Assembly: GCF_013315695.1 (NCBI RefSeq)
Contig: NZ_CP054353.1
From: Escherichia coli
GTDB lineage: Bacteria; Pseudomonadota; Gammaproteobacteria; Enterobacterales; Enterobacteriaceae
Reading direction: 5' to 3' (one strand)
Length of the DNA stretch: 64,000 bases
Notes under the pieces: generated by a model
Told to the model about the DNA's origin: nothing
What the model saw: only the letters and a program-made list of their open reading frames with translations
Databases searched by the model: none
In this document: positions 1 through 64,000 of the stretch, one piece after another
How positions within the stretch are numbered: position 1 is the first letter of the stretch
Layout of the letters: the number at the start of each line of letters is the position of its first letter
Program-made: the position numbers and the translations under genes

Positions 1-75
1 ATTGATCTGCATCAACTTAACGTAAAAACAACTTCAGACAATACAAATCAGCGACACTGAATACGGGGCAACCTC

Positions 76-309
76 ATGTCAACGAAGAACAGAACCCGCA
101 GAACAACAACCCGCAACATCCGCTTTCCTAACCAAATGATTGAACAAATTAACATCGCTCTTGAGCAAAAAGGGTCCGGGAATTTCTCAGCCTGGGTCAT
201 TGAAGCCTGCCGCCGGAGACTGTGCTCAGAAAAAAGAGTTTCTTCTGAAGCAAACAAAGAAAAGAGTGACATTACTGAATTGCTCAGAAAACAGGTCAGA
301 CCAGATTGA
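76..309 (+). CDS. ynfO: Qin-like prophage small protein YnfO
   Basis: 77-aa ORF (MSTKNRTRRTT...) directly upstream of the ydfO-like gene; assignment by position and recalled K-12 Qin gene order. Confidence 0.5.
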   Translation: MSTKNRTRRTTTRNIRFPNQMIEQINIALEQKGSGNFSAWVIEACRRRLCSEKRVSSEANKEKSDITELLRKQVRPD

Positions 310-351
310 AGCAATTTAGATAATCGTGCAGACTACGCCCCCTCATATCAC

Positions 352-777
352 ATGGAAGGTTTATCTATGGATCAGGTAGTCATTTTTAAACAAATATTTG
401 ATAAAGTTCGAAACGATTTAAACTATCAATGGTTTTATTCTGAGCTAAAACGTCACAATGTCTCACATTACATTTACTATTTAGCCACAGAGAATGTTCA
501 TATTGTATTAAAAAATGATAATACAGTGTTATTAAAGGGCCTAAAAAACATTGTGTCTGTCAAATTTTCAAAGGATAGGCATCTTATAGAAACGACCTCT
601 AATAAGCTGAAATCCAGAGAGATCACATTTCAGGAATACAGAAGAAACCTTGCTAAAGCAGGAGTTTTTCGGTGGGTTACAAATATCCACGAACAAAAAA
701 GATATTACTATACCTTTGATAATTCATTACTATTTACTGAAAGCATCCAGAAAACTACACAGATCTTACCACTCTAA
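352..777 (+). CDS. ydfO: Qin-like prophage protein YdfO (DUF1398-like)
   Basis: 141-aa ORF; position between ynfO and gnsB; true start may be the internal Met at 367. Confidence 0.6.
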
Positions 778-928
778 ACCATAACGTCCGGCTTCTCTCA
801 CTCCTGAGCCGGACTGCATTGGTTTAATAAAAACCATCAACAATTGTGATTTAGATATTCGGAACCATTCAAATATAACAAAACCCCGTAAAAACGAGGT
901 TTATGGATAAATTTTATTATTGAATACA

Positions 929-1102
929 TCAGATTAAATTAATCTTGACATCATAGCTTTCAAGACCCGTCATTTTTTCCCGTGCGGTAAACTGAATACT
1001 GGTAACTTCTTTCCCGGTCTTTTTCTTAAGTTCAATAATTTTTTTTGTTATATATTCAGAAATATCTGCTTCTGCTTTTGTTTTTAAGTTTTCAATATTC
1101 AT
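929..1102 (-). CDS. gnsB: GnsB-like small protein (57 aa)
   Basis: Manual translation of minus strand: atg aat att gaa aac tta aaa... (MNIENLK...), 57 codons to a TGA stop; below the ORF-track size cutoff. Confidence 0.7.
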   Translation of the reverse strand: MNIENLKTKAEADISEYITKKIIELKKKTGKEVTSIQFTAREKMTGLESYDVKINLI

Positions 1103-1273
1103 CATTTCCTCTTTTAGTCTGTTATGACTTTCCAGTTACACAGTAAGTCGATTATATGGTGCAAACGTGTAAAAGATAAGATGAAACATCGCAATAATCA
1201 ACATACGATAGTCTAAATTTTACACAAACAGACAAAGAGAATTTTCCTGAATTATCAATGCAATAGCATCAAA

Positions 1274-1429
1274 TCAACTCAAGAGCCTTATTGCTGCTTC
1301 CAGAATTTCTTCTGAAGTAACATGTCGATCCGCGGCTACATAAATGACTTTATGATCTCCGGTCAGAGATGGAAACCCTGCGGCCATTACAGTAAGGTGT
1401 GTTTTTTCGCCATTTGGATATTCACGCAT
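1274..1429 (-). CDS. ynfN: YnfN-like small prophage protein (51 aa from internal Met; ORF extends to 1546)
   Basis: ORF 1274..1546; the internal start MREYPNGEKTHL... gives the 51-aa length I recall for ynfN; start choice uncertain. Confidence 0.5.
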   Translation of the reverse strand: MREYPNGEKTHLTVMAAGFPSLTGDHKVIYVAADRHVTSEEILEAAIRLLS

Positions 1430-1775
1430 GATGGTGTTAACTCCAGTCATCGCTGGCACTACCACTGCTGGTTCAGAGTTAAAAAAAACTATGATTTTTT
1501 TCATGATGTTACCGTAGTATGTGAGTACCCATCGAATAGACACCAAGCAAAAAAGCTCCCGAAGGAGCCTTCATTTTCACTTTTTTAAATCCAACGACAG
1601 ACGGCTGGCATTTAAGTATTGTGAAATATTATCAAATGTAATCATCATTGATTTACAAAAGATACATTTTGCCCCGAAAGGATTCATGTCAGAAACATCA
1701 AAAGATGATGTTCTATACTGGGAACCATGACAACACGGGCATCTAAAGTGAATATGGTTTGTAATATTGTCTACC

Positions 1776-1988
1776 TCAAAGCGCCACTACATGAACAGCG
1801 GCAGGACCTTTAGGTCCGTTCTCAATACCAAATTCAACTTCCTGATTCTCAGTTAATGTTTTGAAATCGTTGCTCTGAATTGCTGAGAAATGGACAAACA
1901 CATCTTTGCTGCCATCTTTCGGCGTGATGAAACCAAAACCTTTTTCAGGGTTAAACCATTTCACTAAACCAGTCATTTTGTTAGACAT
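1776..1988 (-). CDS. cspI: Cold-shock protein CspI (CspA family)
   Basis: 70-aa [41 protein letters not shown]... with the RNP1/RNP2 motifs of the CspA family. Confidence 0.9.
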
Positions 1989-2353
1989 AATTATTACCTT
2001 TTGAAGAAATTAGCCCTTGGGCAGAATGGTCCGAAAAAAAATATCAGAGAGAAAAACCAACAAGGAAATCTCAAGAGGTACAAATAATAAAATTATAACA
2101 ATGACTGCTTCAGATAAATTTGTAACAAACCAGAACACCATTAACGCATGATTAACCACCCATAGCAAGGATTACTTTTGTAAAGAAAAACACAGCAATG
2201 AAAGAATAGCTTTATTTATTAATAAAACGTGTCATTCTGATTAAGACCTTTTATCTTACCCTTAAGATTTCAGGAATTTTGGCTCATGGAAGAGTCCTTT
2301 TTATTTAAATTTTACATTCCGCGATGTAAATGTTCCGATTTAATATTACCCTA

Positions 2354-3373
<1,020 letters not shown>

Positions 3374-3377
<4 letters not shown>

Positions 3378-3685
3378 AGATATTTATGATGAGGACGCTC
3401 GTGCTTATTGGCAGGATTTTCAATCTTAAAGGAGTACTGATGCTGCAGATAAGACTCAACTTTTTCTGACAATTTTTCTGCTACTTCCAGGAAGACTTGC
3501 CGGACGCTCCTTCTGGCTGCTGCCTCATAAAACTCCAGCGCAGCTCCTTCAACACGGTCCATGGCGACATCCAGGTCAAAAATTTCACCGTCAAAGCGTT
3601 CTTTGTCCTGTAAGGCTACAGTTACCGTAACTTTATTCTCAAAATTACGGACTCCTTTCACAACCAGTTCATAGTCTTGAGTCAT
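3374..3685 (-). CDS. ydfR: Prophage protein YdfR (function unknown)
   Basis: 103-aa ORF between the holin and lysozyme genes, overlapping the lysozyme start. Confidence 0.65.
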
Positions 3686-3689
3686 TGGA

Positions 3690-3905
3690 TTACTCTCCTC
3701 TCGCAGCCTTACGCCTGTCTTCTTTAATCTTGAAATAAAGATTTGTCAGATACGTCAGCAGGCCAAAAACCAGGCTACCCAGCACACCGATTGCAGCCCA
3801 CTGTGACGGAGTTACTTTATCGAGTAACTGCAATGCCCAGAAACCAGCATTACCCGCCGATGTGCCATAGGCAACACCTGTTGTTAACTTATCCATTGAT
3901 TTCAT
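3690..3905 (-). CDS. essQ: Class II holin/pinholin (S21-like), 71 aa
   Basis: ORF 3690..3980; internal start [71 protein letters not shown] matches the phage-21 pinholin pattern (two TM helices, charged C-tail). Confidence 0.8.
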
Positions 3906-4124
3906 ATCCTCACCCCGATGTACACGGATGGTGCAATATGTTTGAAAAGCTCGGAGTCTACGGGGTAGTTTTGACAGCACACGTTGTTCTCAACGGCGCT
4001 AAAAAAACATACACATTAAAAATGTGGGTAATTATTTTGAAAGAAAGTCATATATAAAATAATAATACGAGAAATGTTTTCATATTTAGTGTACTGTATA
4101 CGGCCATTTATACAGGAAAAGCCT

Positions 4125-4295
4125 ATGTCAGAACGTAAAAACTCAAAATCACGCCGTAATTATCTCGTTAAATGTTCCTGCCCAAACTGCACCCAAGAGT
4201 CAGAACACAGTTTTTCAAGAGTACAAAAAGGTGCCCTTTTGATCTGCCCTCATTGCAACAAAGTATTCCAGACAAATCTTAAAGCTGTAGCCTGA
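4125..4295 (+). CDS. Small zinc-ribbon protein (C-x2-C ... C-x2-C), hypothetical; possibly ynfU
   Basis: ORF 4074..4295; internal start MSERKNSKSRRNYLVKCSCPNCTQESEHSFSRVQKGALLICPHCNKVF preceded by AGGAAAA; two CxxC pairs. Confidence 0.35.
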   Translation: MSERKNSKSRRNYLVKCSCPNCTQESEHSFSRVQKGALLICPHCNKVFQTNLKAVA

Positions 4296-4350
4296 TTGAT
4301 TTTATTAGTAACAAGTATTTTTTATATTTTAATAATATATTTAAAGCAGA

Positions 4351-4377
4351 TAATAAAAAACCCGCCTGAGCGGGTTT
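4351..4377 (-). terminator. Rho-independent terminator (hairpin aaacccgc-ctga-gcgggttt plus T-run on minus strand) downstream of cspB
   Basis: Perfect 8-bp stem read directly; the minus strand continues with TTTTTTTATT. Confidence 0.6.
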
Positions 4378-4658
4378 GAGATTGTGGTGCTTTTTGTGGG
4401 AGTCATCCACTTACGCACTTTGTTTTGCCATGCCAGCAGTTAGCTTCTGCTGTAAAACTATTCATGCAGCAAACCTGCACTTCACCACAATGGTTAGCAT
4501 ACTTTTCCTGATTAAGATTTTGCCAAATATGCTAGCCATTGTTTCATGTATTGGACCTCCTTACTTTTTATTAAAGAGATCCAATATTCACTACTCTGTC
4601 CGTATCTCTACTCAGGCATCAGCCTTCTTCGTTATCGTATACAGACGAGCGATGAATT

Positions 4659-4874
4659 TTAATCAGTAATGATGACATTTGCTGCTGCAGGACCTTTAGC
4701 ACCACTCTCTATAGAGAAGGTAACCTTTTGACCTTCAAATAAGGTTCGATAATTATCATTCTGAATCGCAGAAAAATGCACAAACACATCTTTACTACCA
4801 TCAACAGGAGAAATAAAGCCGAAACCTTTATCAGCGTTAAACCATTTTACTAAACCAGTCATTTTATTTGACAT
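4659..4874 (-). CDS. cspB: Cold-shock protein CspB (CspA family)
   Basis: 71-aa [56 protein letters not shown]... Confidence 0.9.
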
Positions 4875-5174
4875 TCTACATTCCTTAACTTGAGCCTTTC
4901 GGCATAAATGGTTTGCATAACAGAAACGACTTCGTACTTAATTGGAGAGACTCAAAGAAGGAATAAGTGAATAACACCTGAAATGAGAACTGCTTTAGTA
5001 AACTACTTCGTATATCGTCTGTTCTTCAAACCGACGCAATCATTAACGCATAGTTGAACATATGAAGCAATGTTTATTTTAGACATCCAGCCATCTTCAA
5101 CCCCATCAAAAAACTATAGCTTTCTTCAGGAACGTGTGTATAGTGCGCCAAGTTATCAGTATTAAGGAATTTTT

Positions 5175-5387
5175 TTGTCCCGCAAAATGACAGGAATTGT
5201 CAAAACCTTTGACGGCAAAAGCGGCAAGGGTCTTATCACCCCATCCGATGGTCGTATCGATGTCCAGCTTCATGTTTCAGCGCTCAATCTCCGCGATGCA
5301 GAAGAAATTACCACCGGATTACGCGTGGAATTTTGCCGGATAAATGGTCTGCGTGGCCCTTCAGCTGCCAATGTTTACCTTTCATGA
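5175..5387 (+). CDS. cspF: Cold-shock-like protein CspF
   Basis: 70-aa [42 protein letters not shown]...; CspF/CspH subfamily, assigned cspF by position next to cspB. Confidence 0.8.
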
Positions 5388-5680
5388 GCTATATTAAAGC
5401 TTTAATTTCAGGCCCCATCGGATCACACATGGAGAGTTTTTATGAATAACCCCGTCTGTCTTGATGACTGGTTGATTGGCTTTAAAAGCTTATGCTGTAC
5501 TTTGGCCGTAATAGCTCTGCTAATAATATAATAAGCAGACTCATTGTGTTTAGGGACATTGTACTGGAAGAAAACATTTTAAACATCAGGCAAATAACCA
5601 AGTCACCAGCTAAATAATAAGTTAACAGACATGAGTCCCGGGATGAGATTCAACATTACCATTGCCCCATTTAAAGCACA

Positions 5681-5712
5681 AAACCCGCTCATCAGCGGGT
5701 TTTCTACTTTTT
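5681..5712. terminator. Hairpin terminator between cspF and the Q-like gene (aaacccgct-catc-agcgggttt followed by T-rich tract)
   Basis: Inverted repeat read directly; T-run on plus strand, weaker T-tract on minus strand; candidate late-operon tR-prime. Confidence 0.5.
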
Positions 5713-5808
5713 CTTAACGTCGGGTATACAAAGCCCATCGTTGAAAAAATTTTATCCATATTTTTTGAAAAATGCAAACATCATGTCGCCATCTTCAGCA
5801 AAAATCAT

Positions 5809-6561
5809 TTATCTCGTCACCTTCCTCAATTGCGCTTCCGCGTATGCTTCTTCCTGCCAGCACTTTGTTACCAGTTTACCAATGACGTCCGCATACCCCT
5901 TATACCACTGATAATCGGTCAGGTCTGGTACCAGCTTCTGGACATGACGTCGTGCCAGCGTGGTCGGTAAACGACTAAACCGGTTTCCATTACAACGCCC
6001 ACAAATCTTATATACCGGTACGCCATGAAACCGGGTTCTTTTTTCATCCAGAACAATCCCTTTACCCTTACACCCTCTGCACGCTGTGCTGGCTTCGCCC
6101 TTACCATGGCAATGCTGACATAGTTCCTTCACCCATTCTTCCTTGATTACAGATTCCCCGCGTCTGTAGTGTTTCACCACTTCGCGCAATACATTATAAA
6201 ATCCCGTACCTGAACAATGCTCACAGCGAGCCTTACTTGCCGCAGACCTGGAGTAATCAGCAAAGGCAAAACTCACGAGGTAAGGAATAATCTGTAACCG
6301 GATTTCTTCACTCAATTTGTTCAATGTCGGGTTATTCAGTGCCATCGCGTAATTTAGCAGGCCTTCAATCGCAAACTGAGGGTCCTGAACACCAACTTTT
6401 GCCAGAAATAAGGCCAACCCAAGTGGTGCTTTCGACTGCACCATCCCCTGCGCTGCCATTACATCCGTAATTGTTAAACAACCGGTGCCTGTCGCTGGAG
6501 CGTCATCGCTCAATTTTGGAGATTTTGGGGAGTAATATTTTGGTAAGGCTTCAAGGTTCAT
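5809..6561 (-). CDS. quuQ: Q-like late-gene antiterminator
   Basis: ORF 5809..6591; cysteine-rich zinc-binding region (CQHCHGKGEAS...CRGCKGKG...CGRCNGN) typical of lambdoid Q proteins; lies upstream of the lysis cassette on the same strand. Confidence 0.75.
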   Translation of the reverse strand: MNLEALPKYYSPKSPKLSDDAPATGTGCLTITDVMAAQGMVQSKAPLGLALFLAKVGVQDPQFAIEGLLNYAMALNNPTLNKLSEEIRLQIIPYLVSFAFADYSRSAASKARCEHCSGTGFYNVLREVVKHYRRGESVIKEEWVKELCQHCHGKGEASTACRGCKGKGIVLDEKRTRFHGVPVYKICGRCNGNRFSRLPTTLARRHVQKLVPDLTDYQWYKGYADVIGKLVTKCWQEEAYAEAQLRKVTR

Positions 6562-6574
6562 GCTCGTTCTCCAC

Positions 6575-7663
6575 TTACGCCAGTACGCCAATTGCCAGCG
6601 CGCGATCGATAAAACGAAATATCAGCTCCAGTTGGGAGCCATACTTATCTTCAAATGCCACTGTATCCGTATGCAGCTCGTTGTGATGCTTTCTGCACAA
6701 AGGCAACACAAAGAGATCATGTGCTTTTGTTCCCATTCCGCCCTGCCCGTGACCAATCAGATGATGCGGATCGTCGGCTGGCATACCGCAGCAAGCACAC
6801 GGCTGTGTCTTAACCCAACGTGTGTATTTCTCCTTAACCCAGCGGCGACGTTTAGGCAGCTTCATGAAAGATTCCGGAGACTCTGGATCAACGGTGATGC
6901 TTACCACCGTCTTTTCCTGTGGTGATTTTTGTTGCTGGTGGGCGTAAGGCAACGGTGCAAGATTTTTTGTGCGTTGTTTCAATATGCTGGTGGCGGTCTG
7001 CTCTCCCGGTACGATGTCGCTTTCGCGGTACACCGAGCAGATTTTTTCCGCTGGTAATCCCAGCGAACGACGCGATACAGCCTCAGGTAGTGCATCCACC
7101 ACCTGATTGCAGACCGCCCACCAGGATAATTCAGCCAAAGATAATTCCCGCTCCTGCGTACCGCTTATTGCGTGACGGATGACGTCAATCACCCATGCTG
7201 TCAGATTTTGTTGAGCAAGCAGCTCCAGTGATTCCGATGTCTGGTCACGCAGTTGGTTGTCGCAGTGCCAGCACAACACCATTGCGCCGGTACCATAACG
7301 GTGAATGACTGTTTCAGTGTGATGGTAATCGCCATTAGGCCACTGGCAGGATGTAACATGACGTAATAGCCAGTCGGACAATGCGCCAACGCCGCCAGCA
7401 GCACGAATCACCCGTTCGTTACTAAAAAACGGCAGCAATGTTTTGTCTTCCGCCAGCGGCTGGCGAACGGCAGGAACGACTCCGGATGGCAGATTACGCA
7501 TGCTTTTTGGTTCCGGTTCCACCAGCACTCGAGGATTATGAAATATCTGTATGGATTCACGGCCCGGCTTAAGGACCACCAGCCCAAGCTCAGGCACCAG
7601 AACAGGTCTAAGTAATACCCGCACGTTACCTCCAGATCCGTTGCTGGAAAGTGCGGGACGCAC
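6575..7663 (-). CDS. ydfU: Prophage protein YdfU (DUF968-like, His/Cys-rich motif)
   Basis: 362-aa ORF containing ...CCGMPADDPHHLIGHGQGGMGTKAHDLFVLPLCRKHHNELH...; position before the Q-like gene. Confidence 0.6.
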   Translation of the reverse strand: MRPALSSNGSGGNVRVLLRPVLVPELGLVVLKPGRESIQIFHNPRVLVEPEPKSMRNLPSGVVPAVRQPLAEDKTLLPFFSNERVIRAAGGVGALSDWLLRHVTSCQWPNGDYHHTETVIHRYGTGAMVLCWHCDNQLRDQTSESLELLAQQNLTAWVIDVIRHAISGTQERELSLAELSWWAVCNQVVDALPEAVSRRSLGLPAEKICSVYRESDIVPGEQTATSILKQRTKNLAPLPYAHQQQKSPQEKTVVSITVDPESPESFMKLPKRRRWVKEKYTRWVKTQPCACCGMPADDPHHLIGHGQGGMGTKAHDLFVLPLCRKHHNELHTDTVAFEDKYGSQLELIFRFIDRALAIGVLA

Positions 7664-7904
7664 GTGGTGGGCGTTCGGAATAAGGCAGCCTGACAGAGAT
7701 TATCCAGTGCCGATAGTCGAGACTGAGAGCTTTCTTAACCTCGAACCCGCGCCTGCGGTAAGAATGAATCAGCCATTCGGCCTGTTCTGCAGTGCATGGA
7801 GGGTGCCGGAACCATTCAGACTTGAATGCGTGAGAATACCGCCCGTGCGTGCAGGCAAGAACGGGCGAATTATCAGAATTGTAATATTTTGCGTTGCGTG
7901 CCAT
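7626..7904 (-). CDS. Hypothetical prophage protein (92 aa), overlaps the ydfU start in another frame
   Basis: ORF MARNAKYYNSDNSPVLACTHGRYSHAFKSEWF...; no family recognised. Confidence 0.35.
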   Translation of the reverse strand: MARNAKYYNSDNSPVLACTHGRYSHAFKSEWFRHPPCTAEQAEWLIHSYRRRGFEVKKALSLDYRHWIISVRLPYSERPPRASRTFQQRIWR

Positions 7905-7970
7905 CGGTTTTCTCCGGTGGCACGGTGTTACTCAGCGGGAGTTCAGCCCCGCGCAAGATTGTAGATGAGT

Positions 7971-8222
7971 TTATTCTTCTGAAAAAGCAGAAAAGCCAGC
8001 TTTTATTCCGATCTCTTTCAATACCTGTAATGAAGTGACAAACTCACCGTCGCGCAAGATAAATCCGTCCGTCACTCGGGCATCCACAAAATTAATTAAC
8101 GCAGCCCCATTTTTTTGCAAACACACAATGCGGTAATGACTAACAATATTTCCATTTTCAACGCACACAGCATAGAGGCCATCTTCACAAAAAATTTTAC
8201 GCAGTTCTTCGATGTTCATCAT
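7971..8222 (-). CDS. rem: Hypothetical 83-aa prophage protein; possibly Rem
   Basis: 83-aa ORF located between ydfU and hokD; length and position match my recollection of rem; weak assignment. Confidence 0.4.
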   Translation of the reverse strand: MMNIEELRKIFCEDGLYAVCVENGNIVSHYRIVCLQKNGAALINFVDARVTDGFILRDGEFVTSLQVLKEIGIKAGFSAFSEE

Positions 8223-8340
8223 CAGAATCCTTCCGGATAATTAGCTCTCCCCTTTAAGGGACCATCCCTCTTATCCCTGCGCGCTACTTAAGTATTTTTG
8301 ATTCTATTCCGGCACCGTCCAGAACTTCAAATGCGTTGAA

Positions 8341-8370
8341 AATAAAAACAAAAACCCGCCGAAGCGGGTT
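8341..8370 (-). terminator. Rho-independent terminator of the relB-relE-hokD operon
   Basis: Hairpin aacccgc-cgaa-gcgggtt with a T-run on the minus strand, ~70 bp downstream of the hokD stop. Confidence 0.65.
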
Positions 8371-8438
8371 AAGTGCGGGTGCGTTGAGAATGCCTGCCAC
8401 ATCAGAGGTGGCGAGGGATTTCTCCCTCGCCGGGTCTC

Positions 8439-8594
8439 TTACTCCTCAGGTTCGTAAGCTGTGAAGACAGCGACCTCCGTCTGGCCGGTTCGGATTCGTA
8501 CCTCGCAGAGGTCTTTCCTCGTTACCAGTGCCGTCACTATGACGGTTAAACAGATGACGATCAGGGCGATTAACATCGCCTTTTGCTGCTTCAT
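8439..8594 (-). CDS. hokD: Hok-family type I toxin HokD/RelF (51 aa)
   Basis: Manual translation: MKQQK... at 8594 and ...EPEE-stop at 8439; 52 codons; below the ORF-track cutoff. Confidence 0.8.
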   Translation of the reverse strand: MKQQKAMLIALIVICLTVIVTALVTRKDLCEVRIRTGQTEVAVFTAYEPEE

Positions 8595-8665
8595 AGCCTG
8601 CTTCTCCTGTCAACGCAAAGCAGAAGTGTCACCTTCGGTGCGAAACAGAGATGTCATGCTTTGGT

Positions 8666-8953
8666 TCAGAGAATGCGTTTGACCGCCTCGCTATATACTT
8701 CCGAGCGTTCTCTTTTCCCAACAGAAATCACGAAAACGACAACTTTCTCGTCTATAACCTGGTATACAAGGCGATAGCCTGAAGACCGGAGCTTAATCTT
8801 GTAACAATCAGGCATACCACGGAGCTTGTTTGCTTCAATCCGGGGTGACTCAAGTACTTCAACCAGCTTCTTTTTCAACTGTTCACGTACCGTCGAGCCC
8901 AGCTTTCGCCATTCCTTTAGTGCCCGCTCGTCAAAATCCAGAAAATACGCCAT
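8666..8953 (-). CDS. relE: RelE mRNA interferase toxin
   Basis: 95-aa ORF MAYFLDFDERALKEWRKLGSTVREQLKKKL...; start overlaps the relB stop. Confidence 0.9.
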   Translation of the reverse strand: MAYFLDFDERALKEWRKLGSTVREQLKKKLVEVLESPRIEANKLRGMPDCYKIKLRSSGYRLVYQVIDEKVVVFVISVGKRERSEVYSEAVKRIL

Positions 8954-9192
8954 CAGAGTTCATCCAGCGTCACACGTACTGGCTTAGGATTACGAAGCCG
9001 TTCTTTCACTATCTCCACAAGTTCAGCATCTTCATCACTCAGGAGTGTCTGTTTGAACGGCAAGCGTTCATTGTCAGCGATATACTCGAGCATGAGACGA
9101 AGCGCTTCAGAAGGAGTTACACCCATTTTTTCAAGCGCGGCGTAAGAACGCGCTTTAAGTTCATCGTCAATACGCAGGTTAATGCTACCCAT
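8953..9192 (-). CDS. relB: RelB antitoxin
   Basis: 79-aa ORF MGSINLRIDDELKARSYAALEKMGVTPSEALRLML... (ribbon-helix-helix type). Confidence 0.9.
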   Translation of the reverse strand: MGSINLRIDDELKARSYAALEKMGVTPSEALRLMLEYIADNERLPFKQTLLSDEDAELVEIVKERLRNPKPVRVTLDEL

Positions 9193-9203
9193 GTCTTACA
9201 CCT

Positions 9204-9229
9204 CTTGTAATTACAAATGTCATTACAAG
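9204..9229 (-). promoter_or_regulatory. relBE operator region: two adjacent palindromes TTGTAATTACAA and TTGTAATGACAT just upstream of relB
   Basis: Inverted repeats read directly, 12 bp upstream of the relB start codon. Confidence 0.6.
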
Positions 9230-9522
9230 TATCGCACTACAACATGCTTAGGGCAAGTCACGAAGGAAGTCAGAAAGTAGTCGTAAGAACGGTGATCACT
9301 GTCCGCTTTGTGCCAGGAGCAGCCATTGCTAAGTCCATCCTGTATTGTGCAGGTCAGCTCGTTTTTAAAGAGTCCGGCCATCATCTTACTGGTACAGACA
9401 CCATATACTTTGTGACGGTCAGGCTACATATGCACAACTCAACTTATTCATCTATTTTTTGCTTTAGCATGTCAGTGTTGCTTTCTCGTCGGCGGGTGAG
9501 CGGTGACCTGACCTGTCGATAA
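9217..9522 (+). CDS. ydfV: Prophage protein YdfV (hypothetical)
   Basis: 101-aa ORF divergent from relB; positional assignment. Confidence 0.45.
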   Translation: MSLQVSHYNMLRASHEGSQKVVVRTVITVRFVPGAAIAKSILYCAGQLVFKESGHHLTGTDTIYFVTVRLHMHNSTYSSIFCFSMSVLLSRRRVSGDLTCR

Positions 9523-9674
9523 AGGAACGTAACACGTTTTATGCAACACCCGCATGCGGCAGAAAATTATTGCCGAACGTTTACCCCTGTCAACAAGCTT
9601 TACTTTCTGAGGCGCGCCAGCCCGCGAGGAAAACAATCTGAACATCAAACAATTAATGACACAAGAAATACGAT

Positions 9675-9701
9675 TAAAGATTTTTTTGTGCATGCCGATA
9701 G
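9675..9701 (+). promoter_or_regulatory. Sigma-28 (FliA) type promoter: TAAAGATT-N11-GCCGATAG upstream of flxA
   Basis: Match to the class 3 flagellar promoter consensus TAAAGTTT-N11-GCCGATAA read directly; ~25 bp upstream of the flxA start. Confidence 0.6.
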
Positions 9702-9724
9702 TGCTTTTTTAAAAGGAGAAATCT

Positions 9725-10057
9725 ATGTCTGTCACAATTCAGGGAAATACCTCAACCGTTATTTCAAACAACTCCGCCCCGGAAGGAACATCAGAAATAG
9801 CCAAAATCACAAGACAAATTCAGGTGCTGACTGAAAAGCTTGGGAAAATCTCATCGGAAGAGGGGATGACGACACAGCAGAAAAAAGAAATGGCTGCATT
9901 GGTACAGAAGCAAATTGAAAGCCTCTGGGCTCAACTGGAGCAGTTGTTAAGGCAGCAGGCAGAGAAAAAGAATGAAGACGCGACAGTTCAGCCTGATAAA
10001 AAAGAAGAGAAAAAAGACGATACAAATACCGCTGGCACCATTGATATTTACGTCTAA
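9725..10057 (+). CDS. flxA: FlxA (FliA-regulated protein)
   Basis: 110-aa ORF MSVTIQGNTSTVISNNSAPEG... with a coiled-coil-like middle and Lys/Glu-rich tail. Confidence 0.8.
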   Translation: MSVTIQGNTSTVISNNSAPEGTSEIAKITRQIQVLTEKLGKISSEEGMTTQQKKEMAALVQKQIESLWAQLEQLLRQQAEKKNEDATVQPDKKEEKKDDTNTAGTIDIYV

Positions 10058-10429
10058 GTGACAGCCGTATTGTGGCCCTCATCGGGCCACTTTTCGCCAT
10101 CAGCCTTTTCTTTAAAGACATATTATCTTTGTATCATTTCTGATAGTTAACATTACAAGATATAAGTAATGGACGCACTCCCAATTAGTCTATTTAAATC
10201 GCCACGAGTTTAACTGACAACCCATGATCAATTATGAATTGCAACTATTTCTGTAGTCACTTTTGTGGGGACAGTCCACAAAACTGCCAACTTCCGCTTC
10301 TTGCTCTTAGCGGACATTAGCATAGGCTATTTACCATAACGCCTCATTACGCGCACCGCCCAGACTGACTCAGCGCGTTTCTGGCATATCCCCGGTAAAA
10401 CAAGTAACAAACCACCCGAAAATGAACAC

Positions 10430-11900
10430 CAGAAACGCGACTTAAGAATCTACCCTATGAATGGATATGCACTCAACCGAATCGATCTTGGTTTCAATCT
10501 TTTTTATCGGGATCAGGCTTCTTTTTAGGTAACTTCGGGGGCTTAACTTGCTGATGACTTTGCGTTCGGCGCGTAAGCCAGGGATGGTCAGCTTTAGGTT
10601 TAACATAGTATTTTGAGCGTAAATCAATACGGGCATTATCCACTCGTTCATGGACACTCTTTTCATCATCCAGTGGTATAGGCTCCGGGCCATCAACATA
10701 CTTTTCCCAGCCCAGCGCTTTCCCGTCATACAGAACGTTAATTTCACCGTCAAAGTTCTCGCATACAGTAACAACCGAATGCCTAAGTCGATATCCCCGG
10801 CCCTCACTGCGTACCTGAAACGCACTGCTTTTGTACTGGAAAGTGAGATTTTTAGACAGAACGCGCTTCGCCTGTAGGCTGAAGATATAACCCAGTTCCT
10901 CTTCAGAATGGTGCACATCAAGATGAGCATTATCAGTAGTACGAGGCGACGTAGCGAACCGGTTGTTATAGGCTTCAATAAAGGTCGGCAACCATGCATT
11001 TGCTGTTTCAATATCACTGATATTCTGAAGCCGCATTTCTTTGACCAGCCTGTCCTGTAGTGTCTGATTGGCGCGCTCTACCCGCCCTTTTGCCTGCGGG
11101 CTGTTGGCATGGATTGGCTCGATGCCCAGTGTCTTTATCGCACGAGTGAACTGGGTCAGCTCACCTTCCCGCTCTGGGTTATTTACCCTGAATATACTGT
11201 GTCTATCAGAGTAGAGAGCGAGCGGTACGCCATGATCATTAAGGTAACCCCGGAGGGTTTCCATGTAAGCCCGGGTTGTTTCAGCAGGCACAAAACGCAA
11301 CGCCATCAACGCACTGGTGGCATCATCAATGAAAACGATCAGTGTACATCTGGGGCCTCGATTTTCAAACCAGTCATGAGGTGAGCCATCAATCTGGATC
11401 AGTTCACCGTAAGATGGTCGTCGCATGCGGCGTTGATATATACGGGCAATTTTACGACGGCGTTCACGCCATAACCCCTCTTCTATCATCCACTTTCTGA
11501 GAGTTTCAACGGATAAAGATAAACCGTGTATCTCGCGCAATTTTTCGCACGCAAACGTAGGTCCAAAATCAGCGTAACGGCCTTTGAGGAGTGAAATTAC
11601 TGTTGCTCTGAATTCAGTAGAAAAGGAATTATTAGGACGCTTTCCACGTCGGTGGGAAACCAGAGCAGAAGGCCCTTCATTTCTATACCGTTGCACCAGA
11701 CGTTTAACCTGCCGAATAGAAATGCCAATGCGTGCCGCAGCTTGTTCCTGAATAATCTGAAGTCGGTGGAGTTCCTTATGACTCATCGTAACAGTCTCTT
11801 TGATCATGAAAAATCCCCCAGAGAATTGTCTGGGGACATTTTAGAATGGTTCAAAGGGGACATTACAGCTTGGTGTTAACAATAGCCTGCTTCTCCGTGC
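10430..11900 (-). mobile_element. Probable insertion sequence carrying a single DDE (rve-type) transposase; boundaries approximate
   Basis: Single 437-aa transposase ORF flanked by non-coding DNA with GGGGACA-type repeats and a candidate imperfect terminal repeat (AGGCTATT... at ~10330 and ~11885); ends not resolved. Confidence 0.4.
10494..11807 (-). CDS. DDE transposase, integrase-core (rve) type with N-terminal HTH (IS481/ISNCY-like)
   Basis: 437-aa ORF with N-terminal HTH (AARIGISIRQVKRLVQRY) and core ...IDGSPHDWF...FIDDATS...YSDRHSIF...SPQAKGRVERANQTLQDRL... Confidence 0.6.
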   Translation of the reverse strand: MIKETVTMSHKELHRLQIIQEQAAARIGISIRQVKRLVQRYRNEGPSALVSHRRGKRPNNSFSTEFRATVISLLKGRYADFGPTFACEKLREIHGLSLSVETLRKWMIEEGLWRERRRKIARIYQRRMRRPSYGELIQIDGSPHDWFENRGPRCTLIVFIDDATSALMALRFVPAETTRAYMETLRGYLNDHGVPLALYSDRHSIFRVNNPEREGELTQFTRAIKTLGIEPIHANSPQAKGRVERANQTLQDRLVKEMRLQNISDIETANAWLPTFIEAYNNRFATSPRTTDNAHLDVHHSEEELGYIFSLQAKRVLSKNLTFQYKSSAFQVRSEGRGYRLRHSVVTVCENFDGEINVLYDGKALGWEKYVDGPEPIPLDDEKSVHERVDNARIDLRSKYYVKPKADHPWLTRRTQSHQQVKPPKLPKKKPDPDKKD

Positions 11901-12141
11901 CTTTCGGCACGTAAGAGGCTAACCTACATGTGTCTAGCATGAAATTGGCCTCAGATTAATGTTAAGCGTCTTGCAGGACGCGTAATGTTAACTGGGGCTT
12001 TTCTCTATCTGCCGTTGGTGTCCATGCCCGAGGCAGATAGCCTCAAGCACCCGCAGTCATTCTACTTAACTAAGATTTCCCCGCAAACCGTTTTTGTCCA
12101 GCACAGTAAATATCCAACTAAACCAATGGAGTTCGCTGTAT

Positions 12142-12321
12142 TTACCGCCAGTATTCAATGCACATGACCGCCATGAACACCCCTAAAAAAAGGGCATTTA
12201 TATATCCAAATATTAATATCAAAACATCAACTTTTTCCATATACCTTGCTGTGAAGATGATGGGCATACATGATGCGAACAACCAGAACGCAACAAACAA
12301 AAACTGCAATGCGTTTTTCAT
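12142..12321 (-). CDS. Small hydrophobic two-TM protein (59 aa), hypothetical
   Basis: ORF 12142..12360; internal start MKNALQFLFVAFWLFASCMPIIFTARYMEKVDVLILIFGYINALFLGVFMAVMCIEYWR preceded by a strong AGGAGG Shine-Dalgarno. Confidence 0.4.
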   Translation of the reverse strand: MKNALQFLFVAFWLFASCMPIIFTARYMEKVDVLILIFGYINALFLGVFMAVMCIEYWR

Positions 12322-13473
12322 TATTCCTCCTACAATCAATGTGCAATTACATTTAAACACACCTCAATTTGGCCGGACATATAAATATCTAAACCAGAAA
12401 AAATCACTTACATAGCGTTACAAACTCTTTAGTCTAAAGGTTCATCGTAAAACATTCCCCATACTTATCAGTCCGTTCCGCGCCAGGTAGCTCATTGCCT
12501 TATCTGGCAACCTGTAATCAGGTTTCCGCTTTTTCAGTTGGCTGGTCGTTTAACCGACATAGTTAATCCATTAATCTAGTTGCCGGATGTTGGTGGATTT
12601 TCGCGTTTTAGTTGTTCATAAAAGTGCACAGCTTTAACCAGTTCTTCTGATGTAACTGGGACTGGTGAGGCAGTGAATAAGGCCTGAATTTGATAGTTCG
12701 GCCTGTCGTTACAATCCTCTTTTTTCGGTACATATTTCCAGTCACCAGACCACTACTTCCCCTGAAAGTCCGTAACGCCTTTTTTTACGTAGCGATATCG
12801 CCATGCCACTGGTTTTGCTTGCCCCGCCGTTTCATGCCCTTCCTGATAATTAATCTCGCTCATTCATCGCCCCACTCATCACAATATGCTTCGACCGGAG
12901 TTTTTCCCGCTTCATAGTCATCACGCTAGGATTCGACATCAGCAGCACTTCCACCGCGTAACTCACCATAGTCCATTAATAGTTCATCCCGCTCTTCAAA
13001 ACTGATGTTATATTTAGCTGAACAAAAATCAGCCACTTTGTTCTTCCTCATCGTCTTTTATTTCGTGGTATGAGTAATTGCAGTAGTTAAAGAAAATTTC
13101 TTATGCTCCGTCATGAATTTCCTCAGGTGTTGCGTCATCGTCCACTTCGAATACATCCTCAAAATCTCCACCAGCTATTCCCGTTTCAATAATAATTTTG
13201 AACTTTCGCATTTCACTACCGCCCTTTCGGGCGGCCTCCTGATGTTCTGAGGGTGCAGAAATCCATCCGGTTAAGGATTAAATTTTATTTACAGAACTGA
13301 ATTTAATTATTCAGATATACGTATCTGTAGCCTTACGAATCTACTCACTGGATGCCTCTTTCATAAAAATAATCCAGTGGGTTTTATCGTTTTTTCCCTG
13401 TTCGTTGACAGATAACAGGTTTTCTGTCTGTCAGTGCCAGAATCTGGCTTACCGGTATTTGCGTTTCATTCCA

Positions 13474-13830
13474 TTAAAAAATCAGAACGCCGTGCGGCCT
13501 CAACACCCGAAAGGCTTCTTTAAATCTCTGTCGCGAATCATCACGCCAGGCATCTTTATTCAGCCGTCCATATTTCTTTCCCATCCAGGCGTTATCACCA
13601 ACACTCTCAAGATGCGGAGGGTCTAATACAACCATCGAAAAAGATGCGTCTGCAAATGATAATGCACGAAAATCTGCGATAATGTCAGGGCTGATAATCA
13701 AGCGTCTCCCATTGCGTAATGTGTATCCTTCTTTTCTGATATCGCTGAATATCGCCCGTTCGTCAGACTTATCGAACCAGAACATGCGGCTGCCACAGCA
13801 CATATCAAGAATGGTTGCCGGTGCACTCAC
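13474..13830 (-). CDS. DNA methyltransferase-like protein, probably C-terminally truncated
   Basis: 118-aa ORF with SAM-binding-like motif ILDMCCGS and catalytic-like motif VVLDPPH; ends abruptly after PHGVLIF. Confidence 0.4.
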   Translation of the reverse strand: MSAPATILDMCCGSRMFWFDKSDERAIFSDIRKEGYTLRNGRRLIISPDIIADFRALSFADASFSMVVLDPPHLESVGDNAWMGKKYGRLNKDAWRDDSRQRFKEAFRVLRPHGVLIF

Positions 13831-14249
13831 TGCGCCACGTCCTGAAAATTACCCTGATAGAAAGCCAGTATGCGCTGCATAACTTCGCTCTTCCGGCACT
13901 CGCGACAGATTATGTTTAGGCGACTGTCGTAGCGACGTATTTCTCCGTCAGGTGATGACCAGATAAGGTCCGGATCAACCACAGCAGGTTTCTTCACCTT
14001 TGCCCTCGAGAGTTTTTTGCGGGCGTTTTGCCAGTCCTTACGCGCCTGTTCAGAGGGGAATAACCCGTAGCCGGAGTTGTATACATCGCCACTGGCTACC
14101 AGCTCTCTGGCAAGAACGCTCATCAGATATCTAGTCGCACCTGTTTTAGCTTCCAGTTGCCGTAACGTCTCACGGCCGCTCTGGCGCACGAGTTCCACCA
14201 CCTGCCATTTAATTTTTTCCCGCTCTTCTTGTGTAAAAACTTTTGCCAC
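13827..14249 (-). CDS. Hypothetical phage early-region protein (140 aa)
   Basis: ORF between the replication-initiator-like gene and the methyltransferase-like gene, overlapping start/stop; no family recognised. Confidence 0.35.
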   Translation of the reverse strand: MAKVFTQEEREKIKWQVVELVRQSGRETLRQLEAKTGATRYLMSVLARELVASGDVYNSGYGLFPSEQARKDWQNARKKLSRAKVKKPAVVDPDLIWSSPDGEIRRYDSRLNIICRECRKSEVMQRILAFYQGNFQDVAQ

Positions 14250-14289
14250 AAGTCCCCCTTAAAATTACCTCATGACCTGAAATCAACAC

Positions 14290-15255
14290 TTATCCTCTGA
14301 AACCAGGCGGAATTTCTGTATCCGGTTCAGAAATATGATTAACACAACGCTGTACAGGTGAACGTCCCAGGCGGATGACCAGTTCGTCCCATTTTTCGCG
14401 GAGCTTTGACGGGCTCATGATGTTTTTTACCCAGAATGGATCTCGCTGAACCCGACCAAACATTTCGCAAATTTGTCTGTGGCTTCTGCCATCCAGCATC
14501 CGCATTGTGCGCACGTCATTGGCCCAGGCAGTCCAGTTAGGCTCTTTTGGTCGCATGATCTCGCCATCATCACTGGCTGCCTGTTCGTAGAGACCCACGA
14601 TCCGCCCCCAGATCCACTGCGCACACGCCAAATCCTCCCTGCTACCCCACTGGCGTTTTTTCGCACTAAACACAACCGCGTCGGAGTTCCGGGTTAAAAA
14701 ATCCTGTTCAGTCGTCTGCGGGTCCGGTTGCGAAGCTTCCGGACGAAAAGTGTTTTTATTCTCTGTAGTAATCTCTGTTGTATTCTCTGTAAGATCATCA
14801 GGCCATTTTGACCCGATGACATTGGGTCGTTTTGAACCAATGGAGCGTTTCATTTTGACCTCTTCCATCGTGTCATTTTGACCTGATGGAGCGGCGCATT
14901 TTGAACCGATGGATTCGCTCAATTTGCCACCATCTAAAAGCTCGCTCCCATAGTTGATCGTGTAGAAATTGGTCATATCGCGCTTTGATTTATTGAGCTT
15001 TTCACAACGCAAAAGCCCCAGCGTTTTCAGACTTGCAAACGCGCGCTTTAACGTTGACTCTGACCAGAATGGGAACTGTTCCAGCCATTGTTCCGTTGTG
15101 TTATAAATCCAGCGAACACCATCACATTCCATGCCGGAGTTGGTATCTCTCAACCAGTAGTGCAGTTGTTGCAAAACAATGGCTTCGTTTAAGCCAATTT
15201 TCATTGCCAGCTGCGTGTTTATAACCAGTGGGCGTTCAGCAAAAAGAAGGCTCAT
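14290..15255 (-). CDS. Phage replication initiator-like protein (lambda O-like), iterons inside the coding sequence
   Basis: ORF 14290..15309 (likely start MSLLFAERPL at 15255); the SIGSK...SIGSK...VIGSK peptide repeats are encoded by a DNA iteron array. Confidence 0.5.
   Translation of the reverse strand: MSLLFAERPLVINTQLAMKIGLNEAIVLQQLHYWLRDTNSGMECDGVRWIYNTTEQWLEQFPFWSESTLKRAFASLKTLGLLRCEKLNKSKRDMTNFYTINYGSELLDGGKLSESIGSKCAAPSGQNDTMEEVKMKRSIGSKRPNVIGSKWPDDLTENTTEITTENKNTFRPEASQPDPQTTEQDFLTRNSDAVVFSAKKRQWGSREDLACAQWIWGRIVGLYEQAASDDGEIMRPKEPNWTAWANDVRTMRMLDGRSHRQICEMFGRVQRDPFWVKNIMSPSKLREKWDELVIRLGRSPVQRCVNHISEPDTEIPPGFRG
14803..14935. repeat. Iteron array (~6 copies of CATTTTGA(A/C)C(C/T)GATGG at ~23-bp spacing); candidate prophage replication origin
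   Basis: Repeats read directly at ~14803, 14827, 14850, 14873, 14896 and 14919. Confidence 0.6.
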
Positions 15256-15757
15256 AATTCCATCCAGCTTTTTGTTGGTATTGCTGTCGATACGCAAGTT
15301 TGAAAGCAATTGCTTTTTCTATAAGTTCGTCAGTTTCACGATCCACTACGGCAGGATCAGCAAAAAGCAGTCCGGACTCCACCACATCGCCATATTCTTT
15401 GTTTAACCCGGCGATCATGCACGTGATGCTTTTTCCGTCAGTAATTTCACGATACAACCTGAAATCATTAATCCGGATAGCCTCCATAATTGCAGGCACT
15501 AGCGCCGTGAACTTTTCACGCTTATCCCTAGTGTCGATAGCCTTCCAGCGTTCAAATATCTTCACTCGATTAACGCCAAGCGCTCGCTGATCAATCGCGC
15601 CACCTTCATATGTGACACGCTGAACATCGATGTTCGGGCGCTCTTTCAAAGCCCAGAATGCTTCAGTGATTAATATCGTCGCCTGCTCCTGTGTCATTCC
15701 TGGTCGACATATCCAGGCATCCAGAGCCTCACGAGCCTGTTCAGGAGTGATTTTCAT
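15236..15757 (-). CDS. Hypothetical phage early protein downstream of the Cro-like gene (173 aa)
   Basis: ORF overlapping the dicC stop; no family recognised. Confidence 0.4.
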   Translation of the reverse strand: MKITPEQAREALDAWICRPGMTQEQATILITEAFWALKERPNIDVQRVTYEGGAIDQRALGVNRVKIFERWKAIDTRDKREKFTALVPAIMEAIRINDFRLYREITDGKSITCMIAGLNKEYGDVVESGLLFADPAVVDRETDELIEKAIAFKLAYRQQYQQKAGWNYEPSFC

Positions 15758-15971
15758 TGTTCAACCGCCCCGCCCGCTTCGTCTTACGATATTCATCATA
15801 AACTTTGGGATCATACTGAAGCTCCCCGCCAGATGCCTCCTGTAGACGCATCGCGCGACCTTCGGGAACTAAATCCCCTTTCCAGCTATAAAGCGAAGCC
15901 AAACGAATACCTGCTGCTTGTGCAAGTTTTGTTTTTGAACCGAAATACAAAAGAGCGTCAGTTTTAAGCAT
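15741..15971 (-). CDS. dicC: DicC, Cro-like regulator of dicB
   Basis: 76-aa ORF MLKTDALLYFGSKTKLAQAAGIRLASLYSWKGD... (HTH), divergent from dicA. Confidence 0.8.
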   Translation of the reverse strand: MLKTDALLYFGSKTKLAQAAGIRLASLYSWKGDLVPEGRAMRLQEASGGELQYDPKVYDEYRKTKRAGRLNNENHS

Positions 15972-15988
15972 TTAAAACACCTTTATTG

Positions 15989-16052
15989 TTAGTCATAACT
16001 AACAAGATAGATGTTAACAAAAACATAGTCAATACGATTTAGCATTAGCTAA
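15989..16052. promoter_or_regulatory. dicA-dicC intergenic operator region with palindromes TTAGTCATAACTAA and TTAGCATTAGCTAA
   Basis: Inverted repeats read at 15989-16002 and 16039-16052 between divergent HTH regulator genes. Confidence 0.55.
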
Positions 16053-16054
16053 CT

Positions 16055-16462
16055 ATGGAAACAAAAAATTTAACTATCGGCGAACGCATCAGGTATCGTC
16101 GGAAAAACCTCAAACACACCCAAAGGTCTCTTGCTAAAGCCCTGAAAATCTCCCATGTGTCTGTATCACAATGGGAACGGGGTGATAGTGAACCTACAGG
16201 GAAGAACCTTTTTGCCCTCAGCAAAGTATTGCAATGCTCACCAACATGGATTCTATTTGGCGATGAAGACAAGCAACCAACACCACCTGTTGAGAAGCCA
16301 GTTGCCTTATCCCCCAAAGAACTAGAGCTCCTTGAGCTGTTTAATGCACTGCCAGAATCAGAACAGGATACCCAGCTCGCCGAAATGCGAGCTCGAGTAA
16401 AAAACTTCAATAAACTCTTTGAAGAATTACTAAAAGCCCGTCAGCGGACAAATAAAAGATAA
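16055..16462 (+). CDS. dicA: DicA, HTH repressor of the dicB operon
   Basis: 135-aa ORF METKNLTIGERIRYRRKNLKHTQRSLAKALKISHVSVSQWERG... (Xre-type HTH). Confidence 0.9.
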   Translation: METKNLTIGERIRYRRKNLKHTQRSLAKALKISHVSVSQWERGDSEPTGKNLFALSKVLQCSPTWILFGDEDKQPTPPVEKPVALSPKELELLELFNALPESEQDTQLAEMRARVKNFNKLFEELLKARQRTNKR

Positions 16463-16534
16463 CATCATCAATGAGTTATCTTTTACCACATCAATTATGT
16501 TAGCTATAGCATACAAAATCACTTGACCGATATG

Positions 16535-16548
16535 TTAGTCATGGCTAA
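16535..16548. promoter_or_regulatory. Third copy of the DicA-operator-like palindrome (TTAGTCATGGCTAA) upstream of ydfA/dicB operon
   Basis: Same palindrome family as in the dicA-dicC intergenic region. Confidence 0.5.
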
Positions 16549-16628
16549 TCTTGTTTGCATCAACACACCGCACGGTGTTCTCAGCAAACAGTTCCGCTAC
16601 CCCAGCGTTAAGGGGAAATGAGGTCAGC

Positions 16629-16784
16629 ATGGATACTATCGATCTTGGCAACAACGAATCTCTGGTGTACGGCGTGTTTCCAAACCAGGACGGCACGTTC
16701 ACCGCAATGACGTATACCAAAAGCAAAACGTTTAAAACCGAAAATGGTGCCCGTCGCTGGCTGGAAAGAAACTCAGGTGAGTGA
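16629..16784 (+). CDS. ydfA: YdfA (51 aa)
   Basis: Internal start MDTIDLGNNESLVYGVFPNQDGTFTAMTYTKSK... within ORF 16551..16784. Confidence 0.7.
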   Translation: MDTIDLGNNESLVYGVFPNQDGTFTAMTYTKSKTFKTENGARRWLERNSGE

Positions 16785-16785
16785 T

Positions 16786-16914
16786 ATGGATTTCGACACA
16801 ATCATGGAAAAGGCTTACGAAGAATACTTCGAAGGCCTTGCCGAAGGCGAAGAAGCTCTCAGCTTCAGTGAGTTTAAACAGGCGCTTTCCAGTTCGGCAA
16901 AATCTAACGGCTGA
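16786..16914 (+). CDS. ydfB: YdfB (42 aa)
   Basis: Manual translation MDFDTIMEKAYEEYFEGLAEGEEALSFSEFKQALSSSAKSNG-stop. Confidence 0.65.
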   Translation: MDFDTIMEKAYEEYFEGLAEGEEALSFSEFKQALSSSAKSNG

Positions 16915-16943
16915 TAAGCGAAACAGCACCGCGAGGAATCAGT

Positions 16944-17162
16944 ATGCAGAAACGAGAACCCGTCATCATCGCGCCAGACTATACCGATGATGAACTTTAT
17001 GAGTGGATGCGCCAGAAAATTAATGCAGCGCAGGATCTGAAATGGGCTAATGAAGCCAGGGCTAAGCAGGCTGAAAATCTGTTCTCTCTGGAGCAGGATA
17101 TCACCAGGCTGGAAAAAGCAGCGGCATTAAGCATTGCCAGAATGATTACATACCCGCGTTAA
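16944..17162 (+). CDS. ydfC: YdfC (72 aa)
   Basis: ORF MQKREPVIIAPDYTDDELYEWMRQKINAAQDLKWANEARAK... Confidence 0.75.
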   Translation: MQKREPVIIAPDYTDDELYEWMRQKINAAQDLKWANEARAKQAENLFSLEQDITRLEKAAALSIARMITYPR

Positions 17163-17502
17163 TAGCTAACCAACGAAGCTAAGGTTGGTAATTAAGGAGT
17201 TCTCCACGGGTGAGGTGGAGTGCGTGCGCCGGACACGGGTGAGCATCCGGCACTGACAGTTTACTGAAAGGATATTTCCATGAAAAGTCAGACCATAACG
17301 CGAAAGCGCACGGCGAGGTAGCTGGTTCATAGATAGCCTGTCGTTAAATTTTCGTCGACCGTGCGCTTCCGGTTGTGGCAACCCGCGAAATGGCGCGGCG
17401 GTAAGTATGGCGGGGTTATTCCTTCCCCGTTGAGGACACCGGGTTGTCAGGTTGACCATACGCTTAAGTGACAACCCCGCTGCAACGCCCTCTGTTATCA
17501 AT

Positions 17503-17557
17503 TTTCTGGTGACGTTTGGCGGTATCAGTTTTACTCCGTGACTGCTCTGCCGCCCTT
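17503..17557 (+). ncRNA. dicF: DicF small regulatory RNA (anti-ftsZ)
   Basis: Sequence TTTCTGGTGACGTTTGGCGGTATCAGTTTTACTCCGTGACTGCTCTGCCGCCC followed by TTTTT matches DicF as I remember it; directly upstream of dicB. Confidence 0.8.
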
Positions 17558-17729
17558 TTTAAAGTGAATTTTGTGATGTGGTGAATGCGGCTGAGCGCAC
17601 GCGGAACAGTTAAAACCAAAAACAGTGTTATGGGTGGATTCTCTGTATCCGGCGTTAATTGTTAACTGGTTAACGTCACCTGGAGGCACCAGGCACTGCA
17701 TCACAAAATTCATTGTTGAGGACGCGATA

Positions 17730-17918
17730 ATGAAAACGTTATTACCAAACGTTAATACGTCTGAAGGTTGTTTTGAAATTGGTGTCACTATCAGTAACCC
17801 AGTATTTACTGAAGATGCCATTAACAAGAGAAAACAAGAACGGGAGCTATTAAATAAAATATGCATTGTTTCAATGCTGGCTCGTTTACGTCTGATGCCA
17901 AAAGGATGTGCACAATGA
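17730..17918 (+). CDS. dicB: DicB cell-division inhibitor (62 aa)
   Basis: Internal start MKTLLPNVNTSEGCFEIGVTISNPVFTEDAINKRKQERELLNKICIVSMLARLRLMPKGCAQ in ORF 17625..17918. Confidence 0.85.
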   Translation: MKTLLPNVNTSEGCFEIGVTISNPVFTEDAINKRKQERELLNKICIVSMLARLRLMPKGCAQ

Positions 17919-18106
17919 ATTCAGCATTTGTGCTTGTTCTGACAGTTTTTCTTGTTTCCGGAGAGCCAGTTGATATTGCAGTCAGTGTTCACAGGACAAT
18001 GCAGGAGTGTATGACTGCAGCAACCGAACAGAAAATTCCCGGTAACTGTTACCCGGTCGATAAAGTTATTCACCAGGATAATATCGAAATCCCGGCAGGT
18101 CTTTAA
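17915..18106 (+). CDS. ydfD: YdfD (63 aa)
   Basis: Internal start MNSAFVLVLTVFLVSGEPVDIAVSVHRTMQECMTAA... in ORF 17861..18106; start overlaps the dicB stop. Confidence 0.75.
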   Translation: MNSAFVLVLTVFLVSGEPVDIAVSVHRTMQECMTAATEQKIPGNCYPVDKVIHQDNIEIPAGL

Positions 18107-18162
18107 AACAGTTCCGTAATAAATATCCGGTTTCATTCTTATATGCCAACAATGGCAGGGAT

Positions 18163-19326
18163 TTGTTCATCCTTAAATCTGTCATGAGGTTAAAACAAAT
18201 GAGTAAAGTCTTTATTTGCGCCGCTATTCCTGACGAACTGGCAACAAGGGAAGAAGGCGCTGTGGCTGTAGCCACAGCCATTGAAGCTGGCGACGAACGC
18301 CGTGCTCGAGCAAAATTTCACTGGCAATTCCTGGAACATTATCCGGCTGCTCAGGACTGCGCTTATAAATTTATTGTCTGCGAGGATAAACCTGGCATAC
18401 CCCGCCCTGCCCTCGATTCATGGGATGCTGAATATATGCAGGAAAACCGCTGGGATGAGGAGTCTGCTTCTTTTGTCCCGGTTGAGACTGAATCCGATCC
18501 GATGAACGTCACTTTTGACAAGCTGGCCCCTGAAGTACAGAACGCTGTCATGGTTAAGTTCGACACATGTGAAAACATCACCGTTGATATGGTTATTAGC
18601 GCACAGGAATTGTTGCAGGAAGACATGGCAACATTCGACGGACATATCGTTGAAGCGTTGATGAAAATGCCAGAAGTTAACGCCATGTATCCGGAGCTTA
18701 AGCTGCATGCCATCGGGTGGGTTAAGCATAAATGTAAGCCTGGTGCCAAATGGCCCGAAATTCAGGCAGAGATGCGCATCTGGAAAAAACGTCGCGAAGG
18801 TGAACGTAAGGAAACCGGAAAATACACGTCTGTTATTGATCTCGCCCGCGCCAGAACCAATCAACAGCACAGTGAAAATTCAACAGGAAAAATCAGCCCG
18901 GTCATTGCTGCCATTCATCGCGAATACAAGCAGACATGGAAAACACTGGATGACGAACTGGCCTACGCTCTCTGGCCTGGTGATGTGGATGCCGGAAACA
19001 TTGACGGCAGCATCCATCGCTGGGCAAAAAATGAAGTTATCGACAACGACCGCGAAGACTGGAAGCGTATCTCGGCATCAATGCGCAAACAGCCTGATGC
19101 CCTTCGCTACGACCGCCAAACTATTTTTGGCCTTGTCCGTGAGCGTCCGATCGACATTCACAAAGATCCCGTAGCACTGAACAAATATATCTGCGAATAC
19201 CTGACGACAAAGGGCGTGTTTGAGAATGAAGAAACAGACCTGGGCACTGTTGATGTTCTCCAGTCATCAGAAACACAAACTGATGCAGTGGAAACTGAGT
19301 ATTTCCAGACATCTGTTATCACTTAA
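18163..19326 (+). pseudogene. ydfE: ydfE-like prophage gene whose 3-prime end runs into IS2 (C-terminus replaced by IS-derived codons)
   Basis: ORF continues 27 bp past the IS2 boundary at 19300 before stopping; true start uncertain (candidates at 18199 or 18403). Confidence 0.55.
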
Positions 19327-20202
19327 CCCATTACAAGCCCGCTGCCGCAGATATTCCCGTGGCGAGCGATAACCCAGCGCACTATGCGGATGCCATTCGT
19401 TATAATGCTCGAACGCCTCTGCAAGGTTCTTTGCTGCCGTTAACCCGTCTGGTTTGGGCATGATACTGATGTAGTCACGCTTTATCGTTTTCACGAAGCT
19501 CTCTGCTATTCCGTTACTCTCCGGACTCCGCACCGCCGTGTTCTTCGGTTCAAGTCCCAACATCCGGGCGAACTGGCGTGTTTCATTAGCCCGGTAGCAT
19601 GAACCATTATCCGTCAGCCACTCCACTGGAGACGACGGAAGATCGTTGCCGAAGCGGCGTTCCACCGCTCCCAGCATGACGTCCTGTACTGTTTCACTGT
19701 TGAAGCCGCCGGTAGTGACCGCCCAGTGCAGTGCCTCACGATCACTGCAGTCCAGCGCGAACGTGACACGCAGTCTCTCTCCGTTATCACAGCAGAACTC
19801 GAACCCGTCAGAGCACCATCGCTGATTGCTTTCTTTCACGGCCACTCTGCCTGTATGTGCCCGTTTCGATGGCGGTACAGCAGGTTTTCGCTCAAGCAAC
19901 AGCGCATTCTGGCGCATGATCCGGTAAACACGTTTGGCATTGATCGCAGGCATACCATCAAGTTCTGCCTGTCTGCGAAGCAGCGCCCATACCCGACGAT
20001 AACCATACGTGGGCAGCTCTCCGATAACATGGTGTATACGGAGAAGCACATCCGTATCATCAGTGTGACGACTGCGGCGGCCATCCATCCAGTCATCGGT
20101 TCGTCTGAGAATGACGTGCAACTGCGCACGCGACACCCGGAGACAACGGCTGACTAAGCTTACTCCCCATCCCCGGGCAATAAGGGCGCGTGCGCTATCC
20201 AC
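19267..20202 (-). CDS. insD: IS2 transposase OrfB (InsD) with ~10-codon C-terminal extension into flanking DNA
   Basis: 311-aa ORF; body matches InsD through ...[11 protein letters not shown], then continues [10 protein letters not shown] because the normal stop lies in the missing IS2 terminus. Confidence 0.85.
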
Positions 20203-20616
20203 TTTTTTGCCCGTCCATATTCAACGGCTTCTTTGAGGAGTTCATTTTCCATCGTTTTCTTGCCGAGCAGGCGCTGGAGTTCTTTAATCTGCTTCATGGC
20301 GGCAGCAAGTTCAGAGGCAGGAACAACCTGTTCTCCGGCGGCGACAGCAGTAAGACTTCCTTCCTGGTATTGCTTACGCCAGAGAAATAACTGGCTGGCT
20401 GCTACACCATGTTGCCGGGCAACGAGGGAGACCGTCATCCCCGGTTCAAAGCTCTGCTGAACAATTGCGATCTTTTCCTGTGTGGTACGCCGTCTGCGTT
20501 TCTCCGGTCCTAAGACATCAATCATCTGCTCTCCAATGACTAGTCTAAAAACTAGTATTAAGACTATCACTTAAATAAGTGATACTGGTTGTCTGGAGAT
20601 TCAGGGGGCCAGTCTA
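19300..20616 (-). mobile_element. IS2 copy (1317 bp), missing ~14 bp of one terminus
   Basis: insC/insD ORF pair; one end GGTTGTCTGGAGATTCAGGGGGCCAGTCTA intact at 20587-20616; the other end matches IS2 only from TATTTCCAGACATCTG inward. Confidence 0.8.
20160..20525 (-). CDS. insC: IS2 OrfA (InsC)
   Basis: ORF 20160..20570 with internal start [41 protein letters not shown]... Confidence 0.85.
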
Positions 20617-21991
20617 TGAGGTATCTGATATCCCAAAAAATGAAACCGCGCCGGAAGCTGAACCATCTGTAGAGCGTGAGGGGCCGTTCTATTTCCTCTT
20701 CGCAGATAAGGACGGAGAAAAATGCGGTCGCGCAAACAAACTTTCTGGTCTGGATAAGGCACTGGCTGCTGGCGCCACTGAAATCACAAAAGAAGAATAT
20801 TTTGCCCGAAAAAATGGCACATACACGGGCTTACCGCAAAATGTAGATACCGCTGAAGATTCAGAACAACCAGAGCCGATAAAAGTTACCGCTGACGAAG
20901 TAAACAAAATTATGCAGGCAGCCAATATCAGCCAGCCTGACGCCGATAAGTTGCTTGCTGCATCACGTGGTGAATTTGTTGAAGGGATTAGTGACCCGAA
21001 TGATCCGAAATGGGTTAAGGGGATCCAGACCCGCGATTCTGTGAACCAGAACCAGCATGAATCGGAACGGAACTACCAAAAAGCGGAACAAAACAGCCCA
21101 AATGCGTTACAAAACGAGCCAGAAACGAAACAGCCTGAACCAGTGGCGCAACAGGAAGTGGAAAAAGTCTGCACCGCCTGCGGTCAGACCGGCGGCGGCA
21201 ACTGCCCTGATTGTGGCGCGGTGATGGGCGACGCAACATACCAGGAAACATTCGATGAAGAGTATCAGGTTGAAGTTCAGGAAGATGATCCGGAGGAAAT
21301 GGAAGGCGCTGAACATCCACACAAGGAGAACACTGGCGGCAATCAGCATCACGATAGCGATAATGAAACTGGCGAGACGGCAGATCGCTCAATTAAGGTG
21401 AACGGTCATCACGAAATCACATCCACCAGCAGGACGTGTGACCATCTAATGATCGACCTTGAAACCATGGGAAAAAATCCTGATGCCCCGATCATCTCAA
21501 TAGGTGCAATATTTTTCGATCCGCAAACCGGAGATATGGGACCGGAATTTAGTAAGACTATCGATCTGGAAACTGCTGGCGGAGTCATTGATCGGGACAC
21601 CATTAAATGGTGGCTTAAGCAATCACGCGAAGCGCAATCTGCCATTATGACCGATGAAATCCCGTTAGATGATGCACTGTTACAATTGCGGGAATTTATC
21701 GACGAAAACTCCGGTGAATTTTTTGTTCAGGTTTGGGGAAATGGAGCCAACTTCGACAACACGATTTTGCGCCGTTCATACGAACGGCAGGGGATCCCCT
21801 GCCCGTGGCGTTACTACAACGATCGCGATGTACGCACAATCGTTGAGCTGGGGAAAGCCATAGACTTCGATGCCAGAACGGCTATTCCATTCGAAGGTGA
21901 GCGCCATAATGCACTTGATGACGCCCGTTACCAGGCAAAATACGTTTCAGTTATCTGGCAAAAACTGATCCCGAGTCAGGCTGATTCTTAA
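20617..21991 (+). pseudogene. Prophage exonuclease-like gene, 5-prime truncated by IS2: zinc-ribbon motif plus C-terminal DEDDh 3-prime-5-prime exonuclease domain
   Basis: Reading frame is open from the IS2 edge with no start codon in host DNA; [16 protein letters not shown] motif; DEDDh motifs [27 protein letters not shown]. Confidence 0.5.
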
Positions 21992-22063
21992 TGTTCAACT
22001 GTCGCCGGTTGTGACTGGTATTCTGCAACCGGCGCTCGTCTGATGTAAGAGATAAAGAAATCG

Positions 22064-22315
22064 ATGAGCGAAGTAATCATGATTGTCTCTCCCGGCAAAT
22101 GGGTATCCGAAGAGCAGTTAATTGCGCTGAAAGGAATAAAAAAAGGTACGTTAAAAAAGGCCCGGGAAAAATCGTTTATGGAAGGAAGGGAATATAAGCA
22201 TGTCGCTCATGACGGTATGCCATGGGATAACAGTCCATGCTTTTACAACCTGGAAGAAATTGATCGCTGGATTGAGCGCCAGGCATCAGCGAGACCAAGA
22301 CGTCATCTTACTTGA
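22064..22315 (+). CDS. Putative excisionase-like small protein
   Basis: 83-aa ORF immediately upstream of the integrase gene on the same strand; assignment positional. Confidence 0.45.
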   Translation: MSEVIMIVSPGKWVSEEQLIALKGIKKGTLKKAREKSFMEGREYKHVAHDGMPWDNSPCFYNLEEIDRWIERQASARPRRHLT

Positions 22316-22349
22316 CTAAAAACCACACTAACTAATGAGAGAAGTTGAA

Positions 22350-23630
22350 ATGAAATATCCGACAGGCGTGGAAAACCATGGAGGGAAATTACGTATCTGG
22401 TTTGTTTATAAAGACGTAAGAGTCAGGGAAAATCTGGGGGTTCCTGACACAGCAAAAAACAGGCGCGTTGCAGGTGAACTACGCTCCTCTGTTTGTTACG
22501 CAATAAAAACTGGTGTTTTCGACTATGCAAAACAGTTTCCCTCCTCACGCAATCTGGAAAAATTTGGTGAGGCCCGACAAGATTTAACCATAAAAGAACT
22601 GGCTGAAAAATTTCTGGCACTGAAAGAAACTGAAGTCGCCAAAACATCACTCAACACATACCGTGCCGTCATCAAAAATATCCTGAGCATAATCGGTGAA
22701 AAAAATCTTGCCTCATCGATTAATAAAGAAAAATTACTGGAGGTTCGTAAAGAGTTACTGACTGGATACCAGATCCCCAAAAGTAACTATATTGTTACAC
22801 AACCAGGGAGATCGGCTGTAACTGTAAATAATTACATGACAAATCTTAACGCCGTGTTCCAGTTTGGTGTTGATAACGGTTACCTGGCAGATAATCCGTT
22901 TAAGGGGATCTCGCCATTAAAGGAATCAAGAACCATTCCGGATCCTCTTTCGCGGGAAGAATTTATCCGTCTTATCGATGCGTGCAGAAATCAGCAAGCA
23001 AAAAATTTATGGTGTGTTTCTGTTTATACTGGAGTTCGCCCTGGTGAGCTGTGTGCACTTGGATGGGAGGACATAGATCTGAAAAATGGAACAATGATGA
23101 TCAGGAGAAATTTAGCAAAAGACCGTTTCACGGTACCAAAAACACAGGCGGGAACCAATCGGGTCATTCATCTTATTAAGCCAGCAATCGACGCTCTCCG
23201 GAGTCAGATGACATTAACGAGACTGAGCAAAGAGCATATCATTGATGTTCACCTCAGAGAGTATGGCAGAACAGAAAAACAAAAATGCACCTTTGTTTTT
23301 CAACCTGAAATGTCAGCGAGAGTAAAAAATTATGGTGACCATTTTACCGTTGACTCAATAAGGCAGATGTGGGACGCAGCGATAAAACGTGCCGGACTCC
23401 GCCATCGAAAATCATATCAGTCGAGACATACTTATGCCTGCTGGTCGCTGACAGCTGGTGCTAACCCGGCATTTATAGCAAACCAGATGGGCCATGCAGA
23501 TGCGCAAATGGTATTTCAGGTATACGGAAAATGGATGTCTGAAAACAATAATGCACAGGTAGCTTTGTTAAATACACAGTTAAGCGAGTTTGCCCCAACC
23601 ATGCCCCATAACGAAGCAATGAAAAATTAA
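22350..23630 (+). CDS. intQ: Phage tyrosine integrase
   Basis: ORF 22335..23630; C-terminal catalytic region with ...HSQRHTYACWSLTAGANPAFIANQMGHADAQMVFQVYGKWM... (R..H..R..Y-type integrase features). Confidence 0.8.
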   Translation: MKYPTGVENHGGKLRIWFVYKDVRVRENLGVPDTAKNRRVAGELRSSVCYAIKTGVFDYAKQFPSSRNLEKFGEARQDLTIKELAEKFLALKETEVAKTSLNTYRAVIKNILSIIGEKNLASSINKEKLLEVRKELLTGYQIPKSNYIVTQPGRSAVTVNNYMTNLNAVFQFGVDNGYLADNPFKGISPLKESRTIPDPLSREEFIRLIDACRNQQAKNLWCVSVYTGVRPGELCALGWEDIDLKNGTMMIRRNLAKDRFTVPKTQAGTNRVIHLIKPAIDALRSQMTLTRLSKEHIIDVHLREYGRTEKQKCTFVFQPEMSARVKNYGDHFTVDSIRQMWDAAIKRAGLRHRKSYQSRHTYACWSLTAGANPAFIANQMGHADAQMVFQVYGKWMSENNNAQVALLNTQLSEFAPTMPHNEAMKN

Positions 23631-23818
23631 TTTAATATTTATCAAATAGTTAACACGCATGACTCTTGAAATCCATAAAATTCAAGCGCAGTGCCCAGCC
23701 ATCCCGATACTGCTGCTTTCACCAAATCCTTAGTGCTTCTTTCGTGTTTTTCTATTGTCATAATGGTTATCTCTAAAAAAGAGGTAAGATGCGTACTACT
23801 TACTCGCCGTTATTGGTA

Positions 23819-24838
23819 TTATTCAGAAAAAGTGAGTAAGACTTTGCAGCAATGCTTTTGATCCTGTTCAAATAAACTAATGGCATCAGCAACATGCTGG
23901 AAATCAAACGTATGGGTAATTAGTTTTTCTGGTTTAATTAACCCTTTACTTAACCAGTCGATAACGACCGGGAATTTATTTGCATTTAAGCGTGAAGAGA
24001 AAATAGAGAGTTCTTTTCCGGTAATTCCTTGCTGAATCACTTCAGACGGTTCACTGGAGAAGCCCATCAATACAATACGTGCCGCTGGAGAAGCCAGCGT
24101 TACGGCTTCTTTCAGGATTGAAGGATGACAAGCCGCATCGATAATTAATGTCGGCTTTATGCCTTTTTCAGCGAAAATCTCGCCAAGCGGTGTCTGGCTG
24201 TTATTAATCGCCCAGTCTGCCCCGCTCTCTTTCGCTTTTTCCAGTCGTTCATCAATGCGATCGGCAACAATCACATTCTTAACGTTATAGACGCCTTTTA
24301 ATACCTGAACGATCGTCAGGCCGATTGGACCTGCACCGTAAACCAGAACGGTATCATTTTCAGTCGGTTGACCATGACCGGTTACGTTCGCCGCAATGGT
24401 AAAAGGTTCGATCATCACCGCATATTGATCGGCCACTGCTTCAGGAATTTTCCACGCATTTTTTGCCGGCACCACGGCATATTCACTGAAACCACCGTCA
24501 GCGTGCACACCTAATACAGCCAGTGTCGTACAAACGTTCGGCTTACCTATAGAGCACGGATAGCAATGCCCACAGCTGACCACCGGATCGACAGCAACGC
24601 GTTCACCGACTCTGTCGCTTTCCACGCCTTCACCCACTGCATCAATGACGCCAAAGAATTCATGTCCAATGACGCGCGGATATTTCGCAAAAGGATTATG
24701 CCCACGATAAATATGGCTATCTGAACCACAAATTCCGGCAAGTTTCACTTTTACTCGTACTTCACCAGCTGACGGGGTGGGTATTTCGCGTTCGATAATT
24801 GCCAGTTGATTCGGTTTTTCAATTAAAATGCTTTTCAT
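23819..24838 (-). CDS. rspB: Zinc-dependent alcohol dehydrogenase family protein RspB
   Basis: ORF 23819..24862 with start MKSILIEKPNQ...; GHEFFG and CGHCYPC zinc-ADH motifs. Confidence 0.9.
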   Translation of the reverse strand: MKSILIEKPNQLAIIEREIPTPSAGEVRVKVKLAGICGSDSHIYRGHNPFAKYPRVIGHEFFGVIDAVGEGVESDRVGERVAVDPVVSCGHCYPCSIGKPNVCTTLAVLGVHADGGFSEYAVVPAKNAWKIPEAVADQYAVMIEPFTIAANVTGHGQPTENDTVLVYGAGPIGLTIVQVLKGVYNVKNVIVADRIDERLEKAKESGADWAINNSQTPLGEIFAEKGIKPTLIIDAACHPSILKEAVTLASPAARIVLMGFSSEPSEVIQQGITGKELSIFSSRLNANKFPVVIDWLSKGLIKPEKLITHTFDFQHVADAISLFEQDQKHCCKVLLTFSE

Positions 24839-24849
24839 TATCTTACTCC

Positions 24850-25860
24850 TTACCAGTTCCACAGCGTGCCATCTTCCAGACGTGCGACTGGCAGATAAGC
24901 AGGTTCATAGGGATATTTCGCCGCCAGCTTTTCATCGAATTCGATGCCAAGACCCGGTTTGTCTCCCGGATGCATATAGCCGTTATCAAAAGTCCAGTTG
25001 TGCGGGAAGACTTCAAGCATTTGTTCGGAATAACCCATGTATTCCTGGACACCGAAATTGGGGACCCACAGATCAAAGTGCAGCGCCGCAGCCATGCAGA
25101 CTGGCGACAAATCGGAAGGACCGTGTGAGCCAGTACGTACCTGATACAGCGAAGCAAAATCGGCAATCCGGCGCATACCGGTAATCCCCCCCGCGTGAGT
25201 CAGCGTGGTGCGGATATAGTCGATAAGTTGTTCTTCAATCAGCTGTTTGCAGTCCCAGATGCTGTTGAAGACTTCACCCACTGCAATTGGCGTGACGGTG
25301 TGTTGGCGAATCAGGCGGAAACACTCCTGGTTTTCCGCAGGCGTCGGGTCTTCCATCCAGAACATGCGATAATCTTCAATGCTTTTACCAAAGCGCGCCG
25401 CTTCAATAGGCGTTAAGCGATGGTGCATGTCATGCAGCAAATGTTCATTAAAACCAAACTTGTTACGTACCGCGTCAAACAATTTCGGCATGAAATCGAG
25501 GTATTTCTCCGTCGACCACAGCTGCTCTTCCGGCCACTGTCCTTTGGTTGCGGGTTCATAAGCCAGACCTTTACCTTTCGACATGCCATAGGTGGTTTTC
25601 ATACCAGGGATTCCGCACTGCACGCGGATGGCTTTGAATCCCAGCTCCTGATGACGGGCATAATCATCCAGAGCTTCATCAATACTGTGACCGGTGAGCT
25701 GCGGACAAAGGTGATCCTGCAAATAAGAGGCCACGGAAAGCTCACGTCCATTTAGGGTGGCATCCCCAAGGCCCGTAATACCGTCCTCAGTGGTGATTTT
25801 TAATGTGACGAAATTACGCCCCGGACAGGTAACAAAAACTTCAGCCTTTACGATCTTCAT
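24850..25860 (-). CDS. rspA: Mannonate-dehydratase-type enolase-superfamily protein RspA, apparently lacking an internal ~68-aa segment
   Basis: 336 aa from [17 protein letters not shown]...; N- and C-terminal parts match the ManD family but the conserved IGRD...WRRGPV...LWDIKAK...YQLLGG block is absent. Confidence 0.8.
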
Positions 25861-26065
25861 GTTCGATTCCTTGCATCGCTTGTCGTGATGCATGAAATCT
25901 ACGCAACTGAGCTACTACCATACAAGTATGAAGATCAAAAAAAGCCGGAGTGATCACAAAAAAAGGCGTATATTTGCGCCGTGAATGGTTGACAAAAGAT
26001 GAAATAGAATACCTTTTGTCAGCTGACACTTCCTCGTATCTTATTGATAAAGTGGATTTATGTTC

Positions 26066-26392
26066 CTACGTGCGCCCCCAGCCCGCAACAATGATCAACA
26101 TGCCGCAAAGCGCAATCAACGCCCCCGTCCAGTCATAAAGAGTCAGTTTCACTCCATCCACAACGCGCAGCCAAATCAACGCCGTGCAGACATAAACGCC
26201 ACCATAAGCCGCGTAAACACGCCCACTCGCCGCAGGATGCAACGTTAACAACCAGACAAACAGCGCCAGTGAAATCCCTGCCGGAAGCAACAGCCAGATA
26301 CTGGCGTTTCGCTTCAACCACAGCCAGGGCAAAAAGCACCCAATAATTTCACACAGCGCAGTAGCAAAAAATAGTAACGTTGTTTTAATCAT
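26066..26392 (-). CDS. ynfA: UPF0060 family inner-membrane protein YnfA
   Basis: ORF 26066..26401, start [23 protein letters not shown]...; four hydrophobic segments. Confidence 0.85.
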
Positions 26393-26526
26393 CTTTGTCA
26401 CTTATTGACATCATGTATAGTTATAGGACGACATAATATCATCAATATAAACACCCTCCTTGAACGTTTTGCGTTCGCAGTGGATGGTGTAGAATCAGCT
26501 TTAATCATTCATACAGGGAATGAATT

Positions 26527-26868
26527 ATGAAAATCACTCTCAGCAAACGAATCGGCCTGCTCGCTTTTCTGCTGCCTTGCGCACTGGCATTGAGCACAAC
26601 TGTTCGTGCCGAAACTAACAAACTGGTGATTGAGTCTGGCGACAGTGCACAAAGCCGCCAGCACGCCGCTATGGAAAAAGAGCAATGGAATGACACGCGC
26701 AATCTGCGCCAGAAAGTGAATAAACGCACTGAAAAAGAGTGGGATAAAGCCGACGCCGCTTTTGATAACCGCGATAAATGTGAGCAAAGCGCCAACATCA
26801 ATGCCTACTGGGAGCCAAATACTTTGCGCTGCCTGGACCGTCGAACTGGCCGCGTTATTACCCCCTAA
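26527..26868 (+). CDS. ynfB: Secreted protein YnfB (UPF0482)
   Basis: 113-aa ORF with signal peptide [28 protein letters not shown]. Confidence 0.85.
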
Positions 26869-26902
26869 CCTGTTATTGATTTAAGGAATGTAAGGACACG
26901 TT

Positions 26903-27463
26903 ATGCCAAGCGCCCACAGTGTTAAGCTACGCCCGCTGGAGCGTGAAGATTTACGCTATGTACATCAACTCGACAATAACGCCAGTGTGATGCGTTACTG
27001 GTTTGAGGAACCCTACGAAGCCTTTGTTGAACTCTCTGATCTGTACGATAAGCATATTCACGATCAGAGCGAACGGCGCTTTGTGGTGGAATGTGACGGC
27101 GAAAAAGCCGGTCTGGTGGAGCTGGTGGAAATTAACCATGTTCATCGCCGCGCAGAATTTCAGATAATTATCTCCCCGGAATATCAGGGGAAAGGTCTGG
27201 CAACGCGTGCCGCAAAATTAGCAATGGACTATGGCTTCACCGTTCTCAATCTCTATAAGCTGTATCTGATCGTCGATAAAGAGAATGAAAAAGCGATTCA
27301 CATTTACCGCAAGCTTGGCTTTACGGTTGAAGGTGAATTGATGCATGAGTTCTTTATTAATGGTCAATATCGGAATGCCATTCGCATGTGCATATTCCAG
27401 CATCAGTATCTGGCAGAGCACAAAACACCGGGTCAGACTCTCCTGAAGCCGACCGCACAATAG
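26903..27463 (+). CDS. speG: Spermidine N1-acetyltransferase SpeG
   Basis: 186-aa [44 protein letters not shown]... (GNAT fold). Confidence 0.95.
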
Positions 27464-27465
27464 CA

Positions 27466-28176
27466 TTAATAATAATCGATAGTATTTTTGATGGTGTAAA
27501 CCCGTTCGACGGCGGGTTTTACTCCTTCATCAACAATGATTAGCTGACAGTCTACCGGATTGGCGTAACTGTCATATTCACAGCTCTGTTTTACATTACC
27601 AACCCGTTGATTATTCAGTAAAGTAACCGCTGTGTAATCTAATTTTTTGATCGGATCCGTTGATGGCGTAGCGCTAACAGATAATGTTTTGTCGTTACTT
27701 TTCGTGGTTTTACCCAGCGGATAACCCTGATCATCATAGCGATATTCCATCTGCATCTGTTTGCTGCTGGCTTTAATCACAAAGCCATTATCATCGGTTT
27801 CCCAACTCACCCCGGCAGAAGGTAATTCTGCTAGCTGGCATTTTCCCTGCAAACGAACTCTTTTCTCCAATGTCTGGGCATCACGGTAATAATTGGCGTC
27901 CAGTACCAGGGCAACCACGGTATTATTTTCCAGATCCAGTAATTCGAGAGAATCAAAACAGCCTTCTTCCGACAAAGTCCCCGAAACACGTTTCGTCACT
28001 TCACCTTGCTCATCCATTAATGTCTGAGTGAAATCTTTTACGGGACCACGCAGCGGATCAAAATCGAATTCATTAGAGAAACTGGCCATCTCCGGGGTAA
28101 ATGAAAGTGTTACCTCTGTGCGGTCACATCCTGTGAGGAATATCGCGAGTAAGCATGGCAGTAATTTGTATTTCAC
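27466..28176 (-). CDS. ynfC: Lipoprotein YnfC (UPF0257)
   Basis: ORF 27466..28212; probable GTG start giving MKYKLLPCLLAIFLTGC lipoprotein signal. Confidence 0.8.
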   Translation of the reverse strand: MKYKLLPCLLAIFLTGCDRTEVTLSFTPEMASFSNEFDFDPLRGPVKDFTQTLMDEQGEVTKRVSGTLSEEGCFDSLELLDLENNTVVALVLDANYYRDAQTLEKRVRLQGKCQLAELPSAGVSWETDDNGFVIKASSKQMQMEYRYDDQGYPLGKTTKSNDKTLSVSATPSTDPIKKLDYTAVTLLNNQRVGNVKQSCEYDSYANPVDCQLIIVDEGVKPAVERVYTIKNTIDYY

Positions 28177-28283
28177 AACAGTCACATGAGAGTAGAGATG
28201 ATTCTCAATCATAGTAGCAAATACAGTACTTTACACGTTAAATGCTATGCTTAAAGAAGTTATCTTCGCGTAAGGAGCTTATG

Positions 28284-28589
28284 ATGAAACTCTCAACCTG
28301 CTGTGCCGCGCTTCTGCTCGCCCTCGCCTCACCCGCGGTACTCGCCGCGCCGGGATCCTGTGAGCGCATACAGACCGATATATCACAGCGCATTATCAAT
28401 AATGGCGTACCCGAAAGCAGCTTCACGTTAAGTATTGTACCCAATGACCAGGTTGATCAGCCTGATTCCCAGGTCGTCGGGCATTGCGCTAATGATACGC
28501 ATAAAATTCTCTACACCCGCACCACCAGCGGTAACGTCTCTGCTCCCGCGCAGTCTACCCAGGATGGCGCGCCTGCCGAACCGCAGTAA
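28284..28589 (+). CDS. ynfD: Secreted protein YnfD (DUF1161)
   Basis: ORF 28242..28589 with start MKLSTCCAALLLALASPAVLA (signal peptide). Confidence 0.8.
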   Translation: MKLSTCCAALLLALASPAVLAAPGSCERIQTDISQRIINNGVPESSFTLSIVPNDQVDQPDSQVVGHCANDTHKILYTRTTSGNVSAPAQSTQDGAPAEPQ

Positions 28590-28787
28590 CACATTATCGA
28601 CTGAACGCCGGATACGACACATCCGGCGATTTGAACATACAACATAATCCCACCTTATTACTCATACCCTTCTATTGATATGGATTAATAATTCTTAACC
28701 CAAAATAGGTAGACTCCCTCTATTGTTAGCGCGCTAAATATTCAATATATAAACTTTTATATAACGATAAAGAACAGGGAGTGAGTT

Positions 28788-31214
28788 ATGTCCAAAAATG
28801 AACAAATGGTGGGCATCAGCCGCAGAACACTCGTTAAATCTACCGCGATAGGTTCTCTGGCGCTGGCTGCAGGCGGTTTTTCTTTACCGTTCACCCTGCG
28901 CAGTGCAGCGGCAGCGGTACAACAGGCCAGCGAGAAAGTGGTCTGGGGTGCCTGTTCCGTCAACTGTGGTAGCCGCTGTGCACTTCGTCTGCATGTTAAA
29001 GATAATGAAGTGACCTGGGTGGAAACTGACAACACCGGCAACGACGAGTATGGCAATCATCAAGTACGTGCCTGTTTGCGCGGTCGCTCCATCCGTCGGC
29101 GTATTAATCATCCCGATCGCTTGAATTACCCAATGAAACGCGTGGGCAAACGCGGCGAAGGCAAATTCGAACGGATTAGCTGGGATGAAGCCCTGGATAC
29201 TATCGCCAGTAGCCTGAAAAAAACCGTCGAACAATATGGCAATGAGGCTGTATATATTCAGTACTCTTCAGGGATCGTTGGCGGCAATATGACCCGCTCT
29301 TCACCATCAGCCTCGGCGGTCAAACGCCTGATGAACTGCTACGGCGGTTCACTCAATCAGTATGGCTCCTACAGCACCGCGCAAATTTCCTGTGCCATGC
29401 CCTACACCTACGGCAGTAATGATGGCAACAGCACCACGGATATTGAAAACAGCAAGCTGGTCGTGATGTTTGGTAACAACCCGGCAGAAACCCGCATGAG
29501 CGGCGGTGGCATCACTTATCTTCTTGAAAAAGCGCGCGAGAAATCGAACGCAAAAATGATTGTTATCGATCCGCGATATACCGATACGGCTGCTGGTCGT
29601 GAAGACGAATGGCTACCTATTCGCCCGGGCACCGATGCCGCGCTGGTTGCGGGTATTGCCTGGGTATTGATTAACGAAAATCTCGTTGATCAACCTTTTC
29701 TCGATAAATACTGCGTCGGCTATGACGAAAAAACCTTACCCGCAGATGCACCAAAAAATGGTCACTATAAAGCCTATATTCTTGGTGAAGGTGATGATAA
29801 AACAGCGAAAACGCCGCAGTGGGCTTCGCAAATTACCGGTATCCCGGTGGACCGTATCATCAAGCTGGCGCGTGAAATTGGCACAGCAAAACCCGCTTAT
29901 ATCTGCCAGGGCTGGGGACCGCAACGCCAGGCAAACGGCGAGCTGACTGCACGCGCTATTGCGATGTTGCCTATTCTGACGGGCAATGTCGGCATCAGCG
30001 GCGGGAATAGTGGCGCGCGTGAATCGACCTATACCATTACCATAGAACGCCTGCCGGTGCTGGATAATCCGGTCAAAACGTCAATCTCCTGCTTCAGCTG
30101 GACAGATGCTATCGATCATGGCCCGCAAATGACGGCAATCCGCGACGGTGTCCGGGGCAAAGATAAACTGGATGTGCCCATTAAGTTCATCTGGAACTAC
30201 GCGGGAAATACCCTGGTTAATCAGCATTCTGACATCAACAAAACGCATGAAATTCTGCAGGACGAATCGAAATGCGAAATGATTGTGGTCATCGAAAACT
30301 TTATGACCTCATCGGCAAAATATGCCGACATTCTGCTGCCAGACCTGATGACCGTTGAGCAGGAAGATATTATTCCTAACGACTACGCCGGTAACATGGG
30401 ATATCTCATTTTCCTTCAGCCAGTCACCAGCGAAAAATTCGAACGCAAACCGATTTACTGGATCCTGAGTGAAGTCGCGAAACGTCTTGGACCTGACGTC
30501 TATCAAAAGTTCACTGAAGGTCGCACCCAGGAACAATGGTTACAACATCTGTACGCCAAAATGCTTGCCAAAGATCCGGCGTTACCGTCTTACGACGAAC
30601 TGAAAAAAATGGGTATCTATAAGCGTAAAGATCCCAATGGTCATTTTGTCGCCTACAAAGCATTTCGTGACGACCCCGAGGCAAATCCACTTAAAACGCC
30701 TTCCGGTAAGATTGAAATTTATTCCAGCAAGCTGGCGGAAATTGCCCGTACCTGGGAACTGGAAAAAGATGAAGTGATAAGCCCACTGCCGGTTTATGCC
30801 TCAACCTTTGAAGGCTGGGACTCCCCTGAACGTAGTACCTTCCCACTGCAACTGTTTGGTTTCCATTACAAATCCCGTACGCACTCGACCTACGGCAACA
30901 TTGATGTCCTGAAGGCAGCCTGCCGTCAGGAAGTGTGGATCAACCCTATAGATGCACAGAAACGTGGGATTGCCAACGGCGATATGGTGCGGGTGTTTAA
31001 CCATCGTGGCGAAGTTCGGCTACCAGCCAAAGTGACACCACGCATTCTCCCTGGAGTTAGTGCTATGGGCCAGGGAGCCTGGCACGAGGCCAATATGTCT
31101 GGCGATAAAATCGACCACGGCGGCTGTGTGAATACGCTAACCACTCTGCGCCCTTCACCACTGGCGAAGGGAAACCCGCAGCACACTAATCTGGTCGAGA
31201 TCGAAAAAATATAA
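28788..31214 (+). CDS. ynfE: Molybdopterin oxidoreductase catalytic subunit YnfE (DmsA paralog, Tat signal)
   Basis: 808-aa ORF; twin-arginine motif SRRTLVK; Fe-S cysteine cluster CSVNCGSRCALR. Confidence 0.9.
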   Translation: MSKNEQMVGISRRTLVKSTAIGSLALAAGGFSLPFTLRSAAAAVQQASEKVVWGACSVNCGSRCALRLHVKDNEVTWVETDNTGNDEYGNHQVRACLRGRSIRRRINHPDRLNYPMKRVGKRGEGKFERISWDEALDTIASSLKKTVEQYGNEAVYIQYSSGIVGGNMTRSSPSASAVKRLMNCYGGSLNQYGSYSTAQISCAMPYTYGSNDGNSTTDIENSKLVVMFGNNPAETRMSGGGITYLLEKAREKSNAKMIVIDPRYTDTAAGREDEWLPIRPGTDAALVAGIAWVLINENLVDQPFLDKYCVGYDEKTLPADAPKNGHYKAYILGEGDDKTAKTPQWASQITGIPVDRIIKLAREIGTAKPAYICQGWGPQRQANGELTARAIAMLPILTGNVGISGGNSGARESTYTITIERLPVLDNPVKTSISCFSWTDAIDHGPQMTAIRDGVRGKDKLDVPIKFIWNYAGNTLVNQHSDINKTHEILQDESKCEMIVVIENFMTSSAKYADILLPDLMTVEQEDIIPNDYAGNMGYLIFLQPVTSEKFERKPIYWILSEVAKRLGPDVYQKFTEGRTQEQWLQHLYAKMLAKDPALPSYDELKKMGIYKRKDPNGHFVAYKAFRDDPEANPLKTPSGKIEIYSSKLAEIARTWELEKDEVISPLPVYASTFEGWDSPERSTFPLQLFGFHYKSRTHSTYGNIDVLKAACRQEVWINPIDAQKRGIANGDMVRVFNHRGEVRLPAKVTPRILPGVSAMGQGAWHEANMSGDKIDHGGCVNTLTTLRPSPLAKGNPQHTNLVEIEKI

Positions 31215-31274
31215 CCCACTACGACCATAAATTTTGACATGACATTTTGTTTGAAAAGCAATAAGTGAGTAATG

Positions 31275-33698
31275 ATGAAAATCCATACCACAGAGGCGCT
31301 CATGAAGGCTGAAATCAGCCGTAGAAGTCTGATGAAAACCTCCGCACTTGGCAGTCTTGCGCTGGCAAGCAGTGCTTTCACTCTGCCATTTTCCCAAATG
31401 GTCCGAGCGGCAGAGACACCGGTAGAAGAGAAAGCGGTCTGGAGTTCCTGCACCGTTAACTGCGGGAGCCGCTGTCTGTTACGTTTGCATGTGAAAGATG
31501 ACACCGTGTACTGGGTGGAGTCTGATACGACAGGAGACGACGTTTACGGTAATCATCAGGTTCGGGCATGTTTACGCGGGCGCTCTATCCGCCGACGGAT
31601 GAATCATCCTGACAGGTTGAAATATCCCATGAAGCGCGTCGGCAAGCGCGGTGAAGGTAAATTTGAACGGATAAGTTGGGATGAAGCCCTGGATACCATC
31701 AGTGATAATCTTCGGCGGATCCTGAAAGATTACGGCAATGAGGCTGTACATGTCCTGTACGGAACAGGCGTAGATGGCGGAAACATCACCAACTCGAACG
31801 TCCCGTACCGTCTGATGAACTCTTGCGGTGGTTTTCTCAGTCGCTATGGCAGCTACAGTACCGCACAGATCAGTGCCGCGATGAGTTATATGTTCGGTGC
31901 CAATGATGGCAACAGCCCGGATGATATCGCCAATACGAAACTGGTCGTTATGTTCGGAAATAACCCGGCAGAAACCCGGATGAGCGGCGGTGGTGTCACT
32001 TACTACGTCGAGCAAGCCCGCGAACGTTCAAACGCACGCATGATCGTCATTGATCCACGTTATAACGACACTGCTGCCGGGCGTGAAGATGAATGGCTGC
32101 CCATTCGCCCTGGCACCGATGGCGCACTGGCCTGTGCGATTGCCTGGGTACTGATTACTGAAAACATGGTCGATCAGCCATTTCTCGACAAATATTGTGT
32201 TGGTTACGATGAAAAAACGCTGCCCGCCAACGCACCACGTAACGCGCATTATAAAGCCTATATTCTGGGCGAAGGGCCTGACGGCATAGCTAAAACGCCG
32301 GAATGGGCAGCAAAAATCACCAGCATCCCGGCAGAAAAAATTATCCAGTTGGCACGAGAGATCGGTTCAGCAAAACCGGCTTATATTTGTCAGGGTTGGG
32401 GGCCACAACGACATTCCAACGGCGAGCAAACATCCCGCGCTATTGCCATGCTTTCCGTTCTCACCGGTAACGTCGGCATAAACGGCGGCAACTCAGGTGT
32501 ACGCGAAGGTAGCTGGGATCTGGGAGTAGAATGGTTCCCGATGCTCGAGAATCCTGTTAAAACGCAGATTTCCGTCTTTACATGGACAGATGCCATCGAC
32601 CATGGTACGGAAATGACCGCGACCCGTGATGGTGTTCGTGGAAAAGAAAAACTGGATGTCCCCATCAAGTTTTTATGGTGCTACGCCAGTAACACATTGA
32701 TCAATCAACATGGCGACATCAATCACACCCATGAGGTGCTTCAGGATGACAGCAAGTGCGAGATGATTGTTGGCATTGACCACTTCATGACTGCCTCGGC
32801 TAAGTATTGCGATATCCTGTTGCCCGACCTGATGCCAACAGAGCAAGAAGACCTTATCTCTCACGAATCTGCCGGGAATATGGGCTATGTGATCCTCGCC
32901 CAACCCGCAACCTCAGCAAAATTTGAACGCAAACCCATCTACTGGATTCTGAGTGAAGTTGCCAAACGCTTAGGACCAGACGTTTATCAAACCTTTACTG
33001 AAGGTCGCAGTCAGCATGAATGGATCAAATATCTCCATGCGAAAACGAAGGAACGTAACCCTGAGATGCCCGACTACGAGGAGATGAAAACGACCGGGAT
33101 CTTTAAGAAAAAATGCCCGGAAGAACACTACGTCGCTTTCCGCGCATTCCGTGAAGATCCACAGGCAAACCCGTTGAAAACACCTTCGGGGAAAATCGAA
33201 ATTTATTCTGAACGACTGGCGACGATTGCGGATACCTGGGAATTGAAAAAAGATGAAATTATTCATCCCCTTCCTGCATATACCCCAGGTTTTGATGGCT
33301 GGGACGATCCCCTGCGGAAAACCTATCCACTGCAGCTAACGGGCTTCCACTACAAAGCACGTACCCACTCCAGCTACGGCAATATTGATGTGTTACAGCA
33401 GGCCTGCCCACAAGAGGTGTGGATCAACCCCATTGATGCTCAGGCACGCGGTATCCGTCATGGCGATACCGTGCGGGTATTTAACACTAATGGAGAAATG
33501 CTGATTGCCGCAAAAGTGACTCCGCGTATTCTGCCTGGCGTTACCGCCATCGGGCAAGGTGCGTGGCTTAAAGCGGATATGTTTGGTGACCGGGTCGATC
33601 ACGGCGGCAGTATCAATATTCTGACCTCTCACCGCCCTTCACCGCTGGCAAAGGGAAACCCGTCGCACAGCAATCTAGTCCAGATCGAAAAGGTTTAA
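31275..33698 (+). CDS. ynfF: Molybdopterin oxidoreductase catalytic subunit YnfF (DmsA paralog, Tat signal)
   Basis: 807/808-aa ORF, close paralog of the preceding gene (SRRSLMK Tat motif, CTVNCGSRCLLR). Confidence 0.9.
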   Translation: MKIHTTEALMKAEISRRSLMKTSALGSLALASSAFTLPFSQMVRAAETPVEEKAVWSSCTVNCGSRCLLRLHVKDDTVYWVESDTTGDDVYGNHQVRACLRGRSIRRRMNHPDRLKYPMKRVGKRGEGKFERISWDEALDTISDNLRRILKDYGNEAVHVLYGTGVDGGNITNSNVPYRLMNSCGGFLSRYGSYSTAQISAAMSYMFGANDGNSPDDIANTKLVVMFGNNPAETRMSGGGVTYYVEQARERSNARMIVIDPRYNDTAAGREDEWLPIRPGTDGALACAIAWVLITENMVDQPFLDKYCVGYDEKTLPANAPRNAHYKAYILGEGPDGIAKTPEWAAKITSIPAEKIIQLAREIGSAKPAYICQGWGPQRHSNGEQTSRAIAMLSVLTGNVGINGGNSGVREGSWDLGVEWFPMLENPVKTQISVFTWTDAIDHGTEMTATRDGVRGKEKLDVPIKFLWCYASNTLINQHGDINHTHEVLQDDSKCEMIVGIDHFMTASAKYCDILLPDLMPTEQEDLISHESAGNMGYVILAQPATSAKFERKPIYWILSEVAKRLGPDVYQTFTEGRSQHEWIKYLHAKTKERNPEMPDYEEMKTTGIFKKKCPEEHYVAFRAFREDPQANPLKTPSGKIEIYSERLATIADTWELKKDEIIHPLPAYTPGFDGWDDPLRKTYPLQLTGFHYKARTHSSYGNIDVLQQACPQEVWINPIDAQARGIRHGDTVRVFNTNGEMLIAAKVTPRILPGVTAIGQGAWLKADMFGDRVDHGGSINILTSHRPSPLAKGNPSHSNLVQIEKV

Positions 33699-33708
33699 GG
33701 AGTAGCCC

Positions 33709-34326
33709 ATGACCACACAATATGGATTTTTTATCGATTCCAGCCGCTGTACTGGCTGTAAAACCTGCGAACTGGCGTGCAAAGATTTTAAAGATCTTGG
33801 CCCGGAAGTCAGTTTCCGCCGTATTTATGAATATGCTGGCGGCGACTGGCAGGAAGATAATGGCGTCTGGCACCAGAACGTGTTCGCTTATTATCTCTCC
33901 ATCTCCTGTAACCATTGCGATGACCCCGCATGTACAAAAGTCTGCCCCAGCGGCGCAATGCATAAGCGTGAAGATGGCTTTGTGGTGGTTGATGAAGATG
34001 TTTGTATCGGCTGCCGCTACTGCCACATGGCTTGTCCGTACGGCGCACCACAGTACAATGCTGAAAAAGGGCACATGACGAAGTGCGATGGTTGTTATTC
34101 GCGCGTCGCCGAGGGGAAACAACCCATATGTGTCGAATCCTGCCCGCTGCGTGCACTTGAATTCGGTCCAATTGAAGAGCTGCGCCAGAAGCACGGCACT
34201 CTGGCTGCCGTTGCGCCACTGCCGCGCGCGCATTTCACAAAACCCAATATCGTTATCAAACCTAACGCCAACAGCCGCCCGACCGGCGATACCACTGGTT
34301 ATCTGGCTAATCCGGAGGAAGTGTAA
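33709..34326 (+). CDS. ynfG: Fe-S subunit YnfG (DmsB-like, four-cluster ferredoxin)
   Basis: 205-aa ORF with CxxCxxCxxxC motifs. Confidence 0.9.
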   Translation: MTTQYGFFIDSSRCTGCKTCELACKDFKDLGPEVSFRRIYEYAGGDWQEDNGVWHQNVFAYYLSISCNHCDDPACTKVCPSGAMHKREDGFVVVDEDVCIGCRYCHMACPYGAPQYNAEKGHMTKCDGCYSRVAEGKQPICVESCPLRALEFGPIEELRQKHGTLAAVAPLPRAHFTKPNIVIKPNANSRPTGDTTGYLANPEEV

Positions 34327-34327
34327 A

Positions 34328-35182
34328 ATGGGAAATGGATGGCATGAATGGCCACTGGTTATCTTTACCGTATTGGGTCAATGCGTAGTAGGCGCGCTGA
34401 TTGTTAGCGGAATTGGCTGGTTCGCCGCCAAAAATGACGCAGACCGTCAGCGTATTGTCCGTGGCATGTTTTTCCTCTGGCTGTTGATGGGCATCGGGTT
34501 TATTGCCTCTGTCATGCACCTGGGGTCGCCACTGCGGGCGTTTAACTCGCTGAATCGAATCGGAGATTCTGGTCTGAGTAACGAGATTGCTGCCGGTTCC
34601 ATATTTTTTGCCGTTGGCGGATTATGGTGGCTGGTGGCAGTCATCGGTAAAATGCCGCAAGCGTTGGGGAAACTCTGGTTACTTGTCAGCATGGCGCTCG
34701 GCGTCATTTTCGTCTGGATGATGACCTGCGTGTATCAAATCGACACAGTGCCAACCTGGCATAACGGTTACACTACGCTGGCTTTCTTCCTGACAGTATT
34801 GTTGAGCGGTCCAATACTTGCTGCCGCAATTCTGCGGGCAGCCCGCGTTACATTTAATACCACACCATTTGCCATCATTAGCGTTCTGGCGCTGATCGCT
34901 TGTGCCGGGGTGATTGTGCTGCAAGGTTTGTCTCTGGCGTCTATTCACTCATCCGTACAACAAGCCAGCGCACTGGTACCAGATTATGCCTCCTTACAGG
35001 TCTGGCGTGTGGTATTGTTATGCGCAGGTCTAGGATGCTGGCTTTGTCCGCTCATTCGTCGCCGTGAACCTCACGTTGCCGGACTTGTTCTGGGGTTAAT
35101 CCTCATTCTTGGCGGTGAAATGATCGGGCGTGTGCTCTTTTATGGCCTGCACATGACGGTAGGAATGGCTATTGCAGGTTAA
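34328..35182 (+). CDS. ynfH: Membrane anchor subunit YnfH (DmsC-like)
   Basis: Start MGNGWHEWPLVIFTVLGQ... inside ORF 34088..35182; polytopic hydrophobic protein. Confidence 0.85.
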   Translation: MGNGWHEWPLVIFTVLGQCVVGALIVSGIGWFAAKNDADRQRIVRGMFFLWLLMGIGFIASVMHLGSPLRAFNSLNRIGDSGLSNEIAAGSIFFAVGGLWWLVAVIGKMPQALGKLWLLVSMALGVIFVWMMTCVYQIDTVPTWHNGYTTLAFFLTVLLSGPILAAAILRAARVTFNTTPFAIISVLALIACAGVIVLQGLSLASIHSSVQQASALVPDYASLQVWRVVLLCAGLGCWLCPLIRRREPHVAGLVLGLILILGGEMIGRVLFYGLHMTVGMAIAG

Positions 35183-35224
35183 CAAATTGGTGCGGGGCAA
35201 CCCGCACATTTCAGGATGTTAGGA

Positions 35225-35839
35225 ATGACCCATTTTTCACAGCAAGATAATTTTTCTGTTGCGGCGCGCGTGTTGGGCGCGCTGTTTTATTACGCTCCAG
35301 AGAGTGCGGAAGCCGCCCCCCTGGTTGCGGCACTCACCCGTGACGGCTGGGAAACTCAGTGGCCTCTACCAGAAGAGTCATTAGCGCCGCTGGTGACTGC
35401 TTTTCAGACACAGAGTGAAGAGACTCACGCCCAGGCTTGGCAGCGTTTGTTTGTCGGCCCGTGGGCACTGCCGTCACCGCCGTGGGGATCGGTCTGGCTG
35501 GATCGCGAATCTGTGCTGTTTGGCGATTCAACATTGGCACTTCGTCAGTGGATGCGCGAGAAAGGCATTCAGTTTGAAATGCAGCAAAACGAACCGGAAG
35601 ATCATTTTGGTTCACTGCTGTTGATGGCTGCGTGGTTGGCGGAGAATGGTCGCCAGACAGAATGCGAAGAATTGCTGGCATGGCACCTTTTTCCGTGGTC
35701 AACACGTTTTCTTGACGTTTTTATCGAAAAAGCAGAACACCCTTTCTACTGTGCACTGGGTGAACTGGCTCGCTTAACGCTGGCGCAATGGCAATCACAA
35801 CTGTTGATTCCTGTCGCGGTTAAACCACTCTTTCGATAG
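35225..35839 (+). CDS. dmsD: Tat proofreading chaperone DmsD
   Basis: Start MTHFSQQDNFSVAARVLGALFYYAPES... in ORF 35216..35839. Confidence 0.85.
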   Translation: MTHFSQQDNFSVAARVLGALFYYAPESAEAAPLVAALTRDGWETQWPLPEESLAPLVTAFQTQSEETHAQAWQRLFVGPWALPSPPWGSVWLDRESVLFGDSTLALRQWMREKGIQFEMQQNEPEDHFGSLLLMAAWLAENGRQTECEELLAWHLFPWSTRFLDVFIEKAEHPFYCALGELARLTLAQWQSQLLIPVAVKPLFR

Positions 35840-36033
35840 GATCACCGTAATATTGCCGGATGGTGACGATTACGCGCGATTCGGCAATAATACGTTACAG
35901 TGTCACGTTTTTTTATCTCTTAAAGCACGCACTGCTTTTGCGGCTGGCCTCTTTTGCCGCAAAATAGTCGCCCGTGTTTCATTGCCCATTTCTGCTCATG
36001 CATCATCTACACATCTATCCGGATCTGCGCACT

Positions 36034-37290
36034 ATGTTCCGCCGTCTGCTTATCGCAACAGTCGTCGGTATTCTTGCGGCCTTTGCCGTTGCCGGGTTTC
36101 GTCATGCAATGCTGCTACTGGAGTGGTTGTTCCTCAATAATGACTCCGGCAGTCTGGTCAATGCAGCGACAAATCTTTCCCCATGGCGACGGTTGCTAAC
36201 TCCGGCGCTCGGCGGACTGGCGGCGGGTTTGTTGCTGATGGGCTGGCAGAAATTTACCCAGCAACGCCCTCATGCGCCGACCGATTACATGGAAGCGTTG
36301 CAAACCGATGGTCAGTTCGATTACGCAGCAAGCCTGGTTAAATCGCTTGCCTCTCTGCTGGTAGTAACCAGCGGCAGTGCAATTGGTCGCGAAGGTGCGA
36401 TGATTCTTTTAGCTGCCCTTGCCGCCTCCTGTTTTGCCCAACGTTTTACGCCACGCCAGGAGTGGAAATTATGGATCGCCTGTGGAGCTGCGGCGGGAAT
36501 GGCTGCGGCCTATCGAGCCCCGCTTGCTGGCAGTTTATTTATAGCCGAAGTGCTGTTTGGCACTATGATGTTGGCCTCTCTCGGCCCGGTGATTATTTCC
36601 GCCGTCGTGGCGTTGCTGGTTAGCAATCTGATTAATCATAGCGACGCGTTACTCTACAGCGTACAACTCTCAGTGACGGTTCAGGCTCGTGACTATGCGC
36701 TGATTATCAGTACAGGTGTGCTGGCAGGTCTGTGCGGACCACTGTTGTTAACGTTAATGAACGCCTGTCATCGTGGATTTGTAAGTCTCAAACTTGCGCC
36801 GCCCTGGCAACTGGCACTGGGCGGGTTGATCGTGGGTCTGCTTTCCCTGTTCACACCTGCAGTGTGGGGCAACGGCTATAGCACCGTACAATCCTTTTTA
36901 ACCGCCCCGCCACTGTTAATGATCATTGCCGGGATCTTCCTCTGTAAACTGTTTGCCGTGCTGGCGAGTAGTGGTTCTGGCGCGCCCGGTGGTGTCTTTA
37001 CACCGACGCTATTTATCGGTCTTGCCATTGGCATGTTGTATGGTCGTAGCCTGGGATTATGGTTCCCTGATGGCGAAGAAATTACGCTTTTACTCGGATT
37101 GACCGGGATGGCGACACTATTGGCGGCAACCACGCACGCGCCGATTATGTCGACGTTGATGATATGTGAAATGACCGGGGAGTATCAGCTACTCCCCGGT
37201 TTATTGATTGCCTGCGTAATTGCGTCGGTAATTTCGCGGACGTTACACCGTGACTCTATCTACCGCCAGCACACTGCGAAGCATAGCTAA
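36034..37290 (+). CDS. clcB: CLC-family chloride/proton antiporter ClcB
   Basis: Start [17 protein letters not shown]... in ORF 35974..37290; GSGIP-like and GREGA motifs. Confidence 0.85.
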
Positions 37291-37938
37291 GCGGATGTAT
37301 TGCCCCAGTTCACGCTGTTCGGCGCGCGGCAGATAAGGCAGTTCACCAATGAGCGGTGCCGGAAGTTTTTTACCGAGCACATCAATGATTTCCGCATAAT
37401 GCGCAAGTCCTGGGTTGATTCGGTTAGCCACCCAGCCAATGAGCGGCAGCCCGTCGTTGGCAATCGCCTGAGCTGTTAGCAGTGCATGGTTAATGCAACC
37501 TTCCTGAATACCGACAACCATCAACACCGGCAGTTGTTCCTGCACCACCCATTCAGAGAGCGGACGCAAATCATTCATCAGACTGCGCCAGCCGCCAGTC
37601 CCTTCTACCACGACATGATCGACTTTATCGGTCAGGTTTGCCAGGCCGTTTGAAATGAGGGTGTAATTGATTGGGCAACTGTGCGCCACGCTACTTTCTT
37701 CTTCGCTTAACGCGATAGGATTAACTGCTTCATAAGGCAGTTCGATGGTTGAAACACTCTGCAACACCAGGGCATCTTTATTACGCAGCCCTTCGGGTGT
37801 CTCTTTGCTCCCCTTCGCTACGGGTTTATATCCCGCAACCGTTTTTCCCTGGGAGGCTAACGCTTGTAGCAATGCGCGGGAAACCACCGTTTTCCCTACA
37901 GAAGTGTCTGTACCGGTAATAAAGAAACGCTTCAGCAT
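37243..37938 (-). CDS. ynfK: Dethiobiotin synthetase paralog YnfK (BioD-like)
   Basis: Start [27 protein letters not shown]... (P-loop) in ORF 37243..37950. Confidence 0.85.
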
Positions 37939-38062
37939 CACTAACTCCACCGTTATGCTTCACAAATATAAACCAGGAAAATAATTAACCTTGAAAGTCT
38001 AAGTTATGCTTTCCTGGCCCAAATTGAGATAGCGCAAATTTTGGTAGAACAGTTAAAAAATG

Positions 38063-39283
38063 TTAACCCTGCAACAGACGAATCAACAAAGAACCGTTAT
38101 ACATCGCGTCTTTTACTAGCGCAGCCCCTGCCATCGTACCCTGGTTAGAAAATTGAGTACTCTCAACGCTAATGTGCTGACTATACGCAGGAAGGGCCTG
38201 CTGACGGATGCTGTCCGAGATGACCGGGAAGAGGATATCTGCCGCTTTACTTAACGGTGAGCCAATCAGTATTTTTTGTGGGTTAAATAAATTCACCATG
38301 ATGGCAAGAATGCGCCCGACATGCGCGCCCACCCCGGTAATGATGTCTTTTGCCAGTAGATCGCCGCGCAATGCCGCCTGACACAATGAGTCCACGGTTA
38401 ACGGCTGTCCATGTAACATCGAGCTCATGGATTGATTGAGACGCAGCTGTGCCAGCTCAAGAATACTGTCCACACTGGCGATGGTTTCGAGGCAGCCGTG
38501 ATTCCCGCAATAACAGCGTTTCCCATACGGGTCGACCTGCGTGTGACCTATTTCCACGAGGCTACTGCTGCCGGCGTGTAGCAGATGACCATCGGTAATG
38601 ACGCCCGCCCCCACGTTGTGATCGATAACCACCTGAATCACATCGCGCGCCCCGCGTGAGGCACCAAACAAGGCCTCTGCCATCGTCCATGCGCTGATAT
38701 CATGCTGGATATAAACCGGTACGCCGGTATGCTGCTCCAGCGCCTCGCCGAGCGGCATCTCTTTTACATCCTCGTAGAACGGCATGCGATGTACAATGCC
38801 ATTTTCCGTATCAATAATTCCCGGCAAGGTTATGGCAATCGAAGTTAGACGCTCAAGTTTTTTCTGGTGGCGGATAAAAAACTGATCGATATGGGAAATG
38901 ATACGATCCAGCAATGGTGAGTCATCTTTTAACGCCAGTTCCTGCGCCTCCTCCACCACCAGTTTGCTGCTCAGATCGCGCAGAGCAAGGAAAATCTCCC
39001 CGCGACTAATGCGCAGAGAAAGATAGTGCCAGGCTTCAGTTTCAACCACCAGACCCACCGCCGGACGGCCACGGTTCCCCGCTTCTTTGATTTCCAGCTC
39101 TTGCACCAGGTGTGCTTCGAGCATCTCACGGACAATTTTAGTGATACTGGCAGGAGCCAGTTGCGCCAGACGGGAAAGATCGATACGCGAGACTGGACCA
39201 AGCTGATCAATCAGGCGATAAACCGCGCCCGCGTTGGTCTGCTTTATTTGATCAATGTGCCCAGGCTGATTTTCAGCAACCAC
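38063..39283 (-). CDS. mlc: ROK-family global regulator Mlc (DgsA)
   Basis: 406-aa ORF MVAENQPGHIDQIKQTNAGAVYRLIDQLGPVSRIDLSRLAQLAPASITKIVREM... Confidence 0.9.
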   Translation of the reverse strand: MVAENQPGHIDQIKQTNAGAVYRLIDQLGPVSRIDLSRLAQLAPASITKIVREMLEAHLVQELEIKEAGNRGRPAVGLVVETEAWHYLSLRISRGEIFLALRDLSSKLVVEEAQELALKDDSPLLDRIISHIDQFFIRHQKKLERLTSIAITLPGIIDTENGIVHRMPFYEDVKEMPLGEALEQHTGVPVYIQHDISAWTMAEALFGASRGARDVIQVVIDHNVGAGVITDGHLLHAGSSSLVEIGHTQVDPYGKRCYCGNHGCLETIASVDSILELAQLRLNQSMSSMLHGQPLTVDSLCQAALRGDLLAKDIITGVGAHVGRILAIMVNLFNPQKILIGSPLSKAADILFPVISDSIRQQALPAYSQHISVESTQFSNQGTMAGAALVKDAMYNGSLLIRLLQG

Positions 39284-39417
39284 CGCATACTCCCTATATT
39301 TTCGCGCTCCGAAATAATCTGTAGGCTATGGTGAAGCACTTCAATACGTGTCGTCAAATTTTTACTTAGGCATGTGATTAACAGCACATTTTTCGGGCTT
39401 TTTCGCTGAAATTTCCC

Positions 39418-40311
39418 TCACCTGAGAGCATTCAGCAGATGAATACGAAAGTTTCGCGCAGCTGGACTTTGTTCATGATGTTTCGGCCAGACCAACCACA
39501 TTTCAGAAACCGCATCCTCTTCAGCAATCGGCACCCAGCGCATTTCGTTGAGCTGAACACGTTTAAATGACGCAGGCAAAATTGAAACGCCCAGACCGGC
39601 GGAAACCAGACCGATGATGGTCATTGCCTCGCCCACCTCCTGAGTGATGACGGGCGTCAAATGGTAACGTCGCATCAGTCCGAGAATATCGTCATACAGC
39701 CCTGTCCCGACGTGCGGATCAAAAAAGACAAAGGGTTCTTTCGCCAGTTCAGCCAGCGTTACATTCGGGTTATTTGCCAGGGGATGATCGTGCGGGATCA
39801 TCGCCATAAGCGGTTCATGGACGATGACTGTGTGTTCAAGCGTCTCCGGTAACGCTGTGTTACGCAGCAATCCCATATCCAGCGTTCCTTCAATGAGCGG
39901 AGCGATTTGCTCGCGAGTGTTCATTTCGCGGGTTTGTAAATGGACATCAGGATAATCACGGCGAAACAGCGATAACGTATCGGACACCGCCCGAATAAAA
40001 GGAGCGGACGAAGTAAAACCAATACGCAACTCCCCCGCTTCACCCTGATGCAGTCTTTCAGCGCGAGCGGCAGCGTCATCCACCATAGACAGGATTTGCC
40101 GACTATCTGCAAGAAACTGTTTTCCTGCTGCCGTCAGCAATACACTGCGATTGGTTCGTGCCAGCAGTCGGGCACCAATTTGTTGCTCCAGCGCCTGAAT
40201 CTGCTGACTTAGCGGCGGTTGCGAAATATTCAGGCGGGCAGCGGCGCGCCCGAAATGCAGCTCTTCTGCAACAGCAACAAAGTAACGCAGATGACGAAGT
40301 TCAATATTCAT
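39418..40311 (-). CDS. ynfL: LysR-family transcriptional regulator YnfL
   Basis: 297-aa ORF MNIELRHLRYFVAVAEELHFGRAAARLNISQPPLSQQIQALE..., divergent from ynfM. Confidence 0.85.
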   Translation of the reverse strand: MNIELRHLRYFVAVAEELHFGRAAARLNISQPPLSQQIQALEQQIGARLLARTNRSVLLTAAGKQFLADSRQILSMVDDAAARAERLHQGEAGELRIGFTSSAPFIRAVSDTLSLFRRDYPDVHLQTREMNTREQIAPLIEGTLDMGLLRNTALPETLEHTVIVHEPLMAMIPHDHPLANNPNVTLAELAKEPFVFFDPHVGTGLYDDILGLMRRYHLTPVITQEVGEAMTIIGLVSAGLGVSILPASFKRVQLNEMRWVPIAEEDAVSEMWLVWPKHHEQSPAARNFRIHLLNALR

Positions 40312-40417
40312 ATTTAAAACATCTTATTTGAGATTATTAATATATTAGACAGAACAATTCCATTTTCCTAATCTATTCATAAGCCTGATCCACAGGCATA
40401 TTTAGCAAGGATTTCAA

Positions 40418-41671
40418 GTGAGCCGTACTACAACTGTTGATGGCGCTCCGGCAAGCGACACTGACAAGCAAAGCATTTCTCAGCCAAATCAATTTATTAA
40501 ACGCGGTACGCCGCAATTTATGCGCGTCACCCTGGCGCTGTTCTCTGCCGGACTGGCAACCTTCGCACTTCTCTATTGTGTGCAACCTATCCTTCCGGTG
40601 CTTTCACAAGAGTTTGGCTTAACGCCCGCGAACAGTAGTATTTCACTGTCCATTTCCACGGCGATGTTGGCTATCGGTTTGCTGTTTACTGGCCCGTTAT
40701 CCGATGCCATTGGTCGCAAACCAGTGATGGTCACGGCGCTACTGTTGGCCTCCATTTGTACGTTACTTTCGACAATGATGACCAGCTGGCACGGCATTTT
40801 GATTATGCGCGCCTTGATTGGGCTTTCGTTAAGTGGCGTAGCAGCTGTTGGCATGACTTATCTTAGCGAGGAAATCCACCCCAGTTTCGTGGCCTTTTCA
40901 ATGGGGTTGTATATCAGCGGCAACTCAATTGGCGGCATGAGCGGACGCTTAATTAGCGGTGTCTTCACGGACTTTTTCAACTGGCGAATTGCTCTGGCGG
41001 CAATCGGTTGTTTCGCGCTGGCCTCGGCGTTGATGTTCTGGAAAATCCTCCCTGAATCACGCCATTTTCGCCCGACTTCGCTGCGCCCTAAGACGTTATT
41101 TATCAACTTTCGTCTGCACTGGCGTGACCGGGGATTACCGTTATTGTTCGCAGAAGGCTTTTTGCTGATGGGGTCGTTCGTCACGCTGTTTAATTACATC
41201 GGCTATCGGTTGATGCTTTCCCCCTGGCATGTCAGTCAGGCCGTGGTTGGCTTATTATCGCTGGCCTATTTGACCGGTACATGGAGCTCACCCAAAGCCG
41301 GAACCATGACCACGCGCTATGGGCGCGGTCCGGTGATGTTGTTTTCGACGGGGGTTATGCTGTTTGGTTTACTGATGACCTTATTTAGCTCGCTATGGCT
41401 GATCTTTGCCGGAATGTTACTCTTCTCAGCCGGATTCTTCGCAGCCCACTCAGTAGCCAGCAGCTGGATCGGCCCCCGCGCAAAACGCGCTAAAGGCCAG
41501 GCCTCCTCGCTGTATCTGTTCAGTTACTATCTGGGGTCGAGTATTGCCGGGACGCTGGGTGGTGTTTTCTGGCATAACTATGGCTGGAACGGCGTCGGCG
41601 CATTTATTGCTCTGATGCTGGTCATTGCTCTGCTGGTCGGGACGCGTTTGCATCGTCGTCTGCACGCCTGA
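40418..41671 (+). CDS. ynfM: MFS transporter YnfM
   Basis: 417-aa polytopic membrane ORF. Confidence 0.85.
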   Translation: MSRTTTVDGAPASDTDKQSISQPNQFIKRGTPQFMRVTLALFSAGLATFALLYCVQPILPVLSQEFGLTPANSSISLSISTAMLAIGLLFTGPLSDAIGRKPVMVTALLLASICTLLSTMMTSWHGILIMRALIGLSLSGVAAVGMTYLSEEIHPSFVAFSMGLYISGNSIGGMSGRLISGVFTDFFNWRIALAAIGCFALASALMFWKILPESRHFRPTSLRPKTLFINFRLHWRDRGLPLLFAEGFLLMGSFVTLFNYIGYRLMLSPWHVSQAVVGLLSLAYLTGTWSSPKAGTMTTRYGRGPVMLFSTGVMLFGLLMTLFSSLWLIFAGMLLFSAGFFAAHSVASSWIGPRAKRAKGQASSLYLFSYYLGSSIAGTLGGVFWHNYGWNGVGAFIALMLVIALLVGTRLHRRLHA

Positions 41672-42094
41672 AAAATAAGTCCGGACTGCGGTAAATACCC
41701 ATCCGGACTTATTGCCTGCTCAAACCAACGTTAATAGCCATCCTAAAATAGACGAAGCGCCAGCCAATTCCCGCAGCGCATCTAGCGTCATCAGGATTAT
41801 AAGTACCCAAATAAACGGATTCATTTTGCTGTGTGTCATTTATTACTGATGCGCAGTTATTCTACCGCTTTGTAAGTAGTAAAATAGTTAACCCGATCAA
41901 GACTACTATTATTGGTAGCTAAATTTCCCTTAAGTCACAATACGTTATTATCAACGCTGTAATTTATTCAGCGTTTGTACATATCGTTACACGCTGAAAC
42001 CAACCACTCACGGAAGTCTGCCATTCCCAGGGATATAGTTATTTCAACGGCCCCGCAGTGGGGTTAAATGAAAAAACAAATTGAGGGTATGACA

Positions 42095-42403
42095 ATGAAA
42101 AAAGTATTAGCTCTGGTTGTTGCCGCTGCTATGGGTCTGTCTTCTGCCGCCTTTGCTGCAGAAACTGTGACCACACCTGCTCCGACTGCGACGACCACCA
42201 AAGCAGCGCCGGCGAAAACTACACATCATAAAAAACAGCATAAAGCAGCACCTGCCCAGAAAGCGCAGGCGGCTAAAAAGCATCATAAAAATGCGAAAGC
42301 TGAACAGAAAGCTCCTGAACAAAAAGCGCAGGCAGCGAAGAAACACGCCAAGAAACACAGCCATCAGCAACCGGCAAAACCTGCTGCACAACCCGCAGCG
42401 TAA
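42095..42403 (+). CDS. asr: Acid shock protein Asr
   Basis: Start [21 protein letters not shown] (signal peptide) followed by a low-complexity Lys/Ala/His/Gln-rich region. Confidence 0.85.
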
Positions 42404-42495
42404 GTTTTCAACAGTAATGCTGGCGCGCCCCCTCGCGCCTGAAAATTACGGTGCTAAGCGGGTAACGTTTAGCACCGCCTTTAGCGGAGGGTAGT

Positions 42496-42579
42496 ATGGT
42501 GGGCCGTTATCGCTTTGAGTTCATTCTTATCATCCTTATTTTATGCGCACTGATTGCCGCCCGTTTTTATCTTTCCTGA
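42496..42579 (+). CDS. ydgU: Small membrane protein YdgU (27 aa)
   Basis: Manual translation MVGRYRFEFILIILILCALIAARFYLS-stop; position between asr and ydgD. Confidence 0.5.
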   Translation: MVGRYRFEFILIILILCALIAARFYLS

Positions 42580-42678
42580 TCGTAGTTATCTGATTTTACT
42601 CCCACTTTCATCCCGTCCCGTCTATAGTATTTATGAGGGTTTGCTTTTAATAATCATAATTACCCACCAGAGTGTGAT

Positions 42679-43500
42679 ATGCGTACAACCATTGCTGTAG
42701 TGTTGGGTGCAATTAGTTTGACGTCTGCTTTTGTGTTTGCAGATAAACCAGACGTTGCCAAATCGGCAAACGATGAGGTCAGCACCCTGTTTTTTGGTCA
42801 TGATGATCGTGTGCCAGTGAATGACACGACCCAATCACCGTGGGATGCGGTTGGCCAACTGGAAACGGCCAGCGGCAATTTATGTACGGCGACGCTGATT
42901 GCACCCAATCTGGCATTAACGGCAGGACACTGTTTATTGACGCCGCCAAAGGGTAAAGCCGATAAAGCGGTAGCGCTGCGTTTCGTGTCAAATAAAGGTC
43001 TTTGGCGCTATGAGATCCACGACATAGAAGGCCGCGTTGATCCGACACTGGGAAAGCGGTTAAAAGCAGATGGGGATGGCTGGATTGTACCTCCCGCAGC
43101 TGCGCCGTGGGACTTCGGTTTGATTGTGCTACGTAATCCCCCTTCTGGCATTACACCGTTGCCGTTATTTGAGGGAGATAAAGCCGCGCTTACCGCCGCA
43201 TTAAAAGCGGCTGGTCGTAAAGTGACTCAGGCGGGCTATCCTGAAGATCATCTCGATACGTTGTACAGTCATCAAAACTGTGAAGTGACTGGCTGGGCAC
43301 AAACGTCTGTGATGTCACATCAGTGCGATACCTTGCCGGGTGACAGCGGTTCGCCTCTGATGTTGCATACCAATGACGGCTGGCAATTAATTGGGGTGCA
43401 AAGTTCGGCTCCTGCCGCGAAAGATCGCTGGCGCGCCGATAACCGGGCCATTTCTGTTACCGGTTTTCGCGACAAGCTGGATCAACTGTCGCAAAAATAA
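42679..43500 (+). CDS. ydgD: Secreted trypsin-like serine protease YdgD
   Basis: 273-aa ORF with signal peptide, TAGHC and GDSGSP catalytic motifs. Confidence 0.85.
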
Positions 43501-43538
43501 TGTTCAAACGCTGCCCGACAGTGCGGGCAGCGTGTTCA

Positions 43539-43868
43539 TCAGGCAAGTTTCACCATGATCATTCCAGCCAACAGCAAGACCAGGCCAATCCAGCCTTTAC
43601 GATTTAACCGTTGACCAAACAAGATCCAACCTGCGGCTAACGTGGCGGCAATACCAAACCCGCCCCACAATGCATAAGCGACAGACAAGTCGATCCCTTT
43701 AACGGCCTGAGAAAGCGCACTAAAGGCAGCCAGCACCGCCGCCAGGGAGAGCAAGCCAAATATTTTGCGACGAAAGCCGTCAGAAAATTTCAAAAAGACG
43801 TTAGCAACGATTTCCAGCACGATTGCCAATGCCAGCCAGGCGGCGTGAACCCATTCAAACTGCGCCAT
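43539..43868 (-). CDS. mdtI: SMR-family spermidine exporter subunit MdtI
   Basis: 109-aa [35 protein letters not shown]... Confidence 0.9.
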
Positions 43869-44220
43869 GGTTCACCTCCAGTTCGGGTTTATGCGCTTTA
43901 CGAGTACCTGATTTGATCAACACAATCCCGGCGACCAGGGTGGTTAACCCGGCAATTTTCATCAGCGATAAACTTTCGTCGAATAACAAAACGCTAAACA
44001 AGGTAATAAATAAAATACCGATACCTTCCCACAGCGCATAAGCCACGCCTAAGGCGATCTTTTTAACGGCGAAAGAGAGAAATATATACGACAGAGAAAT
44101 CATCACCAGCATTAAAATAAAGCCGCCATTTCCCTCACTGACGCTCGCCCATTTCATAGACAGCGTACCGGTAATTTCTGTAGCAATAGCCAGACCTAAT
44201 AAAATCCAATAAATATACAT
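43855..44220 (-). CDS. mdtJ: SMR-family spermidine exporter subunit MdtJ
   Basis: 121-aa [30 protein letters not shown]...; start overlaps the mdtI end. Confidence 0.9.
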
Positions 44221-44631
44221 TGTCCTTCTCCTGCAAGAGAATTATTTTAATTTTCGCTTAATTCAGCGAAACCAAAGTAAAGTGGTCAAGCCCCGCGCAT
44301 AGCGCAAGCTTAAGCAGGAGAAAGGACTAAAGCGCGTTGCGCCAGTGCTGCTCACCTACGAGCAAGATAGTGGATGAGGTACGAAGATGGGTAAATGTAG
44401 AAAATAACGTCCTGAACAAATTGTCCATAATATTACAATTATCCGCAGTGTTGCTTCTCGTCATCGCGGATGATAATTGTCCTCGGTAGTTGAACACGCC
44501 TGATTTGTATCATAGCTTAAGAATTAACTCAAAATATTTTCACTTCTTTACCTGAGCGGTTTGATTTTCGTTATGATGACGGAGCGAAAAAGACATTATT
44601 ATTAGCAAAGGAAGAAAAAACGGGGACAAGC

Positions 44632-45666
44632 ATGGCAAAGCCGATCATCACGCTCAATGGCCTAAAAATCGTCATTATGTTGGGAATGTTGGTCATTATT
44701 CTCTGCGGTATCCGTTTTGCCGCCGAGATCATCGTGCCGTTTATTCTCGCATTATTTATTGCTGTTATTCTTAACCCGCTGGTGCAACACATGGTCCGCT
44801 GGCGAGTGCCGCGTGTACTGGCGGTGTCGATTTTGATGACCATCATCGTGATGGCGATGGTGTTGCTGTTAGCTTATCTGGGTTCCGCGCTCAACGAGTT
44901 GACGCGGACGTTACCGCAATATCGCAACTCTATTATGACGCCGCTGCAAGCGATTGAACCGTTGTTGCAACGCGTAGGGATTGATGTCTCAGTTGACCAA
45001 CTGGCGCATTACATTGATCCGAACTCGGCAATGACGTTGCTCACCAACTTATTGACGCAGTTATCTAATGCCATGTCATCAATCTTTTTATTGCTGCTGA
45101 CGGTGCTGTTTATGTTGCTCGAAGTGCCACAATTGCCCGGAAAATTTCAGCAAATGATGGTGCGTCCGGTTGAAGGGATGGCGGCGATTCAGCGTGCGAT
45201 TGACAGTGTGTCTCATTATCTGGTGCTGAAAACAGCCATCAGCATCATCACCGGCCTGGTCGCCTGGGCGATGCTCGCCGCACTCGATGTTCGCTTCGCT
45301 TTTGTCTGGGGATTGCTGGCCTTTGCGCTTAATTACATCCCTAATATTGGTTCAGTTCTCGCGGCAATCCCCCCTATCGCTCAGGTACTGGTGTTTAATG
45401 GCTTCTACGAAGCGTTGCTGGTGCTGGCGGGATATCTGCTAATTAATCTGGTCTTCGGCAATATTCTGGAGCCGCGCATCATGGGACGTGGGCTGGGGCT
45501 TTCCACATTGGTGGTATTTTTGTCGTTGATTTTTTGGGGATGGTTGTTAGGGCCGGTGGGTATGCTGCTTTCCGTGCCGTTAACAATTATTGTCAAAATT
45601 GCGCTTGAACAAACAGCGGGAGGTCAAAGCATCGCCGTTCTGTTAAGCGATCTCAATAAAGAGTGA
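44632..45666 (+). CDS. tqsA: AI-2 exporter family membrane protein TqsA
   Basis: 344-aa polytopic ORF. Confidence 0.85.
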
Positions 45667-45688
45667 CGGCCTCCGCAGAGGCCGTCAG
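45665..45688. terminator. Bidirectional hairpin terminator between convergent tqsA and pntB (tgacggcctc-cgcag-aggccgtca)
   Basis: Perfect 10-bp inverted repeat read directly. Confidence 0.55.
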
Positions 45689-45690
45689 GG

Positions 45691-47082
<1,392 letters not shown>

Positions 47083-47089
47083 TTACCCC

Positions 47090-48685
<1,596 letters not shown>

Positions 48686-49146
48686 TCATGTACGAGCTAA
48701 ATGTTACTCCGTTAAAATAAATTAGTAACAAACGCCCTATAACGTACTGAAAATTATGCCTGTGATCTAGCGCCAAAAATCAGTATTTCGGCGTGAACTC
48801 GCAAAATATTAACGATTCAGCCGTGATAGTGGGATAAACACCTTAGAACGCCGGATAAAGACTGATAATTGTCTTCGACGGTCAGGTAAAACGAGACATC
48901 GCCCCGGTACGAATCACTACTTAACATTAAATTAACTTATACAATTCAGTTGCTTCAGTAGTATTGATGCTGATACGGCTGTTTTTTTAAGCATAGACGG
49001 TCATTTGAGCAGGATTAAAATTGTCTTAAGGAATGTGATATGAAAAATGACGCAGACAGTTACACCGTTTAAATGCAATAATCAGCCACGTTTCTCGTTA
49101 ATAACAATACCAGTACCTGGTTTGCGCAAGGCGAAGGATTATTTTT

Positions 49147-50091
49147 ATGAAGCTTAAGAACACCCTCCTGGCGTCGGCACTGCTTTCTGCTACGGCATTC
49201 TCCGTTAACGCAGCAACAGAACTGACACCGGAGCAAGCGGCAGCGGTTAAACCTTTTGACCGTGTAGTGGTTACCGGTCGTTTTAATGCTATTGGCGAAG
49301 CGGTGAAAGCCGTTTCTCGTCGCGCAGATAAAGAAGGTGCCGCCTCTTTTTATGTTGTCGACACTTCTGATTTTGGTAACAGCGGTAACTGGCGTGTGGT
49401 CGCTGACCTCTATAAAGCCGATGCTGAAAAAGCAGAAGAAACAAGTAATCGCGTAATTAACGGAGTTGTCGAACTGCCGAAAGATCAGGCCGTTCTGATT
49501 GAACCGTTTGACACGGTCACCGTCCAGGGCTTCTATCGTAGCCAGCCAGAAGTCAATGATGCCATCACCAAAGCAGCAAAAGCGAAAGGTGCCTACTCTT
49601 TCTACATCGTTCGTCAAATCGATGCCAACCAGGGCGGCAACCAGCGTATTACTGCATTCATCTATAAAAAAGATGCTAAGAAACGTATCGTCCAGAGCCC
49701 GGATGTGATCCCGGCAGATTCCGAAGCAGGACGTGCAGCTCTGGCTGCCGGTGGCGAAGCTGCGAAGAAAGTTGAGATCCCGGGTGTTGCGACTACCGCA
49801 TCACCAAGTTCTGAAGTCGGTCGCTTCTTTGAAACCCAGTCATCAAAAGGCGGGCGTTACACCGTCACGCTCCCGGATGGCACTAAAGTCGAAGAACTGA
49901 ACAAAGCGACCGCAGCGATGATGGTCCCGTTCGACAGCATCAAATTCTCTGGCAACTACGGCAACATGACCGAAGTCTCCTATCAGGTTGCGAAACGTGC
50001 CGCGAAGAAAGGTGCTAAGTATTACCACATCACCCGCCAGTGGCAGGAACGTGGTAATAACCTGACCGTCAGCGCAGATCTGTATAAATAA
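49147..50091 (+). CDS. ydgH: Periplasmic protein YdgH (DUF1471 repeats)
   Basis: 314-aa ORF with signal peptide MKLKNTLLASALLSATAFSVNA and three internal repeats. Confidence 0.85.
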   Translation: MKLKNTLLASALLSATAFSVNAATELTPEQAAAVKPFDRVVVTGRFNAIGEAVKAVSRRADKEGAASFYVVDTSDFGNSGNWRVVADLYKADAEKAEETSNRVINGVVELPKDQAVLIEPFDTVTVQGFYRSQPEVNDAITKAAKAKGAYSFYIVRQIDANQGGNQRITAFIYKKDAKKRIVQSPDVIPADSEAGRAALAAGGEAAKKVEIPGVATTASPSSEVGRFFETQSSKGGRYTVTLPDGTKVEELNKATAAMMVPFDSIKFSGNYGNMTEVSYQVAKRAAKKGAKYYHITRQWQERGNNLTVSADLYK

Positions 50092-50109
50092 CTATTCAGT
50101 TACTCCTAT

Positions 50110-50140
50110 AAGGCGGCTTGATGCCGCCTTTCGCATTTTT
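50110..50140 (+). terminator. Rho-independent terminator after ydgH (aaggcggc-ttgat-gccgcctt then T-rich tract)
   Basis: Hairpin followed by TCGCATTTTT read directly. Confidence 0.6.
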
Positions 50141-50276
50141 AGTCACAAATTTCCCCGCGACCATTGCATGCAGACACATCTCTTCGTAAAATCCCGCGCT
50201 TCAGTGGCAAACTCCATTTTTATGCGTTTTGCCCTAATATTTATTCTTCTTATCACGTTTTAATCACTGGATATCG

Positions 50277-51659
50277 ATGGAAAAGAAACTGGGACTGAGC
50301 GCACTCACCGCGCTGGTATTAAGCTCAATGCTGGGCGCGGGTGTTTTCAGTCTGCCGCAAAATATGGCGGCAGTTGCCAGCCCGGCAGCACTGCTCATCG
50401 GCTGGGGTATTACTGGCGCTGGCATTTTATTGCTGGCCTTTGCCATGCTGATCCTCACGCGCATTCGTCCCGAACTTGACGGCGGTATCTTTACCTATGC
50501 CCGCGAAGGGTTTGGCGAGCTAATCGGCTTTTGTTCCGCATGGGGATACTGGCTGTGCGCGGTCATCGCCAACGTCTCCTATCTGGTGATCGTTTTTTCC
50601 GCGTTAAGCTTTTTTACGGACACGCCGGAATTGCGCCTGTTTGGCGATGGTAATACCTGGCAATCGATCGTCGGTGCATCGGCTTTATTGTGGATTGTTC
50701 ACTTTTTGATCCTGCGCGGGGTGCAAACCGCTGCCAGCATTAACCTGGTGGCAACACTGGCAAAACTGTTGCCGCTGGGTCTGTTTGTTGTACTGGCGAT
50801 GATGATGTTCAAACTGGATACCTTCAAGCTCGACTTCACCGGACTTGCACTTGGCGTACCCGTGTGGGAACAGGTGAAAAACACCATGCTGATCACCCTG
50901 TGGGTTTTCATTGGTGTGGAAGGTGCCGTGGTTGTTTCTGCGCGTGCGCGTAATAAACGTGATGTTGGCAAAGCGACACTGCTGGCGGTTCTCTCCGCTC
51001 TGGGCGTTTACTTGCTGGTAACGCTGCTTTCGCTGGGCGTGGTGGCACGTCCTGAACTGGCTGAAATTCGTAACCCGTCAATGGCCGGTCTGATGGTGGA
51101 AATGATGGGACCGTGGGGCGAAATCATCATCGCTGCCGGTTTGATCGTTTCCGTTTGCGGCGCGTACTTAAGCTGGACCATCATGGCGGCAGAAGTTCCG
51201 TTCCTGGCCGCCACTCATAAAGCATTCCCGCGCATTTTTGCGCGCCAGAACGCACAAGCTGCGCCATCCGCTTCACTGTGGCTGACCAACATCTGCGTGC
51301 AAATTTGTCTGGTGCTCATCTGGCTGACCGGTTCCGATTACAACACATTGCTGACCATCGCCTCAGAAATGATTCTGGTGCCCTATTTCCTGGTCGGCGC
51401 GTTCTTGCTAAAAATCGCAACCCGTCCACTGCATAAAGCGGTAGGTGTCGGTGCCTGCATTTATGGCTTATGGTTATTGTACGCCTCTGGTCCAATGCAC
51501 TTGCTGTTATCCGTTGTTCTGTATGCACCGGGGCTGCTGGTTTTCCTGTACGCGCGTAAAACGCATACCCATGATAATGTACTGAATCGTCAGGAAATGG
51601 TGCTGATTGGCATGCTGTTAATTGCCTCAGTTCCGGCGACCTGGATGCTGGTGGGATAA
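50277..51659 (+). CDS. ydgI: Amino-acid antiporter family protein YdgI (ArcD-like)
   Basis: 460-aa polytopic ORF MEKKLGLSALTALVLSSMLGAGVFSLPQNMA... Confidence 0.85.
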   Translation: MEKKLGLSALTALVLSSMLGAGVFSLPQNMAAVASPAALLIGWGITGAGILLLAFAMLILTRIRPELDGGIFTYAREGFGELIGFCSAWGYWLCAVIANVSYLVIVFSALSFFTDTPELRLFGDGNTWQSIVGASALLWIVHFLILRGVQTAASINLVATLAKLLPLGLFVVLAMMMFKLDTFKLDFTGLALGVPVWEQVKNTMLITLWVFIGVEGAVVVSARARNKRDVGKATLLAVLSALGVYLLVTLLSLGVVARPELAEIRNPSMAGLMVEMMGPWGEIIIAAGLIVSVCGAYLSWTIMAAEVPFLAATHKAFPRIFARQNAQAAPSASLWLTNICVQICLVLIWLTGSDYNTLLTIASEMILVPYFLVGAFLLKIATRPLHKAVGVGACIYGLWLLYASGPMHLLLSVVLYAPGLLVFLYARKTHTHDNVLNRQEMVLIGMLLIASVPATWMLVG

Positions 51660-51695
51660 CGTTCATCCCATCGTTGGATAGCAAAGGAGATAACG

Positions 51696-52418
51696 ATGGG
51701 TAAAGCCCAACCCTTGCCAATATTAATTACTGGCGGTGGTCGTCGCATCGGCCTCGCCCTCGCATGGCATTTCATTAATCAAAAGCAACCGGTGATTATC
51801 AGCTATCGGACGCACTATCCAGCCATTGATGGACTTATTAACGCAGGTGCGCAGTGTATTCAGGCTGATTTTTCGACCAACGACGGTGTGATGGCGTTTG
51901 CCGATGAAGTACTAAAAAGCACCCATGGCCTGCGTGCTATTTTGCATAACGCCAGCGCGTGGATGGCAGAAAAATCAGGTACATCACTGACCGACGTACT
52001 GGCTTGCATGATGCAGATCCACGTTAATACCCCATACCTACTCAACCATGCACTGGAAAGATTACTGCGTGGGCACGGACACGCCGCCAGCGATATCATT
52101 CACTTTACCGATTATGTGGTGGAGCGCGGTAGCGACAAACATATTGCCTATGCTGCAAGCAAAGCGGCACTGGATAATATGACTCGCTCGTTTGCCCGCA
52201 AGCTGGCACCGGAAGTGAAAGTGAATTCTATTGCGCCATCGCTGATCCTGTTTAATGAGCATGATGATGCCGAATATCGACAACAGGCGCTGAATAAATC
52301 ACTGATGAAAACCGCGCCTGGCGAGAAAGAAGTAATCGACCTGGTCGATTACTTACTTACCAGTTGCTTTGTCACCGGACGCAGTTTCCCTCTTGATGGC
52401 GGTCGTCATCTGCGTTAA
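51696..52418 (+). CDS. folM: Dihydromonapterin/dihydrofolate reductase FolM (SDR family)
   Basis: 240-aa ORF with ITGGGRRIGLAL Rossmann motif. Confidence 0.9.
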   Translation: MGKAQPLPILITGGGRRIGLALAWHFINQKQPVIISYRTHYPAIDGLINAGAQCIQADFSTNDGVMAFADEVLKSTHGLRAILHNASAWMAEKSGTSLTDVLACMMQIHVNTPYLLNHALERLLRGHGHAASDIIHFTDYVVERGSDKHIAYAASKAALDNMTRSFARKLAPEVKVNSIAPSLILFNEHDDAEYRQQALNKSLMKTAPGEKEVIDLVDYLLTSCFVTGRSFPLDGGRHLR

Positions 52419-52750
52419 TGCAGCTTAATCCAGCATATAATCAACACCCATGCGCTTATCCCCCAACACGCAACAGAACCAACAAAAGCAGCGGGTAAGC
52501 GCATCATTCCGGTGAAATACCACAGCGACACCAGGTAAACAAAATAGGGAATAATCGACCACATGCTAAAAATGATGGTTGCGCGTAAGGCTTCAATGCC
52601 GCGTTCGCTGGCAACAATATAATGCGCGATGAGCGCAAAGGTCGGGAAAAGTGGGATCAGCCCGGCGATATAATAATTTTTCGTTTTTGCTAAAACACCA
52701 ATCAACAGCACTACCAGCGCACCGAGCGCGGCTTTGATTACCAGCCCCAT
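52415..52750 (-). CDS. ydgC: GlpM-family inner-membrane protein YdgC
   Basis: 111-aa hydrophobic ORF convergent with folM. Confidence 0.8.
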   Translation of the reverse strand: MGLVIKAALGALVVLLIGVLAKTKNYYIAGLIPLFPTFALIAHYIVASERGIEALRATIIFSMWSIIPYFVYLVSLWYFTGMMRLPAAFVGSVACWGISAWVLIICWIKLH

Positions 52751-52878
52751 CTTTTTACCTTAACACTTCCATAACAAGTCATCAGTAGAATACCTGATGA
52801 AACCTTGTTTAGAAACGATTGATAGTAAGTAAAAACAGCGCGGTGTATTGTGACGTTTTTATATCTACCGTGAATGTT

Positions 52879-53598
52879 ATGAACACTATCGTATTTGTGG
52901 AAGATGATGCGGAAGTCGGTTCACTGATTGCTGCGTACCTGGCAAAACATGATATGCAGGTTACCGTGGAACCGCGCGGCGACCGGGCCGAAGAAACTAT
53001 TTTGCGAGAAAATCCGGATTTGGTGTTACTCGACATCATGCTACCAGGCAAGGACGGCATGACCATTTGTCGTGATTTATGCGCAAAGTGGTCCGGACCG
53101 ATTGTTCTTCTAACCTCTCTCGATAGCGATATGAACCACATCCTGGCACTGGAAATGGGTGCCTGCGATTATATTCTCAAAACGACGCCCCCTGCTGTTT
53201 TGTTAGCGCGTTTACGTTTGCATTTGCGTCAAAATGAGCAAGCCGCACTGAGCAAAGGTCTTCAGGAAACGTCTCTGACTCCCTACAAAGCCCTGCATTT
53301 CGGCACGTTGACCATCGATCCTATCAACCGCGTAGTCACCCTGGCTAACACTGAAAGCTCGCTCTCGACAGCTGATTTCGAATTATTGTGGGAATTAGCT
53401 ACCCATGCCGGGCAAATCATGGACCGCGATGCATTGCTGAAAAATTTACGCGGCGTCAGTTATGACGGCCTGGATCGTAGCGTGGACGTGGCTATTTCGC
53501 GGTTAAGAAAAAAACTGCTCGATAACGCCGCAGAACCTTATCGCATTAAAACTGTGCGTAACAAAGGCTATCTTTTTGCGCCTCATGCATGGGAATAA
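52879..53598 (+). CDS. rstA: Response regulator RstA (OmpR family)
   Basis: Start MNTIVFVEDDAEVGSLIAAYLAKHDMQVTVEPRGD... in ORF 52819..53598. Confidence 0.9.
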   Translation: MNTIVFVEDDAEVGSLIAAYLAKHDMQVTVEPRGDRAEETILRENPDLVLLDIMLPGKDGMTICRDLCAKWSGPIVLLTSLDSDMNHILALEMGACDYILKTTPPAVLLARLRLHLRQNEQAALSKGLQETSLTPYKALHFGTLTIDPINRVVTLANTESSLSTADFELLWELATHAGQIMDRDALLKNLRGVSYDGLDRSVDVAISRLRKKLLDNAAEPYRIKTVRNKGYLFAPHAWE

Positions 53599-53601
53599 GC
53601 G

Positions 53602-54903
53602 ATGAAAAAACTGTTTATCCAGTTTTACCTGTTATTGTTTGTCTGCTTCCTTGTGATGTCTCTGCTGGTCGGGCTGGTGTACAAATTTACCGCCGAACGC
53701 GCGGGCAAACAGTCGCTGGATGATTTGATGAACAGTTCGCTGTATCTGATGCGTAGCGAATTGCGTGAGATCCCCCCACACGACTGGGGTAAGACGCTGA
53801 AAGAGATGGATTTAAATCTCTCTTTCGATCTGCGTGTCGAGCCACTGAGTAAATACCATCTGGATGATATTTCCATGCACCGGCTGCGTGGCGGCGAAAT
53901 TGTCGCTCTGGACGATCAGTACACCTTTTTGCAACGTATCCCGCGCAGCCACTACGTGCTGGCAGTTGGTCCTGTTCCTTATCTTTATTACCTCCATCAG
54001 ATGCGATTACTGGATATCGCCCTGATCGCTTTTATTGCCATTTCCCTCGCCTTTCCGGTGTTTATCTGGATGCGTCCGCACTGGCAGGATATGTTAAAAC
54101 TGGAAGCAGCGGCGCAACGATTTGGCGATGGGCATCTCAATGAACGTATCCACTTTGATGAGGGTTCGAGCTTTGAACGCCTTGGCGTCGCATTTAACCA
54201 GATGGCGGACAATATCAACGCCTTGATTGCCAGCAAAAAACAGCTTATTGACGGTATCGCTCACGAACTGCGAACACCGTTAGTGCGCCTGCGTTATCGA
54301 CTGGAGATGAGCGATAACCTGAGCGCCGCCGAATCCCAGGCGTTGAATCGCGATATCAGTCAACTTGAAGCTTTAATTGAAGAGCTGCTGACTTATGCCC
54401 GACTCGATCGCCCACAAAATGAGCTTCATCTTAGCGAGCCAGACCTGCCGTTGTGGCTGTCAACGCATCTGGCAGATATTCAGGCAGTAACGCCCGATAA
54501 AACGGTACGGATAAAAACGCTCATGCAAGACCATTATGCGGCGTTGGATATGCGCTTAATGGAGCGCGTGCTGGATAATTTGCTCAATAACGCCCTGCGC
54601 TACTGTCACTCAACGGTTGAAACCAGCCTGCTACTGTCGGGGAATAGAGCGACATTAATTGTTGAGGATGATGGCCCAGGGATTGCCCCTGAAAACCGCG
54701 AACATATCTTTGAACCTTTTGTTCGACTCGATCCCAGCCGGGATCGCTCAACCGGCGGCTGCGGGCTGGGGTTGGCAATTGTCCACTCTATAGCACTGGC
54801 AATGGGCGGTACGGTTAATTGTGACACCAGCGAACTGGGTGGTGCCCGCTTCTCGTTTAGCTGGCCGTTATGGCATAACATCCCGCAATTTACCTCTGCT
54901 TGA
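53602..54903 (+). CDS. rstB: Sensor histidine kinase RstB
   Basis: 433-aa ORF with two N-terminal TM segments, H-box AHELRTPL, G-box GLGLAIV. Confidence 0.9.
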   Translation: MKKLFIQFYLLLFVCFLVMSLLVGLVYKFTAERAGKQSLDDLMNSSLYLMRSELREIPPHDWGKTLKEMDLNLSFDLRVEPLSKYHLDDISMHRLRGGEIVALDDQYTFLQRIPRSHYVLAVGPVPYLYYLHQMRLLDIALIAFIAISLAFPVFIWMRPHWQDMLKLEAAAQRFGDGHLNERIHFDEGSSFERLGVAFNQMADNINALIASKKQLIDGIAHELRTPLVRLRYRLEMSDNLSAAESQALNRDISQLEALIEELLTYARLDRPQNELHLSEPDLPLWLSTHLADIQAVTPDKTVRIKTLMQDHYAALDMRLMERVLDNLLNNALRYCHSTVETSLLLSGNRATLIVEDDGPGIAPENREHIFEPFVRLDPSRDRSTGGCGLGLAIVHSIALAMGGTVNCDTSELGGARFSFSWPLWHNIPQFTSA

Positions 54904-54945
54904 CATTACGCGCACGGTGGTCAAGTCACCACCACTGTGCTATAA

Positions 54946-57308
<2,363 letters not shown>

Positions 57309-57444
57309 GGCCTGCTCCTCACCTGATTAATTTTTTCTTTCTGTTTTGCTTTCGTTAAGCAACTTTTAGCTCACTTATTATTTACTATTTGATAACAAAT
57401 GTTTGGTCTTTCGTGCCATGTAAAAAAACCGCCCCGAAGGGCGG

Positions 57445-58870
57445 TAATGCCAGTCAGTTAAGCAACTGACTGGCTCTTTTTCGGGGCTGTGGGGTATTTC
57501 CAGGGCCTCTCCTTTACCACTCTCGGGAAGGCCCTTTCCCTTCTTGTCGGTAATTTCACAAGTTGTCCCATACTTGCAAGATCGCGCATCAGCTCCGGTA
57601 TACGTCCCGGTGAAGCGCCCTGCAATGTCATCAGCATTCTCATCACCATTCCGCATGATTCTGAGAAACTCAGTTGATTCGGCCAGTAACCTTTCAGATG
57701 TTCCGCCATTTTAATCATCTGATATCTCACCAGATTATAAGCCAGTAAGACACCCCACAGCTCTTGCTCCACAAGCTCCGGTTTTTTACTTCTCAGCGTC
57801 AGCCTGCTCAGTTGCATCGTCTGTTTTATCTCCCTGTATCCCAGTTCGATTTCCCAGCGATGACTGTACAGATCCGCCATTTCTCCTCCGGGGAAGCGCA
57901 TGGCGTCCGTCATCGACGTCAGCAGATGGCAGACTTTTCCTTTGCGCGTCACGGTCAGCAGGCGGGCTGTCACTTCATTTCCCAGTCCCGGCCACTTTTT
58001 TCGTGCCTGCGGGCTGGTTTTCAGCTTCACCAGATGATCGCCTTTACCCAGTTTTCTGATCTCTTCATATTGCGCTCCCTTTCTGAGAGGTATCATCCAG
58101 TGGCGGTGTTCTCCCGCCAGGCTCCAGGCATTTAACAGTCCCAGTGAGTAATAACCTTTATCCATTAACGTCAGAGTGTTATCGCCGGTTTGTTCTATAA
58201 GTTGCTCAGCAAGCTCATTTTCGCTGTTCTTCATCGTGCCGAAGGCTGCAGCCGTCAGCAGATGGCTGGTCAGTTCCATCTGGCAGACCATTTTGACCTG
58301 CGGGTAGAGCGCCGGGTTCCCGGCATGTGTCTGGCGGGGGAAGGCTGCATCGTTCTCTGGTGTATCCGGTGTGCGCCAGAACACACCATCGATGGCCAGC
58401 AGGGTCAGGCCGCACCAGTGCGGATGCGGCGTGGCGTTATGCCAGAGCTGCGCTGTTTTCGTGAACACGCGGCGGACAGCCTCACTTCCCAGGCGCTGGC
58501 GGGCCTGAATAACGGCACTGGGGGCAACGAAGGGGCGATTGCCCGGCAGCATGATGTCCAGGCGATTCACAATCTGGTGAAGAGGTTCTTTACGCTCAAG
58601 CGCCATGCCAACAATACACCAGACCATCATTTCGAGGGGAAGACGGCGCTTGCGTAGCGTTACAGTACCTGATTCGGCAAGGCAACGAGAGATGAGTTCG
58701 GGGTCGAGGTAATCCCCCAGAGAAGTCAGTGGGTTACGCAGAGAATCGTAACGGGATACCAGATCAAGAGCCTGTCCAATGTGCATAAAAAAATCCGGAA
58801 ACAAGTGAGCGTTTCCGGATTCTTACACAGCCACTGGATCGGTCAACTGATCCTTAACTGATCGGCATTA
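57445..58870 (-). mobile_element. IS4 (1426 bp) with intact terminal inverted repeats and no flanking direct repeat
   Basis: Ends TAATGCCAGTCAGTTAAG at 57445 and CCTTAACTGATCGGCATTA at 58852-58870; 442-aa IS4 transposase inside; flanking 12-mers differ. Confidence 0.9.
57458..58786 (-). CDS. insG: IS4 transposase (InsG)
   Basis: ORF 57458..58804 with start [31 protein letters not shown]... Confidence 0.9.
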
Positions 58871-59335
58871 CTCCCTGGGGACAGTAAATAAAAGCAAAGT
58901 ACCTCTGGGTTTAAGCGCAACCTATGGACAAACAGGAAACAAGGTTGCAGCCGGAACCGTCCAGTCAGTCATTGGTGTCACTTTTATCTATGAATAATTG
59001 TGATTTTGACCTTAGTCTATGCGCTCCATTCGCGAAAATTGCGCGGATAATTATTTTGTGAAGGCTATTATCCTACACCTGTAAGAAAATCCGCGCACAA
59101 TTAACGCCAGAGTCTTATTTTTTATATTGAAAAACATGTTAATTTAAACACTATGAGAGATGATGCTTAACTTATCGTATTTATACCATTCTATTATTTA
59201 ACGATAATAGATTAAAAATAGAAAGAGAGTAGTCCCCTACTCTTATATATCCATATTGACGATAATCCCTTTGTATATACTGTGCATCATCGCTATTTCA
59301 AATCCTAATAATTCATTTCCACACAGGATAAGTAG

Positions 59336-61615
59336 ATGAAGAAAAAAATTGAATCCTACCAGGGGGCTGCCGGAGGTTGGGGTGCTGTTAAATCCGTAGC
59401 GAATGCAGTACGTAAGCAGATGGATATACGCCAGGATGTTATTGCCATGTTTGACATGAATAAGCCAGAGGGCTTTGACTGTCCGGGTTGTGCATGGCCA
59501 GATCCTAAGCACAGTGCGTCATTCGACATTTGTGAAAACGGCGCAAAAGCAATCGCCTGGGAAGTCACGGATAAGCAGGTAAACGCCTCTTTCTTTGCTG
59601 AGAATACGGTTCAATCATTACTTACCTGGGGAGACCACGAGCTTGAGGCTGCGGGGCGTCTCACCCAGCCTTTGAAATATGATGCCGTCAGCGACTGTTA
59701 CAAGCCATTAAGCTGGCAACAAGCTTTCGACGAAATTGGCGAACGCCTTCAAAGCTATAGTGATCCCAATCAGGTTGAATTCTATACTTCAGGCCGCACT
59801 TCCAATGAAGCTGCCTTTCTTTATCAGCTTTTTGCCCGTGAATACGGGAGCAATAACTTCCCCGACTGCTCCAACATGTGCCATGAACCGACCAGTGTGG
59901 GTTTGGCAGCGAGTATCGGTGTAGGTAAAGGGACCGTGTTGCTGGAAGACTTTGAGAAATGCGATTTAGTCATTTGCATTGGGCATAACCCTGGTACAAA
60001 CCACCCTCGCATGTTGACTTCGTTGCGCGCTTTAGTGAAACGGGGAGCGAAAATGATCGCCATCAATCCTCTACAGGAACGTGGCCTGGAGCGATTTACC
60101 GCACCGCAAAACCCGTTTGAAATGCTGACGAACTCTGAGACTCAGTTGGCCAGTGCCTACTACAACGTGCGCATTGGTGGTGATATGGCGTTGCTCAAGG
60201 GGATGATGCGCCTGTTAATTGAGCGCGATGATGCTGCAAGCGCCGCAGGTCGGCCCTCATTGCTGGATGACGAATTTATTCAAACGCATACCGTCGGCTT
60301 TGACGAGCTACGCCGTGATGTTCTCAATTCCGAGTGGAAAGATATCGAGCGTATTTCTGGACTAAGTCAGACTCAAATCGCCGAACTGGCTGATGCATAT
60401 GCCGCTGCCGAACGCACCATTATCTGTTACGGGATGGGGATCACTCAGCACGAACATGGTACCCAGAATGTACAGCAACTGGTCAATCTGCTGTTGATGA
60501 AAGGTAACATTGGCAAGCCTGGTGCGGGTATCTGCCCACTACGAGGTCACTCTAATGTACAGGGCGACCGAACCGTCGGTATCACCGAGAAACCGTCTGC
60601 AGAGTTTCTGGATCGCCTGGGTGAGCGCTATGGCTTCACCCCACCTCATTCACCTGGACATGCTGCAATCGCCAGCATGCAAGCTATATGTACGGGGCAA
60701 GCTCGAGCATTGATCTGCATGGGGGGCAACTTTGCGCTGGCAATGCCAGATCGGGAAGCGAGCGCTGTACCGTTAACGCAATTAGATCTGGCGGTACACG
60801 TAGCCACTAAGCTTAACCGCTCTCATCTGCTGACCGCACGGCATAGCTATATTCTGCCGGTTCTGGGACGTAGCGAGATTGACATGCAAAAAAGCGGTGC
60901 GCAGGCGGTAACCGTTGAGGATTCAATGTCGATGATTCATGCCTCGCGTGGCGTGTTAAAACCCGCCGGTGTAATGCTGAAATCAGAGTGTGCAGTGGTC
61001 GCAGGTATCGCGCAGGCGGCACTACCCCAGAGCGTGGTAGCCTGGGAGTATCTGGTGGAAGATTATGATCGCATTCGCAATGACATTGAAGCTGTGCTGC
61101 CAGAGTTCGCCGACTATAACCAGCGCATCCGACATCCTGGAGGTTTTCACCTGATAAACGCAGCTGCTGAAAGGCGCTGGAGGACGTCGTCAGGTAAGGC
61201 TAATTTCATTACCAGTAAAGGGCTGTTAGAAGATCCCTCTTCAGCGTTTAACAGTAAGCTAGTCATGGCGACAGTACGCAGTCACGATCAGTACAACACG
61301 ACGATTTATGGTATGGATGATCGCTATCGAGGGGTATTCGGTCAACGAGATGTGGTCTTTATGAGTGCTAAACAAGCTAAAATTTGCCGTGTAAAAAACG
61401 GCGAAAGAGTTAATCTTATTGCGCTTACGCCAGACGGTAAGCGAAGCTCACGCCGCATGGATAGATTAAAAGTGGTCATTTACCCTATGGCTGACCGCTC
61501 ACTGGTGACCTATTTTCCAGAATCGAATCACATGCTAACACTTGATAACCACGATCCATTAAGTGGCATTCCTGGCTATAAAAGTATTCCGGTTGAATTA
61601 GAACCATCAAATTAA
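59336..61615 (+). CDS. ydeP: Molybdopterin-dependent oxidoreductase YdeP (acid-resistance, formate dehydrogenase-like)
   Basis: 759-aa [28 protein letters not shown]... Confidence 0.9.
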
Positions 61616-61862
61616 TGCCTCTTCTCATTTCTTCTGCTGTCATCCGCACAGCAGAAGAATTCCTCATTGACTATTATCGCGCAATTTGCTCACATGGATT
61701 AAATTAAACTACATACTATAAGATATAAACTTCTGCCTACAGATGTAAGAAACTCCGCTCAGTACTGAAGCGCCAGTCCTATTTCCTCTATTCTCCAGCC
61801 TGTTATATTAAGCATACTGATTAACGATGCTTAACGTCATTCGTTTAATAAACACATTTGAA

Positions 61863-62060
61863 ATGCATGCGACCATAGTGAAAAATAAAATCACGCAAAG
61901 AGACAACTATAAAGGGATCATGTCTGTAATTGTGGTTGTCTTATTACTGACCCTTACATTGATAGCCATTTTTTCGGCAATTGATCAGCTGGGTATTTCA
62001 GAAATGGGTCGCATTGCAAGGGATCTTACACATTTCATTATCAATAGTTTGCAAGACTGA
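61863..62060 (+). CDS. safA: SafA small membrane connector protein
   Basis: Internal start MHATIVKNKITQRDNYKGIMSVIVVVLLLTLTLIAIFSAIDQLGISEMGRIARDL... in ORF 61827..62060. Confidence 0.7.
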   Translation: MHATIVKNKITQRDNYKGIMSVIVVVLLLTLTLIAIFSAIDQLGISEMGRIARDLTHFIINSLQD

Positions 62061-62134
62061 AAATAAACAGCAAATTATAAATATGAAATGTTAAAAAAGT
62101 ATCGATAAAAACTTTATTGTTTTAAGGAGATAAA

Positions 62135-62896
62135 ATGTCGCTCGTTTGTTCTGTTATATTTATTCATCATGCCTTCAACGCTAACATTTTAGATAAAGAT
62201 TACGCCTTCTCTGACGGCGAGATCCTGATGGTAGATAACGCTGTTCGTACGCATTTTGAACCTTATGAGCGGCATTTCAAAGAAATCGGATTTAATGAAA
62301 ACACCATTAAAAAATATCTACAATGCACTAACATCCAGACAGTGACGGTGCCTGTTCCTGCGAAGTTTTTACGTGCTTCAAATGTACCGACGGGATTGCT
62401 TAATGAAATGATTGCTTATCTCAACTCGGAAGAACGCAATCATCATAACTTTTCAGAACTTTTGCTTTTTTCTTGCCTGTCTATTTTTGCCACATGCAAA
62501 GGTTTCATTACACTATTAACTAACGGTGTGCTATCCGTTTCCGGGAAAGTGAGAAATATTGTCAACATGAAGCTGGCGCACCCATGGAAGCTGAAAGATA
62601 TTTGTGACTGCCTGTACATCAGTGAAAGCCTGTTGAAGAAAAAACTTAAGCAAGAGCAAACGACATTCTCACAGATTCTTTTAGATGCCAGAATGCAGCA
62701 CGCAAAAAATTTGATACGCGTAGAAGGTTCAGTCAATAAAATTGCCGAACAATGTGGTTATGCCAGCACATCTTATTTTATTTATGCGTTCCGCAAACAT
62801 TTCGGCAACAGTCCGAAGAGAGTTTCTAAGGAGTACCGTTGTCAAAGGCACACCGGTATGAACACGGACAACACGATGAGTGCTTTAGCTATTTGA
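62135..62896 (+). CDS. ydeO: AraC-family acid-resistance regulator YdeO
   Basis: 253-aa ORF with C-terminal AraC HTH (ISESLLKKKLKQEQTTFSQ...YFIYAFRKHFGNSP). Confidence 0.85.
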   Translation: MSLVCSVIFIHHAFNANILDKDYAFSDGEILMVDNAVRTHFEPYERHFKEIGFNENTIKKYLQCTNIQTVTVPVPAKFLRASNVPTGLLNEMIAYLNSEERNHHNFSELLLFSCLSIFATCKGFITLLTNGVLSVSGKVRNIVNMKLAHPWKLKDICDCLYISESLLKKKLKQEQTTFSQILLDARMQHAKNLIRVEGSVNKIAEQCGYASTSYFIYAFRKHFGNSPKRVSKEYRCQRHTGMNTDNTMSALAI

Positions 62897-63298
62897 TTAT
62901 TTGCTAACGAGTAGTCAACCACGCACGCTACGTAAAAATTAAAATGGGGCAGCCATTCCCTGCCCCGCGTTGTTTTTAGGCAATATATTTATTGAAATAA
63001 ATAAGTGACATCCATCACATATTTATGCACTTGCATAACCTGTTGCATAATTATTTATGATCTCAATTAGGTATTTTGTCAGTAAAATACAATAATTTAT
63101 TAAATATCAATAGATTAGTTGTTTATCGGCGAGAAATTACTTAGTAGAACAGAAAGTAATGTCAACGCTTTATGGACTGTTATTTCCCTTTTTTTAGCTA
63201 AATCTGCTATCTCTTTATGTGACTCACTTCACTTACATCCACTTATTTCTCTTCGTAAAATTACTTTGGAATTAAGTACAATAAGAAGAGGAACATTT

Positions 63299-64000
63299 AT
63301 GAAGTCTGCATTAAAGAAAAGTGTCGTAAGTACCTCGATATCTTTGATACTGGCATCTGGTATGGCTGCATTTGCTGCTCATGCGGCAGATGATGTAAAG
63401 CTGAAAGCAACCAAAACAAACGTTGCTTTCTCAGACTTTACGCCGACTGAATACAGTACCAAAGGAAAGCCAAATATTATCGTACTGACCATGGATGATC
63501 TTGGTTATGGACAACTTCCTTTTGATAAGGGATCTTTTGACCCAAAAACAATGGAAAATCGTGAAGTTGTCGATACCTACAAAATAGGGATAGATAAAGC
63601 CATTGAAGCTGCGCAAAAATCAACGCCGACGCTCCTTTCATTAATGGATGAAGGCGTACGTTTTACTAACGGCTATGTGGCGCACGGTGTTTCCGGCCCC
63701 TCCCGCGCCGCAATAATGACCGGTCGAGCGCCCGCCCGCTTTGGTGTCTATTCCAATACCGATGCTCAGGATGGTATTCCGCTAACAGAAACTTTCTTGC
63801 CTGAATTATTCCAGAATCATGGTTATTACACTGCAGCAGTAGGTAAATGGCACTTGTCAAAAATCAGTAATGTGCCGGTACCGGAAGATAAACAAACGCG
63901 TGACTATCATGACAACTTCACCACATTTTCTGCGGAAGAATGGCAACCTCAAAACCGTGGCTTTGATTACTTTATGGGATTCCACGCTGCAGGAACGGCA
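63299..64000 (+). CDS. ydeN: Sulfatase family protein YdeN (5-prime part; continues beyond window end)
   Basis: Manual translation from ATG at 63299: MKSALKKSVVSTSISLILASGMAAFAAHAADD... with sulfatase motif region ...HGVSGPSRAAIMTGR...; open to the window edge. Confidence 0.8.
   Translation, partial: MKSALKKSVVSTSISLILASGMAAFAAHAADDVKLKATKTNVAFSDFTPTEYSTKGKPNIIVLTMDDLGYGQLPFDKGSFDPKTMENREVVDTYKIGIDKAIEAAQKSTPTLLSLMDEGVRFTNGYVAHGVSGPSRAAIMTGRAPARFGVYSNTDAQDGIPLTETFLPELFQNHGYYTAAVGKWHLSKISNVPVPEDKQTRDYHDNFTTFSAEEWQPQNRGFDYFMGFHAAGTA

Follow-up and report, generated by a model that had tools for sequence, protein, structure and literature searches.

Which of the small open reading frames (ORFs) in the late region of a cryptic prophage are genes, and which of them are already known under another name? 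The window analysed here, a stretch of 64,000 nucleotides, corresponds to the Qin cryptic prophage of E. coli and has a DNA identity of 99.7-99.8% to many genomes. The initial annotation had listed three small ORFs of this region as unassigned, one at 4125-4295 and two, at 7626-7904 and 7971-8222, between ydfU and hokD, and it left open which of the last two was the gene called rem in K-12. All three ORFs are present at these positions. Our results indicate that they are genuine Qin prophage genes, namely ynfU, rem and an unnamed phage gene of 92 residues. The explanation that accounts best for all observations together, to which we give a probability of roughly 0.85, is that the region contains three genuine small genes belonging to a lambdoid prophage of the Qin type and that the 92-residue gene forms a fixed unit with ydfU. 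All three ORFs stand out from chance, because two of them are named genes with curated family models and the third displays codon-position bias and dN/dS values well below 1. The ORFs were rightly regarded as plausible small genes, and the term unassigned does not hold for the first and the last of them. The initial annotation had also named a lack of conservation or expression as a sign against these ORFs. Conservation was found for all three, and evidence of expression for ynfU only. The region as a whole is ordinary and mostly known already: ynfU and rem are catalogued, the third ORF has been called by the NCBI automatic annotation (PGAP), and little changes in knowledge. The new element is only the unnamed 92-residue gene, which is omitted by the K-12 reference annotation.

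The two catalogued genes, ynfU and rem

The ORF at 4125-4295 (+ strand) is ynfU (b4776), as indicated by RefSeq annotation, Pfam and NCBIfam. It encodes a basic protein of 56 amino acids (pI 9.6) that carries two zinc knuckles of the CPxC type, CPNC (residues 19-22) and CPHC (residues 41-44), in agreement with the zinc-ribbon type first proposed for it. RefSeq annotates the gene in C600, MSB1_4I and NC_000913.3. The protein scores 107.3 bits with the Pfam family YnfU (PF23499; cut-off 27) and 79.4 bits with NCBIfam NF038384 (cut-off 36). Its neighbours are the holin gene essQ/essD (3690-3905, - strand) on one side and cspB (4659-4874, - strand) on the other, and a Shine-Dalgarno-like AGGA (4114-4117, + strand), read off the sequence, stands 7 nt ahead of the ATG; the location and the reasonable ribosome-binding site reported earlier were thus both confirmed. 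YnfU of K-12 agrees in every respect: its 56-aa sequence is identical, its gene likewise lies between the holin gene and cspB, and it has the same two knuckles. The K-12 protein was detected by means of an SPA tag after Ribo-RET (bioRxiv 10.1101/511675), a study in which zinc binding was inferred from the motif, and ynfU scored positive in PIRT-Seq (PMC12350097). The two knuckles presumably hold one zinc ion. The gene reads in the direction opposite to the lysis genes essQ, ydfR, rrrQ and rzpQ and is translated in K-12. A longer form of 73 aa, starting from the ATG at 4074, was rejected, since alignments to the curated family profiles begin with the first residue of the 56-aa form and the RefSeq start is 4125. 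Upstream, a promoter-like TTGAAA-18-AATAAT (4037-4066, + strand) is a consensus match only, at 10 of 12 positions, and is weak, since promoter-like sites in the ynfU region are not more numerous than the shuffled expectation. Between the convergent ynfU and cspB lies a G+C-rich hairpin (4358-4377) whose sequence is terminator-like on the - strand.

The 92-aa ORF and the 83-aa ORF are both on the - strand, between ydfU and hokD (8439-8594, - strand), and are surrounded by many toxin-antitoxin genes, e.g. hokD and relBE. The 83-aa ORF (7971-8222) is rem (b1561), as annotated in near-identical records and in NC_000913.3, and one of the two ORFs is therefore the K-12 gene, as had been supposed. 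Its product is acidic (pI 4.9) and identical to K-12 Rem (NP_416079) at 77 of 83 residues; the K-12 protein has the same length and its gene the same site between hokD and the 92-aa gene, and the window copy differs by six substitutions. The rem part of the window shows about 98.6% DNA identity to K-12, compared with 99.7% for the wider region. Rem matches PHROG 340 (E 3.5e-22), its homologues carry the precomputed Pfam family PF27490, and dN/dS of the gene is 0.14-0.43. A GGAAGGA (8234-8228) precedes the ATG, and the sequence after hokD, upstream of rem, contains an intrinsic terminator-like hairpin (8353-8370, - strand). No fold or family match that would give a function was found for Rem, and no evidence was found for expression of rem in K-12. 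The gene is restricted to phages of Escherichia and Shigella and occupies the variable cargo site after hokD.

The unnamed gene and its junction with ydfU

The ORF at 7626-7904 (- strand) encodes a basic protein of 92 residues (pI 10.3) that belongs to PHROG 1212. In PGAP annotation it is a "hypothetical protein", with the accession WP_012304870 in derivatives of K-12 and WP_032147666 in the strain that matches best, and nothing is annotated at this place in NC_000913.3, mEp460_ev081 and phage Evi. The PHROG 1212 match (E 5.9e-35) extends over profile positions 1-66 of 66 and covers residues 27-92. The protein thus has a variable N-terminal extension of 26 aa, a conserved 66-aa core with predicted strand-helix-strand-strand order, and a basic tail. 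In the AlphaFold2 model the core has a pLDDT of 93-96. Within the core dN/dS is 0.06-0.18 at dS 0.4-0.9, which means strong purifying selection and therefore conservation at the protein level. The N-terminus shows values of 0.35-1.1, and its first 26 residues are nearly unconstrained. A GGAG (7915-7912) is located 7 nt ahead of the ATG. A Pfam search gave no match at E <= 1, a search of PDB chains by sequence with the family profile gave nothing below E 0.1, and no fold or family match that would give a function was found for the 92-residue protein. The K-12 start coordinate, 1644584, is absent from the supplement of a 2021 preprint on ribosome profiling of E. coli small ORFs; nor does the gene appear with the positive PGAP-only genes of PIRT-Seq (PMC12350097), whose supplements contain nothing on it. 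Judged from sequence, this ORF, located between ydfU and rem, is a separate and conserved phage gene subject to purifying selection, and it is lacking in the K-12 reference record NC_000913.3 and in several phage records.

The downstream gene ydfU (b1560; 6575-7624, - strand; start GTG 7624-7622) encodes, according to annotation, Pfam and PHROG, a DUF968 protein with a C-terminal HNH-type nuclease motif. YdfU scores 256.8 bits with DUF968 (cut-off 27.8) and 26.3 bits with HNHc_6, slightly below the cut-off of 26.6, and its residues 1-349 are covered by PHROG 96 "HNH endonuclease" (E 2.8e-171). DUF968 combines an Orf-like N-terminal recombination domain with a C-terminal HNH motif, as described for members from phages of Gram-positive bacteria (PMC4118853). 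The stop codon TAA of the 92-aa gene (7628-7626) is followed by one base and then by the GTG of ydfU, and the Shine-Dalgarno sequence of ydfU, GGAGG (7629-7633, - strand), which stands 4 nt ahead of that GTG, is made up by the two codons, TGG AGG, that precede this stop. Because the stop is one base from the ydfU start and the last two codons provide its ribosome-binding site, ribosomes finishing the 92-aa gene can start ydfU directly. At all E. coli-type loci (9/9) the 92-aa gene ends 1 nt ahead of the DUF968 gene, and distant homologues share the junction in the form of TGG AGG, TGG GGG or TGG AAA, then a stop, 1-2 nt and a start. The 5' neighbour at E. coli-type loci varies and may be rem-like, hokD, or toxin-antitoxin genes of the ParDE or RelE type. 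The 92-aa gene is the first of a fixed two-gene unit with ydfU. It may be added that the embedded ribosome-binding site, and not the function of the protein, could account in part for the conserved C-terminal W-(R/G/K).

Alternative readings of the 92-residue ORF

If the 92-residue ORF were no gene, either the antisense ORF of 137 aa that is open in the window (7551-7964, + strand) would be the gene, or the stretch would be an untranslated leader of ydfU. This reading, which would agree with the three records that annotate nothing at the ORF, with the antisense call in the record of phage PhiR42_1, and with the absence of any trace of expression in the ribosome-profiling supplement, is barely credible in view of the diverged copies. 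In all eight of them the sense frame is open, whereas the antisense frame contains 2-4 stops in four of the eight and is cut to 85 aa in mEp460_ev081. For the sense frame as a whole dN/dS is 0.13-0.33, and the variable sites are distributed over the codon positions as 26/26/57, with an excess at the third. In addition, the full length of 88-92 aa is retained in the family down to 64% identity and indels are whole codons, many phages have homologues of the protein (37-48% identity) that are called as genes, and the fold is predicted with confidence. The antisense frame is therefore judged to be a shadow ORF, excluded by the stops in the diverged copies, and the PhiR42_1 record annotates the wrong strand by mistake. 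Comparison of diverged loci also bears on the start of ydfU, for which the initial annotation had reported an overlap of 38 bp with the 92-aa ORF. Such an overlap requires a start at the upstream GTG (7663), which gives the longest ORF (362 aa), and it was apparent only because the longest ORF was taken as ydfU. That ydfU truly starts there is highly improbable: the counterpart of this GTG is missing at each of the 7 diverged loci inspected, while 8 of 8 loci keep the GTG at 7624, which has a GGAGG 4 nt ahead of it; the 349-aa YdfU is matched by the PHROG 96 profile from its first residue onwards; and the RefSeq start is likewise the GTG at 7624. The overlap is thus replaced by a conserved start one base past the stop.

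It might be argued that the ORF, although translated, is a coupling device only, which brings ribosomes to ydfU and yields a peptide without function. The conservation across the family of the stop-start arrangement with its embedded Shine-Dalgarno sequence, as well as an N-terminal part nearly free of constraint (dN/dS up to about 1), would be compatible with this. Nevertheless we consider it unlikely, since a pure leader ORF would not need the constraint found in the 66-residue core, and this core is kept across genera (30-50% identity; one Tyr is invariant, and positions with Phe, Ala, Leu, Asp and Trp are nearly so) and reaches pLDDT values above 90 in the predicted fold. A different proposal, in which Rem and the 92-aa protein would be partners in a toxin-antitoxin pair, comes from the labels "Antitoxin Rem" and "toxin to Rem" that the entries for phages vB_EcoS-813R8 and PhiR42_1 carry. 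In its favour, about 64% of the matching E. coli records (2793/4352 cover both) have rem next to the 92-aa gene, one product is acidic and the other basic, and toxin-antitoxin genes are common nearby (hokD, relBE). However, many prophages and phages carry the 92-aa gene with no rem beside it, its 66-aa relatives from other genera are never accompanied by rem, and the gene that constantly goes with it is the nuclease gene downstream. From rem it is separated by a gap of 66 nt, without coupling. Neither protein matches any PADLOC model or Pfam toxin-antitoxin family, Rem matches SocB at chance level only (E 0.064; 12 bits against a cut-off of 210), and a literature search for the two labels found no supporting paper. 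The labels in the phage records therefore have no support, and such a pair is very unlikely.

The PHROG 1212 family and its possible role

With the 92-residue ORF taken as a real gene that forms a unit with ydfU, its relatives show how constant this arrangement is. Homologues of 66 aa are found in Gifsy-1, Gifsy-2, mEp237, phiES15, PY54, GF-2, Klebsiella phages and metagenomic contigs, where they come after a DUF1367, YbcN or RdgC gene. At seven of the eight loci with the next gene visible, the homologue directly adjoins that gene (from a 2-nt gap to a 4-nt overlap), and in six of these seven the adjoining gene is an annotated or recognised nuclease of the HNH, NinG or Rv2179c-like exonuclease type; at locus L096 the gene after the homologue gave no family match. 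PY54 has a spacing of 48 nt before the next gene, to which no function is assigned. Longer proteins that contain the core (P0258, P0264, P0280, P0285 and others) have it fused to unrelated phage proteins (replication protein O, Cro, baseplate J or lysozyme); they were set aside, being taken as chimeric or decayed loci that are uninformative.

It is only from gene order and translational coupling that we infer a nuclease partner in the 92-aa protein. The small basic protein would act together with the recombination nuclease encoded downstream, and it might use its compact core and its tail rich in arginine to bind either DNA or that nuclease. A doubtful but possible generalization is that PHROG 1212 proteins are accessory factors of the nin-region recombination nucleases (DUF968, HNH, NinG, exonuclease), made at a fixed ratio through coupling and targeting or restraining the nuclease on DNA. 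If this were true, E. coli K-12 would have an intact, unnamed copy of such a factor that has been overlooked by its reference annotation. In any case, the constant and translationally coupled place before recombination nucleases in many enterobacterial phages offers a simple testable lead for the family.

In position, the counterpart of the 92-aa protein in lambda is NinF, likewise small and encoded in the nin region immediately before ninG, the nuclease gene. There is no detectable sequence relationship between the 92-aa family and lambda NinF, NinE or NinH (hhalign probability 0.15-0.32%). The known members of PHROG 1212 include Gifsy-2 STM1021.1n, mEp237 gp51, phiES15 gp17 and PY54 ORF47, and Orf QD1 of phage N15 is more distant. 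These relatives share with the window protein the 66-residue core, a place in the nin region with the replication genes on one side and Q on the other, and the tight 3' junction. In contrast, the E. coli type carries an extra, poorly conserved N-terminal extension of 24-26 residues, and it precedes a DUF968 gene, whereas the relatives precede a short HNH or NinG gene.

The Qin prophage setting and the genes ynfU and rem

The stretch 3000-9500 is the Qin cryptic prophage. E. coli chromosomes match it from end to end at 99.7-99.8% identity, and their gene order is rrrQ, ydfR, essQ/essD, ynfU, cspB, cspF, ydfT (quuQ), ydfU, rem, hokD, relE and relB (window coordinates are those of the matching loci L001 and L002 plus 1499). 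Reading of the ORFs placed three small ones (56, 92 and 83 aa, on strands +, - and - respectively) where the initial annotation had put them. Its description of them as unassigned holds only in part: two are named K-12 genes, ynfU and rem, and automatic annotation already calls the third, which still has no name. The overall finding is therefore ordinary, and the only small addition is the annotation gap and inconsistency around the 92-aa gene, together with the family-wide coupling of that gene to recombination nucleases.

The 56-aa ORF (4125-4295, +) is ynfU (b4776 in the MG1655 reference); this reference, C600 and MSB1_4I all annotate its product as 'putative zinc-binding protein YnfU'. The CxxC pair and reasonable Shine-Dalgarno site noticed earlier were both found, as CPNC and CPHC and as AGGA 7 nt 5' of the ATG. 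The protein clears the curated thresholds of Pfam PF23499 and NCBIfam NF038384 by a wide margin, and it probably binds zinc. YnfU was discovered by profiling ribosomes stalled at initiation and was then tagged on the chromosome, in a study that reported its level to be the highest among newly detected small proteins and remarked on its pair of CPXC zinc knuckles (bioRxiv 10.1101/511675); ynfU also scored as coding in PIRT-Seq, a transposon-reporter screen (PMC12350097). The gene is found in the phage genome records PhiR42_1, HannyBb, Tritos and 2H10, and relatives at 59-63% occur in a Klebsiella phage and phage PHB10. The window copy lies between a promoter-like site (4037-4066) and a hairpin (4358-4377), both of them consensus matches only.

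The 83-aa ORF (7971-8222, -) is rem (b1561), as annotated in the same three records, which settles which of the last two ORFs corresponds to rem. Its product matches PHROG 340, and the precomputed Pfam family of its homologues is PF27490; these homologues are found only in prophages of Escherichia and Shigella and in a small number of E. coli phages. GGAAGGA lies 5 nt 5' of the ATG. Since dN/dS against diverged copies is 0.14-0.43, rem is maintained as a protein. A terminator-like hairpin directly 3' of hokD (8353-8370, -) and a promoter-like site about 80 nt 5' of rem (TTGAAG-18-TAGAAT, 8301-8330, -), both consensus matches only, suggest that transcription of rem and of the genes 3' to it might not depend on hokD.

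Compared with K-12, the rem/92-aa stretch (7500-8300) has about 98.6% DNA identity, against 99.7% for 3000-9500 as a whole; 77 of the 83 Rem residues are identical and six differ, while YnfU is unchanged. This suggests a small mosaic patch. This part of Qin has a collinear counterpart at 11000-22000 of the PhiR42_1 record (PV340562, submitted as the whole genome of a phage from ECOR13), with flxA, ydfV, relBE, hokD, rem, ydfU, Q, cspF, cspB, ynfU, holin and lysozyme, so full phages of Qin type may still exist. The leaders of cspB (4643-5035, -) and cspI (1749-2134, -) are covered by hits to the whole length of the cspA thermoregulator RNA family, at 159 and 113 bits. At 11881-12052 (-), Rfam recognises the sok antitoxin RNA (104 bits; gathering score 59), a sign of another hok/sok-type locus, several kb from hokD and beyond the span of the initial annotation. 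The known small protein gene ynfS (b4750), a 29-aa ORF at 5442-5531 (+) with a Pfam YnfS score of 80.9 bits, falls within the span of the initial annotation, which left it unmentioned.

Coding evidence for the 92-aa gene

Judged from its sequence, the 92-aa ORF (7626-7904, -) is a real gene, as yet unnamed. Across thousands of E. coli genomes, PGAP lists it as a "hypothetical protein". In the curated MG1655 record no feature is annotated between ydfU (b1560) and rem (b1561), although the MG1655 copy is intact with the single substitution R33Q. The phage mEp460_ev081 record omits the gene though the ORF is intact there, that of PhiR42_1 carries an antisense 137-aa ORF in its place, and that of vB_EcoS-813R8 names it "toxin to Rem". 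GGAG lies 7 nt 5' of the ATG. Relatives with identity as low as 64% are still 88-92 aa long, and insertions and deletions comprise whole codons. In pairwise comparisons dN/dS is 0.13-0.33 for the entire ORF, 0.06-0.18 for residues 27-92 and 0.35-1.1 for the first 26 residues, with dS at 0.4-0.9; conservation is therefore at the protein level and not at the DNA level.

Two rival ideas, that the antisense ORF is the gene or that the stretch is non-coding, fail on reading frame and substitution pattern: none of the eight diverged copies has a stop within the sense frame, four of them carry 2-4 stops in the antisense frame, and variable alignment columns fall on codon positions 1, 2 and 3 as 26, 26 and 57. 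The antisense 137-aa ORF (7551-7964, +), though annotated in PhiR42_1, was rejected as a shadow ORF because stops disrupt it in half of these copies. The Qin operon that holds rem and the 92-aa gene is repressed by DicA in K-12. This fits the absence of an expression signal for either gene in the PIRT-Seq supplements and in the supplement of the 2021 E. coli small-ORF ribosome-profiling preprint.

The junction with ydfU and other nuclease genes

A 38-bp overlap with ydfU had been proposed, which rests on the most upstream GTG (7663). This start was rejected: RefSeq uses GTG 7624 (349 aa), which is preceded by GGAGG at 4 nt and kept in all eight diverged loci, while the upstream GTG is absent from all seven examined; the PHROG 96 profile alignment also begins at residue 1 of the 349-aa form. 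The real layout is thus the 92-aa stop TAA (7628-7626), one base, and the ydfU start. In all nine E. coli-type loci the gene ends 1 nt before a DUF968 gene, while its 5' neighbour is not constant (rem-like, hokD, or toxin-antitoxin genes of ParDE or RelE type). In distant phages, the homologous 66-aa gene is preceded by DUF1367, YbcN or RdgC, and it is directly joined to the next gene (2-nt gap to 4-nt overlap) in seven of the eight loci where that gene is visible. In the one exception, PY54, 48 nt separate it from a gene of unassigned function. The next gene is an annotated or recognised nuclease (HNH, NinG/Rap or Rv2179c-like exonuclease) in six of the seven joined loci, and in locus L096 it had no family match. 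Throughout the family, the next gene takes its Shine-Dalgarno site from the two final codons of the small gene (TGG AGG, TGG GGG or TGG AAA). By gene order and junction sequence, the small gene and the nuclease gene make up a conserved, translationally coupled unit of the nin recombination region. A study of phage Orf recombinases, drawing on members from Gram-positive phages, describes DUF968 proteins as a fusion of an HNH nuclease motif with a DNA-binding domain resembling Orf (NinB) (PMC4118853). The 92-aa protein, small and basic (pI 10.3), may work with the downstream nuclease or on its DNA substrate. The label 'Phage antitermination protein Q' that the DUF968/YdfU homologue of mEp460_ev081 carries (3099-4148 of its locus) looks mistaken.

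Protein family and predicted fold

The PHROG 1212 match covers residues 27-92. Homologues of 66 aa, at 37-48% identity by tblastn, are present in Gifsy-1, Gifsy-2, mEp237, SPN3UB, phiES15, PY54 and Edwardsiella and Klebsiella phages. When 1.84 billion representative proteins were searched with a profile, only 100 matched at E <= 0.001, most of them stand-alone at 65-69 aa; the family is small and apparently enterobacterial. One Tyr is invariant in its alignment, and Phe, Ala, Leu, Asp and Trp positions are near-invariant. AlphaFold2 predicts a strand-helix-strand-strand core (pLDDT 93-96), with the N-terminal extension and the arginine-rich tail less ordered. No family match was obtained in Pfam, NCBIfam or PADLOC, and no sequence relative among PDB chains.

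The tight junction might be taken to mean that the ORF is purely a "coupling leader" for ydfU. This is unlikely, as the core of its product is under strong constraint and has a predicted fold. Nor does a toxin-antitoxin pair of Rem and the 92-aa protein, as some record labels imply, hold up: it failed the co-occurrence test, neither protein matched a PADLOC model, and a literature search found no papers backing the labels 'antitoxin Rem' or 'toxin to Rem'. The 92-aa gene has a positional counterpart in lambda, where ninF occupies the same place just 5' of the nuclease gene, although the 92-aa protein is unrelated to NinF, NinE or NinH.

Follow-up and report, generated by a model that had tools for sequence, protein, structure and literature searches.

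The relBEF operon of an Escherichia coli prophage and its apparent origin at the junction of a transposon with a hok gene

Results

In the 64,000-nucleotide stretch of Escherichia coli DNA analyzed here (hereafter, the window), the region 8341-9229 evidently is the classical, already known relBEF (relB-relE-hokD) operon of a Qin-type prophage, and its three genes apparently became adjacent through the insertion of a transposon into a hok gene rather than constituting an ancestral three-gene unit. We consider this combination, the known operon with an origin by transposon insertion, the best explanation of the region as a whole, with a probability of roughly 85%. The operon itself is ordinary, relBEF being among the most thoroughly studied toxin-antitoxin loci and the copy here being identical to the reference; its surroundings explain a 25-year-old oddity, namely, the location of hokD behind relBE without Sok/Mok control. 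We found no published description of relBEF as originating at a transposon junction.

Genes of the operon and identity with K-12

All features described below lie on the minus strand unless stated otherwise. The first gene, relB (8953-9192; 79 aa), encodes a ribbon-helix-helix antitoxin and repressor and is preceded by a Shine-Dalgarno (SD) sequence, GAGG, at 9201-9204. The start codon of relE (8666-8953; 95 aa), the gene for a ribosome-dependent mRNA interferase, overlaps the relB stop codon by 1 nt (TGATG), and hokD, also known as relF (8439-8594; 51 aa), encodes a Hok/Gef membrane toxin. The respective Pfam matches are RelB (PF04221; 1e-32), ParE_toxin/RelE (PF05016; 2e-13), and HOK_GEF (PF01848; 1e-23); among the NCBIfam models, RelB matches the equivalog NF008412 with 133 bits (cutoff 96), and RelE matches RelE_StbE TIGR02385 with 54.7 bits (cutoff 27.9). 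RelB is 100% identical to chain A of PDB 4FXE and to the K-12 protein, and RelE is 100% identical to chain y of 4V7K and is also the RelE of 4FXE. These matches bear out the type II RelB/RelE pair named in a preliminary description of this region.

The DNA of 8439-9229 is identical to that of K-12 MG1655, with 100% identity for each of the three genes, and the differences from K-12 within 8341-9229 are confined to 8389 (A vs G) and 8427 (T vs C), both in the hokD 3'UTR. The comparison detected no frameshifts or premature stops in the operon genes; the preliminary claims that relB, relE, and hokD are intact and that they form an operon of the K-12 type thus hold, base for base. The window and K-12 share the RefSeq proteins WP_000534858.1, WP_000323025.1, and WP_000813254.1, the last of these being HokD, which is encoded by uninterrupted hokD/sok prophage loci as well. 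The K-12 Qin locus has the same genes, promoter, relO operator, intergenic regions, and terminator, and the same flanking rem, ydfV, and flxA genes.

In K-12, northern blots revealed one PrelBE-dependent transcript with relB, relE, and relF probes (PMC3598666). The three genes of the window would, by analogy and given the identical sequence, be co-transcribed, as had been proposed. The K-12 locus from which co-transcription is taken has the left half of the transposon deleted, diverging from the window at 10679.

Promoter and operator

The -35 box (TTGCCC, 9251-9256) and the -10 box (GATACT, 9228-9233) of PrelBE were located through a unique exact match of TTGCCC-N17-GATACT at 9228-9256. With 8 of 12 consensus positions, this promoter falls under the threshold of a generic sigma-70 promoter scan. 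The final T of the -10 box is the first base of relO (9205-9228), which consists of the half-site TTGTAATGACAT (9217-9228) and the abutting TTGTAATTACAA (9205-9216) and holds four hexads of the form (A/T)TGT(A/C)A. A single copy of the 24-bp operator TTGTAATGACATTTGTAATTACAA is present in the window (9205-9228), and 0 of 100 shuffles matched it; it exactly equals the published half-sites, which have been mutagenized and footprinted (PMC2812701), and the arrangement of relO relative to the -10 box has been described as well (PMC3507626). Of the two 12-bp palindromes initially reported upstream of relB, TTGTAATTACAA is perfect, whereas TTGTAATGACAT is only pseudo-palindromic, although it is the published half-site. 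The operator is indeed present, with its position corrected by 1 nt, and the originally drawn upper limit of the operon, 9229, falls inside the -10 box and leaves out the promoter (9228-9256).

If the region operates as established for K-12, the sigma-70 promoter at 9228-9256 would drive relB, relE, and hokD as one mRNA. The four hexads of relO, an operator overlapping both the -10 box and the transcription start, would be occupied by RelB dimers, with RelE acting as co-repressor as long as RelB is in excess, and excess RelE would free the complex from the operator (conditional cooperativity). Both conditional cooperativity and Lon-dependent activation are known from K-12 (PMC2812701, PMC3507626) and presumably extend to the identical sequence here.

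relBE in the right arm of an IS1202-family transposon

The promoter, relO, relB, relE, and a 57-nt tail apparently make up the right arm of a 3274-bp transposon of the IS1202 family (ISEsa1-like) that spans the window from 11881 to 8608. The tail that follows the relE stop codon (8608-8665) is 97-100% conserved with relBE on plasmids and includes the right inverted repeat (IRR), GGTGACACTTCTGCTTTGCGTTGACA (8608-8633), which ends with ACA; homology stops at this point in every context examined. The left inverted repeat (IRL), TGTTAACACCAAGCTGTAATGTCCCC (11856-11881), starts with TGT, and its inner part has a subterminal repeat starting at 11857. The IRR is identical to the reverse complement of the IRL in 19 of 26 positions, so that the element has TGT...ACA ends.

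The transposase gene (10494-11807; 437 aa; IS1202-family/ISEsa1-like) matches the ISNCY model NF033594 with 455.7 bits (cutoff 250), and its product shares 98% identity with proteins that carry an ISEsa1 family transposase annotation; the wording used in other records is 'IS1202-like element ISEsa1 family'. Compared to the plasmid copies, the transposase in the window carries a 9-aa in-frame deletion, and therefore this copy of the transposon may be immobile. A cargo gene of the transposon, flxA (9725-10057, plus strand; Pfam FlxA, 2e-14), lies inside the element in the window and at the plasmid loci L013 and L015. Comparison with the plasmid copy at L014, which departs from the window near 10289, defined no proximal right end for the insertion sequence alone.

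The IS1202 family includes ISEsa1, the ISTde1 subgroup with 15-17-bp target duplications, and the ISAjo2/ISAba32 subgroup inserted at dif-like sites. With this family, the element in the window shares a large ISNCY/IS1202 DDE transposase, 5'-TGT...ACA-3' ends, imperfect repeats of ~26 bp with a subterminal repeat, a long target duplication (15 bp here), and orientation-specific insertion beside a conserved site. In contrast to the family members, which are 1.3-2.0 kb long, it measures 3.3 kb, its cargo comprises flxA and an entire relBE module, and it targets the translation-initiation region of hok-family genes rather than a Xer site. Within the IS1202 family, some members are reported to generate 15-17-bp duplications, and the inverted repeats begin with TGT. 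The published ISEsa1 is 1609 bp long, with no detectable target duplication and no known target (PMC10132070). The 3.3-kb unit therefore cannot be equated with the ISfinder element in its described form, and it indicates both the target and the duplication length for a subgroup whose published description gave neither.

In K-12, all sequence left of window position 10679 is missing, namely, most of the transposase gene, the IRL, the left target duplication, and the leader that bears sok; of the transposase gene, the C-terminal part survives as ydfW. The window thus retains evidence of origin that K-12 has lost. The truncation of the K-12 element also affects the interpretation of the K-12 'relBEF' phenotypes.

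Apparent insertion into the hok start codon

The right target duplication, GGAGAAGCAGGCTAT (8593-8607), provides the hokD SD (GGAG) along with the A and T of the ATG codon, and a perfect 15-nt direct repeat of it lies at 11882-11896, beyond the IRL. This left copy stays with the orphan 5' half of a split hokD/sok locus (11881-12052), a hok leader with the tac element and the sok region, which scores 104.1 bits against the Rfam model RF01794 (gathering score 59) and contains a perfect tac, GGGTGCTTGAGG, at 12041-12052. When the segment and one repeat were removed in silico, the remaining sequence aligned with an uninterrupted prophage locus (L008) across the junction, in a single 2080-nt high-scoring pair with 92.5% identity. 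Two other hok-family loci, both on plasmids (L013 and L015), contain the same element, 98.3-98.4% identical, likewise inserted at AT|G and with unchanged orientation. The duplication reads GGAGAAGAAGGCCAT at the hok locus of an Enterobacter IncF plasmid and TGGAGGGGCTATGAT at pndA on an IncI1 plasmid of Salmonella, so that the 15-bp duplications at the three loci have three different, allele-specific sequences. The conserved hok region around the insertion has the layout GCCGNAAGGCA-SD-ATG.

The most straightforward scenario compatible with these observations is that a prophage hokD/sok locus received the element in a fixed orientation, with its start codon split between AT and G and 15 bp duplicated. 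Immediately behind relE, the right copy would have restored the hokD SD and ATG, and the left copy would have stayed with the orphan hok promoter, leader, and sok, now pointing into the transposase gene.

Alternatively, the 15-bp repeats and the split locus could stem from homologous recombination or duplication between hok loci, the insertion sequence being an unrelated neighbor. The report that ISEsa1 produces no target duplication (PMC10132070) is compatible with such an origin, and so are several relBE cassettes that lack duplications and have rearranged flanks, one of them inverted. However, the three 15-mers differ, each agreeing on both sides with the hok allele in which it lies; the boundaries coincide exactly, in every case, with the TGT/ACA ends, at AT|G and in one orientation; the flanking hok alleles, only 50-60% identical in the coding sequence, are too divergent for the element to have been transferred by recombination; and the in silico excision restores colinearity with L008. 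We therefore regard recombination as highly improbable and retain insertion of the transposon. A search for an empty site through the flxA-ydfV flank was uninformative, this flank, itself cargo, always being found with relBE; the true empty site was found from the hok side.

A short relBE cassette on plasmids

Within the element, a second IRL-like end, TGGCACAAAGCGGACAGTGATCACC (9289-9315), marks the left boundary of a relBE cassette of about 707 bp that is joined to many different sequences on its left. At an identity of at least 99%, the complete cassette (707-708 bp) was detected in 680 of 72,556 plasmids and in about 1,160 of 5,426 complete E. coli genomes. No target duplications were found around the short cassette at L004, L007, L010, L011, L016, and L021, and at two of these loci (L007 and L016), it is not followed by hok. 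The varied left flanks of the 707-bp cassette and its lack of duplications are not accounted for by simple transposition of the long element. A 13-nt inverted repeat across the cassette ends (8600-8612 with 9311-9323; 85% complementary) proved to be one of 8 similar pairs in 766 nt and was dismissed as being at chance level.

hokD outside hok/sok control

Homology to complete hok/sok loci starts at 8608, only 14 nt before the hokD ATG. In complete loci, the toxin ORF, SD, 3'UTR hairpin, fbi element, and terminator are the same as those of hokD in the window, and the hok promoter, tac, ucb, mok-type ORF, Sok target, and sok are present in cis, whereas in the window, these regulatory elements are 3.3 kb away, past the transposon, and PrelBE would transcribe the gene instead. 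In cis, hokD has no hok promoter, tac, ucb, mok start, Sok target, or sok gene. Specifically, the Rfam sok/hok-leader model (RF01794) gave no match at E<1 within 7000-11000, compared with 104-128 bits for complete-locus controls, so that the search for a Sok-like antisense RNA opposite the hokD leader was negative in cis. Neither was a mok-type upstream ORF found for hokD, TGA closing the frame 5 codons before ATG with no start codon upstream, nor is there a tac in the relBEF transcript, the only perfect one being that at 12041-12052. Thus, although hokD is a Hok-family toxin gene, it does not belong to a type I toxin-antitoxin system here, and of its initial designation as a type I toxin, only the family assignment stands.

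The view that hokD still represents a full type I system, with a Sok-like antisense RNA opposite its leader, could appeal to the sok-containing leader in the window (11881-12052). This leader, however, lies 3.3 kb off, beyond the transposon, and shares just the 15-nt duplication with the relBEF-hokD transcript; the 57 nt before the hokD SD are transposon sequence, kept on plasmids in front of unrelated DNA; and opposite GGTCAAGGAG, where intact relatives read TTGACC, the window reads TGTCAA, which makes a full type I system here scarcely credible. We take TTGACC to be the -35 box of sok, by the K-12 sokC coordinates. The RefSeq annotation of hokC loci contains no sokC entry. A generic sigma-70 scan for an antisense promoter yielded none opposite hokD; having also missed PrelBE and the hok/sok promoters of complete loci, it was uninformative, and homology was used instead.

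With the type I arrangement split, hokD would be carried on the PrelBE mRNA with its own SD, and HokD output would depend on PrelBE activity and mRNA structure; Sok made from the orphan leader would find no target in the relBEF mRNA. The Tyr47 codon of hokD, TAC (8454-8456), lies in a TACG context, and A-to-I editing of this site to Cys is reported at about 6% in K-12 (PMC12214031). HokD output is probably low, given the low level of Tyr47-to-Cys editing and the lack of a mok-type upstream ORF that would couple translation. In K-12 hokA, hokC, and hokE, which insertion sequences have inactivated, a mobile element (IS150/IS186) likewise adjoins the toxin ORF without interrupting it and cuts off the regulatory leader (PMC12214031, PMC7232551). 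Unlike these cases, the element in the window supplies a promoter reading into the toxin gene, and the duplication restores the ribosome-binding site, which suggests re-wiring rather than just silencing.

A possible transposon directed at hok genes or a possible selected three-gene module

These features can be brought together in a broader proposal, which we advance tentatively and at somewhat less than even odds: E. coli relBE might be the cargo of an undescribed, site- and orientation-specific IS1202-family transposon that targets hok-family genes at AT|G with a 15-bp duplication. Such an element would disarm a type I system by cutting the toxin ORF from its promoter, leader, and Sok, install its own type II system, re-wire hok behind PrelBE, and place its transposase gene downstream of the hok promoter and the Sok-controlled leader. 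The relBEF operon and its 'rearranged' hokD would then be by-products, and the 707-bp cassette, widespread on enterobacterial plasmids, a derivative of this element. If this proposal is correct, one mobile element lands in the addiction module of another and replaces it with its own, which bears on the spread of toxin-antitoxin genes among plasmids and prophages.

Under a different hypothesis, relB-relE-hok is a selected module in which Hok serves as a second, membrane-acting effector under RelB/RelE control, kept because it is useful. The same relBE cassette indeed precedes an intact hok-family ORF of at least 5 alleles (hokD, two IncF/IncHI1B types, an IncHI2 type, and pndA), and the duplication keeps the SD and ATG each time. 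On one plasmid, a second IS-like insert lies precisely within the hok SD, as if there were selection against expression; HokD is toxic on overexpression (bioRxiv 10.1101/2025.08.07.668861); and in K-12, the relF part is the most abundant mRNA fragment after toxin induction (PMC3598666). Yet the target specificity of the transposon accounts for the recurrent association without selection, and the hok ORFs are near-identical to free-standing hok/sok ones, so that their intactness may reflect recent insertion. Furthermore, the cassettes without hok argue against such a module, as does the treatment of K-12 hokD in the literature as inactivated by rearrangement (PMC12214031, PMC7232551). On balance, a selected module appears unlikely, and the insertion of the transposon remains the preferred account of the association.

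Terminator, 3'UTR, and mRNA folding

An intrinsic terminator, AACCCGC-UUCG-GCGGGUU, with a 7-bp stem (5 G-C) and a UUCG loop, is located at 8353-8370, with the T-run extending down to ~8341, and the relBEF transcript would end there. This is the sole terminator-like site in 8200-9500; the scan of this interval found none between relE and hokD. With no terminator in the transposon tail after relE, transcription can read out of the element. The clean terminator noted behind hokD is thus present, but it is native to hok and not the own terminator of relBE: the terminator and the 3'UTR are common to the uninterrupted hokD/sok prophage loci, and an identical terminator follows the L008 locus.

Alignment with complete loci identified an fbi-like element, CTCAACGCACCC (8377-8388), which is orphaned, its partner tac lying across the transposon. 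A substitute tac could be envisaged, in which the 8-nt UGCGUUGA (8610-8617), shortly upstream of the hokD SD, pairs with UCAACGCA (8380-8387) of fbi, this fold-back closing the hokD cistron and limiting translation until 3' processing. The two 8-mers are perfectly complementary, the fbi 12-mer is matched that well in 19 of 5000 intergenic shuffles, and the pairing is part of the minimum-free-energy structure of a 320-nt hokD segment (z = -3.1). However, the predicted probability of this pair is ~0.3 within the 320-nt segment but 0.0 for the full-length mRNA, removal of fbi in silico leaves the hokD SD closed, and, against the whole 3'UTR, 285 of 5000 shuffles equal the match. The 8-mer also sits inside the IRR and is unchanged before hok alleles with different fbi, with no sequence variation usable for covariation. 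A substitute tac is, accordingly, improbable.

The hokD SD has a predicted unpaired probability of just 0.26-0.43. The 8349-8441 segment is predicted to fold with -39.8 kcal/mol (z = -3.97). Rfam matches to isrK (26.6 bits vs a gathering score of 50) and rsmX at 8349-8435 are due to the two hairpins of the 3'UTR and do not denote family members. In the 3'UTR hairpin at 8410-8431 (9 bp, GAAA loop), the T found at 8427 in the window yields an A-U pair in place of the G.U pair of K-12.

The relBEF operon and its control elements

The interval 8341-9229 is filled by three minus-strand ORFs, relB (8953-9192; 79 aa), relE (8666-8953; 95 aa) and hokD (8439-8594; 51 aa), with the relB stop and the relE start overlapping in TGATG. 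The products are assigned to the RelB, RelE/ParE and Hok/Gef families, all well over the curated cut-offs (Pfam, NCBIfam). When the interval was aligned to relBEF of K-12 MG1655, every base of 8439-9229 was the same, and the sole differences, at 8389 and 8427, lie in the hokD 3′UTR; at the protein level, RelE matches 4V7K chain y and RelB matches 4FXE chain A, both crystallised proteins, with 100% identity. Thus relB and relE contain no frameshifts or premature stops and are intact, as the preliminary description had it. This is the already known relBEF operon, identical to the reference. The Tyr47 codon of hokD is TAC (8454-8456, minus strand), followed by G to form a TACG motif; at this position, A-to-I editing to Cys has been reported for ~6% of transcripts in K-12 (PMC12214031). 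Overexpressed HokD is toxic (bioRxiv 10.1101/2025.08.07.668861).

The sequence TTGTAATGACATTTGTAATTACAA at 9205-9228 is relO exactly as published, with a single match in the 64-kb window and none in 100 shuffles. This operator, defined by scanning mutagenesis and hydroxyl-radical footprinting, consists of a pseudo-palindromic left half-site and a perfectly palindromic right half-site with no spacer, comprising four hexads [A/T]TGT[A/C]A (PMC2812701); hence the initial description of two palindromes upstream of relB was nearly right, holding for the right half-site, with the left one only pseudo-palindromic and the coordinates one base off. The PrelBE promoter, identified by sequence match (TTGCCC-N17-GATACT; 9228-9256, minus strand), shares the last T of its -10 box with relO and lies outside the interval, which ends at 9229. 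The autoregulation mechanism of relBE is textbook knowledge (PMC3507626, PMC2812701).

Downstream of hokD, the expected terminator (AACCCGC-TTCG-GCGGGTT followed by a T-run; 8353-8370 and beyond, minus strand) was recovered as the sole terminator-like site in a scan of 8200-9500, and the hokD 3′UTR that includes it is well folded (z = -3.97). In K-12, a transcript of one size is seen with relB, relE and relF probes alike and is lost on PrelBE deletion (PMC3598666), which supports the proposed co-transcription of the three genes. The sole promoter-like site of the scan, TTGAAG-N18-TAGAAT (8301-8330, minus strand), is located just 3′ of the hokD terminator, before rem.

hokD without type I control

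To judge by the sequence, hokD in this operon is not a type I system; of its original designation as a type I toxin, only the assignment to the Hok family stands. The Sok-like antisense RNA suspected opposite the hokD leader did not turn up: the Rfam hok leader model RF01794, which includes the sok region, has no match at E<1 in 7000-11000. As controls, the same model scored 122 bits on hokC, 115 on a phage-plasmid hokD-like locus and 107 on two uninterrupted prophage hokD loci. In BLAST searches and alignments, homology to complete hok/sok loci begins at 8608, 14 nt 5′ of the hokD ATG, and a TGA five codons 5′ of this ATG closes the upstream frame. The gene retains the Shine-Dalgarno sequence (SD), the ORF, the 3′UTR hairpin, the fbi element (8377-8388) and the terminator; it has no hok promoter, tac (the 5′ partner of fbi in hok mRNA pairing), ucb, mok-type ORF, Sok target or sok in cis. 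A candidate substitute tac/fbi pairing at hokD stands out in a shuffle test of the intergenic region but is probably a coincidence, as ensemble folding does not bear it out. As cited in later papers (PMC12214031, PMC7232551), Pedersen & Gerdes 1999 attributed the inactivation of hokD to ‘genetic rearrangement’.

Uninterrupted hokD-type loci carry a short upstream ORF, MRHIEISLLRTERSRRSRL (2959-3018 in L008, the E. coli S8 prophage; 8591-8653 in the window), the start of which is missing from the window. The TGA of this ORF overlaps the hok ATG (ATGA), which suggests that the mok-equivalent of the hokD-type subfamily is a coupled leader peptide, unlike the in-frame extension of hokC.

A probable transposon insertion in the hokD start codon

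A whole-window Rfam scan detected an orphan, full hok leader that includes the sok region (RF01794; 11881-12052, minus strand; 104.1 bits), in which a motif match located a perfect tac (12041-12052, minus strand). This leader, the 5′ half that hokD has been parted from, ends in ...GGAGAAGCAGGCTAT and is then broken at 11881, at the start-codon position, by an IS end, TGTTAACACC... The 15-mer GGAGAAGCAGGCTAT is perfectly repeated at 11882-11896 and 8593-8607, and the two copies bracket an element of 3274 bp (8608-11881, minus strand) that starts with TGT, ends with ACA, and has terminal inverted repeats (IRL and IRR) with 19 of 26 positions matching as well as a subterminal repeat. The IS1202 family is characterised by such ends and by such terminal and subterminal repeats, and one of its subgroups gives 15-17-bp duplications (PMC10132070). 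The element encompasses an ISNCY/IS1202 family transposase gene (10494-11807, minus strand; 437 aa; NF033594, 456 bits), flxA, the ydfV ORF, PrelBE/relO, relB, relE and a 57-nt tail that ends with the IRR (8608-8633, minus strand). In other records, the transposase is annotated as ‘IS1202-like element ISEsa1 family’. Alignment with the plasmid copies shows a 9-residue deletion (SINRHITQE) in the N-terminal part of the window transposase (~11744-11770), which is otherwise 98% identical, and this copy of the element may no longer be mobile; in the near-identical strain L002, RefSeq calls the gene a pseudogene.

When the element and one repeat copy were deleted in silico, a single 2080-nt alignment at 92.5% identity spanned the junction with the E. 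coli S8 prophage, which carries an uninterrupted, complete hokD/sok locus encoding an identical HokD protein. The comparison indicates that the adjacency of relB, relE and hokD results from insertion of the element into the hokD start codon. The right copy of the duplication restores the hok SD and ATG immediately behind relE, and read-through from PrelBE would yield a relB-relE-hok mRNA ending at the hok terminator. In contrast to the window, K-12 lacks the orphan leader and has lost everything left of the position corresponding to 10679, so that this structure is invisible in the reference genome; ydfW of K-12 (5295-5444 in the K-12 record L001) is a C-terminal remnant of the transposase, corresponding to 10494-10678, in a left-truncated element.

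relBEF itself is ordinary; what appears to be new is its origin at a transposon junction. ISEsa1 has been published with neither a duplication nor a target (PMC10132070), whereas the element in the window has a 15-bp duplication and a hok start codon as the target. A literature search, incomplete in coverage, did not link the ISEsa1/IS1202 family with hok or relBE, so we consider this origin undescribed only provisionally.

Elsewhere in the window, Rfam gathering-level matches to two cspA-type thermoregulator leaders (1749-2134 and 4643-5035, minus strand) and to DicF RNA (17504-17555, plus strand) fit a Qin-type prophage context.

Probable independent insertions in other hok-family loci

Two more hok-family loci contain the element, 98.3-98.4% identical to the window copy. 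One is a hok locus on an Enterobacter IncF plasmid (L013), where GGAGAAGAAGGCCAT lies on either side of the element; an uninterrupted copy of the same allele has this 15-mer once. The other is the pndA locus on a Salmonella IncI1 plasmid (L015), where TGGAGGGGCTATGAT flanks the element. All three insertions share one orientation and place the end of the duplication between AT and G of the toxin ATG, with an intact sok/leader match adjoining the IRL and a conserved GCCGNAAGGCA hairpin motif immediately 5′ of the duplication. Transfer of the element between alleles by recombination appears unlikely because the coding sequences of the flanking hok alleles share only 50-60% identity; the three unlike 15-mers, each matching the local allele, rather argue for transposition.

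In the K. pneumoniae plasmid pLH99-d-A (L006, 1574-2680), a second insert of ~1.09 kb, with no ORF but with TGT...ACA ends and inverted repeats, is flanked by the 5-bp repeat GGAGA and lies right within the hok SD that follows the relBE IRR. This may be another IS1202-like element striking the same region.

Distribution and the 707-bp relBE cassette

In 1,161 of 5,426 complete E. coli genomes, a megablast search matched 8200-9400 in full, which puts the carriers of relBEF at ~1,161; in these genomes the stretch is annotated as relB, relE, hokD, ydfV and rem. The IS with the orphan leader is still present in ~785 of all genomes, and the uninterrupted locus, recognised by hokD and rem in the absence of relE, in ~1,086.

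A shorter relBE cassette of 707/708 bp (~9315 to 8608, minus strand) has an internal IRL-like sequence, TGGCACAAAGCGGACAGTGATCACC, as its left end, and 680 plasmids, from Klebsiella, Enterobacter, Citrobacter and Salmonella among others, contain the complete cassette at ≥99% identity. Its left flanks are of at least five kinds and its right flanks of several, it often precedes other hok alleles, and a search for duplications at the flanks found none. We tentatively read the cassettes as deletion or recombination derivatives of the element. The annotated ORF ydfV (9217-9522, plus strand) runs antisense to relO and PrelBE and extends across the IRL-like left end of the cassette; Pfam gave no support for an identity, and ydfV is probably not a genuine gene. 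The cassette was noted in L004, L006, L007, L010, L011, L016, L020 and L021, the last of which shows an inverted arrangement in which the cassette IRR directly adjoins the duplication and hok leader in reverse complement.

Follow-up and report, generated by a model that had tools for sequence, protein, structure and literature searches.

The flagellar genes are expressed in a hierarchy in which FlhDC activates fliA and, once the hook-basal body has been completed, FlgM is exported and the sigma factor FliA (sigma-28) is set free. This ordering, from FlhDC through fliA to FlgM export, has been summarised by Fitzgerald (2014; PMC4183435). In the same work, the promoter of flxA is counted among the well-characterised FliA-dependent promoters without obvious flagellar function (PMC4183435, citing Ide & Kutsukake 1997), and, according to the title of Ide & Kutsukake (1997; Gene 199:19, as cited in PMC4183435), flxA is unnecessary for motility. 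Binding of FliA has been reported by ChIP-seq in motile MG1655, where the flxA motif is exactly TAAAGATTTTTTTGTGCATGCCGATAGT, a 28-mer with a FAT score of 16 (Fitzgerald 2014, Table 2, PMC4183435); the motif is centred on 1644394 and the peak 17 nt farther downstream, on 1644411. RNA-seq in that study gave a normalised flxA expression of 280 for the motile wild type and of 2 for ΔfliA, a difference marked as significant; this loss is about as complete as those of tar, tsr, yhjH and ycgR (PMC4183435). In array experiments, flxA has been found 28.4-fold down in a fliA deletion and 8.2-fold up five minutes after FliA induction/overexpression (Zhao 2007, PMC1935009), and genomic SELEX with the sigma-28 holoenzyme has placed a peak of 23.2 in the spacer between ydfV and flxA (Shimada 2017, PMC5493296). 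RegulonDB holds the promoter as flxAp (ECK120009886), with a start at 1644412 and the evidence codes HIPP/AIPP (Table S3, PMC4183435). In the K-12 annotation, flxA belongs to the Qin prophage; it is preceded by ydfV and by hokD-relE-relB, which are on the opposite strand, and followed by ydfW, dicC and dicA. The codes HIPP/AIPP on the start are presumably those of an inferred promoter position; the 5' end of flxA has no entry in the Cappable-seq and SMRT-Cappable-seq supplements.

The DNA analysed here is a 64-kb stretch of an Escherichia coli genome, called the window throughout, whose positions 9200-10400 have the same sequence (100% identity) in E. coli K-12 MG1655 and in over 1000 other complete E. 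coli genomes. Promoter, leader and gene are the same as those of K-12, and the flanking ydfV and relBE-hokD are also common to both. The features of the locus are as follows.

9675-9682, plus strand: -35 element of flxAp, TAAAGATT, read directly; 7 of 8 positions as in TAAAGTTT
9683-9693, plus strand: spacer of flxAp, TTTTTGTGCAT, 11 nt, read directly
9694-9701, plus strand: -10 element of flxAp, GCCGATAG, read directly; 7 of 8 positions as in GCCGATAA
9708, plus strand: flxAp transcription start according to RegulonDB, corresponding to NC_000913.2 position 1644412
9714-9718, plus strand: Shine-Dalgarno sequence AGGAG of flxA, 6 nt 5' of the ATG, read directly
9725-10057, plus strand: flxA coding sequence, 110 aa, stop included, from the open reading frame list, with PF14282 and the RefSeq annotation on identical DNA
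10072-10095, plus strand: probable intrinsic terminator of flxA, GTGGCCC-TCATC-GGGCCAC followed by TTTTC, inferred from the RNA fold

A preliminary description of this DNA, made from its letters, had placed a near-consensus FliA promoter at 9675-9701, about 25 bp upstream of flxA, and had proposed that FliA drives the gene. Both boxes and the 11-nt spacer are found exactly there on the plus strand, and the 23 nt from the end of the -10 element to the ATG at 9725, with the Shine-Dalgarno sequence between them, agree with the distance given. Compared with the FliA consensus TAAAGTTT-N11-GCCGATAA, 14 of 16 positions match, the two non-consensus bases being the last of the -10 element (G for A) and the sixth of the -35 element (A for T), and this is the only match with two mismatches or fewer on either strand of the 64-kb window. 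As for the control by FliA, the ChIP-seq signal on the same 28-mer, the RNA values in ΔfliA, the arrays and the SELEX peak all bear it out, the DNA being identical to that of K-12; these experiments were published for K-12, a strain different from that of the window. Since Ide & Kutsukake (1997) and Fitzgerald (2014) cover identical DNA, flxAp was already known: it is a real but ordinary promoter, published in detail. A TAAAGTTT-like -35 element, a GCCGATAA-like -10 element and an 11-nt spacer are common to flxAp and to the class 3 promoters of fliC, tar, motA, flgM, tsr, yhjH and ycgR, and the -35 element TAAAGATT is identical to that of the published FliA site of flgMN (PMC4183435). The differences from the canonical class 3 promoters are that flxAp serves a gene of a mobile element, dispensable for motility, and that G replaces A as the final base of its -10 element. 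With near-consensus boxes, 11-nt spacing, FliA binding, fliA dependence (these two from the K-12 literature) and conservation all present, we regard it as very nearly certain that 9675-9701 is flxAp, a sigma-28 promoter by which flxA is expressed as a class 3 gene and probably as an autonomous unit of a lambdoid prophage of the Qin/PhiR42_1 type.

The proposed course of expression would begin with the induction of fliA by FlhDC and the departure of the anti-sigma factor FlgM from the cell after completion of the hook-basal body. Free FliA would then guide RNA polymerase to flxAp, contacting TAAAGATT at -35 and GCCGATAG at -10 across the 11-nt spacer, so that flxA, as a late (class 3) gene of the flagellar regulon, would be switched on only after both of these events. 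Transcription would start at about 9708, 7 nt past the -10 element; the RegulonDB start was mapped to this position by the capital T in the promoter sequence printed in Table S3 of PMC4183435. The predicted mRNA is monocistronic, with a 17-nt leader carrying the AGGAG ribosome-binding site, its product would be the 110-residue FlxA, and it probably terminates at the hairpin at 10072-10095. This terminator-like structure, 3' of flxA, has a 7-bp GC-rich stem and the 61-nt piece that contains it folds with -18.1 kcal/mol (z -2.9). It was not called by a consensus terminator scan because its T-run amounts to only four T.

The 541-bp segment that comprises promoter and gene is present in 1202 of 5426 complete E. 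coli genomes, always with at least 99% identity. It has also been found on 19 plasmids of Enterobacter, Salmonella, Edwardsiella and E. coli (98.4-100% identity), one of them a 6.5-kb mobilizable plasmid of Edwardsiella tarda. Four plasmids were opened (NZ_MF925337.1, NZ_CP096189.1, NZ_AP024282.1, and NZ_CP075634.1); all four carry the relBE-ydfV-flxA block with an intact sigma-28 promoter, three of them a hok gene as well, and in two flxA is unannotated and possibly disrupted. In every E. coli or plasmid copy that was fetched (at least 98.4% identity) flxAp is identical, so these near-identical copies are uninformative on selection or constraint. A scan of genome contigs with a peptide pattern was discarded as a source of homologues, as it returned only two near-identical loci, one of them a probably contaminated Collinsella metagenome-assembled genome. 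The contig concerned (Collinsella sp., JAIJJM010000167.1, 5.5 kb) encodes a 100% identical FlxA and is almost certainly misbinned E. coli DNA.

Divergent homologues are more informative. In Enterobacter sp. HG048 and in a metagenome contig, whose FlxA proteins have 85% identity, the gene is preceded by TAAAGATA-TTTTATTGCGT-GCCGATAG at the same distance from the ATG, and in a homologue with 65-67% identity by TAAAGTCT-TTTCATGTAAT-GCCGATAC, the rest of the upstream flank being unalignable. In these closer homologues (85% and 65-67%) the spacer and the flanks have diverged, but TAAAG...N11...GCCGATA is retained at an unchanged distance; in a four-way alignment of the diverged upstream regions, GCCGATA and the GGAGAAAT of the Shine-Dalgarno region are invariant. 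An exhaustive profile search yielded 57 representatives of the FlxA family, and the context was examined for seven further members, from Enterobacter, Pantoea, Superficieibacter and metagenomes, whose identity to the FlxA of the window ranges from 43% down to about 25-30%. In all seven, a FliA-type pair is present upstream of the gene, with 24-32 nt from the end of its -10 element to the ATG, as listed below.

L015, metagenome: TAAATTTC-N11-GCCGATAT
L017, metagenome: TAAAGATT-N11-GACGATAA
L018, Enterobacteriaceae metagenome contig: TCAAGCCT-N12-GCCGATAA
L019, metagenome: TCAACTTT-N11-GCCGATAA
L021, Enterobacter roggenkampii: TCAAGCTA-N11-GCCGATAC, 4 mismatches
L022, Pantoea: TCAAGTCG-N11-GCCGATAA
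L023, Superficieibacter: TGGTGTTT-N11-GCCGATAA

Over all 11 loci of the family, the distance from the end of the -10 element to the ATG is 23-32 nt, and G(C/A)CGATA is present in every one. A FliA match with at most three mismatches is found in 10 of these 11 independent loci, the eleventh having four, against a background of at most 0.015 such matches per 250 nt (all fetched DNA, true sites included). The 11-nt length of the spacer is likewise kept in 10 of 11, its sequence being free to vary. What appears to be new here, judged from the upstream motifs, is that a FliA-type promoter has been kept in every divergent FlxA-family gene examined, chromosomal copies included. A full-text literature search for 'FlxA-like' found no paper, and for this reason both the family-wide FliA promoter and the chromosomal home described next may be unreported.

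By synteny, the distant chromosomal copies lie outside prophages. In the Enterobacteriaceae metagenome contig (L018), in Pantoea (L022) and in Superficieibacter (L023), the order is gltX, three tRNA-Val genes, tRNA-Lys, the flxA-like gene and a LysR gene of the yfeR type, followed in the two longer loci (L022 and L023) by yfeH, ypeB and ligA. The yfeR-yfeH-ypeB-ligA side of this arrangement can also be seen in L019 and in E. roggenkampii (L021); in the latter a pyruvate-kinase-like gene is upstream instead of gltX, and no tRNA genes were found. At the corresponding position of the gltX-yfeR locus, E. coli has xapR and yfeN, and no FlxA-like sequence was found there. We consider it probable that sigma-28 control already existed in the ancestor of the FlxA family and that the gene brought it into a lambdoid phage and, later, onto plasmids, because a single origin of the promoter before the diversification of the family is more economical than repeated gains. 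The alternative is that flxAp arose within the prophage, the flagellar regulon having gained a phage gene afresh instead of a mobile element having captured a regulon gene along with its promoter. It would agree with the facts that in E. coli the copies of flxA are solely in Qin-like prophages or on plasmids, that the gltX-yfeR locus of this species is without such a gene, and that the nearest relatives (85%) adjoin integrase/transposase genes or phage lysis genes; but the distant members in conserved chromosomal synteny near yfeR, all with a FliA-type promoter at the same distance, and the economy of one origin make it improbable. If the ancestral reading is followed to its end, FlxA-like genes could be an ancestral and so far unrecognised class 3 flagellar member across the Enterobacterales, with their home beside yfeR and, in the majority of genera examined, also beside gltX and the tRNA genes, with copies in about a fifth of E. 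coli strains on a Qin/PhiR42_1-type phage or on plasmids, where the sigma-28 promoter is intact, and maybe with a role tied to flagella, a proposal that we put forward as tentative. On this view flxA would be seen less as a prophage gene recruited to flagellar control than as a conserved gene of the flagellar regulon that mobile elements have acquired.

The protein itself matches Pfam PF14282 (FlxA) with 53.8 bits (cutoff 26.3), residues 7-101 being aligned to profile positions 2-96 of 101. In an AlphaFold model (mean pLDDT 66.9) for which 18 family sequences were aligned, residues 1-21 at the N-terminus are disordered, residues 24-42 and 50-87 form a helical hairpin predicted with confidence, and the tail is again disordered; the C-terminal end IDIY(V/I) is family-wide. 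A sequence profile search of the PDB with FlxA returned nothing beyond designed coiled coils and similar coiled-coil background, and a Foldseek search of the model against the PDB gave nothing at E of 0.001 or below. We know of no benefit of flxA to host or phage. The family-wide sigma-28 promoter is a reason to seek a motility-linked function: if the family is an ancestral flagellar member, FlxA might be an export substrate or a partner of the flagellar secretion apparatus, or might aid the phage in motile hosts.

The preliminary description had also spoken of the promoter as linking a cryptic-prophage gene to the flagellar regulon. The FliA dependence stands, but the link is not peculiar to the prophage, as chromosomal FlxA-family genes share the promoter type. 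The term cryptic comes from K-12, and it may not apply to the prophage of the window strain, to judge by its collinearity with a known phage: window positions 1-19302 and 20617-23678 are collinear (99.6-99.7%) with Escherichia phage PhiR42_1 (PV340562.1, 48.7 kb, host ECOR13), excisionase and integrase included, and the sole break is an IS2 (19303-20616) within the exonuclease VIII gene. The Qin prophage of K-12, unlike that of the window, has lost 4.8 kb (window 10679-15477), and its integrase end is not intact. Strain MSB1_4I is 100% identical to the window over 9000-14000 and 99.8% over 1-20616.

PhiR42_1 carries an identical flxA, and in this phage flxA and ydfV have the replication genes on one side and the Q antiterminator on the other and are read on the strand opposite to cro, cII, O, relBE, hokD, rem and Q. 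This opposite orientation, together with its own promoter and the terminator-like hairpin, suggests that flxA is an independently transcribed insert. Prophage 'morons' are autonomous promoter-gene-terminator units inserted in lambdoid genomes. Several traits of flxA are moron-like, namely its own promoter, the terminator-like hairpin, its orientation against the phage units and the occurrence of the block also on plasmids; it differs from a typical moron in depending on an alternative sigma factor of the host and not on a constitutive sigma-70 promoter. Downstream of flxA and ydfW there is an intact 437-aa transposase reading frame (10494-11807, minus strand). This ISNCY-family transposase is annotated as incomplete by RefSeq in the strain that is 100% identical over 9000-14000, appears as two reading frames in the PhiR42_1 annotation and is missing from K-12 at the same place. 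Searches with Rfam at the gathering score added the following RNA features in the prophage.

11881-12052, minus strand: sok antitoxin RNA, of a second hok/sok-type locus downstream of flxA
17504-17555, plus strand: DicF sRNA
1749-2134 and 4643-5035, both minus strand: cspA-type thermoregulator leaders, of cspI and cspB

The strength of the FliA match was assessed in two ways. Matches to the consensus with two mismatches or fewer are expected 0.05 times per window, and 5 of 100 dinucleotide-preserving shuffles contain one; since 0.69 are already expected at three mismatches or fewer, it is the two-mismatch level that is decisive for flxAp. With a weight matrix made from the -35 and -10 columns of 19 published FliA sites, flxA excluded, flxAp ranks first of 128,000 positions with 19.3 bits (the runner-up has 15.1), a score attained in one of 50 block-shuffled windows. 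In this sense flxAp serves as a positive control, a true alternative-sigma promoter that is recoverable from raw sequence. On the plus strand, a promoter scan of 9200-10400 found no sigma-70-like promoter.

On the other hand, the start-site compendium for MG1655 records no flxA start at the FliA promoter; the one start that it assigns to the gene, at 1644170 (+), is of the sigma-70/sigma-38 type and falls inside ydfV, at window 9466 (Cho 2014). This start implies that some FliA-independent read-in into flxA may exist at low FliA. The missing start fits low FliA activity in the culture and at most weak read-in, and the record does not contradict the ΔfliA result. That the match is due to chance, with transcription of flxA coming from a different promoter or from read-through that begins at the ydfV start under sigma-70/sigma-38, as that record and the frequency of three-mismatch matches might suggest, is extremely improbable, being effectively refuted by the fall of flxA RNA in ΔfliA and opposed as well by the ChIP-seq peak on the motif, the low chance rate at two mismatches, the result of the sigma-70 scan and the persistence of the motif in homologues with diverged flanks.

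The gene that holds this start, ydfV (9217-9522, plus strand), is an annotated 101-aa reading frame between relB and flxA for which Pfam gave no match. An antisense transcript start overlaps ydfV in addition to the sense start reported inside it, and its status as a protein-coding gene is doubtful. At 9566-9593 on the minus strand, about 370 nt upstream of relB, there is a near-consensus sigma-70 promoter (TTGACA-16-AATAAT, 11 of 12 positions) that is directed leftward, antisense to ydfV. For relB-relE-hokD, a start on the minus strand has been listed at 1644259, corresponding to window 9555 (Cho 2014), and from these two observations a relBE transcript with a long leader probably begins there.

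Elsewhere in the window, the FliA matrix also matches at 56766-56793 (minus strand), inside a 467-aa reading frame (55905-57308), and at 19036-19063 (minus strand), inside the prophage exonuclease gene and in a segment absent from K-12. Both, at 56793(-) and 19063(-), were set aside as FliA sites, their 15 bits being within the range of shuffled sequence. Finally, a further match of the matrix, TAATATTTTGCGAGTTCACGCCGAAATA at 48784-48811 (minus strand), is identical to the weak 'pntA' FliA ChIP site (Fitzgerald 2014, Table 2, PMC4183435).

Follow-up and report, generated by a model that had tools for sequence, protein, structure and literature searches.

The Qin prophage of this Escherichia coli strain has kept 4.8 kb of DNA that K-12 lost in a single deletion, in itself an ordinary finding. 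The region is very probably the product of a Qin-type lambdoid early region, a relBE transposon inserted before hokD, and a later 4,801-bp deletion in K-12. The starting state would have been a minus-strand operon reading from the dicA/dicC switch through dicC, a cII-like YdaT gene, an O-like initiator with a presumed origin and DUF977/LygF. It would have continued into a methyltransferase gene and nin-type genes, both now decayed, and the hokD/sokD locus. A 3,274-bp IS1202-family transposon would then have inserted 13 nt upstream of the hokD ATG, making a 15-bp duplication, cutting hokD off from its mok/sok leader and placing it behind relBE. In the K-12 lineage, one illegitimate deletion of 4,801 bp, from within the transposase gene to within the cII-like gene, would have left ydfW and ydfX as stumps and removed the left inverted repeat (IRL), sokD, the origin and the initiator. 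This account builds on colinearity, the deletion, gene identities, iterons, inverted repeats with target duplications, and independent insertions, all of which were observed directly.

The segment missing from K-12 Qin

10677..15477: segment absent from K-12 MG1655, 4,801 bp (blastn and direct junction reading)

The window is the whole 64,000-nucleotide stretch analysed. By blastn against NC_000913.3 (1640000-1656000), MG1655 is colinear with window positions 3320-10678 (99.76% identity) and 15478-18965 (99.26%), and has no match in that range between the two aligned blocks, 10678 and 15478. The first-pass annotation had proposed that early-region DNA between flxA and dicC is missing from K-12, a proposal at odds with any gap-free colinear alignment; the alignment, once run, contained one clean 4,801-bp gap. 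The extent then given, about 5.7 kb, is right for the flxA-dicC distance in this strain and too large for the DNA truly absent from K-12, which is 4,801 bp. K-12 has kept 10058-10676 (with ydfW) and 15478-15740 (ydfX).

Both strains have this prophage in one and the same location. Identity across the flanks is 99.3-99.8%, and K-12 Qin genes lie on both sides in identical order and under agreeing names. K-12 Qin additionally lacks DNA on the exonuclease/integrase side. The window also holds an exonuclease VIII-like gene that is split by IS2.

In K-12 the two flanks meet at a 2-bp microhomology, TA, which each end contains within TAGGCTCC / TAGCCTCC; the junction, read directly, shows neither inverted repeats nor a target duplication. 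What K-12 retains as ydfW corresponds, in frame, to the final 49 codons of the transposase gene. The YdaT-family gene, intact here at 173 codons, supplies the first 93 codons of K-12 ydfX, to which 3 junction codons are added, and simulating the deletion on the window sequence yields the 96-aa YdfX of K-12. According to the first-pass annotation, K-12 has only short pseudogene remnants here (intK/ydfW and ydfX), and ydfW and ydfX are indeed each a truncated part of a gene that is whole in this strain. Because the simulated deletion gives ydfX and because ydfW is the end of the transposase gene, K-12 is the derived, deleted form, and the direction of change is clear.

The opposite course, in which a K-12-like remnant gained the 4.8 kb, either as an insertion or through recombination with a different lambdoid phage, is highly improbable. 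Lambdoid prophages are mosaics, and module exchange does occur in this early region, because the O genes here and in phage vB_EcoS-640R1 differ save for their last 20 codons. However, both K-12 stumps are truncated pieces of genes that are whole here, the flanks keep their near-identity (99.3-99.8%) up to the breakpoints, and the junction carries neither inverted repeats nor a duplication. One insertion would also need to complete two unrelated open reading frames in frame. A gain of 4.8 kb by the K-12-like form is effectively refuted by this in-frame completion of ydfW and ydfX.

With K-12 as the deleted form, its losses comprise most of the transposase gene, IRL, sokD, the nin-like remnants, the methyltransferase gene, DUF977, the initiator with its presumed origin, and the 3' part of the cII-like gene. 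Among 5426 complete E. coli genomes, the K-12 junction is found in 360, the intact right breakpoint in 2122 and the whole interval in 274. The region is shared at 99.7% with PhiR42_1 (ECOR13), a deposited prophage genome of 48.7 kb.

The early operon and its decayed genes

15741..15971, minus strand: dicC (cro-like), first gene of the operon (NCBIfam NF007282; present in K-12)
15236..15757, minus strand: YdaT-family/cII-like gene, intact, 173 aa
14290..15255, minus strand: O-like replication initiator, 321 aa from the PGAP start (PHROG 391 at 1.3e-91)
14796..14927, minus strand: five iterons inside the initiator gene, cores at 14804, 14828, 14851, 14874 and 14897
14745..14795, minus strand: AT-rich patch beside the iterons, 70.6% AT (whole gene 51.7%), containing three 12-bp repeats
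13827..14249, minus strand: DUF977/LygF/Ren-like protein, intact, 140 aa
13357..13830, minus strand: DNA methyltransferase pseudogene (PHROG 954; tblastn with QBP07693.1)
12611..13211, minus strand: three decayed nin-like small genes (tblastn of intact vB_EcoS-640R1 ORFs; PGAP pseudogene flags), as in the next three lines
13032-13211, minus strand: nin-like DUF7167 homologue with an internal stop
12863-13036, minus strand: nin-like 58-aa homologue with an internal stop
12611-12863, minus strand: nin-like 85-aa homologue, frameshifted
12142..12360, minus strand: possible small two-helix membrane protein ORF, 72 aa, or 59 aa from the first ATG at 12321

The gene order of the early operon agrees with that of phage vB_EcoS-640R1. 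No PDB relative of the YdaT-family protein was found by sequence. Read from an upstream TTG (15309), the initiator would be 339 aa long. It has no Pfam domain at E <= 0.001, the N-terminal Phage_rep_O type included, and only PHROG 391 ('replication initiation O-like') matches; its C-terminal tail matches the C-terminus of DnaT. The iteron core, GKTCAAAAYG, is spaced at 23-24 bp, and the cores span 14804-14906. In the whole window this motif has 8 matches against 1.09 expected, five of which cluster in the initiator gene. Tandem iterons thus lie within the initiator's own coding sequence, as in lambda O, and the patch at 14745-14795 adjoins them in the position of an AT-rich unwinding region. 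From this layout, the iteron region is presumed to be a working origin. No gene for P or a DnaC-like helicase loader adjoins the initiator; the next gene is DUF977/LygF.

The early-right operon of lambda consists of cro, cII, O with in-gene iterons and an AT-rich region, P, ren and nin. The order here is likewise a cro-like gene, a cII-like gene and an initiator with in-gene iterons then an AT-rich patch, followed by the Ren-like/DUF977 gene and small nin-type genes before Q. Unlike the lambda operon, this one is without a P or DnaC-like loader gene, its initiator lacks the Pfam Phage_rep_O domain and has a DnaT-like tail, and its iterons number five of ~23 bp, whereas lambda has four of ~19 bp. 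The corresponding module of the Rac prophage is ydaS-ydaT-ydaU-ydaV-ydaW. It shares the order of cro-like gene, YdaT-family gene, replication gene and DUF977 gene, but its sequences are not close to those here, and its DnaC-like ydaV has no counterpart in the Qin-type module.

Downstream, the operon is eroded. The open part of the methyltransferase gene (13474-13830, minus strand) encodes 118 aa and retains the DMCCG and DPPH motifs. When the gene is compared with a 160-aa Klebsiella phage protein, codon 119 is an in-frame stop and the frame shifts near codon 144, which leaves it short of the full length (~160 aa) of a phage DNA methyltransferase (PHROG 954, class I SAM-dependent). The possible two-helix ORF has no Pfam domain and is not annotated by PGAP; its relatives are confined to Escherichia/Shigella, and it is preserved in a relative that is 76% identical.

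The features picked out by the first-pass annotation (an IS-like element, a small membrane ORF, fragments, a methyltransferase-like gene and an initiator with iterons) are all present where it had placed them. Its two hypotheticals also exist and have identities, the cII-like YdaT protein and DUF977/LygF. The early region was further described there as possibly ancestral and more complete. It is the more complete form, K-12 being derived, but it is not intact, with the methyltransferase gene and three small genes reduced to pseudogenes.

Whether the retained early region still functions, and the prophage can replicate or be induced instead of being merely a less-eroded fossil, bears on these same genes. 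Intact dicC, cII-like, initiator (with iterons) and DUF977 genes speak for function, as does a 48.7-kb entry, submitted as a complete phage genome, which contains a near-identical region together with integrase, excisionase and lysis genes. We nevertheless consider a functional prophage rather unlikely, given the four downstream pseudogenes, the IS2 interruption of the exonuclease VIII-like gene, the lack of a helicase-loader gene after the initiator, and a literature search for PhiR42_1 induction data that found none.

A relBE transposon in front of hokD

What looks like an 'IS' at the left edge of the segment missing from K-12 forms one arm of a relBE transposon of 3.3 kb. The IS-like element noticed earlier does have a transposase; the transposon to which it belongs is larger and begins at 8608, outside the interval first considered.

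8608..11881, minus strand: relBE-carrying IS1202-family transposon, complete, 3,274 bp (inverted repeats, direct repeats, uninterrupted site in phage)
8439..8594, minus strand: hokD ORF, directly downstream of relBE and the right inverted repeat (IRR)
8593..8607, no strand: left 15-bp target-site duplication, ATAGCCTGCTTCTCC
8608..8633, plus strand: IRR, TGTCAACGCAAAGCAGAAGTGTCACC, 32 bp past the relE stop codon
8666..9192, minus strand: relE (8666-8953) and relB (8953-9192)
9320..10288, plus strand: variable cargo of the Qin copy, the 3' two-thirds of ydfV (ORF 9217-9522) and flxA (9725-10057)
10494..11807, minus strand: ISEsa1-family (ISNCY/IS1202) DDE transposase, 437 aa
11856..11881, minus strand: IRL, TGTTAACACCAAGCTGTAATGTCCCC (minus strand), 48 bp upstream of the transposase ATG
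11882..11896, no strand: right copy of the 15-bp target-site duplication
11881..12052, minus strand: orphan hok/sok leader (sokD region, mokD start), absent from K-12

The transposon is ordered IRL, transposase, flxA/ydfV cargo, relB, relE, IRR. Its terminal inverted repeats are 26 bp long and match at 19 of the 26 positions, and both ends are TGT. The relBE arm, from 8608 to about 9320, comprises IRR, relE and relB and is conserved across all cargo variants. The conserved transposase arm, 10289-11881, measures 1,593 bp here and 1,620 bp in copies without a 27-bp deletion. The arm boundaries were set by comparison with relatives of 12.8, 4.2 and 2.6 kb.

The transposase scores 455.7 bits against NCBIfam NF033594 (cut-off 250) over residues 14-368 of 437. 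It is the 446-aa protein WP_004196353.1 with one substitution and less 9 aa, through the 27-bp in-frame deletion. Plasmid copies that are 98% identical are named 'IS1202-like element ISEsa1 family transposase' by PGAP. Because the missing 9 aa lie in the N-terminal DNA-binding region, the Qin copy may be immobile.

The insertion lies 13 nt before the hokD ATG and separates hokD from its sok leader. Within the left duplication lie the Shine-Dalgarno sequence of hokD and the AT of its ATG start codon. On the other side, the Rfam sok model RF01794 matches 11881-12052 over its full length with 104.1 bits (gathering score 59), and the match stops precisely at the transposon boundary; the N-terminus of Mok falls at 11925-11881. 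The hok ORF and its mok/sok leader are therefore separated by 3,274 bp of transposon. In vB_EcoS-640R1, which carries the uninterrupted target site, they are contiguous. The hokD gene behind relBE is the known relB-relE-hokD(relF) operon.

Boundaries, relatives and insertion sites

Elements of the IS1202 family share TGT ends and now and then carry passenger genes, and in one subgroup the repeats are 15-17 bp (bioRxiv 10.1101/2022.12.17.520857). The Qin unit shares with them a DDE transposase with an N-terminal HTH and imperfect inverted repeats of 24-26 bp beginning 5'-TGT. Direct repeats in the family were taken as 5-6, 15-17 or 27-28 bp, by subgroup; the 15 bp of the Qin unit is typical of the ISTde1 subgroup (15-17 bp). 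Unlike the family at large, the Qin unit has a toxin-antitoxin operon at its far end and a variable insert of 0.3-10 kb. A plain IS is 1.3-1.75 kb with the transposase as its sole gene, whereas this unit is 3,274 bp with relE, relB, ydfV and flxA inside. It fits the 'transporter IS' exception in the IS1202 family, known for ISKpn21 and others (PMC10132070). The transposon appears undescribed in the literature searched.

ISEsa1 itself, compared here through a published table and the PGAP name only, is listed in ISfinder as a 1,609-bp IS with inverted repeats matching at 15/22 and no target duplication (PMC10132070 Table 7), against 3,274 bp for the unit here and 2.6-12.8 kb for its relatives. 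The listing conflicts with the 3,274-bp boundaries unless the entry covers the transposase arm alone, and a larger unit would explain why no duplication is seen with the 1.6-kb definition.

Taken at face value, the 1,609-bp definition suggests that the true element is only the 1.6-kb ISEsa1 (10289-11881). The relBE-flxA part would then be neighbouring DNA, with a relE-side end that is a chance or surrogate one, used once and spread by hok recombination. Hundreds of plasmids match just the 1,620-bp arm of the query, and one plasmid copy, L011, has mismatched flanks that suggest recombination. Nonetheless, this is improbable. No inverted-repeat-like sequence lies at 10289, and no duplication turned up around the 1.6-kb unit in published searches (PMC10132070). 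In pKOCBH-A, an apparently arm-only plasmid, the arm sits within a 12.8-kb unit with the identical relE-side end and a perfect 16-bp duplication. Both arms are common to at least four cargo variants, and five hok sites each have their own perfect duplication.

The insertion sites bear out the larger, two-armed transposon. At least five further hok alleles have the Qin-type unit at the identical position, and each shows its own duplication wherever both ends are readable. Four other hok alleles on plasmids carry the unit at this position with different, locus-specific duplications of 15-16 bp, and Kluyvera and Pseudocitrobacter have it with a matching hok-type flank. Across seven sampled sites with six distinct hok alleles, insertion is oriented and at one position before the hok genes. 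The target duplication is 15 bp in Qin and 15-16 bp, with differing sequences, at eight further sites. Relatives with other cargo, of 12.8 kb (the nickel/chromate version), 9.7 kb and 10.1 kb, lie at non-hok sites, each flanked by a perfect 16-bp duplication. ISAba32, of the known targeted subgroup, inserts 5 bp from XerC/D sites, while the sampled insertions of the Qin-type unit lie at one position before hok genes. We infer that the transposon moves by DDE transposition. Homologous recombination between hok loci probably also moves it, because the flanks of L011 do not match.

Lima-Mendez et al. (mBio 2020) are reported to have described Tn3-family transposons that carry toxin-antitoxin pairs within the transposition module. 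There too a type II toxin-antitoxin operon is constant and the remaining cargo varies, but the Tn3-family transposase is unrelated to the IS1202/IS481-like DDE enzyme of the Qin unit. The Qin relBE also differs in lying opposite the transposase end and reading outward into the target, and it probably serves as a stabilising cargo of the transposon.

Loss of early-region DNA from K-12 Qin

The first-pass annotation had proposed that about 5.7 kb of DNA between flxA and dicC is absent from K-12 Qin and that this strain retains a more complete early region. The features that it named in this interval are all found in the ORF listing and in the public annotation of an identical stretch in E. coli MSB1_4I.

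Features between flxA and dicC, in order
9725-10057: flxA
10494-11807, minus strand: transposase ORF
12142-12360: small hydrophobic (membrane) ORF
next: decayed ORFs
next: methyltransferase-like ORF
next: DUF977 gene
next: O-like initiator gene
next: YdaT-family gene
15741-15971: dicC

Alignment to MG1655 (NC_000913.3 1640000-1656000) did not give a colinear, gap-free match. Window 3320-10678 matches K-12 at 99.76% and 15478-18965 at 99.26%, with no alignment between them, leaving a 4,801-bp gap at 10677-15477. The 5.7 kb holds as the distance from flxA to dicC; the DNA missing from K-12 is the 4,801 bp. The dinucleotide TA is common to both ends of the gap, within TAGGCTCC/TAGCCTCC, and neither inverted repeats nor a duplication are present at the K-12 junction. 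K-12 ydfW is the in-frame last 49 codons of the transposase ORF. Removal of 10677-15477 in silico generates an ORF of 93 YdaT-family codons followed by Thr-Thr-Gly, a total of 96 aa, the same size as K-12 YdfX. In a set of 5426 complete E. coli genomes, the K-12 junction is found in 360, the intact right breakpoint in 2122, and at least 80% of window 9500-16500 in 274. PhiR42_1 (ECOR13), whose 48.7-kb record was submitted as a complete phage genome, matches the region at 99.7%.

Because ydfW is in frame, ydfX is regenerated, the junction lacks repeats, and both the genome counts and PhiR42_1 agree, K-12 almost certainly carries a deleted form of Qin, as the first-pass annotation had supposed. 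The reverse, in which the K-12 state is ancestral, was considered and rejected. A deletion in the K-12 cryptic prophage is a correct finding and ordinary in itself. It does tidy the annotation, with ydfW as the stump of a transposase gene and ydfX as the stump of a cII-like gene, and it leaves K-12 without the Qin putative origin, the initiator, and sokD.

The window also differs from K-12 at 18966-22470. Here, an exonuclease VIII-like gene is present in full, interrupted by an entire IS2 (~19303-20616), and the DNA from this gene up to the excisionase and integrase genes matches PhiR42_1. The K-12 equivalent holds only an IS2 fragment (IS2E), with ~2.8 kb missing, which looks like an IS2-associated deletion.

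A relBE-carrying transposon at hokD

The transposase ORF encodes 437 aa and equals WP_004196353.1 (446 aa, named "IS1202-like element ISEsa1 family transposase") minus 9 aa, with one substitution. A 27-bp in-frame deletion at 11746/11747 removes SINRHITQE from the N-terminal DNA-binding region of the Qin transposase relative to all plasmid copies. The PGAP "missing C-terminus" label on this ORF arises only from ydfW being split off.

In phage vB_EcoS-640R1 the hok locus is uninterrupted. Compared with that phage, the window has an insertion that begins shortly past hokD and stops shortly past the transposase gene, a unit of 3,274 bp at 8608-11881. The two ends, TGTCAACGCAAAGCAGAAGTGTCACC and (as reverse complement) TGTTAACACCAAGCTGTAATGTCCCC, agree in 19 of 26 positions and share an initial TGT. 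The direct repeat ATAGCCTGCTTCTCC flanks the unit at 8593-8607 and 11882-11896, and this duplication covers the Shine-Dalgarno sequence of hokD together with the leading two bases of its ATG. These boundaries, and transposition of the unit as a whole, are very probable.

The Rfam sok model RF01794 spans the hok leader up to the ATG. Its match here, 11881-12052 (104 bits), stops exactly at the transposon end, and the N-terminus of Mok maps to both sides of the element. The element therefore parted hokD from its mok/sok leader and placed hokD behind relBE. This agrees with the known joint transcription of relB, relE, and hokD/relF (Gotfredsen and Gerdes 1998, cited in PMC5120126) and with the statement that relBE integrated into an ancestral hokD ORF of ~70 codons (PMC6379469). 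The insertion would thus supply the vehicle and the mechanistic origin of the much-studied K-12 relBE-hokD operon, accounting both for a hokD without an adjoining sok partner and for its co-transcription with relBE.

The junction of hokD with the relE-end inverted repeat (IRR) is found in 1164 E. coli genomes, and that of the transposase-end inverted repeat (IRL) with sok in 686. The difference includes the 360 genomes with the K-12 deletion. Other deletions have also removed the right end of the transposon, in E. coli EC06 and, by subtraction (1164 - 686 - 360), in 118 genomes; this part of Qin has therefore eroded more than once.

Comparison among variants with different cargo set the boundaries of two conserved arms.

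Arms and cargo of the element
8608 to ~9320: relBE arm, conserved
9320-10288: variable middle, holding flxA and the larger part of the ydfV ORF in this copy
10289-11881: transposase arm, conserved

No inner inverted repeat was found within 9 mismatches at the transposase-arm boundary (10289). The sole weak IRL-like match, 17/26 at 9327-9352, falls at the boundary of the relBE arm and cargo and is within chance expectation (~0.3 per scan by our own estimate). The first ~100 nt of ydfV (9217-9522) fall within the conserved relBE arm, where the divergent relBE promoter region is, and the remainder is part of the variable cargo. In relatives that carry different cargo, only the first 20 ydfV codons are retained, and the ORF may be a chimera and not a genuine gene.

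Members of the IS1202 family have 24-26-bp inverted repeats with TGT ends and fall into subgroups with repeats of 5-6, 15-17, or 27-28 bp; a few include passenger genes, and XerC/D sites are the target of one subgroup (bioRxiv 10.1101/2022.12.17.520857; PMC10132070). The ISEsa1 entry is described as 1,609 bp, with inverted repeats matching at 15/22 and no duplication "when multiple examples were examined" (PMC10132070). With the 27-bp deletion put back, the transposase arm here is 1,620 bp. Because of this length, and because the inner boundary has no inverted-repeat-like sequence, we infer that the ISfinder entry, judged by its published description, is the transposase arm alone. Such an arm-only definition is likely the reason that an ISEsa1 target duplication was never found. 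A search of the literature, with most subscription journals outside its reach, returned no account of phage PhiR42_1 or of an IS1202-family transposon that carries relBE and targets hok. The element at the left edge of the region appears to be a previously undescribed form within a known transposon type.

Copies on plasmids and choice of target

The 3.3-kb unit is present at 99.2-99.8% on 16 plasmids. The sites below share one position ahead of a hok-family gene, each with a duplication of its own.

Duplications at plasmid hok sites
Enterobacter IncF plasmid: ATGGCCTTCTTCTCC
E. coli IncI-gamma/K1 plasmid: ATCATAGCCCCTCCA
E. coli IncK2/Z plasmid: (C)ATCGCAGCCCCTCCA

A 4,155-bp variant with other cargo lies ahead of a Citrobacter plasmid hok gene with duplication CATGGCCTTCTTCTCC, and contigs from Kluyvera and Pseudocitrobacter have this hok-type flank at the IRL. 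Spread by recombination is the alternative to targeting of hok sites. One plasmid copy (L011) has mismatched flanks, and recombination between hok loci therefore also occurs. Targeting is the more probable explanation of the pattern. If true, insertion in one orientation and at a single base position across six different hok alleles would give the IS1202 family a second target specificity, besides its known targeting of XerC/D sites. In E. hormaechei p49589CZ_IncFII (L012 3058-3124), an IRL, 15 bp, and an IRR from two different family members abut, the hok-like spacer being CAGGCCTTCTTCTCC. This could be a second element inserting into a regenerated target, or a circle-junction fossil.

Other copies occupy non-hok sites. 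On K. michiganensis pKOCBH-A (L015 5657-18499), a 12,843-bp version carries, in order, relE-relB, HupE/UreJ, chrBA, ncrABCY, and the transposase, and is flanked by a perfect 16-bp duplication, TATCGTGCCCCGTGAT. Here chrBA are chromate and ncrABCY nickel resistance genes, and the two-armed transposon carries this block and other metal-transporter cargo. At least 80% of the element occurs in 174 plasmids, mostly from Klebsiella and Enterobacter; further plasmid variants carry cation-diffusion-facilitator and cytochrome b cargo. A decayed 2,575-bp copy at a non-hok site consists of transposase and relBE only. In a Citrobacter genome, two elements of 9,684 and 10,144 bp (transposases 81-82% identical) sit at non-hok sites with perfect 16-bp duplications and cargo of miscellaneous metabolic genes. 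Neither contains relBE, which rules out relBE as a universal component of the wider family.

By eye, a small hairpin lies just past the duplication on the IRL side at hok sites and at three non-hok loci (L015, L016, and L019), and is absent at loci L020, L021, and L030. That it serves as a general target signal is a weak idea.

On balance, we lean towards a broader reading, in which ISEsa1-type elements form a family of two-armed cargo transposons, one arm bearing the transposase and the other an outward-reading relBE addiction module, that generate 15-16-bp duplications. One lineage would insert in fixed orientation 13 nt upstream of hok starts, repeatedly making relB-relE-hok operons. K-12 relBE and "relF" would be a decayed copy, and metal-resistance cargo on Klebsiella and Enterobacter plasmids would have been carried by the same vehicle.

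The retained early operon and its putative origin

The retained DNA forms a minus-strand early operon of lambdoid type. The gene following dicC encodes the YdaT-family protein (173 aa), which matches PHROG 163, "CII-like transcriptional activator" (5.5e-40), and has no relatives in a PDB sequence search. The O-like initiator follows (PHROG 391, 1.3e-91); this 321-339-aa "hypothetical" gene is assigned by PHROGs, with no significant domain in a Pfam scan. Next is the DUF977/LygF gene ("Ren-like", PHROG 142), for which a PDB sequence search gave only chance-level matches. Neither a P gene nor a DnaC-like gene is present in the early operon.

The initiator gene contains five repeats that share the core GKTCAAAAYG, at 14804, 14828, 14851, 14874, and 14897; the 64-kb window holds 8 matches to this core, with 1.09 expected. 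Adjoining these iterons is a 51-bp stretch of 70.6% AT with three 12-bp repeats. Because this layout is that of ori-lambda, we infer a putative prophage origin.

The methyltransferase ORF is a pseudogene by comparison with a 160-aa Klebsiella-phage protein: codon 119 is an in-frame stop, and the reading frame shifts near codon 144. Comparison and PGAP flags show three small genes that are frameshifted or stopped here and intact in vB_EcoS-640R1. For the small membrane ORF (12142-12360), the only homologues found were close ones from Escherichia/Shigella, and the ORF has no domain. It is kept open in a 76%-identical relative, and that it is coding is plausible. The DicF sRNA is present and intact at 17504-17555 (76.7 bits), followed by a below-threshold STnc100 match at 17553-17762.

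The last 21 codons of the initiator (window 14290-14352) encode VQRCVNHISEPDTEIPPGFRG, a near-match to the extreme C-terminus of host DnaT, as in structures PDB 2ru8, 6aep, and 9zbt. These DnaT C-terminal residues are not discussed in the 2026 preprimosome paper. With O not followed by a loader gene, the tail may act as a portable docking peptide, a DnaT mimic that recruits the host primosome or DnaB-DnaC. Two PHROGs match this tail alone, and the O protein of vB_EcoS-640R1, otherwise unrelated, ends in the same DnaT-like tail (L006 7176-7238).

Follow-up and report, generated by a model that had tools for sequence, protein, structure and literature searches.

A probable IS1202-family transposon with a relBE arm at the start codon of hokD in Escherichia coli

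The 64,000-nucleotide stretch of Escherichia coli DNA analysed here (contig NZ_CP054353.1), called the window below, contains at 10494-11807 on the minus strand an open reading frame of 437 amino acids, which an earlier note had taken for the DDE transposase of an unclassified IS-like element at 10430-11900. To which element does this gene belong, and where does that element end? In a search against the NCBIfam models, the top match of the protein was NF033594 (transpos_ISNCY_2), with 455.7 bits against a cut-off of 250 bits and an alignment to model positions 7-365 of 368; for the IS481, IS21, IS630, and IS3 models it was below every cut-off. The view that this is not one of the common E. coli IS transposases was thus borne out, and the predicted N-terminal HTH and rve-type core were recovered as HTH_29/32/28/23 domains followed by an rve_3 core, which includes ...SPQAKGRVERANQTLQDRL.... 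The catalytic residues are D140, D201, and E244, accompanied by D161-D162 and Q251, and all of these residues were invariant in an alignment of seven sequences. Such a pattern, with two conserved D between the first and second catalytic D and a Q seven residues after the E, fits the IS1202 signature. The label "unclassified", however, did not hold. The protein showed 97.7% amino acid identity to the "IS1202-like element ISEsa1 family transposase" of plasmid copies, and the nucleotide identity to copies labelled ISEsa1 family by PGAP was 99.6% over 1471 bp, the name ISEsa1 here denoting a match to these PGAP-labelled copies and not to the ISfinder reference sequence. Judged from its sequence, the ORF encodes a transposase of the ISEsa1 type (IS1202 family; ISfinder group ISNCY), and the model score, the HTH and DDE signature, the ends, and the duplication length all agreed with this family. 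A profile search of PDB sequences with the transposase gave no match, and its likeness to TnsB therefore rests on the literature.

The boundaries became apparent when uninterrupted hok loci were compared with the window. Three such loci (L012, L013, and L014) aligned with the window from 12528 to 11882, and then from 8608 to 8344. Since the alignments broke at 11882 and restarted at 8608, the inserted unit is 8608-11881, a single insertion of 3274 bp with a 15-bp target duplication. The duplicated sequence, GGAGAAGCAGGCTAT, was present once in the empty sites, whereas two perfect copies abut the ends of the element in the window, and it covers the ribosome-binding site and the start codon of hokD. 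The same unit, measuring 3274, 3301, or 3302 bp from IRL to IRR, was found in 25 viral contigs. Window positions 8608-11881 are therefore very probably one IS1202-family transposon, lying in the minus-strand orientation and inserted on the hokD start codon. The features are collected in Table 1.

Table 1. Coordinates of the features of the element and of the hokD locus in the window
Feature	Position	Strand	Basis
Inserted unit, very probably an IS1202-family transposon (ISEsa1 transposase arm, cargo, relBE arm)	8608..11881	-	Empty-site alignment
IRL, 5'-TGTTAACACCAAGCTGTAATGTCCCC, contains AAGGGGACATTAC	11856..11881	-	Plasmid-copy homology ends exactly there
IRR, ...GGTGACACTTCTGCTTTGCGTTGACA-3', ACA terminus	8608..8633	-	19/26 match to IRL
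Second, subterminal copy of the IRL core (GGGGACA), 24 bp inward of the terminal one	11828..11840	-	Sequence
Right-end subterminal repeat GCATGACATCTCTG, ~24 bp inside the terminal site	8646..8659	-	Sequence
Left copy of the 15-bp target-site duplication	11882..11896	-	Identical to 8593-8607
Right copy of the 15-bp target-site duplication	8593..8607	-	Restores ribosome-binding site and AT of the hokD ATG
Terminator-like hairpin TCCCCAGACAATTCTCTGGGGG, then T run, directly upstream of the transposase ATG	11815..11836	-	Consensus scan only
Internal degenerate right-end-like relic, no TGT/ACA terminus	10368..10402	+	15/22 to subterminal IRL
End of conserved transposase arm; cargo differs between copies past it	10289..10300		Copy comparison
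Hairpin TTTTGTGGGGACAGTCCACAAAA in variant-specific cargo, 2 nt from the position given in the earlier note	10261..10283		Weak fold, z = -1.55
"ydfW" of K-12 and PGAP, last 49 codons of the transposase ORF	10494..10643	-	In frame with the transposase stop
flxA (cargo)	9725..10057	+	ORF/annotation
ydfV (cargo)	9217..9522	+	ORF/annotation
Conserved right arm: relB promoter region, relB, relE, right end	8608..9322	-	Copy comparison
relB antitoxin gene	8953..9192	-	NF008412, 133 bits
relE toxin gene	8666..8953	-	TIGR02385, 54.7 bits
hokD coding sequence, parted from its own leader, now downstream of relBE	8439..8594	-	Hok family match
Orphaned hok leader/sok region	11881..12052	-	Rfam RF01794, 104 bits, full model

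The left end reads 5'-TGTTAAC... and carries two GGGGACA repeats. The 26-bp inverted repeats IRL and IRR have TGT...ACA termini and match at 19 of 26 positions, a score that was equalled by chance inside pntB at 46767; the identity of the repeats, taken alone, is weak evidence for the ends. The homology to the plasmid copies ended at the IRL edge against four different flanks, and the IRL was conserved in relatives. The IRR was identical or near-identical in L015, L027, L020, L030, and L016. The core of the IRL recurs inward (GTCTGGGGACATT at 11828 and AAGGGGACATTAC at 11854), and this subterminal repeat, presumably a second transposase-binding site, was kept as ...TTCTAAAATGTCCCC even where the transposase of a relative was only 61% identical. 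At the place equivalent to the right-end subterminal repeat, the relatives show GGGGACACTTCTG.

Compared with these ends, those proposed in the earlier note were half correct. Its transposase-proximal end near 11885 agrees with the left end at 11881, and its span covered the gene and this end, but the right end that it had sought near 10260-10330 was placed by the empty-site comparison, a check suggested in the same note, at 8608, past flxA, ydfV, and relBE. The ORF thus matches a known IS, ISEsa1, with boundaries different from those claimed, one of the outcomes that the earlier note had named as refuting its view. The GGGGACA motif, which had been regarded as a flank repeat, is no more frequent than chance predicts: the 64-kb window has five plus-strand copies and one minus-strand copy versus ~3.9 expected per strand. 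Only the pair at 11832 and 11856, 24 bp apart, belongs to an element end; the copy at 10267 sits in variant-specific cargo that is absent from the other cargo variants. The hairpin around this copy was rejected as an element end, being absent from the plasmid and L009 cargo variants. Neither is the candidate terminal repeat, AGGCTATT at 10324 and its complement AATAGCCT at 11881, the inverted repeat of the element. One of its copies falls within the target duplication (11882-11888) and the other is internal, the match being accidental. The 10-mer TGGGGACAGT does recur at 58876, 5 nt outside the IS4 end ...GATCGGCATTA, but it is unrelated to the ends; since any given 10-mer should turn up again in 64 kb ~0.12 times by chance, counting both strands, the coincidence with IS4 is weak.

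ISfinder values for ISEsa1, cited via Harmer & Hall, are 1609 bp, an IR of 15/22, and a 439-aa transposase, and would make the element a simple 1.6-kb IS, running from 11881 to ~10300 beside the hok leader, with flxA-ydfV-relBE having come separately. This reading, which we consider very unlikely, draws on the homology among copies with different cargo, which ends at 10289-10300, where the junction coincides with the 1609-bp length once 27 bp are added back, and on the right-end-like relic inside the element. Nevertheless, the boundary at ~10300 has neither a TGT/ACA terminus nor a duplication, and all three "different right flanks" run on into the same relBE-IRR arm. A simple 1.6-kb IS is also at odds with the single insertion and duplication seen against the empty site, and with the whole unit standing intact at a second site, L042. 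Within 10200-10500, no right-end candidate was found: the best match to the IRL 26-mer was 14/26 (10368), the subterminal register gave 15/22, and none of these candidates ended in TGT or was flanked by a duplication. No 1609-bp element bounded by 15/22 IRs was recovered: a 15/22 match was seen only between subterminal sequences (11868 versus 10381), which likewise lack a TGT/ACA terminus and a duplication, and the right end lies at 8608. From its sequence, the relic is probably the "IR 15/22" listed for ISEsa1, and it suggests that a shorter ancestral IS once existed. Taken with the transposon reading, these observations suggest that the ISfinder entry for ISEsa1 is mis-delimited.

The gene in the window differs from the canonical one. 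The canonical ISEsa1 transposase has 446 aa, and the 439-aa product from the MSHKEL start corresponds to this 446-aa ORF. Compared with WP_004196353, the 437-aa transposase lacks nine residues and differs by one substitution. In the gene, a 27-bp in-frame deletion close to the N-terminus (site 11746-11759, minus strand), flanked by imperfect repeats ATTAYTCAGGA, costs the residues QESINRHIT directly ahead of the first HTH. The genomes had a median of one copy at one locus, which in E. coli chromosomes was always within Qin-type prophages. Since nine residues are missing beside the first HTH and each genome has one copy at a fixed locus, the copy at 8608-11881 is probably immobile.

Four passenger genes, flxA, ydfV, relB, and relE, lie inside the ends; therefore, the element is not a strict IS, but a transposon or "transporter IS". 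The adjacent relB and relE genes encode proteins identical to WP_000534858 and WP_000323025, and the right arm shared 98-99% identity with copies bearing other cargo. At the cargo junctions, a shared 8-bp AAGCGGA(A/C) repeat was the sole candidate recombination site noticed. Outside the ends, the orphaned leader was 92-98% identical to the leaders of intact hok genes, and it is 3274 bp apart from the Hok coding sequence, the two being contiguous in L012-L014. K-12 keeps the equivalent of window 9700-10678 and has lost the remainder of the transposase gene; its ydfW is, as judged from the reading frame, the 3' remnant of that gene. PGAP splits the intact 437-aa ORF into "ydfW" and a transposase pseudogene.

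Other cargo was found between the same two arms elsewhere. In the plasmid pMRY16-398_1, the order is hok leader, IRL-tnp-ncrYCBA-chrBA...-relBE-IRR, and hok coding sequence, and the element has its own duplication, GGAGAAGTCAGCTAT, on both sides. The plasmid form of the unit is 12.8 kb, and it has nickel and chromate resistance genes between the two arms on IncF plasmids. A third cargo was present in L009, one of the four loci returned by a genome-contig scan for the end of the transposase arm. Moreover, no fewer than seven diverged hok loci had a related element at the same position, and each locus showed a matching duplication of its own; among these, L027, L030, L020, L024, L085, and L076 have the element at this position of diverged hok leaders. 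The Rfam sok matches stop at the IRL in the diverged loci, and the duplications agree wherever both ends were seen. The duplication variants, identical on both sides at each locus, were GGAGAAGCAGGCTAT, GGAGAAGTCAGCTAT, GGAGAAGAAGGCCAT, and GGAGTAGAAGCTATG. L016 is a 1.45-kb IS with IRs of 22/26 and a 15-bp duplication at the start codon of ldr, beside rdlD. The duplication was also 15 bp in L015, L027, and L089.

The target preference of ISEsa1-type elements is not absolute. The complete 3301-bp unit of L042 stands at a non-hok site with a 6-bp duplication only, the 15-bp duplication of L089 is at a non-toxin site, and neither L084 nor L008 has a hok-like left flank. The distant relatives are ordinary multicopy IS whose ends are built in the same way and whose duplications measure ~15-17 bp. 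In the viral contigs, a scan for the IRL of the 79% clade gave no match, and a degenerate IRL pattern gave the same 41 loci.

The recurrence at the hok start codon might also have arisen from one ancient insertion spread by homologous recombination, or from selection for harmless sites, instead of target-specific transposition. A single spread insertion is difficult to reconcile with the finding that each locus has its own duplication variant, the same on both sides, even though the hok leader and coding sequence offer flanking homology on plasmids and prophages, and the mixed flanks of L076 and L063 point to recombination. Several of the plasmid contexts have the IncF psiB-psiA-hok region in common; however, the elements sit at the same nucleotide position while their transposases are only 75-86% identical, the unrelated toxin gene ldr was struck at the equivalent place, and single-nucleotide precision is not given by selection alone. 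We therefore regard this explanation as unlikely. Far less credible still, and in our judgement nearly negligible, is the view that the ORF belongs to the prophage itself or has been domesticated (as an integrase or Mu-like transposase, historically "intK") and lacks IS ends, an alternative that the earlier note had named in its prophage-intrinsic, Mu-like form. That the ORF is single-copy and always in Qin-type prophages of E. coli chromosomes, and that the K-12 remnant carries a separate gene annotation, would fit such a gene, but the element has defined ends, a duplication, and empty sites, hundreds of plasmids from other genera carry near-identical transposase copies, and the family score exceeds the curated cut-off.

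The left arm of the transposon, usually annotated as ISEsa1, contains the IRL, the second GGGGACA 24 bp inward, the hairpin, and the gene of the DDE transposase; relB, relE, the subterminal site, and the IRR make up the right arm, and the exchangeable cargo, here flxA and ydfV, lies between the arms. For target-specific transposition, we propose the following course. The transposase would bind the paired sites at both ends and cut at the 5'-TGT / ACA-3' termini, and the element ends would be joined to target cuts staggered by 15 bp. In the prophage, the target would have been the ribosome-binding site and start codon of the hok toxin gene. The duplication would then have stranded the sok/leader half upstream, at about 11882-12052, and rebuilt the ribosome-binding site and ATG before hokD. 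The relBE promoter would now drive hokD as well, and the outcome would be the operon classically known as relB-relE-hokD (relBEF). The ~25 bp just upstream of the duplication, TAGCC...GGCAA, are a possible target determinant, and the insertion point lies 39-41 nt downstream of the TAGCC motif. Comparing the hok leader by eye with the right end of the element, as a possible "pseudo-end" target, gave no consistent register.

Mobile DNA is not new to the hok genes. Reportedly, IS150 or IS186 lies beside hokA, hokC, and hokE, and hokD of K-12 is said to have undergone a "major rearrangement". A description of relBE as "integrated into hokD" is credited in a later citation to Ramisetty & Santhosh (2016). 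The present locus resembles those accounts in that chromosomal hok loci are inactivated by mobile DNA and relBE is seen as an insertion upstream of hokD; however, the accounts of hokD are not known to name a transposon, ends, a duplication, or a transposase, all four of which are identified here. A literature search for IS1202 or ISNCY with hok or a type I toxin found no paper linking them. The transposase was already known; the boundaries, the cargo, and the target preference appear to be new.

The IS1202 family has imperfect IRs of 24-28 bp with 5'-TGT...ACA-3' termini, an additional transposase site inward of either end, and duplications of 5-6, 15-17, or 27-28 bp. ISEsa1 of Enterobacter/Cronobacter sakazakii has been described with 1609 bp, an IR of 15/22, no target duplication, and no known target (Harmer & Hall 2023), and was placed by these authors in a separate "no TSD" branch. 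The element in the window has the same left end and the same transposase save the 9-residue deletion and one substitution, but it is a 3.3-kb unit with an IR of 19/26, a 15-bp duplication, a relBE right end, and a preference for hok starts. With the ISTde1 subgroup (15-17-bp direct repeats) it shares the TGT termini, the inner IR block, and the 15-bp duplication, although reports on that subgroup mention no preferred target. Like the ISAjo2/ISAba32 subgroup, it has a TnsB-like DDE transposase that consists of a single protein, inserts site-specifically and in a set orientation, and carries two transposase sites at each end; however, that subgroup makes 5-6-bp duplications and inserts at a distance of 5 bp from XerC/D (dif-like) sites, whereas the ISEsa1 clade takes type I toxin starts with 15 bp. 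Passenger-carrying members such as ISKpn21 ("transporter IS") likewise have cargo between the transposase gene and the right end, but the present element has exchangeable cargo flanked by two conserved arms, and its right arm is a relBE addiction module. Tn7 likewise has more than one transposase site at each end, TGT...ACA termini, and a site-specific mode of insertion, but its duplication is 5 bp instead of 15 bp; no ORF for TnsA, TnsC, or TnsD/E was found between 8608 and 11881.

It is likely, in our assessment, that the enterobacterial ISEsa1 clade consists of site-preferring transposons whose insertion, with a 15-bp duplication, falls on the ribosome-binding site and start codon of genes for type I toxins (hok, and in at least one case ldr), and that carry a type II module (relBE; parDE in a sister clade) together with exchangeable cargo, such as nickel, chromate, and arsenic resistance on IncF plasmids. 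The relB-relE-hokD, flxA, ydfV, and ydfW genes of K-12 would then be the decayed remains of one such transposon, and the ISfinder ISEsa1 only the transposase arm. A misplaced right end is the suggested cause of the missing duplication and target of ISEsa1 in Harmer & Hall. With the correct ends, ISEsa1 would join the 15-17-bp class. Its target preference would be strong and, after that for dif sites, the second kind to be reported for the family. If this is true, the relBE of K-12 is transposon cargo that landed on hokD, and this landing would account for the relBEF operon, for the sok leader left orphaned in related strains, and for the ydfW/"intK" fragment. Furthermore, the element brings nickel, chromate, and arsenic resistance into the hok locus, in the leading region of IncF plasmids, whose hosts are Klebsiella, Enterobacter, Citrobacter, and Salmonella, and its correct delimitation therefore matters for the annotation of resistance plasmids.

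The product of the transposase gene was searched against Pfam and NCBIfam. Four overlapping HTH families were matched at residues 20-107 and an rve_3 core at 229-282, bearing out the earlier note's reading of a 437-aa ORF with an N-terminal HTH and an rve-type core. The NCBIfam assignment was transpos_ISNCY_2 (NF033594; 455.7 bits, cut-off 250 bits), and the IS481, IS21, IS630, and IS3 models were all below their own cut-offs, in agreement with the ORF's placement outside the common IS families. A tblastn search against plasmids gave 97.7% identity over 421 residues to WP_004196353 (446 aa). Genes of this type are annotated as 'IS1202-like element ISEsa1 family transposase', and plasmid copies were found in Klebsiella, Enterobacter, Serratia, Phytobacter, and E. 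coli, with 99.6% DNA identity to the window when a 27-bp gap is disregarded. The element regarded as unclassified is thus a known IS, and the transposase and its family are already known. This gap represents an in-frame deletion, located between imperfect repeats (ATTAYTCAGGA), that removed the residues QESINRHIT directly ahead of the first HTH. In an alignment extending to 61% identity, D140, D201, E244, the DD pair at 161-162, and Q251 were invariant, a pattern that fits the signature given for the IS1202 family by Siguier et al. Since it has the 9-residue deletion and occupies a fixed single locus, the window copy is probably inactive.

Features located in the window
Feature	Coordinates	Strand	Source
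Transposase ORF, 437 aa, uninterrupted	10494..11807	minus	ORF call
ydfW stretch (last 49 transposase codons)	10494-10643		K-12 b1567
cspA-type thermoregulator leader	1749-2134		Rfam
cspA-type thermoregulator leader	4643-5035		Rfam
DicF	17504-17555		Rfam

ISEsa1 has been described as 1609 bp long, with an IR of 15/22 and a 439-aa transposase, and was listed without target duplication and without a recognisable target (Harmer & Hall, PMC10132070). In the window, homology with the plasmid copies, which have four unrelated flanks, ended at 11881, and the left end (IRL) therefore lies there; the element starts with 5'-TGTTAACACCAAGCTGTAATGTCCCC on its sense strand. A complete sok/hok-leader match (RF01794, 104 bits, 11881-12052) stopped at the first base of the element, and the same 259-bp flank shares 92-98% identity with the DNA that directly precedes annotated hok genes in thousands of E. 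coli genomes. The comparison with empty sites, which the earlier note had suggested, was performed on three uninterrupted hok loci (L012, L013, and L014); these were collinear with the window from 12528 to 11882 and then from 8608 to 8344, the hokD coding region. The two alignments overlapped by GGAGAAGCAGGCTAT, present twice in the window (11882-11896 and 8593-8607) and once in the empty sites. Therefore, we consider it highly probable that the inserted unit comprises 3274 bp (8608-11881) and is bordered by a perfect target duplication of 15 bp. The unit contains the transposase gene, flxA, ydfV, relB, and relE. The right terminus (IRR) reads ...GGTGACACTTCTGCTTTGCGTTGACA-3', with ACA at the tip, and matches IRL at 19/26; a second right-end site, GCATGACATCTCTG, lies ~24 bp inside and mirrors the left end, where the GGGGACA pair represents the IRL core and a second copy 24 bp further in.

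A right end closer to the transposase gene was implied by the candidate terminal repeat of the earlier note. Its AGGCTATT was found at 10324 and the complement at 11881, but the best match to IRL in 10200-10500 was 14/26, or 15/22 in a subterminal register. A candidate at 10368-10402, probably the source of the 'IR 15/22' in the ISfinder entry, was rejected, having neither a TGT terminus nor a duplication. Since a chance 19/26 match to IRL occurs inside pntB (46767-46792), the repeat alone is no proof and IR similarity is not diagnostic here; what carries the case for the 3274-bp unit is the empty site together with the duplication. Scores of at least 17/26 against the IRL 26-mer were reached at just three positions across the 64 kb. 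A 17/26 match in right-end orientation, at 9327-9352, lies 5 nt from the junction between the cargo and the relBE-side arm; it may be fortuitous or left over from a former right end.

Overall, what the earlier note observed is largely real, and its interpretation is partly right. Its motifs exist at slightly shifted coordinates (hairpin 10261-10283; GGGGACA at 11832 and 11856). The GGGGACA pair at 11832 and 11856 belongs to the left end; the window-wide count of the motif (five on the plus strand, one on the minus) is approximately the chance expectation. The 10-mer TGGGGACAGT is present at 58876, 5 nt outside the IS4 end, but has no link to the ISEsa1-type element; by our arithmetic, ~0.12 second copies of a given 10-mer are expected. 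The IS4 end at 58840-58870 reads ...TTAACTGATCGGCATTA, 5 nt from the second TGGGGACAGT.

Independent copies carried other cargo. In the Phytobacter plasmid pMRY16-398_1, psiA and a hok leader (RF01794, 106 bits) are followed by IRL and the transposase gene, the cargo ncrY ncrC ncrB ncrA - ... - chrB chrA - ..., then relB, relE, IRR, and the hok CDS; the duplication on both sides, GGAGAAGTCAGCTAT, is the plasmid's own target variant. Window and plasmid have in common a transposase arm (11937-10289) and a relBE arm (9319-8590, 98.5%), between which the plasmid carries ~10.5 kb different from the window's cargo. A third cargo of ~7.4 kb was found inside the same two arms in a metagenome-assembled contig (L009), and the arm boundaries repeat to within a few bases (10289-10300 and 9319-9322). 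Since the 10300 boundary is 1609 bp from IRL after the 27 bp are restored, we infer that the ISfinder right boundary of ISEsa1 was drawn at the point beyond which copies differ in cargo. In the window, the exchangeable cargo is bordered on either side by AAGCGGA(A/C) (10289-10299 and ~9300-9310), as is the cargo of the plasmid copy; the motif may indicate how cargo is exchanged.

IRR was also present in 27 of the 41 viral or prophage contigs containing IRL, with unit lengths of 3274 bp (n=12), 3301/3302 bp (n=13, Qin-type target), 2261 bp (n=1), and 4655 bp (n=1). In contig L042 (IMGVR_UViG_2912051188_000002), a complete 3301-bp unit (1345-4645), with 9 mismatches to the window's, the 27-bp indel aside, occupies an unrelated site, which is not at hok but downstream of a lambdoid Q gene. 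Its flanks join gaplessly when aligned to an uninterrupted homologue, and the duplication is only 6 bp (CGCCTT), compared with 15 bp at hok. This copy shows that the whole unit moves, not a 1.6-kb piece. The duplication classes in the IS1202 family (5-6, 15-17, and 27-28 bp) are spaced by about one helical turn. Several hundred plasmids, from many genera of the Enterobacterales, have the relE-IRR-hok junction.

Targets and duplications of related copies at the compared loci
Locus	Transposase identity to window's	Target	Duplication
Window element		Qin-type hokD	GGAGAAGCAGGCTAT
L015	~98%	IncF plasmid hok	GGAGAAGTCAGCTAT
L027	79%	Citrobacter plasmid hok; relBE at right end	GGAGAAGAAGGCCAT
L030/L031	78%	Salmonella plasmid hok	GGAGTAGAAGCTAT(G)
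L020-L023	79%	Kosakonia chromosomal hok, livF/ugpB interval; cargo parDE, gnsAB, ars	GGAGCCGCAGGCTAT / GGCCGCAGGCTAT
L024/L086	85-86%	left flank only	GGAGAAAAAGGCTAT
L085/L088	86%	left flank only	GGAGAAGAAGGCCAT(G/T)
L076		left flank only	GGAGGGGCTATGATG

Rfam sok matches stopped at IRL in L007, L020, L027, L030, and L076. In L024 the sok match lies ~1.4 kb upstream of IRL, with an IS3-family insertion in between, and the flank adjoining IRL is hok-leader-like. Wherever both junctions were seen, the duplication copies were identical within a locus and different between loci, which argues for separate transpositions over one event spread by recombination. A Salmonella relative (L016, 75% identical) is a plain 1.45-kb IS (IRs 22/26) flanked by CAAGGCGGCTATATG, which spans the ATG of an Ldr toxin gene, with the rdlD antitoxin RNA just upstream. 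By our own count, the insertion point is 39-41 nt downstream of a TAGCC motif in all these targets. The sequence targeted in hok makes up the 3' half of an imperfect but strong hairpin (z = -4.35). A genuine preference for hok/ldr targets is likely. It is not absolute. A 10.2-kb transposon with a perfect 15-bp duplication lies between a serB-like gene and smp (L089/L090), and neither L084 nor L008 has a hok-like left flank. The relatives at ~61% identity are ordinary multicopy ISs with the same end architecture, duplications of ~15-17 bp, and varied sites.

In the 77-79% sister clade (L020-L023, L027-L032, and L084), a parDE-type toxin-antitoxin pair, encoded on the other strand, always comes directly after the transposase gene, and the elements carry ars operons or different cargo. 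L027, from this clade, also has the relBE right arm, so the arms appear to recombine between clades. In metagenome contig L036 (~4370-4398), a 61%-related IS is followed by a ~17-bp spacer of target length and the start of a second copy; this is the tandem insertion into a regenerated target that one would expect of an element with site preference. L087 (~60-110) holds a rearranged junction, with the IRL tip partly duplicated (TGTTAACACT|TGTTAACACTAAGC) within a shortened hok leader.

Among 5426 complete E. coli genomes, 1165 contained some part of the transposase gene and 789 at least 80% of it; the median copy number was one, nearly always chromosomal and beside ydfW. In an evenly spaced sample of 40 genome matches, the deleted form as in the window accounted for ~18, the intact form for ~8, and a 179-bp remnant alone for ~12. 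The remnant is the state in K-12, and MG1655 matches window 9700-10678 exactly before a break. K-12 ydfW (b1567, formerly 'intK') shares the stop codon and reading frame of the transposase gene; therefore, YdfW is the transposase's last 49 codons. In genomes identical to the window, PGAP splits the intact 437-aa ORF into ydfW and a 'transposase pseudogene missing C-terminus'. The cspA-type leaders and DicF are consistent with a Qin-type cryptic prophage. Since 19300-20059 is 99.7% identical to the IS2 copy annotated in L013, the window also holds IS2 sequence.

Pedersen & Gerdes (1999) reportedly noted a major rearrangement of hokD. Ramisetty & Santhosh (2016) are cited as describing relBE as 'integrated' into hokD, from plasmids; neither account is known to name a vehicle for the event. 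Judging from the anatomy, the insertion would part hokD from its promoter, mok, and the sok target, and the duplication would restore the ATG of hokD and its ribosome-binding site just after relE; hokD would thus become the third gene of the relBE operon, matching the known co-transcription of relBEF. A terminator-like hairpin (11815-11836) separates the transposase ATG from the hok promoter side. By analogy with the family (Siguier et al.; Harmer & Hall, PMC10132070), the transposase may bind two sites per end, cleave at TGT/ACA, and integrate via staggered cuts.

Full-text literature searches returned no paper tying IS1202/ISNCY elements to hok or type I toxins. Within the literature searched, therefore, the following appear to be new: the revised extent of ISEsa1, its 15-bp duplication, the relBE arm accompanied by exchangeable cargo, and the preference for toxin starts. 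Carriage of relBE (parDE in the sister clade) would lend stability to whichever replicon holds the transposon. The boundaries, cargo, and target preference of the transposon depart from the published description of ISEsa1, whose entry gives 1609 bp with neither duplication nor target, whereas the unit in the window is 3274 bp, with a 15-bp duplication, at a hok start.
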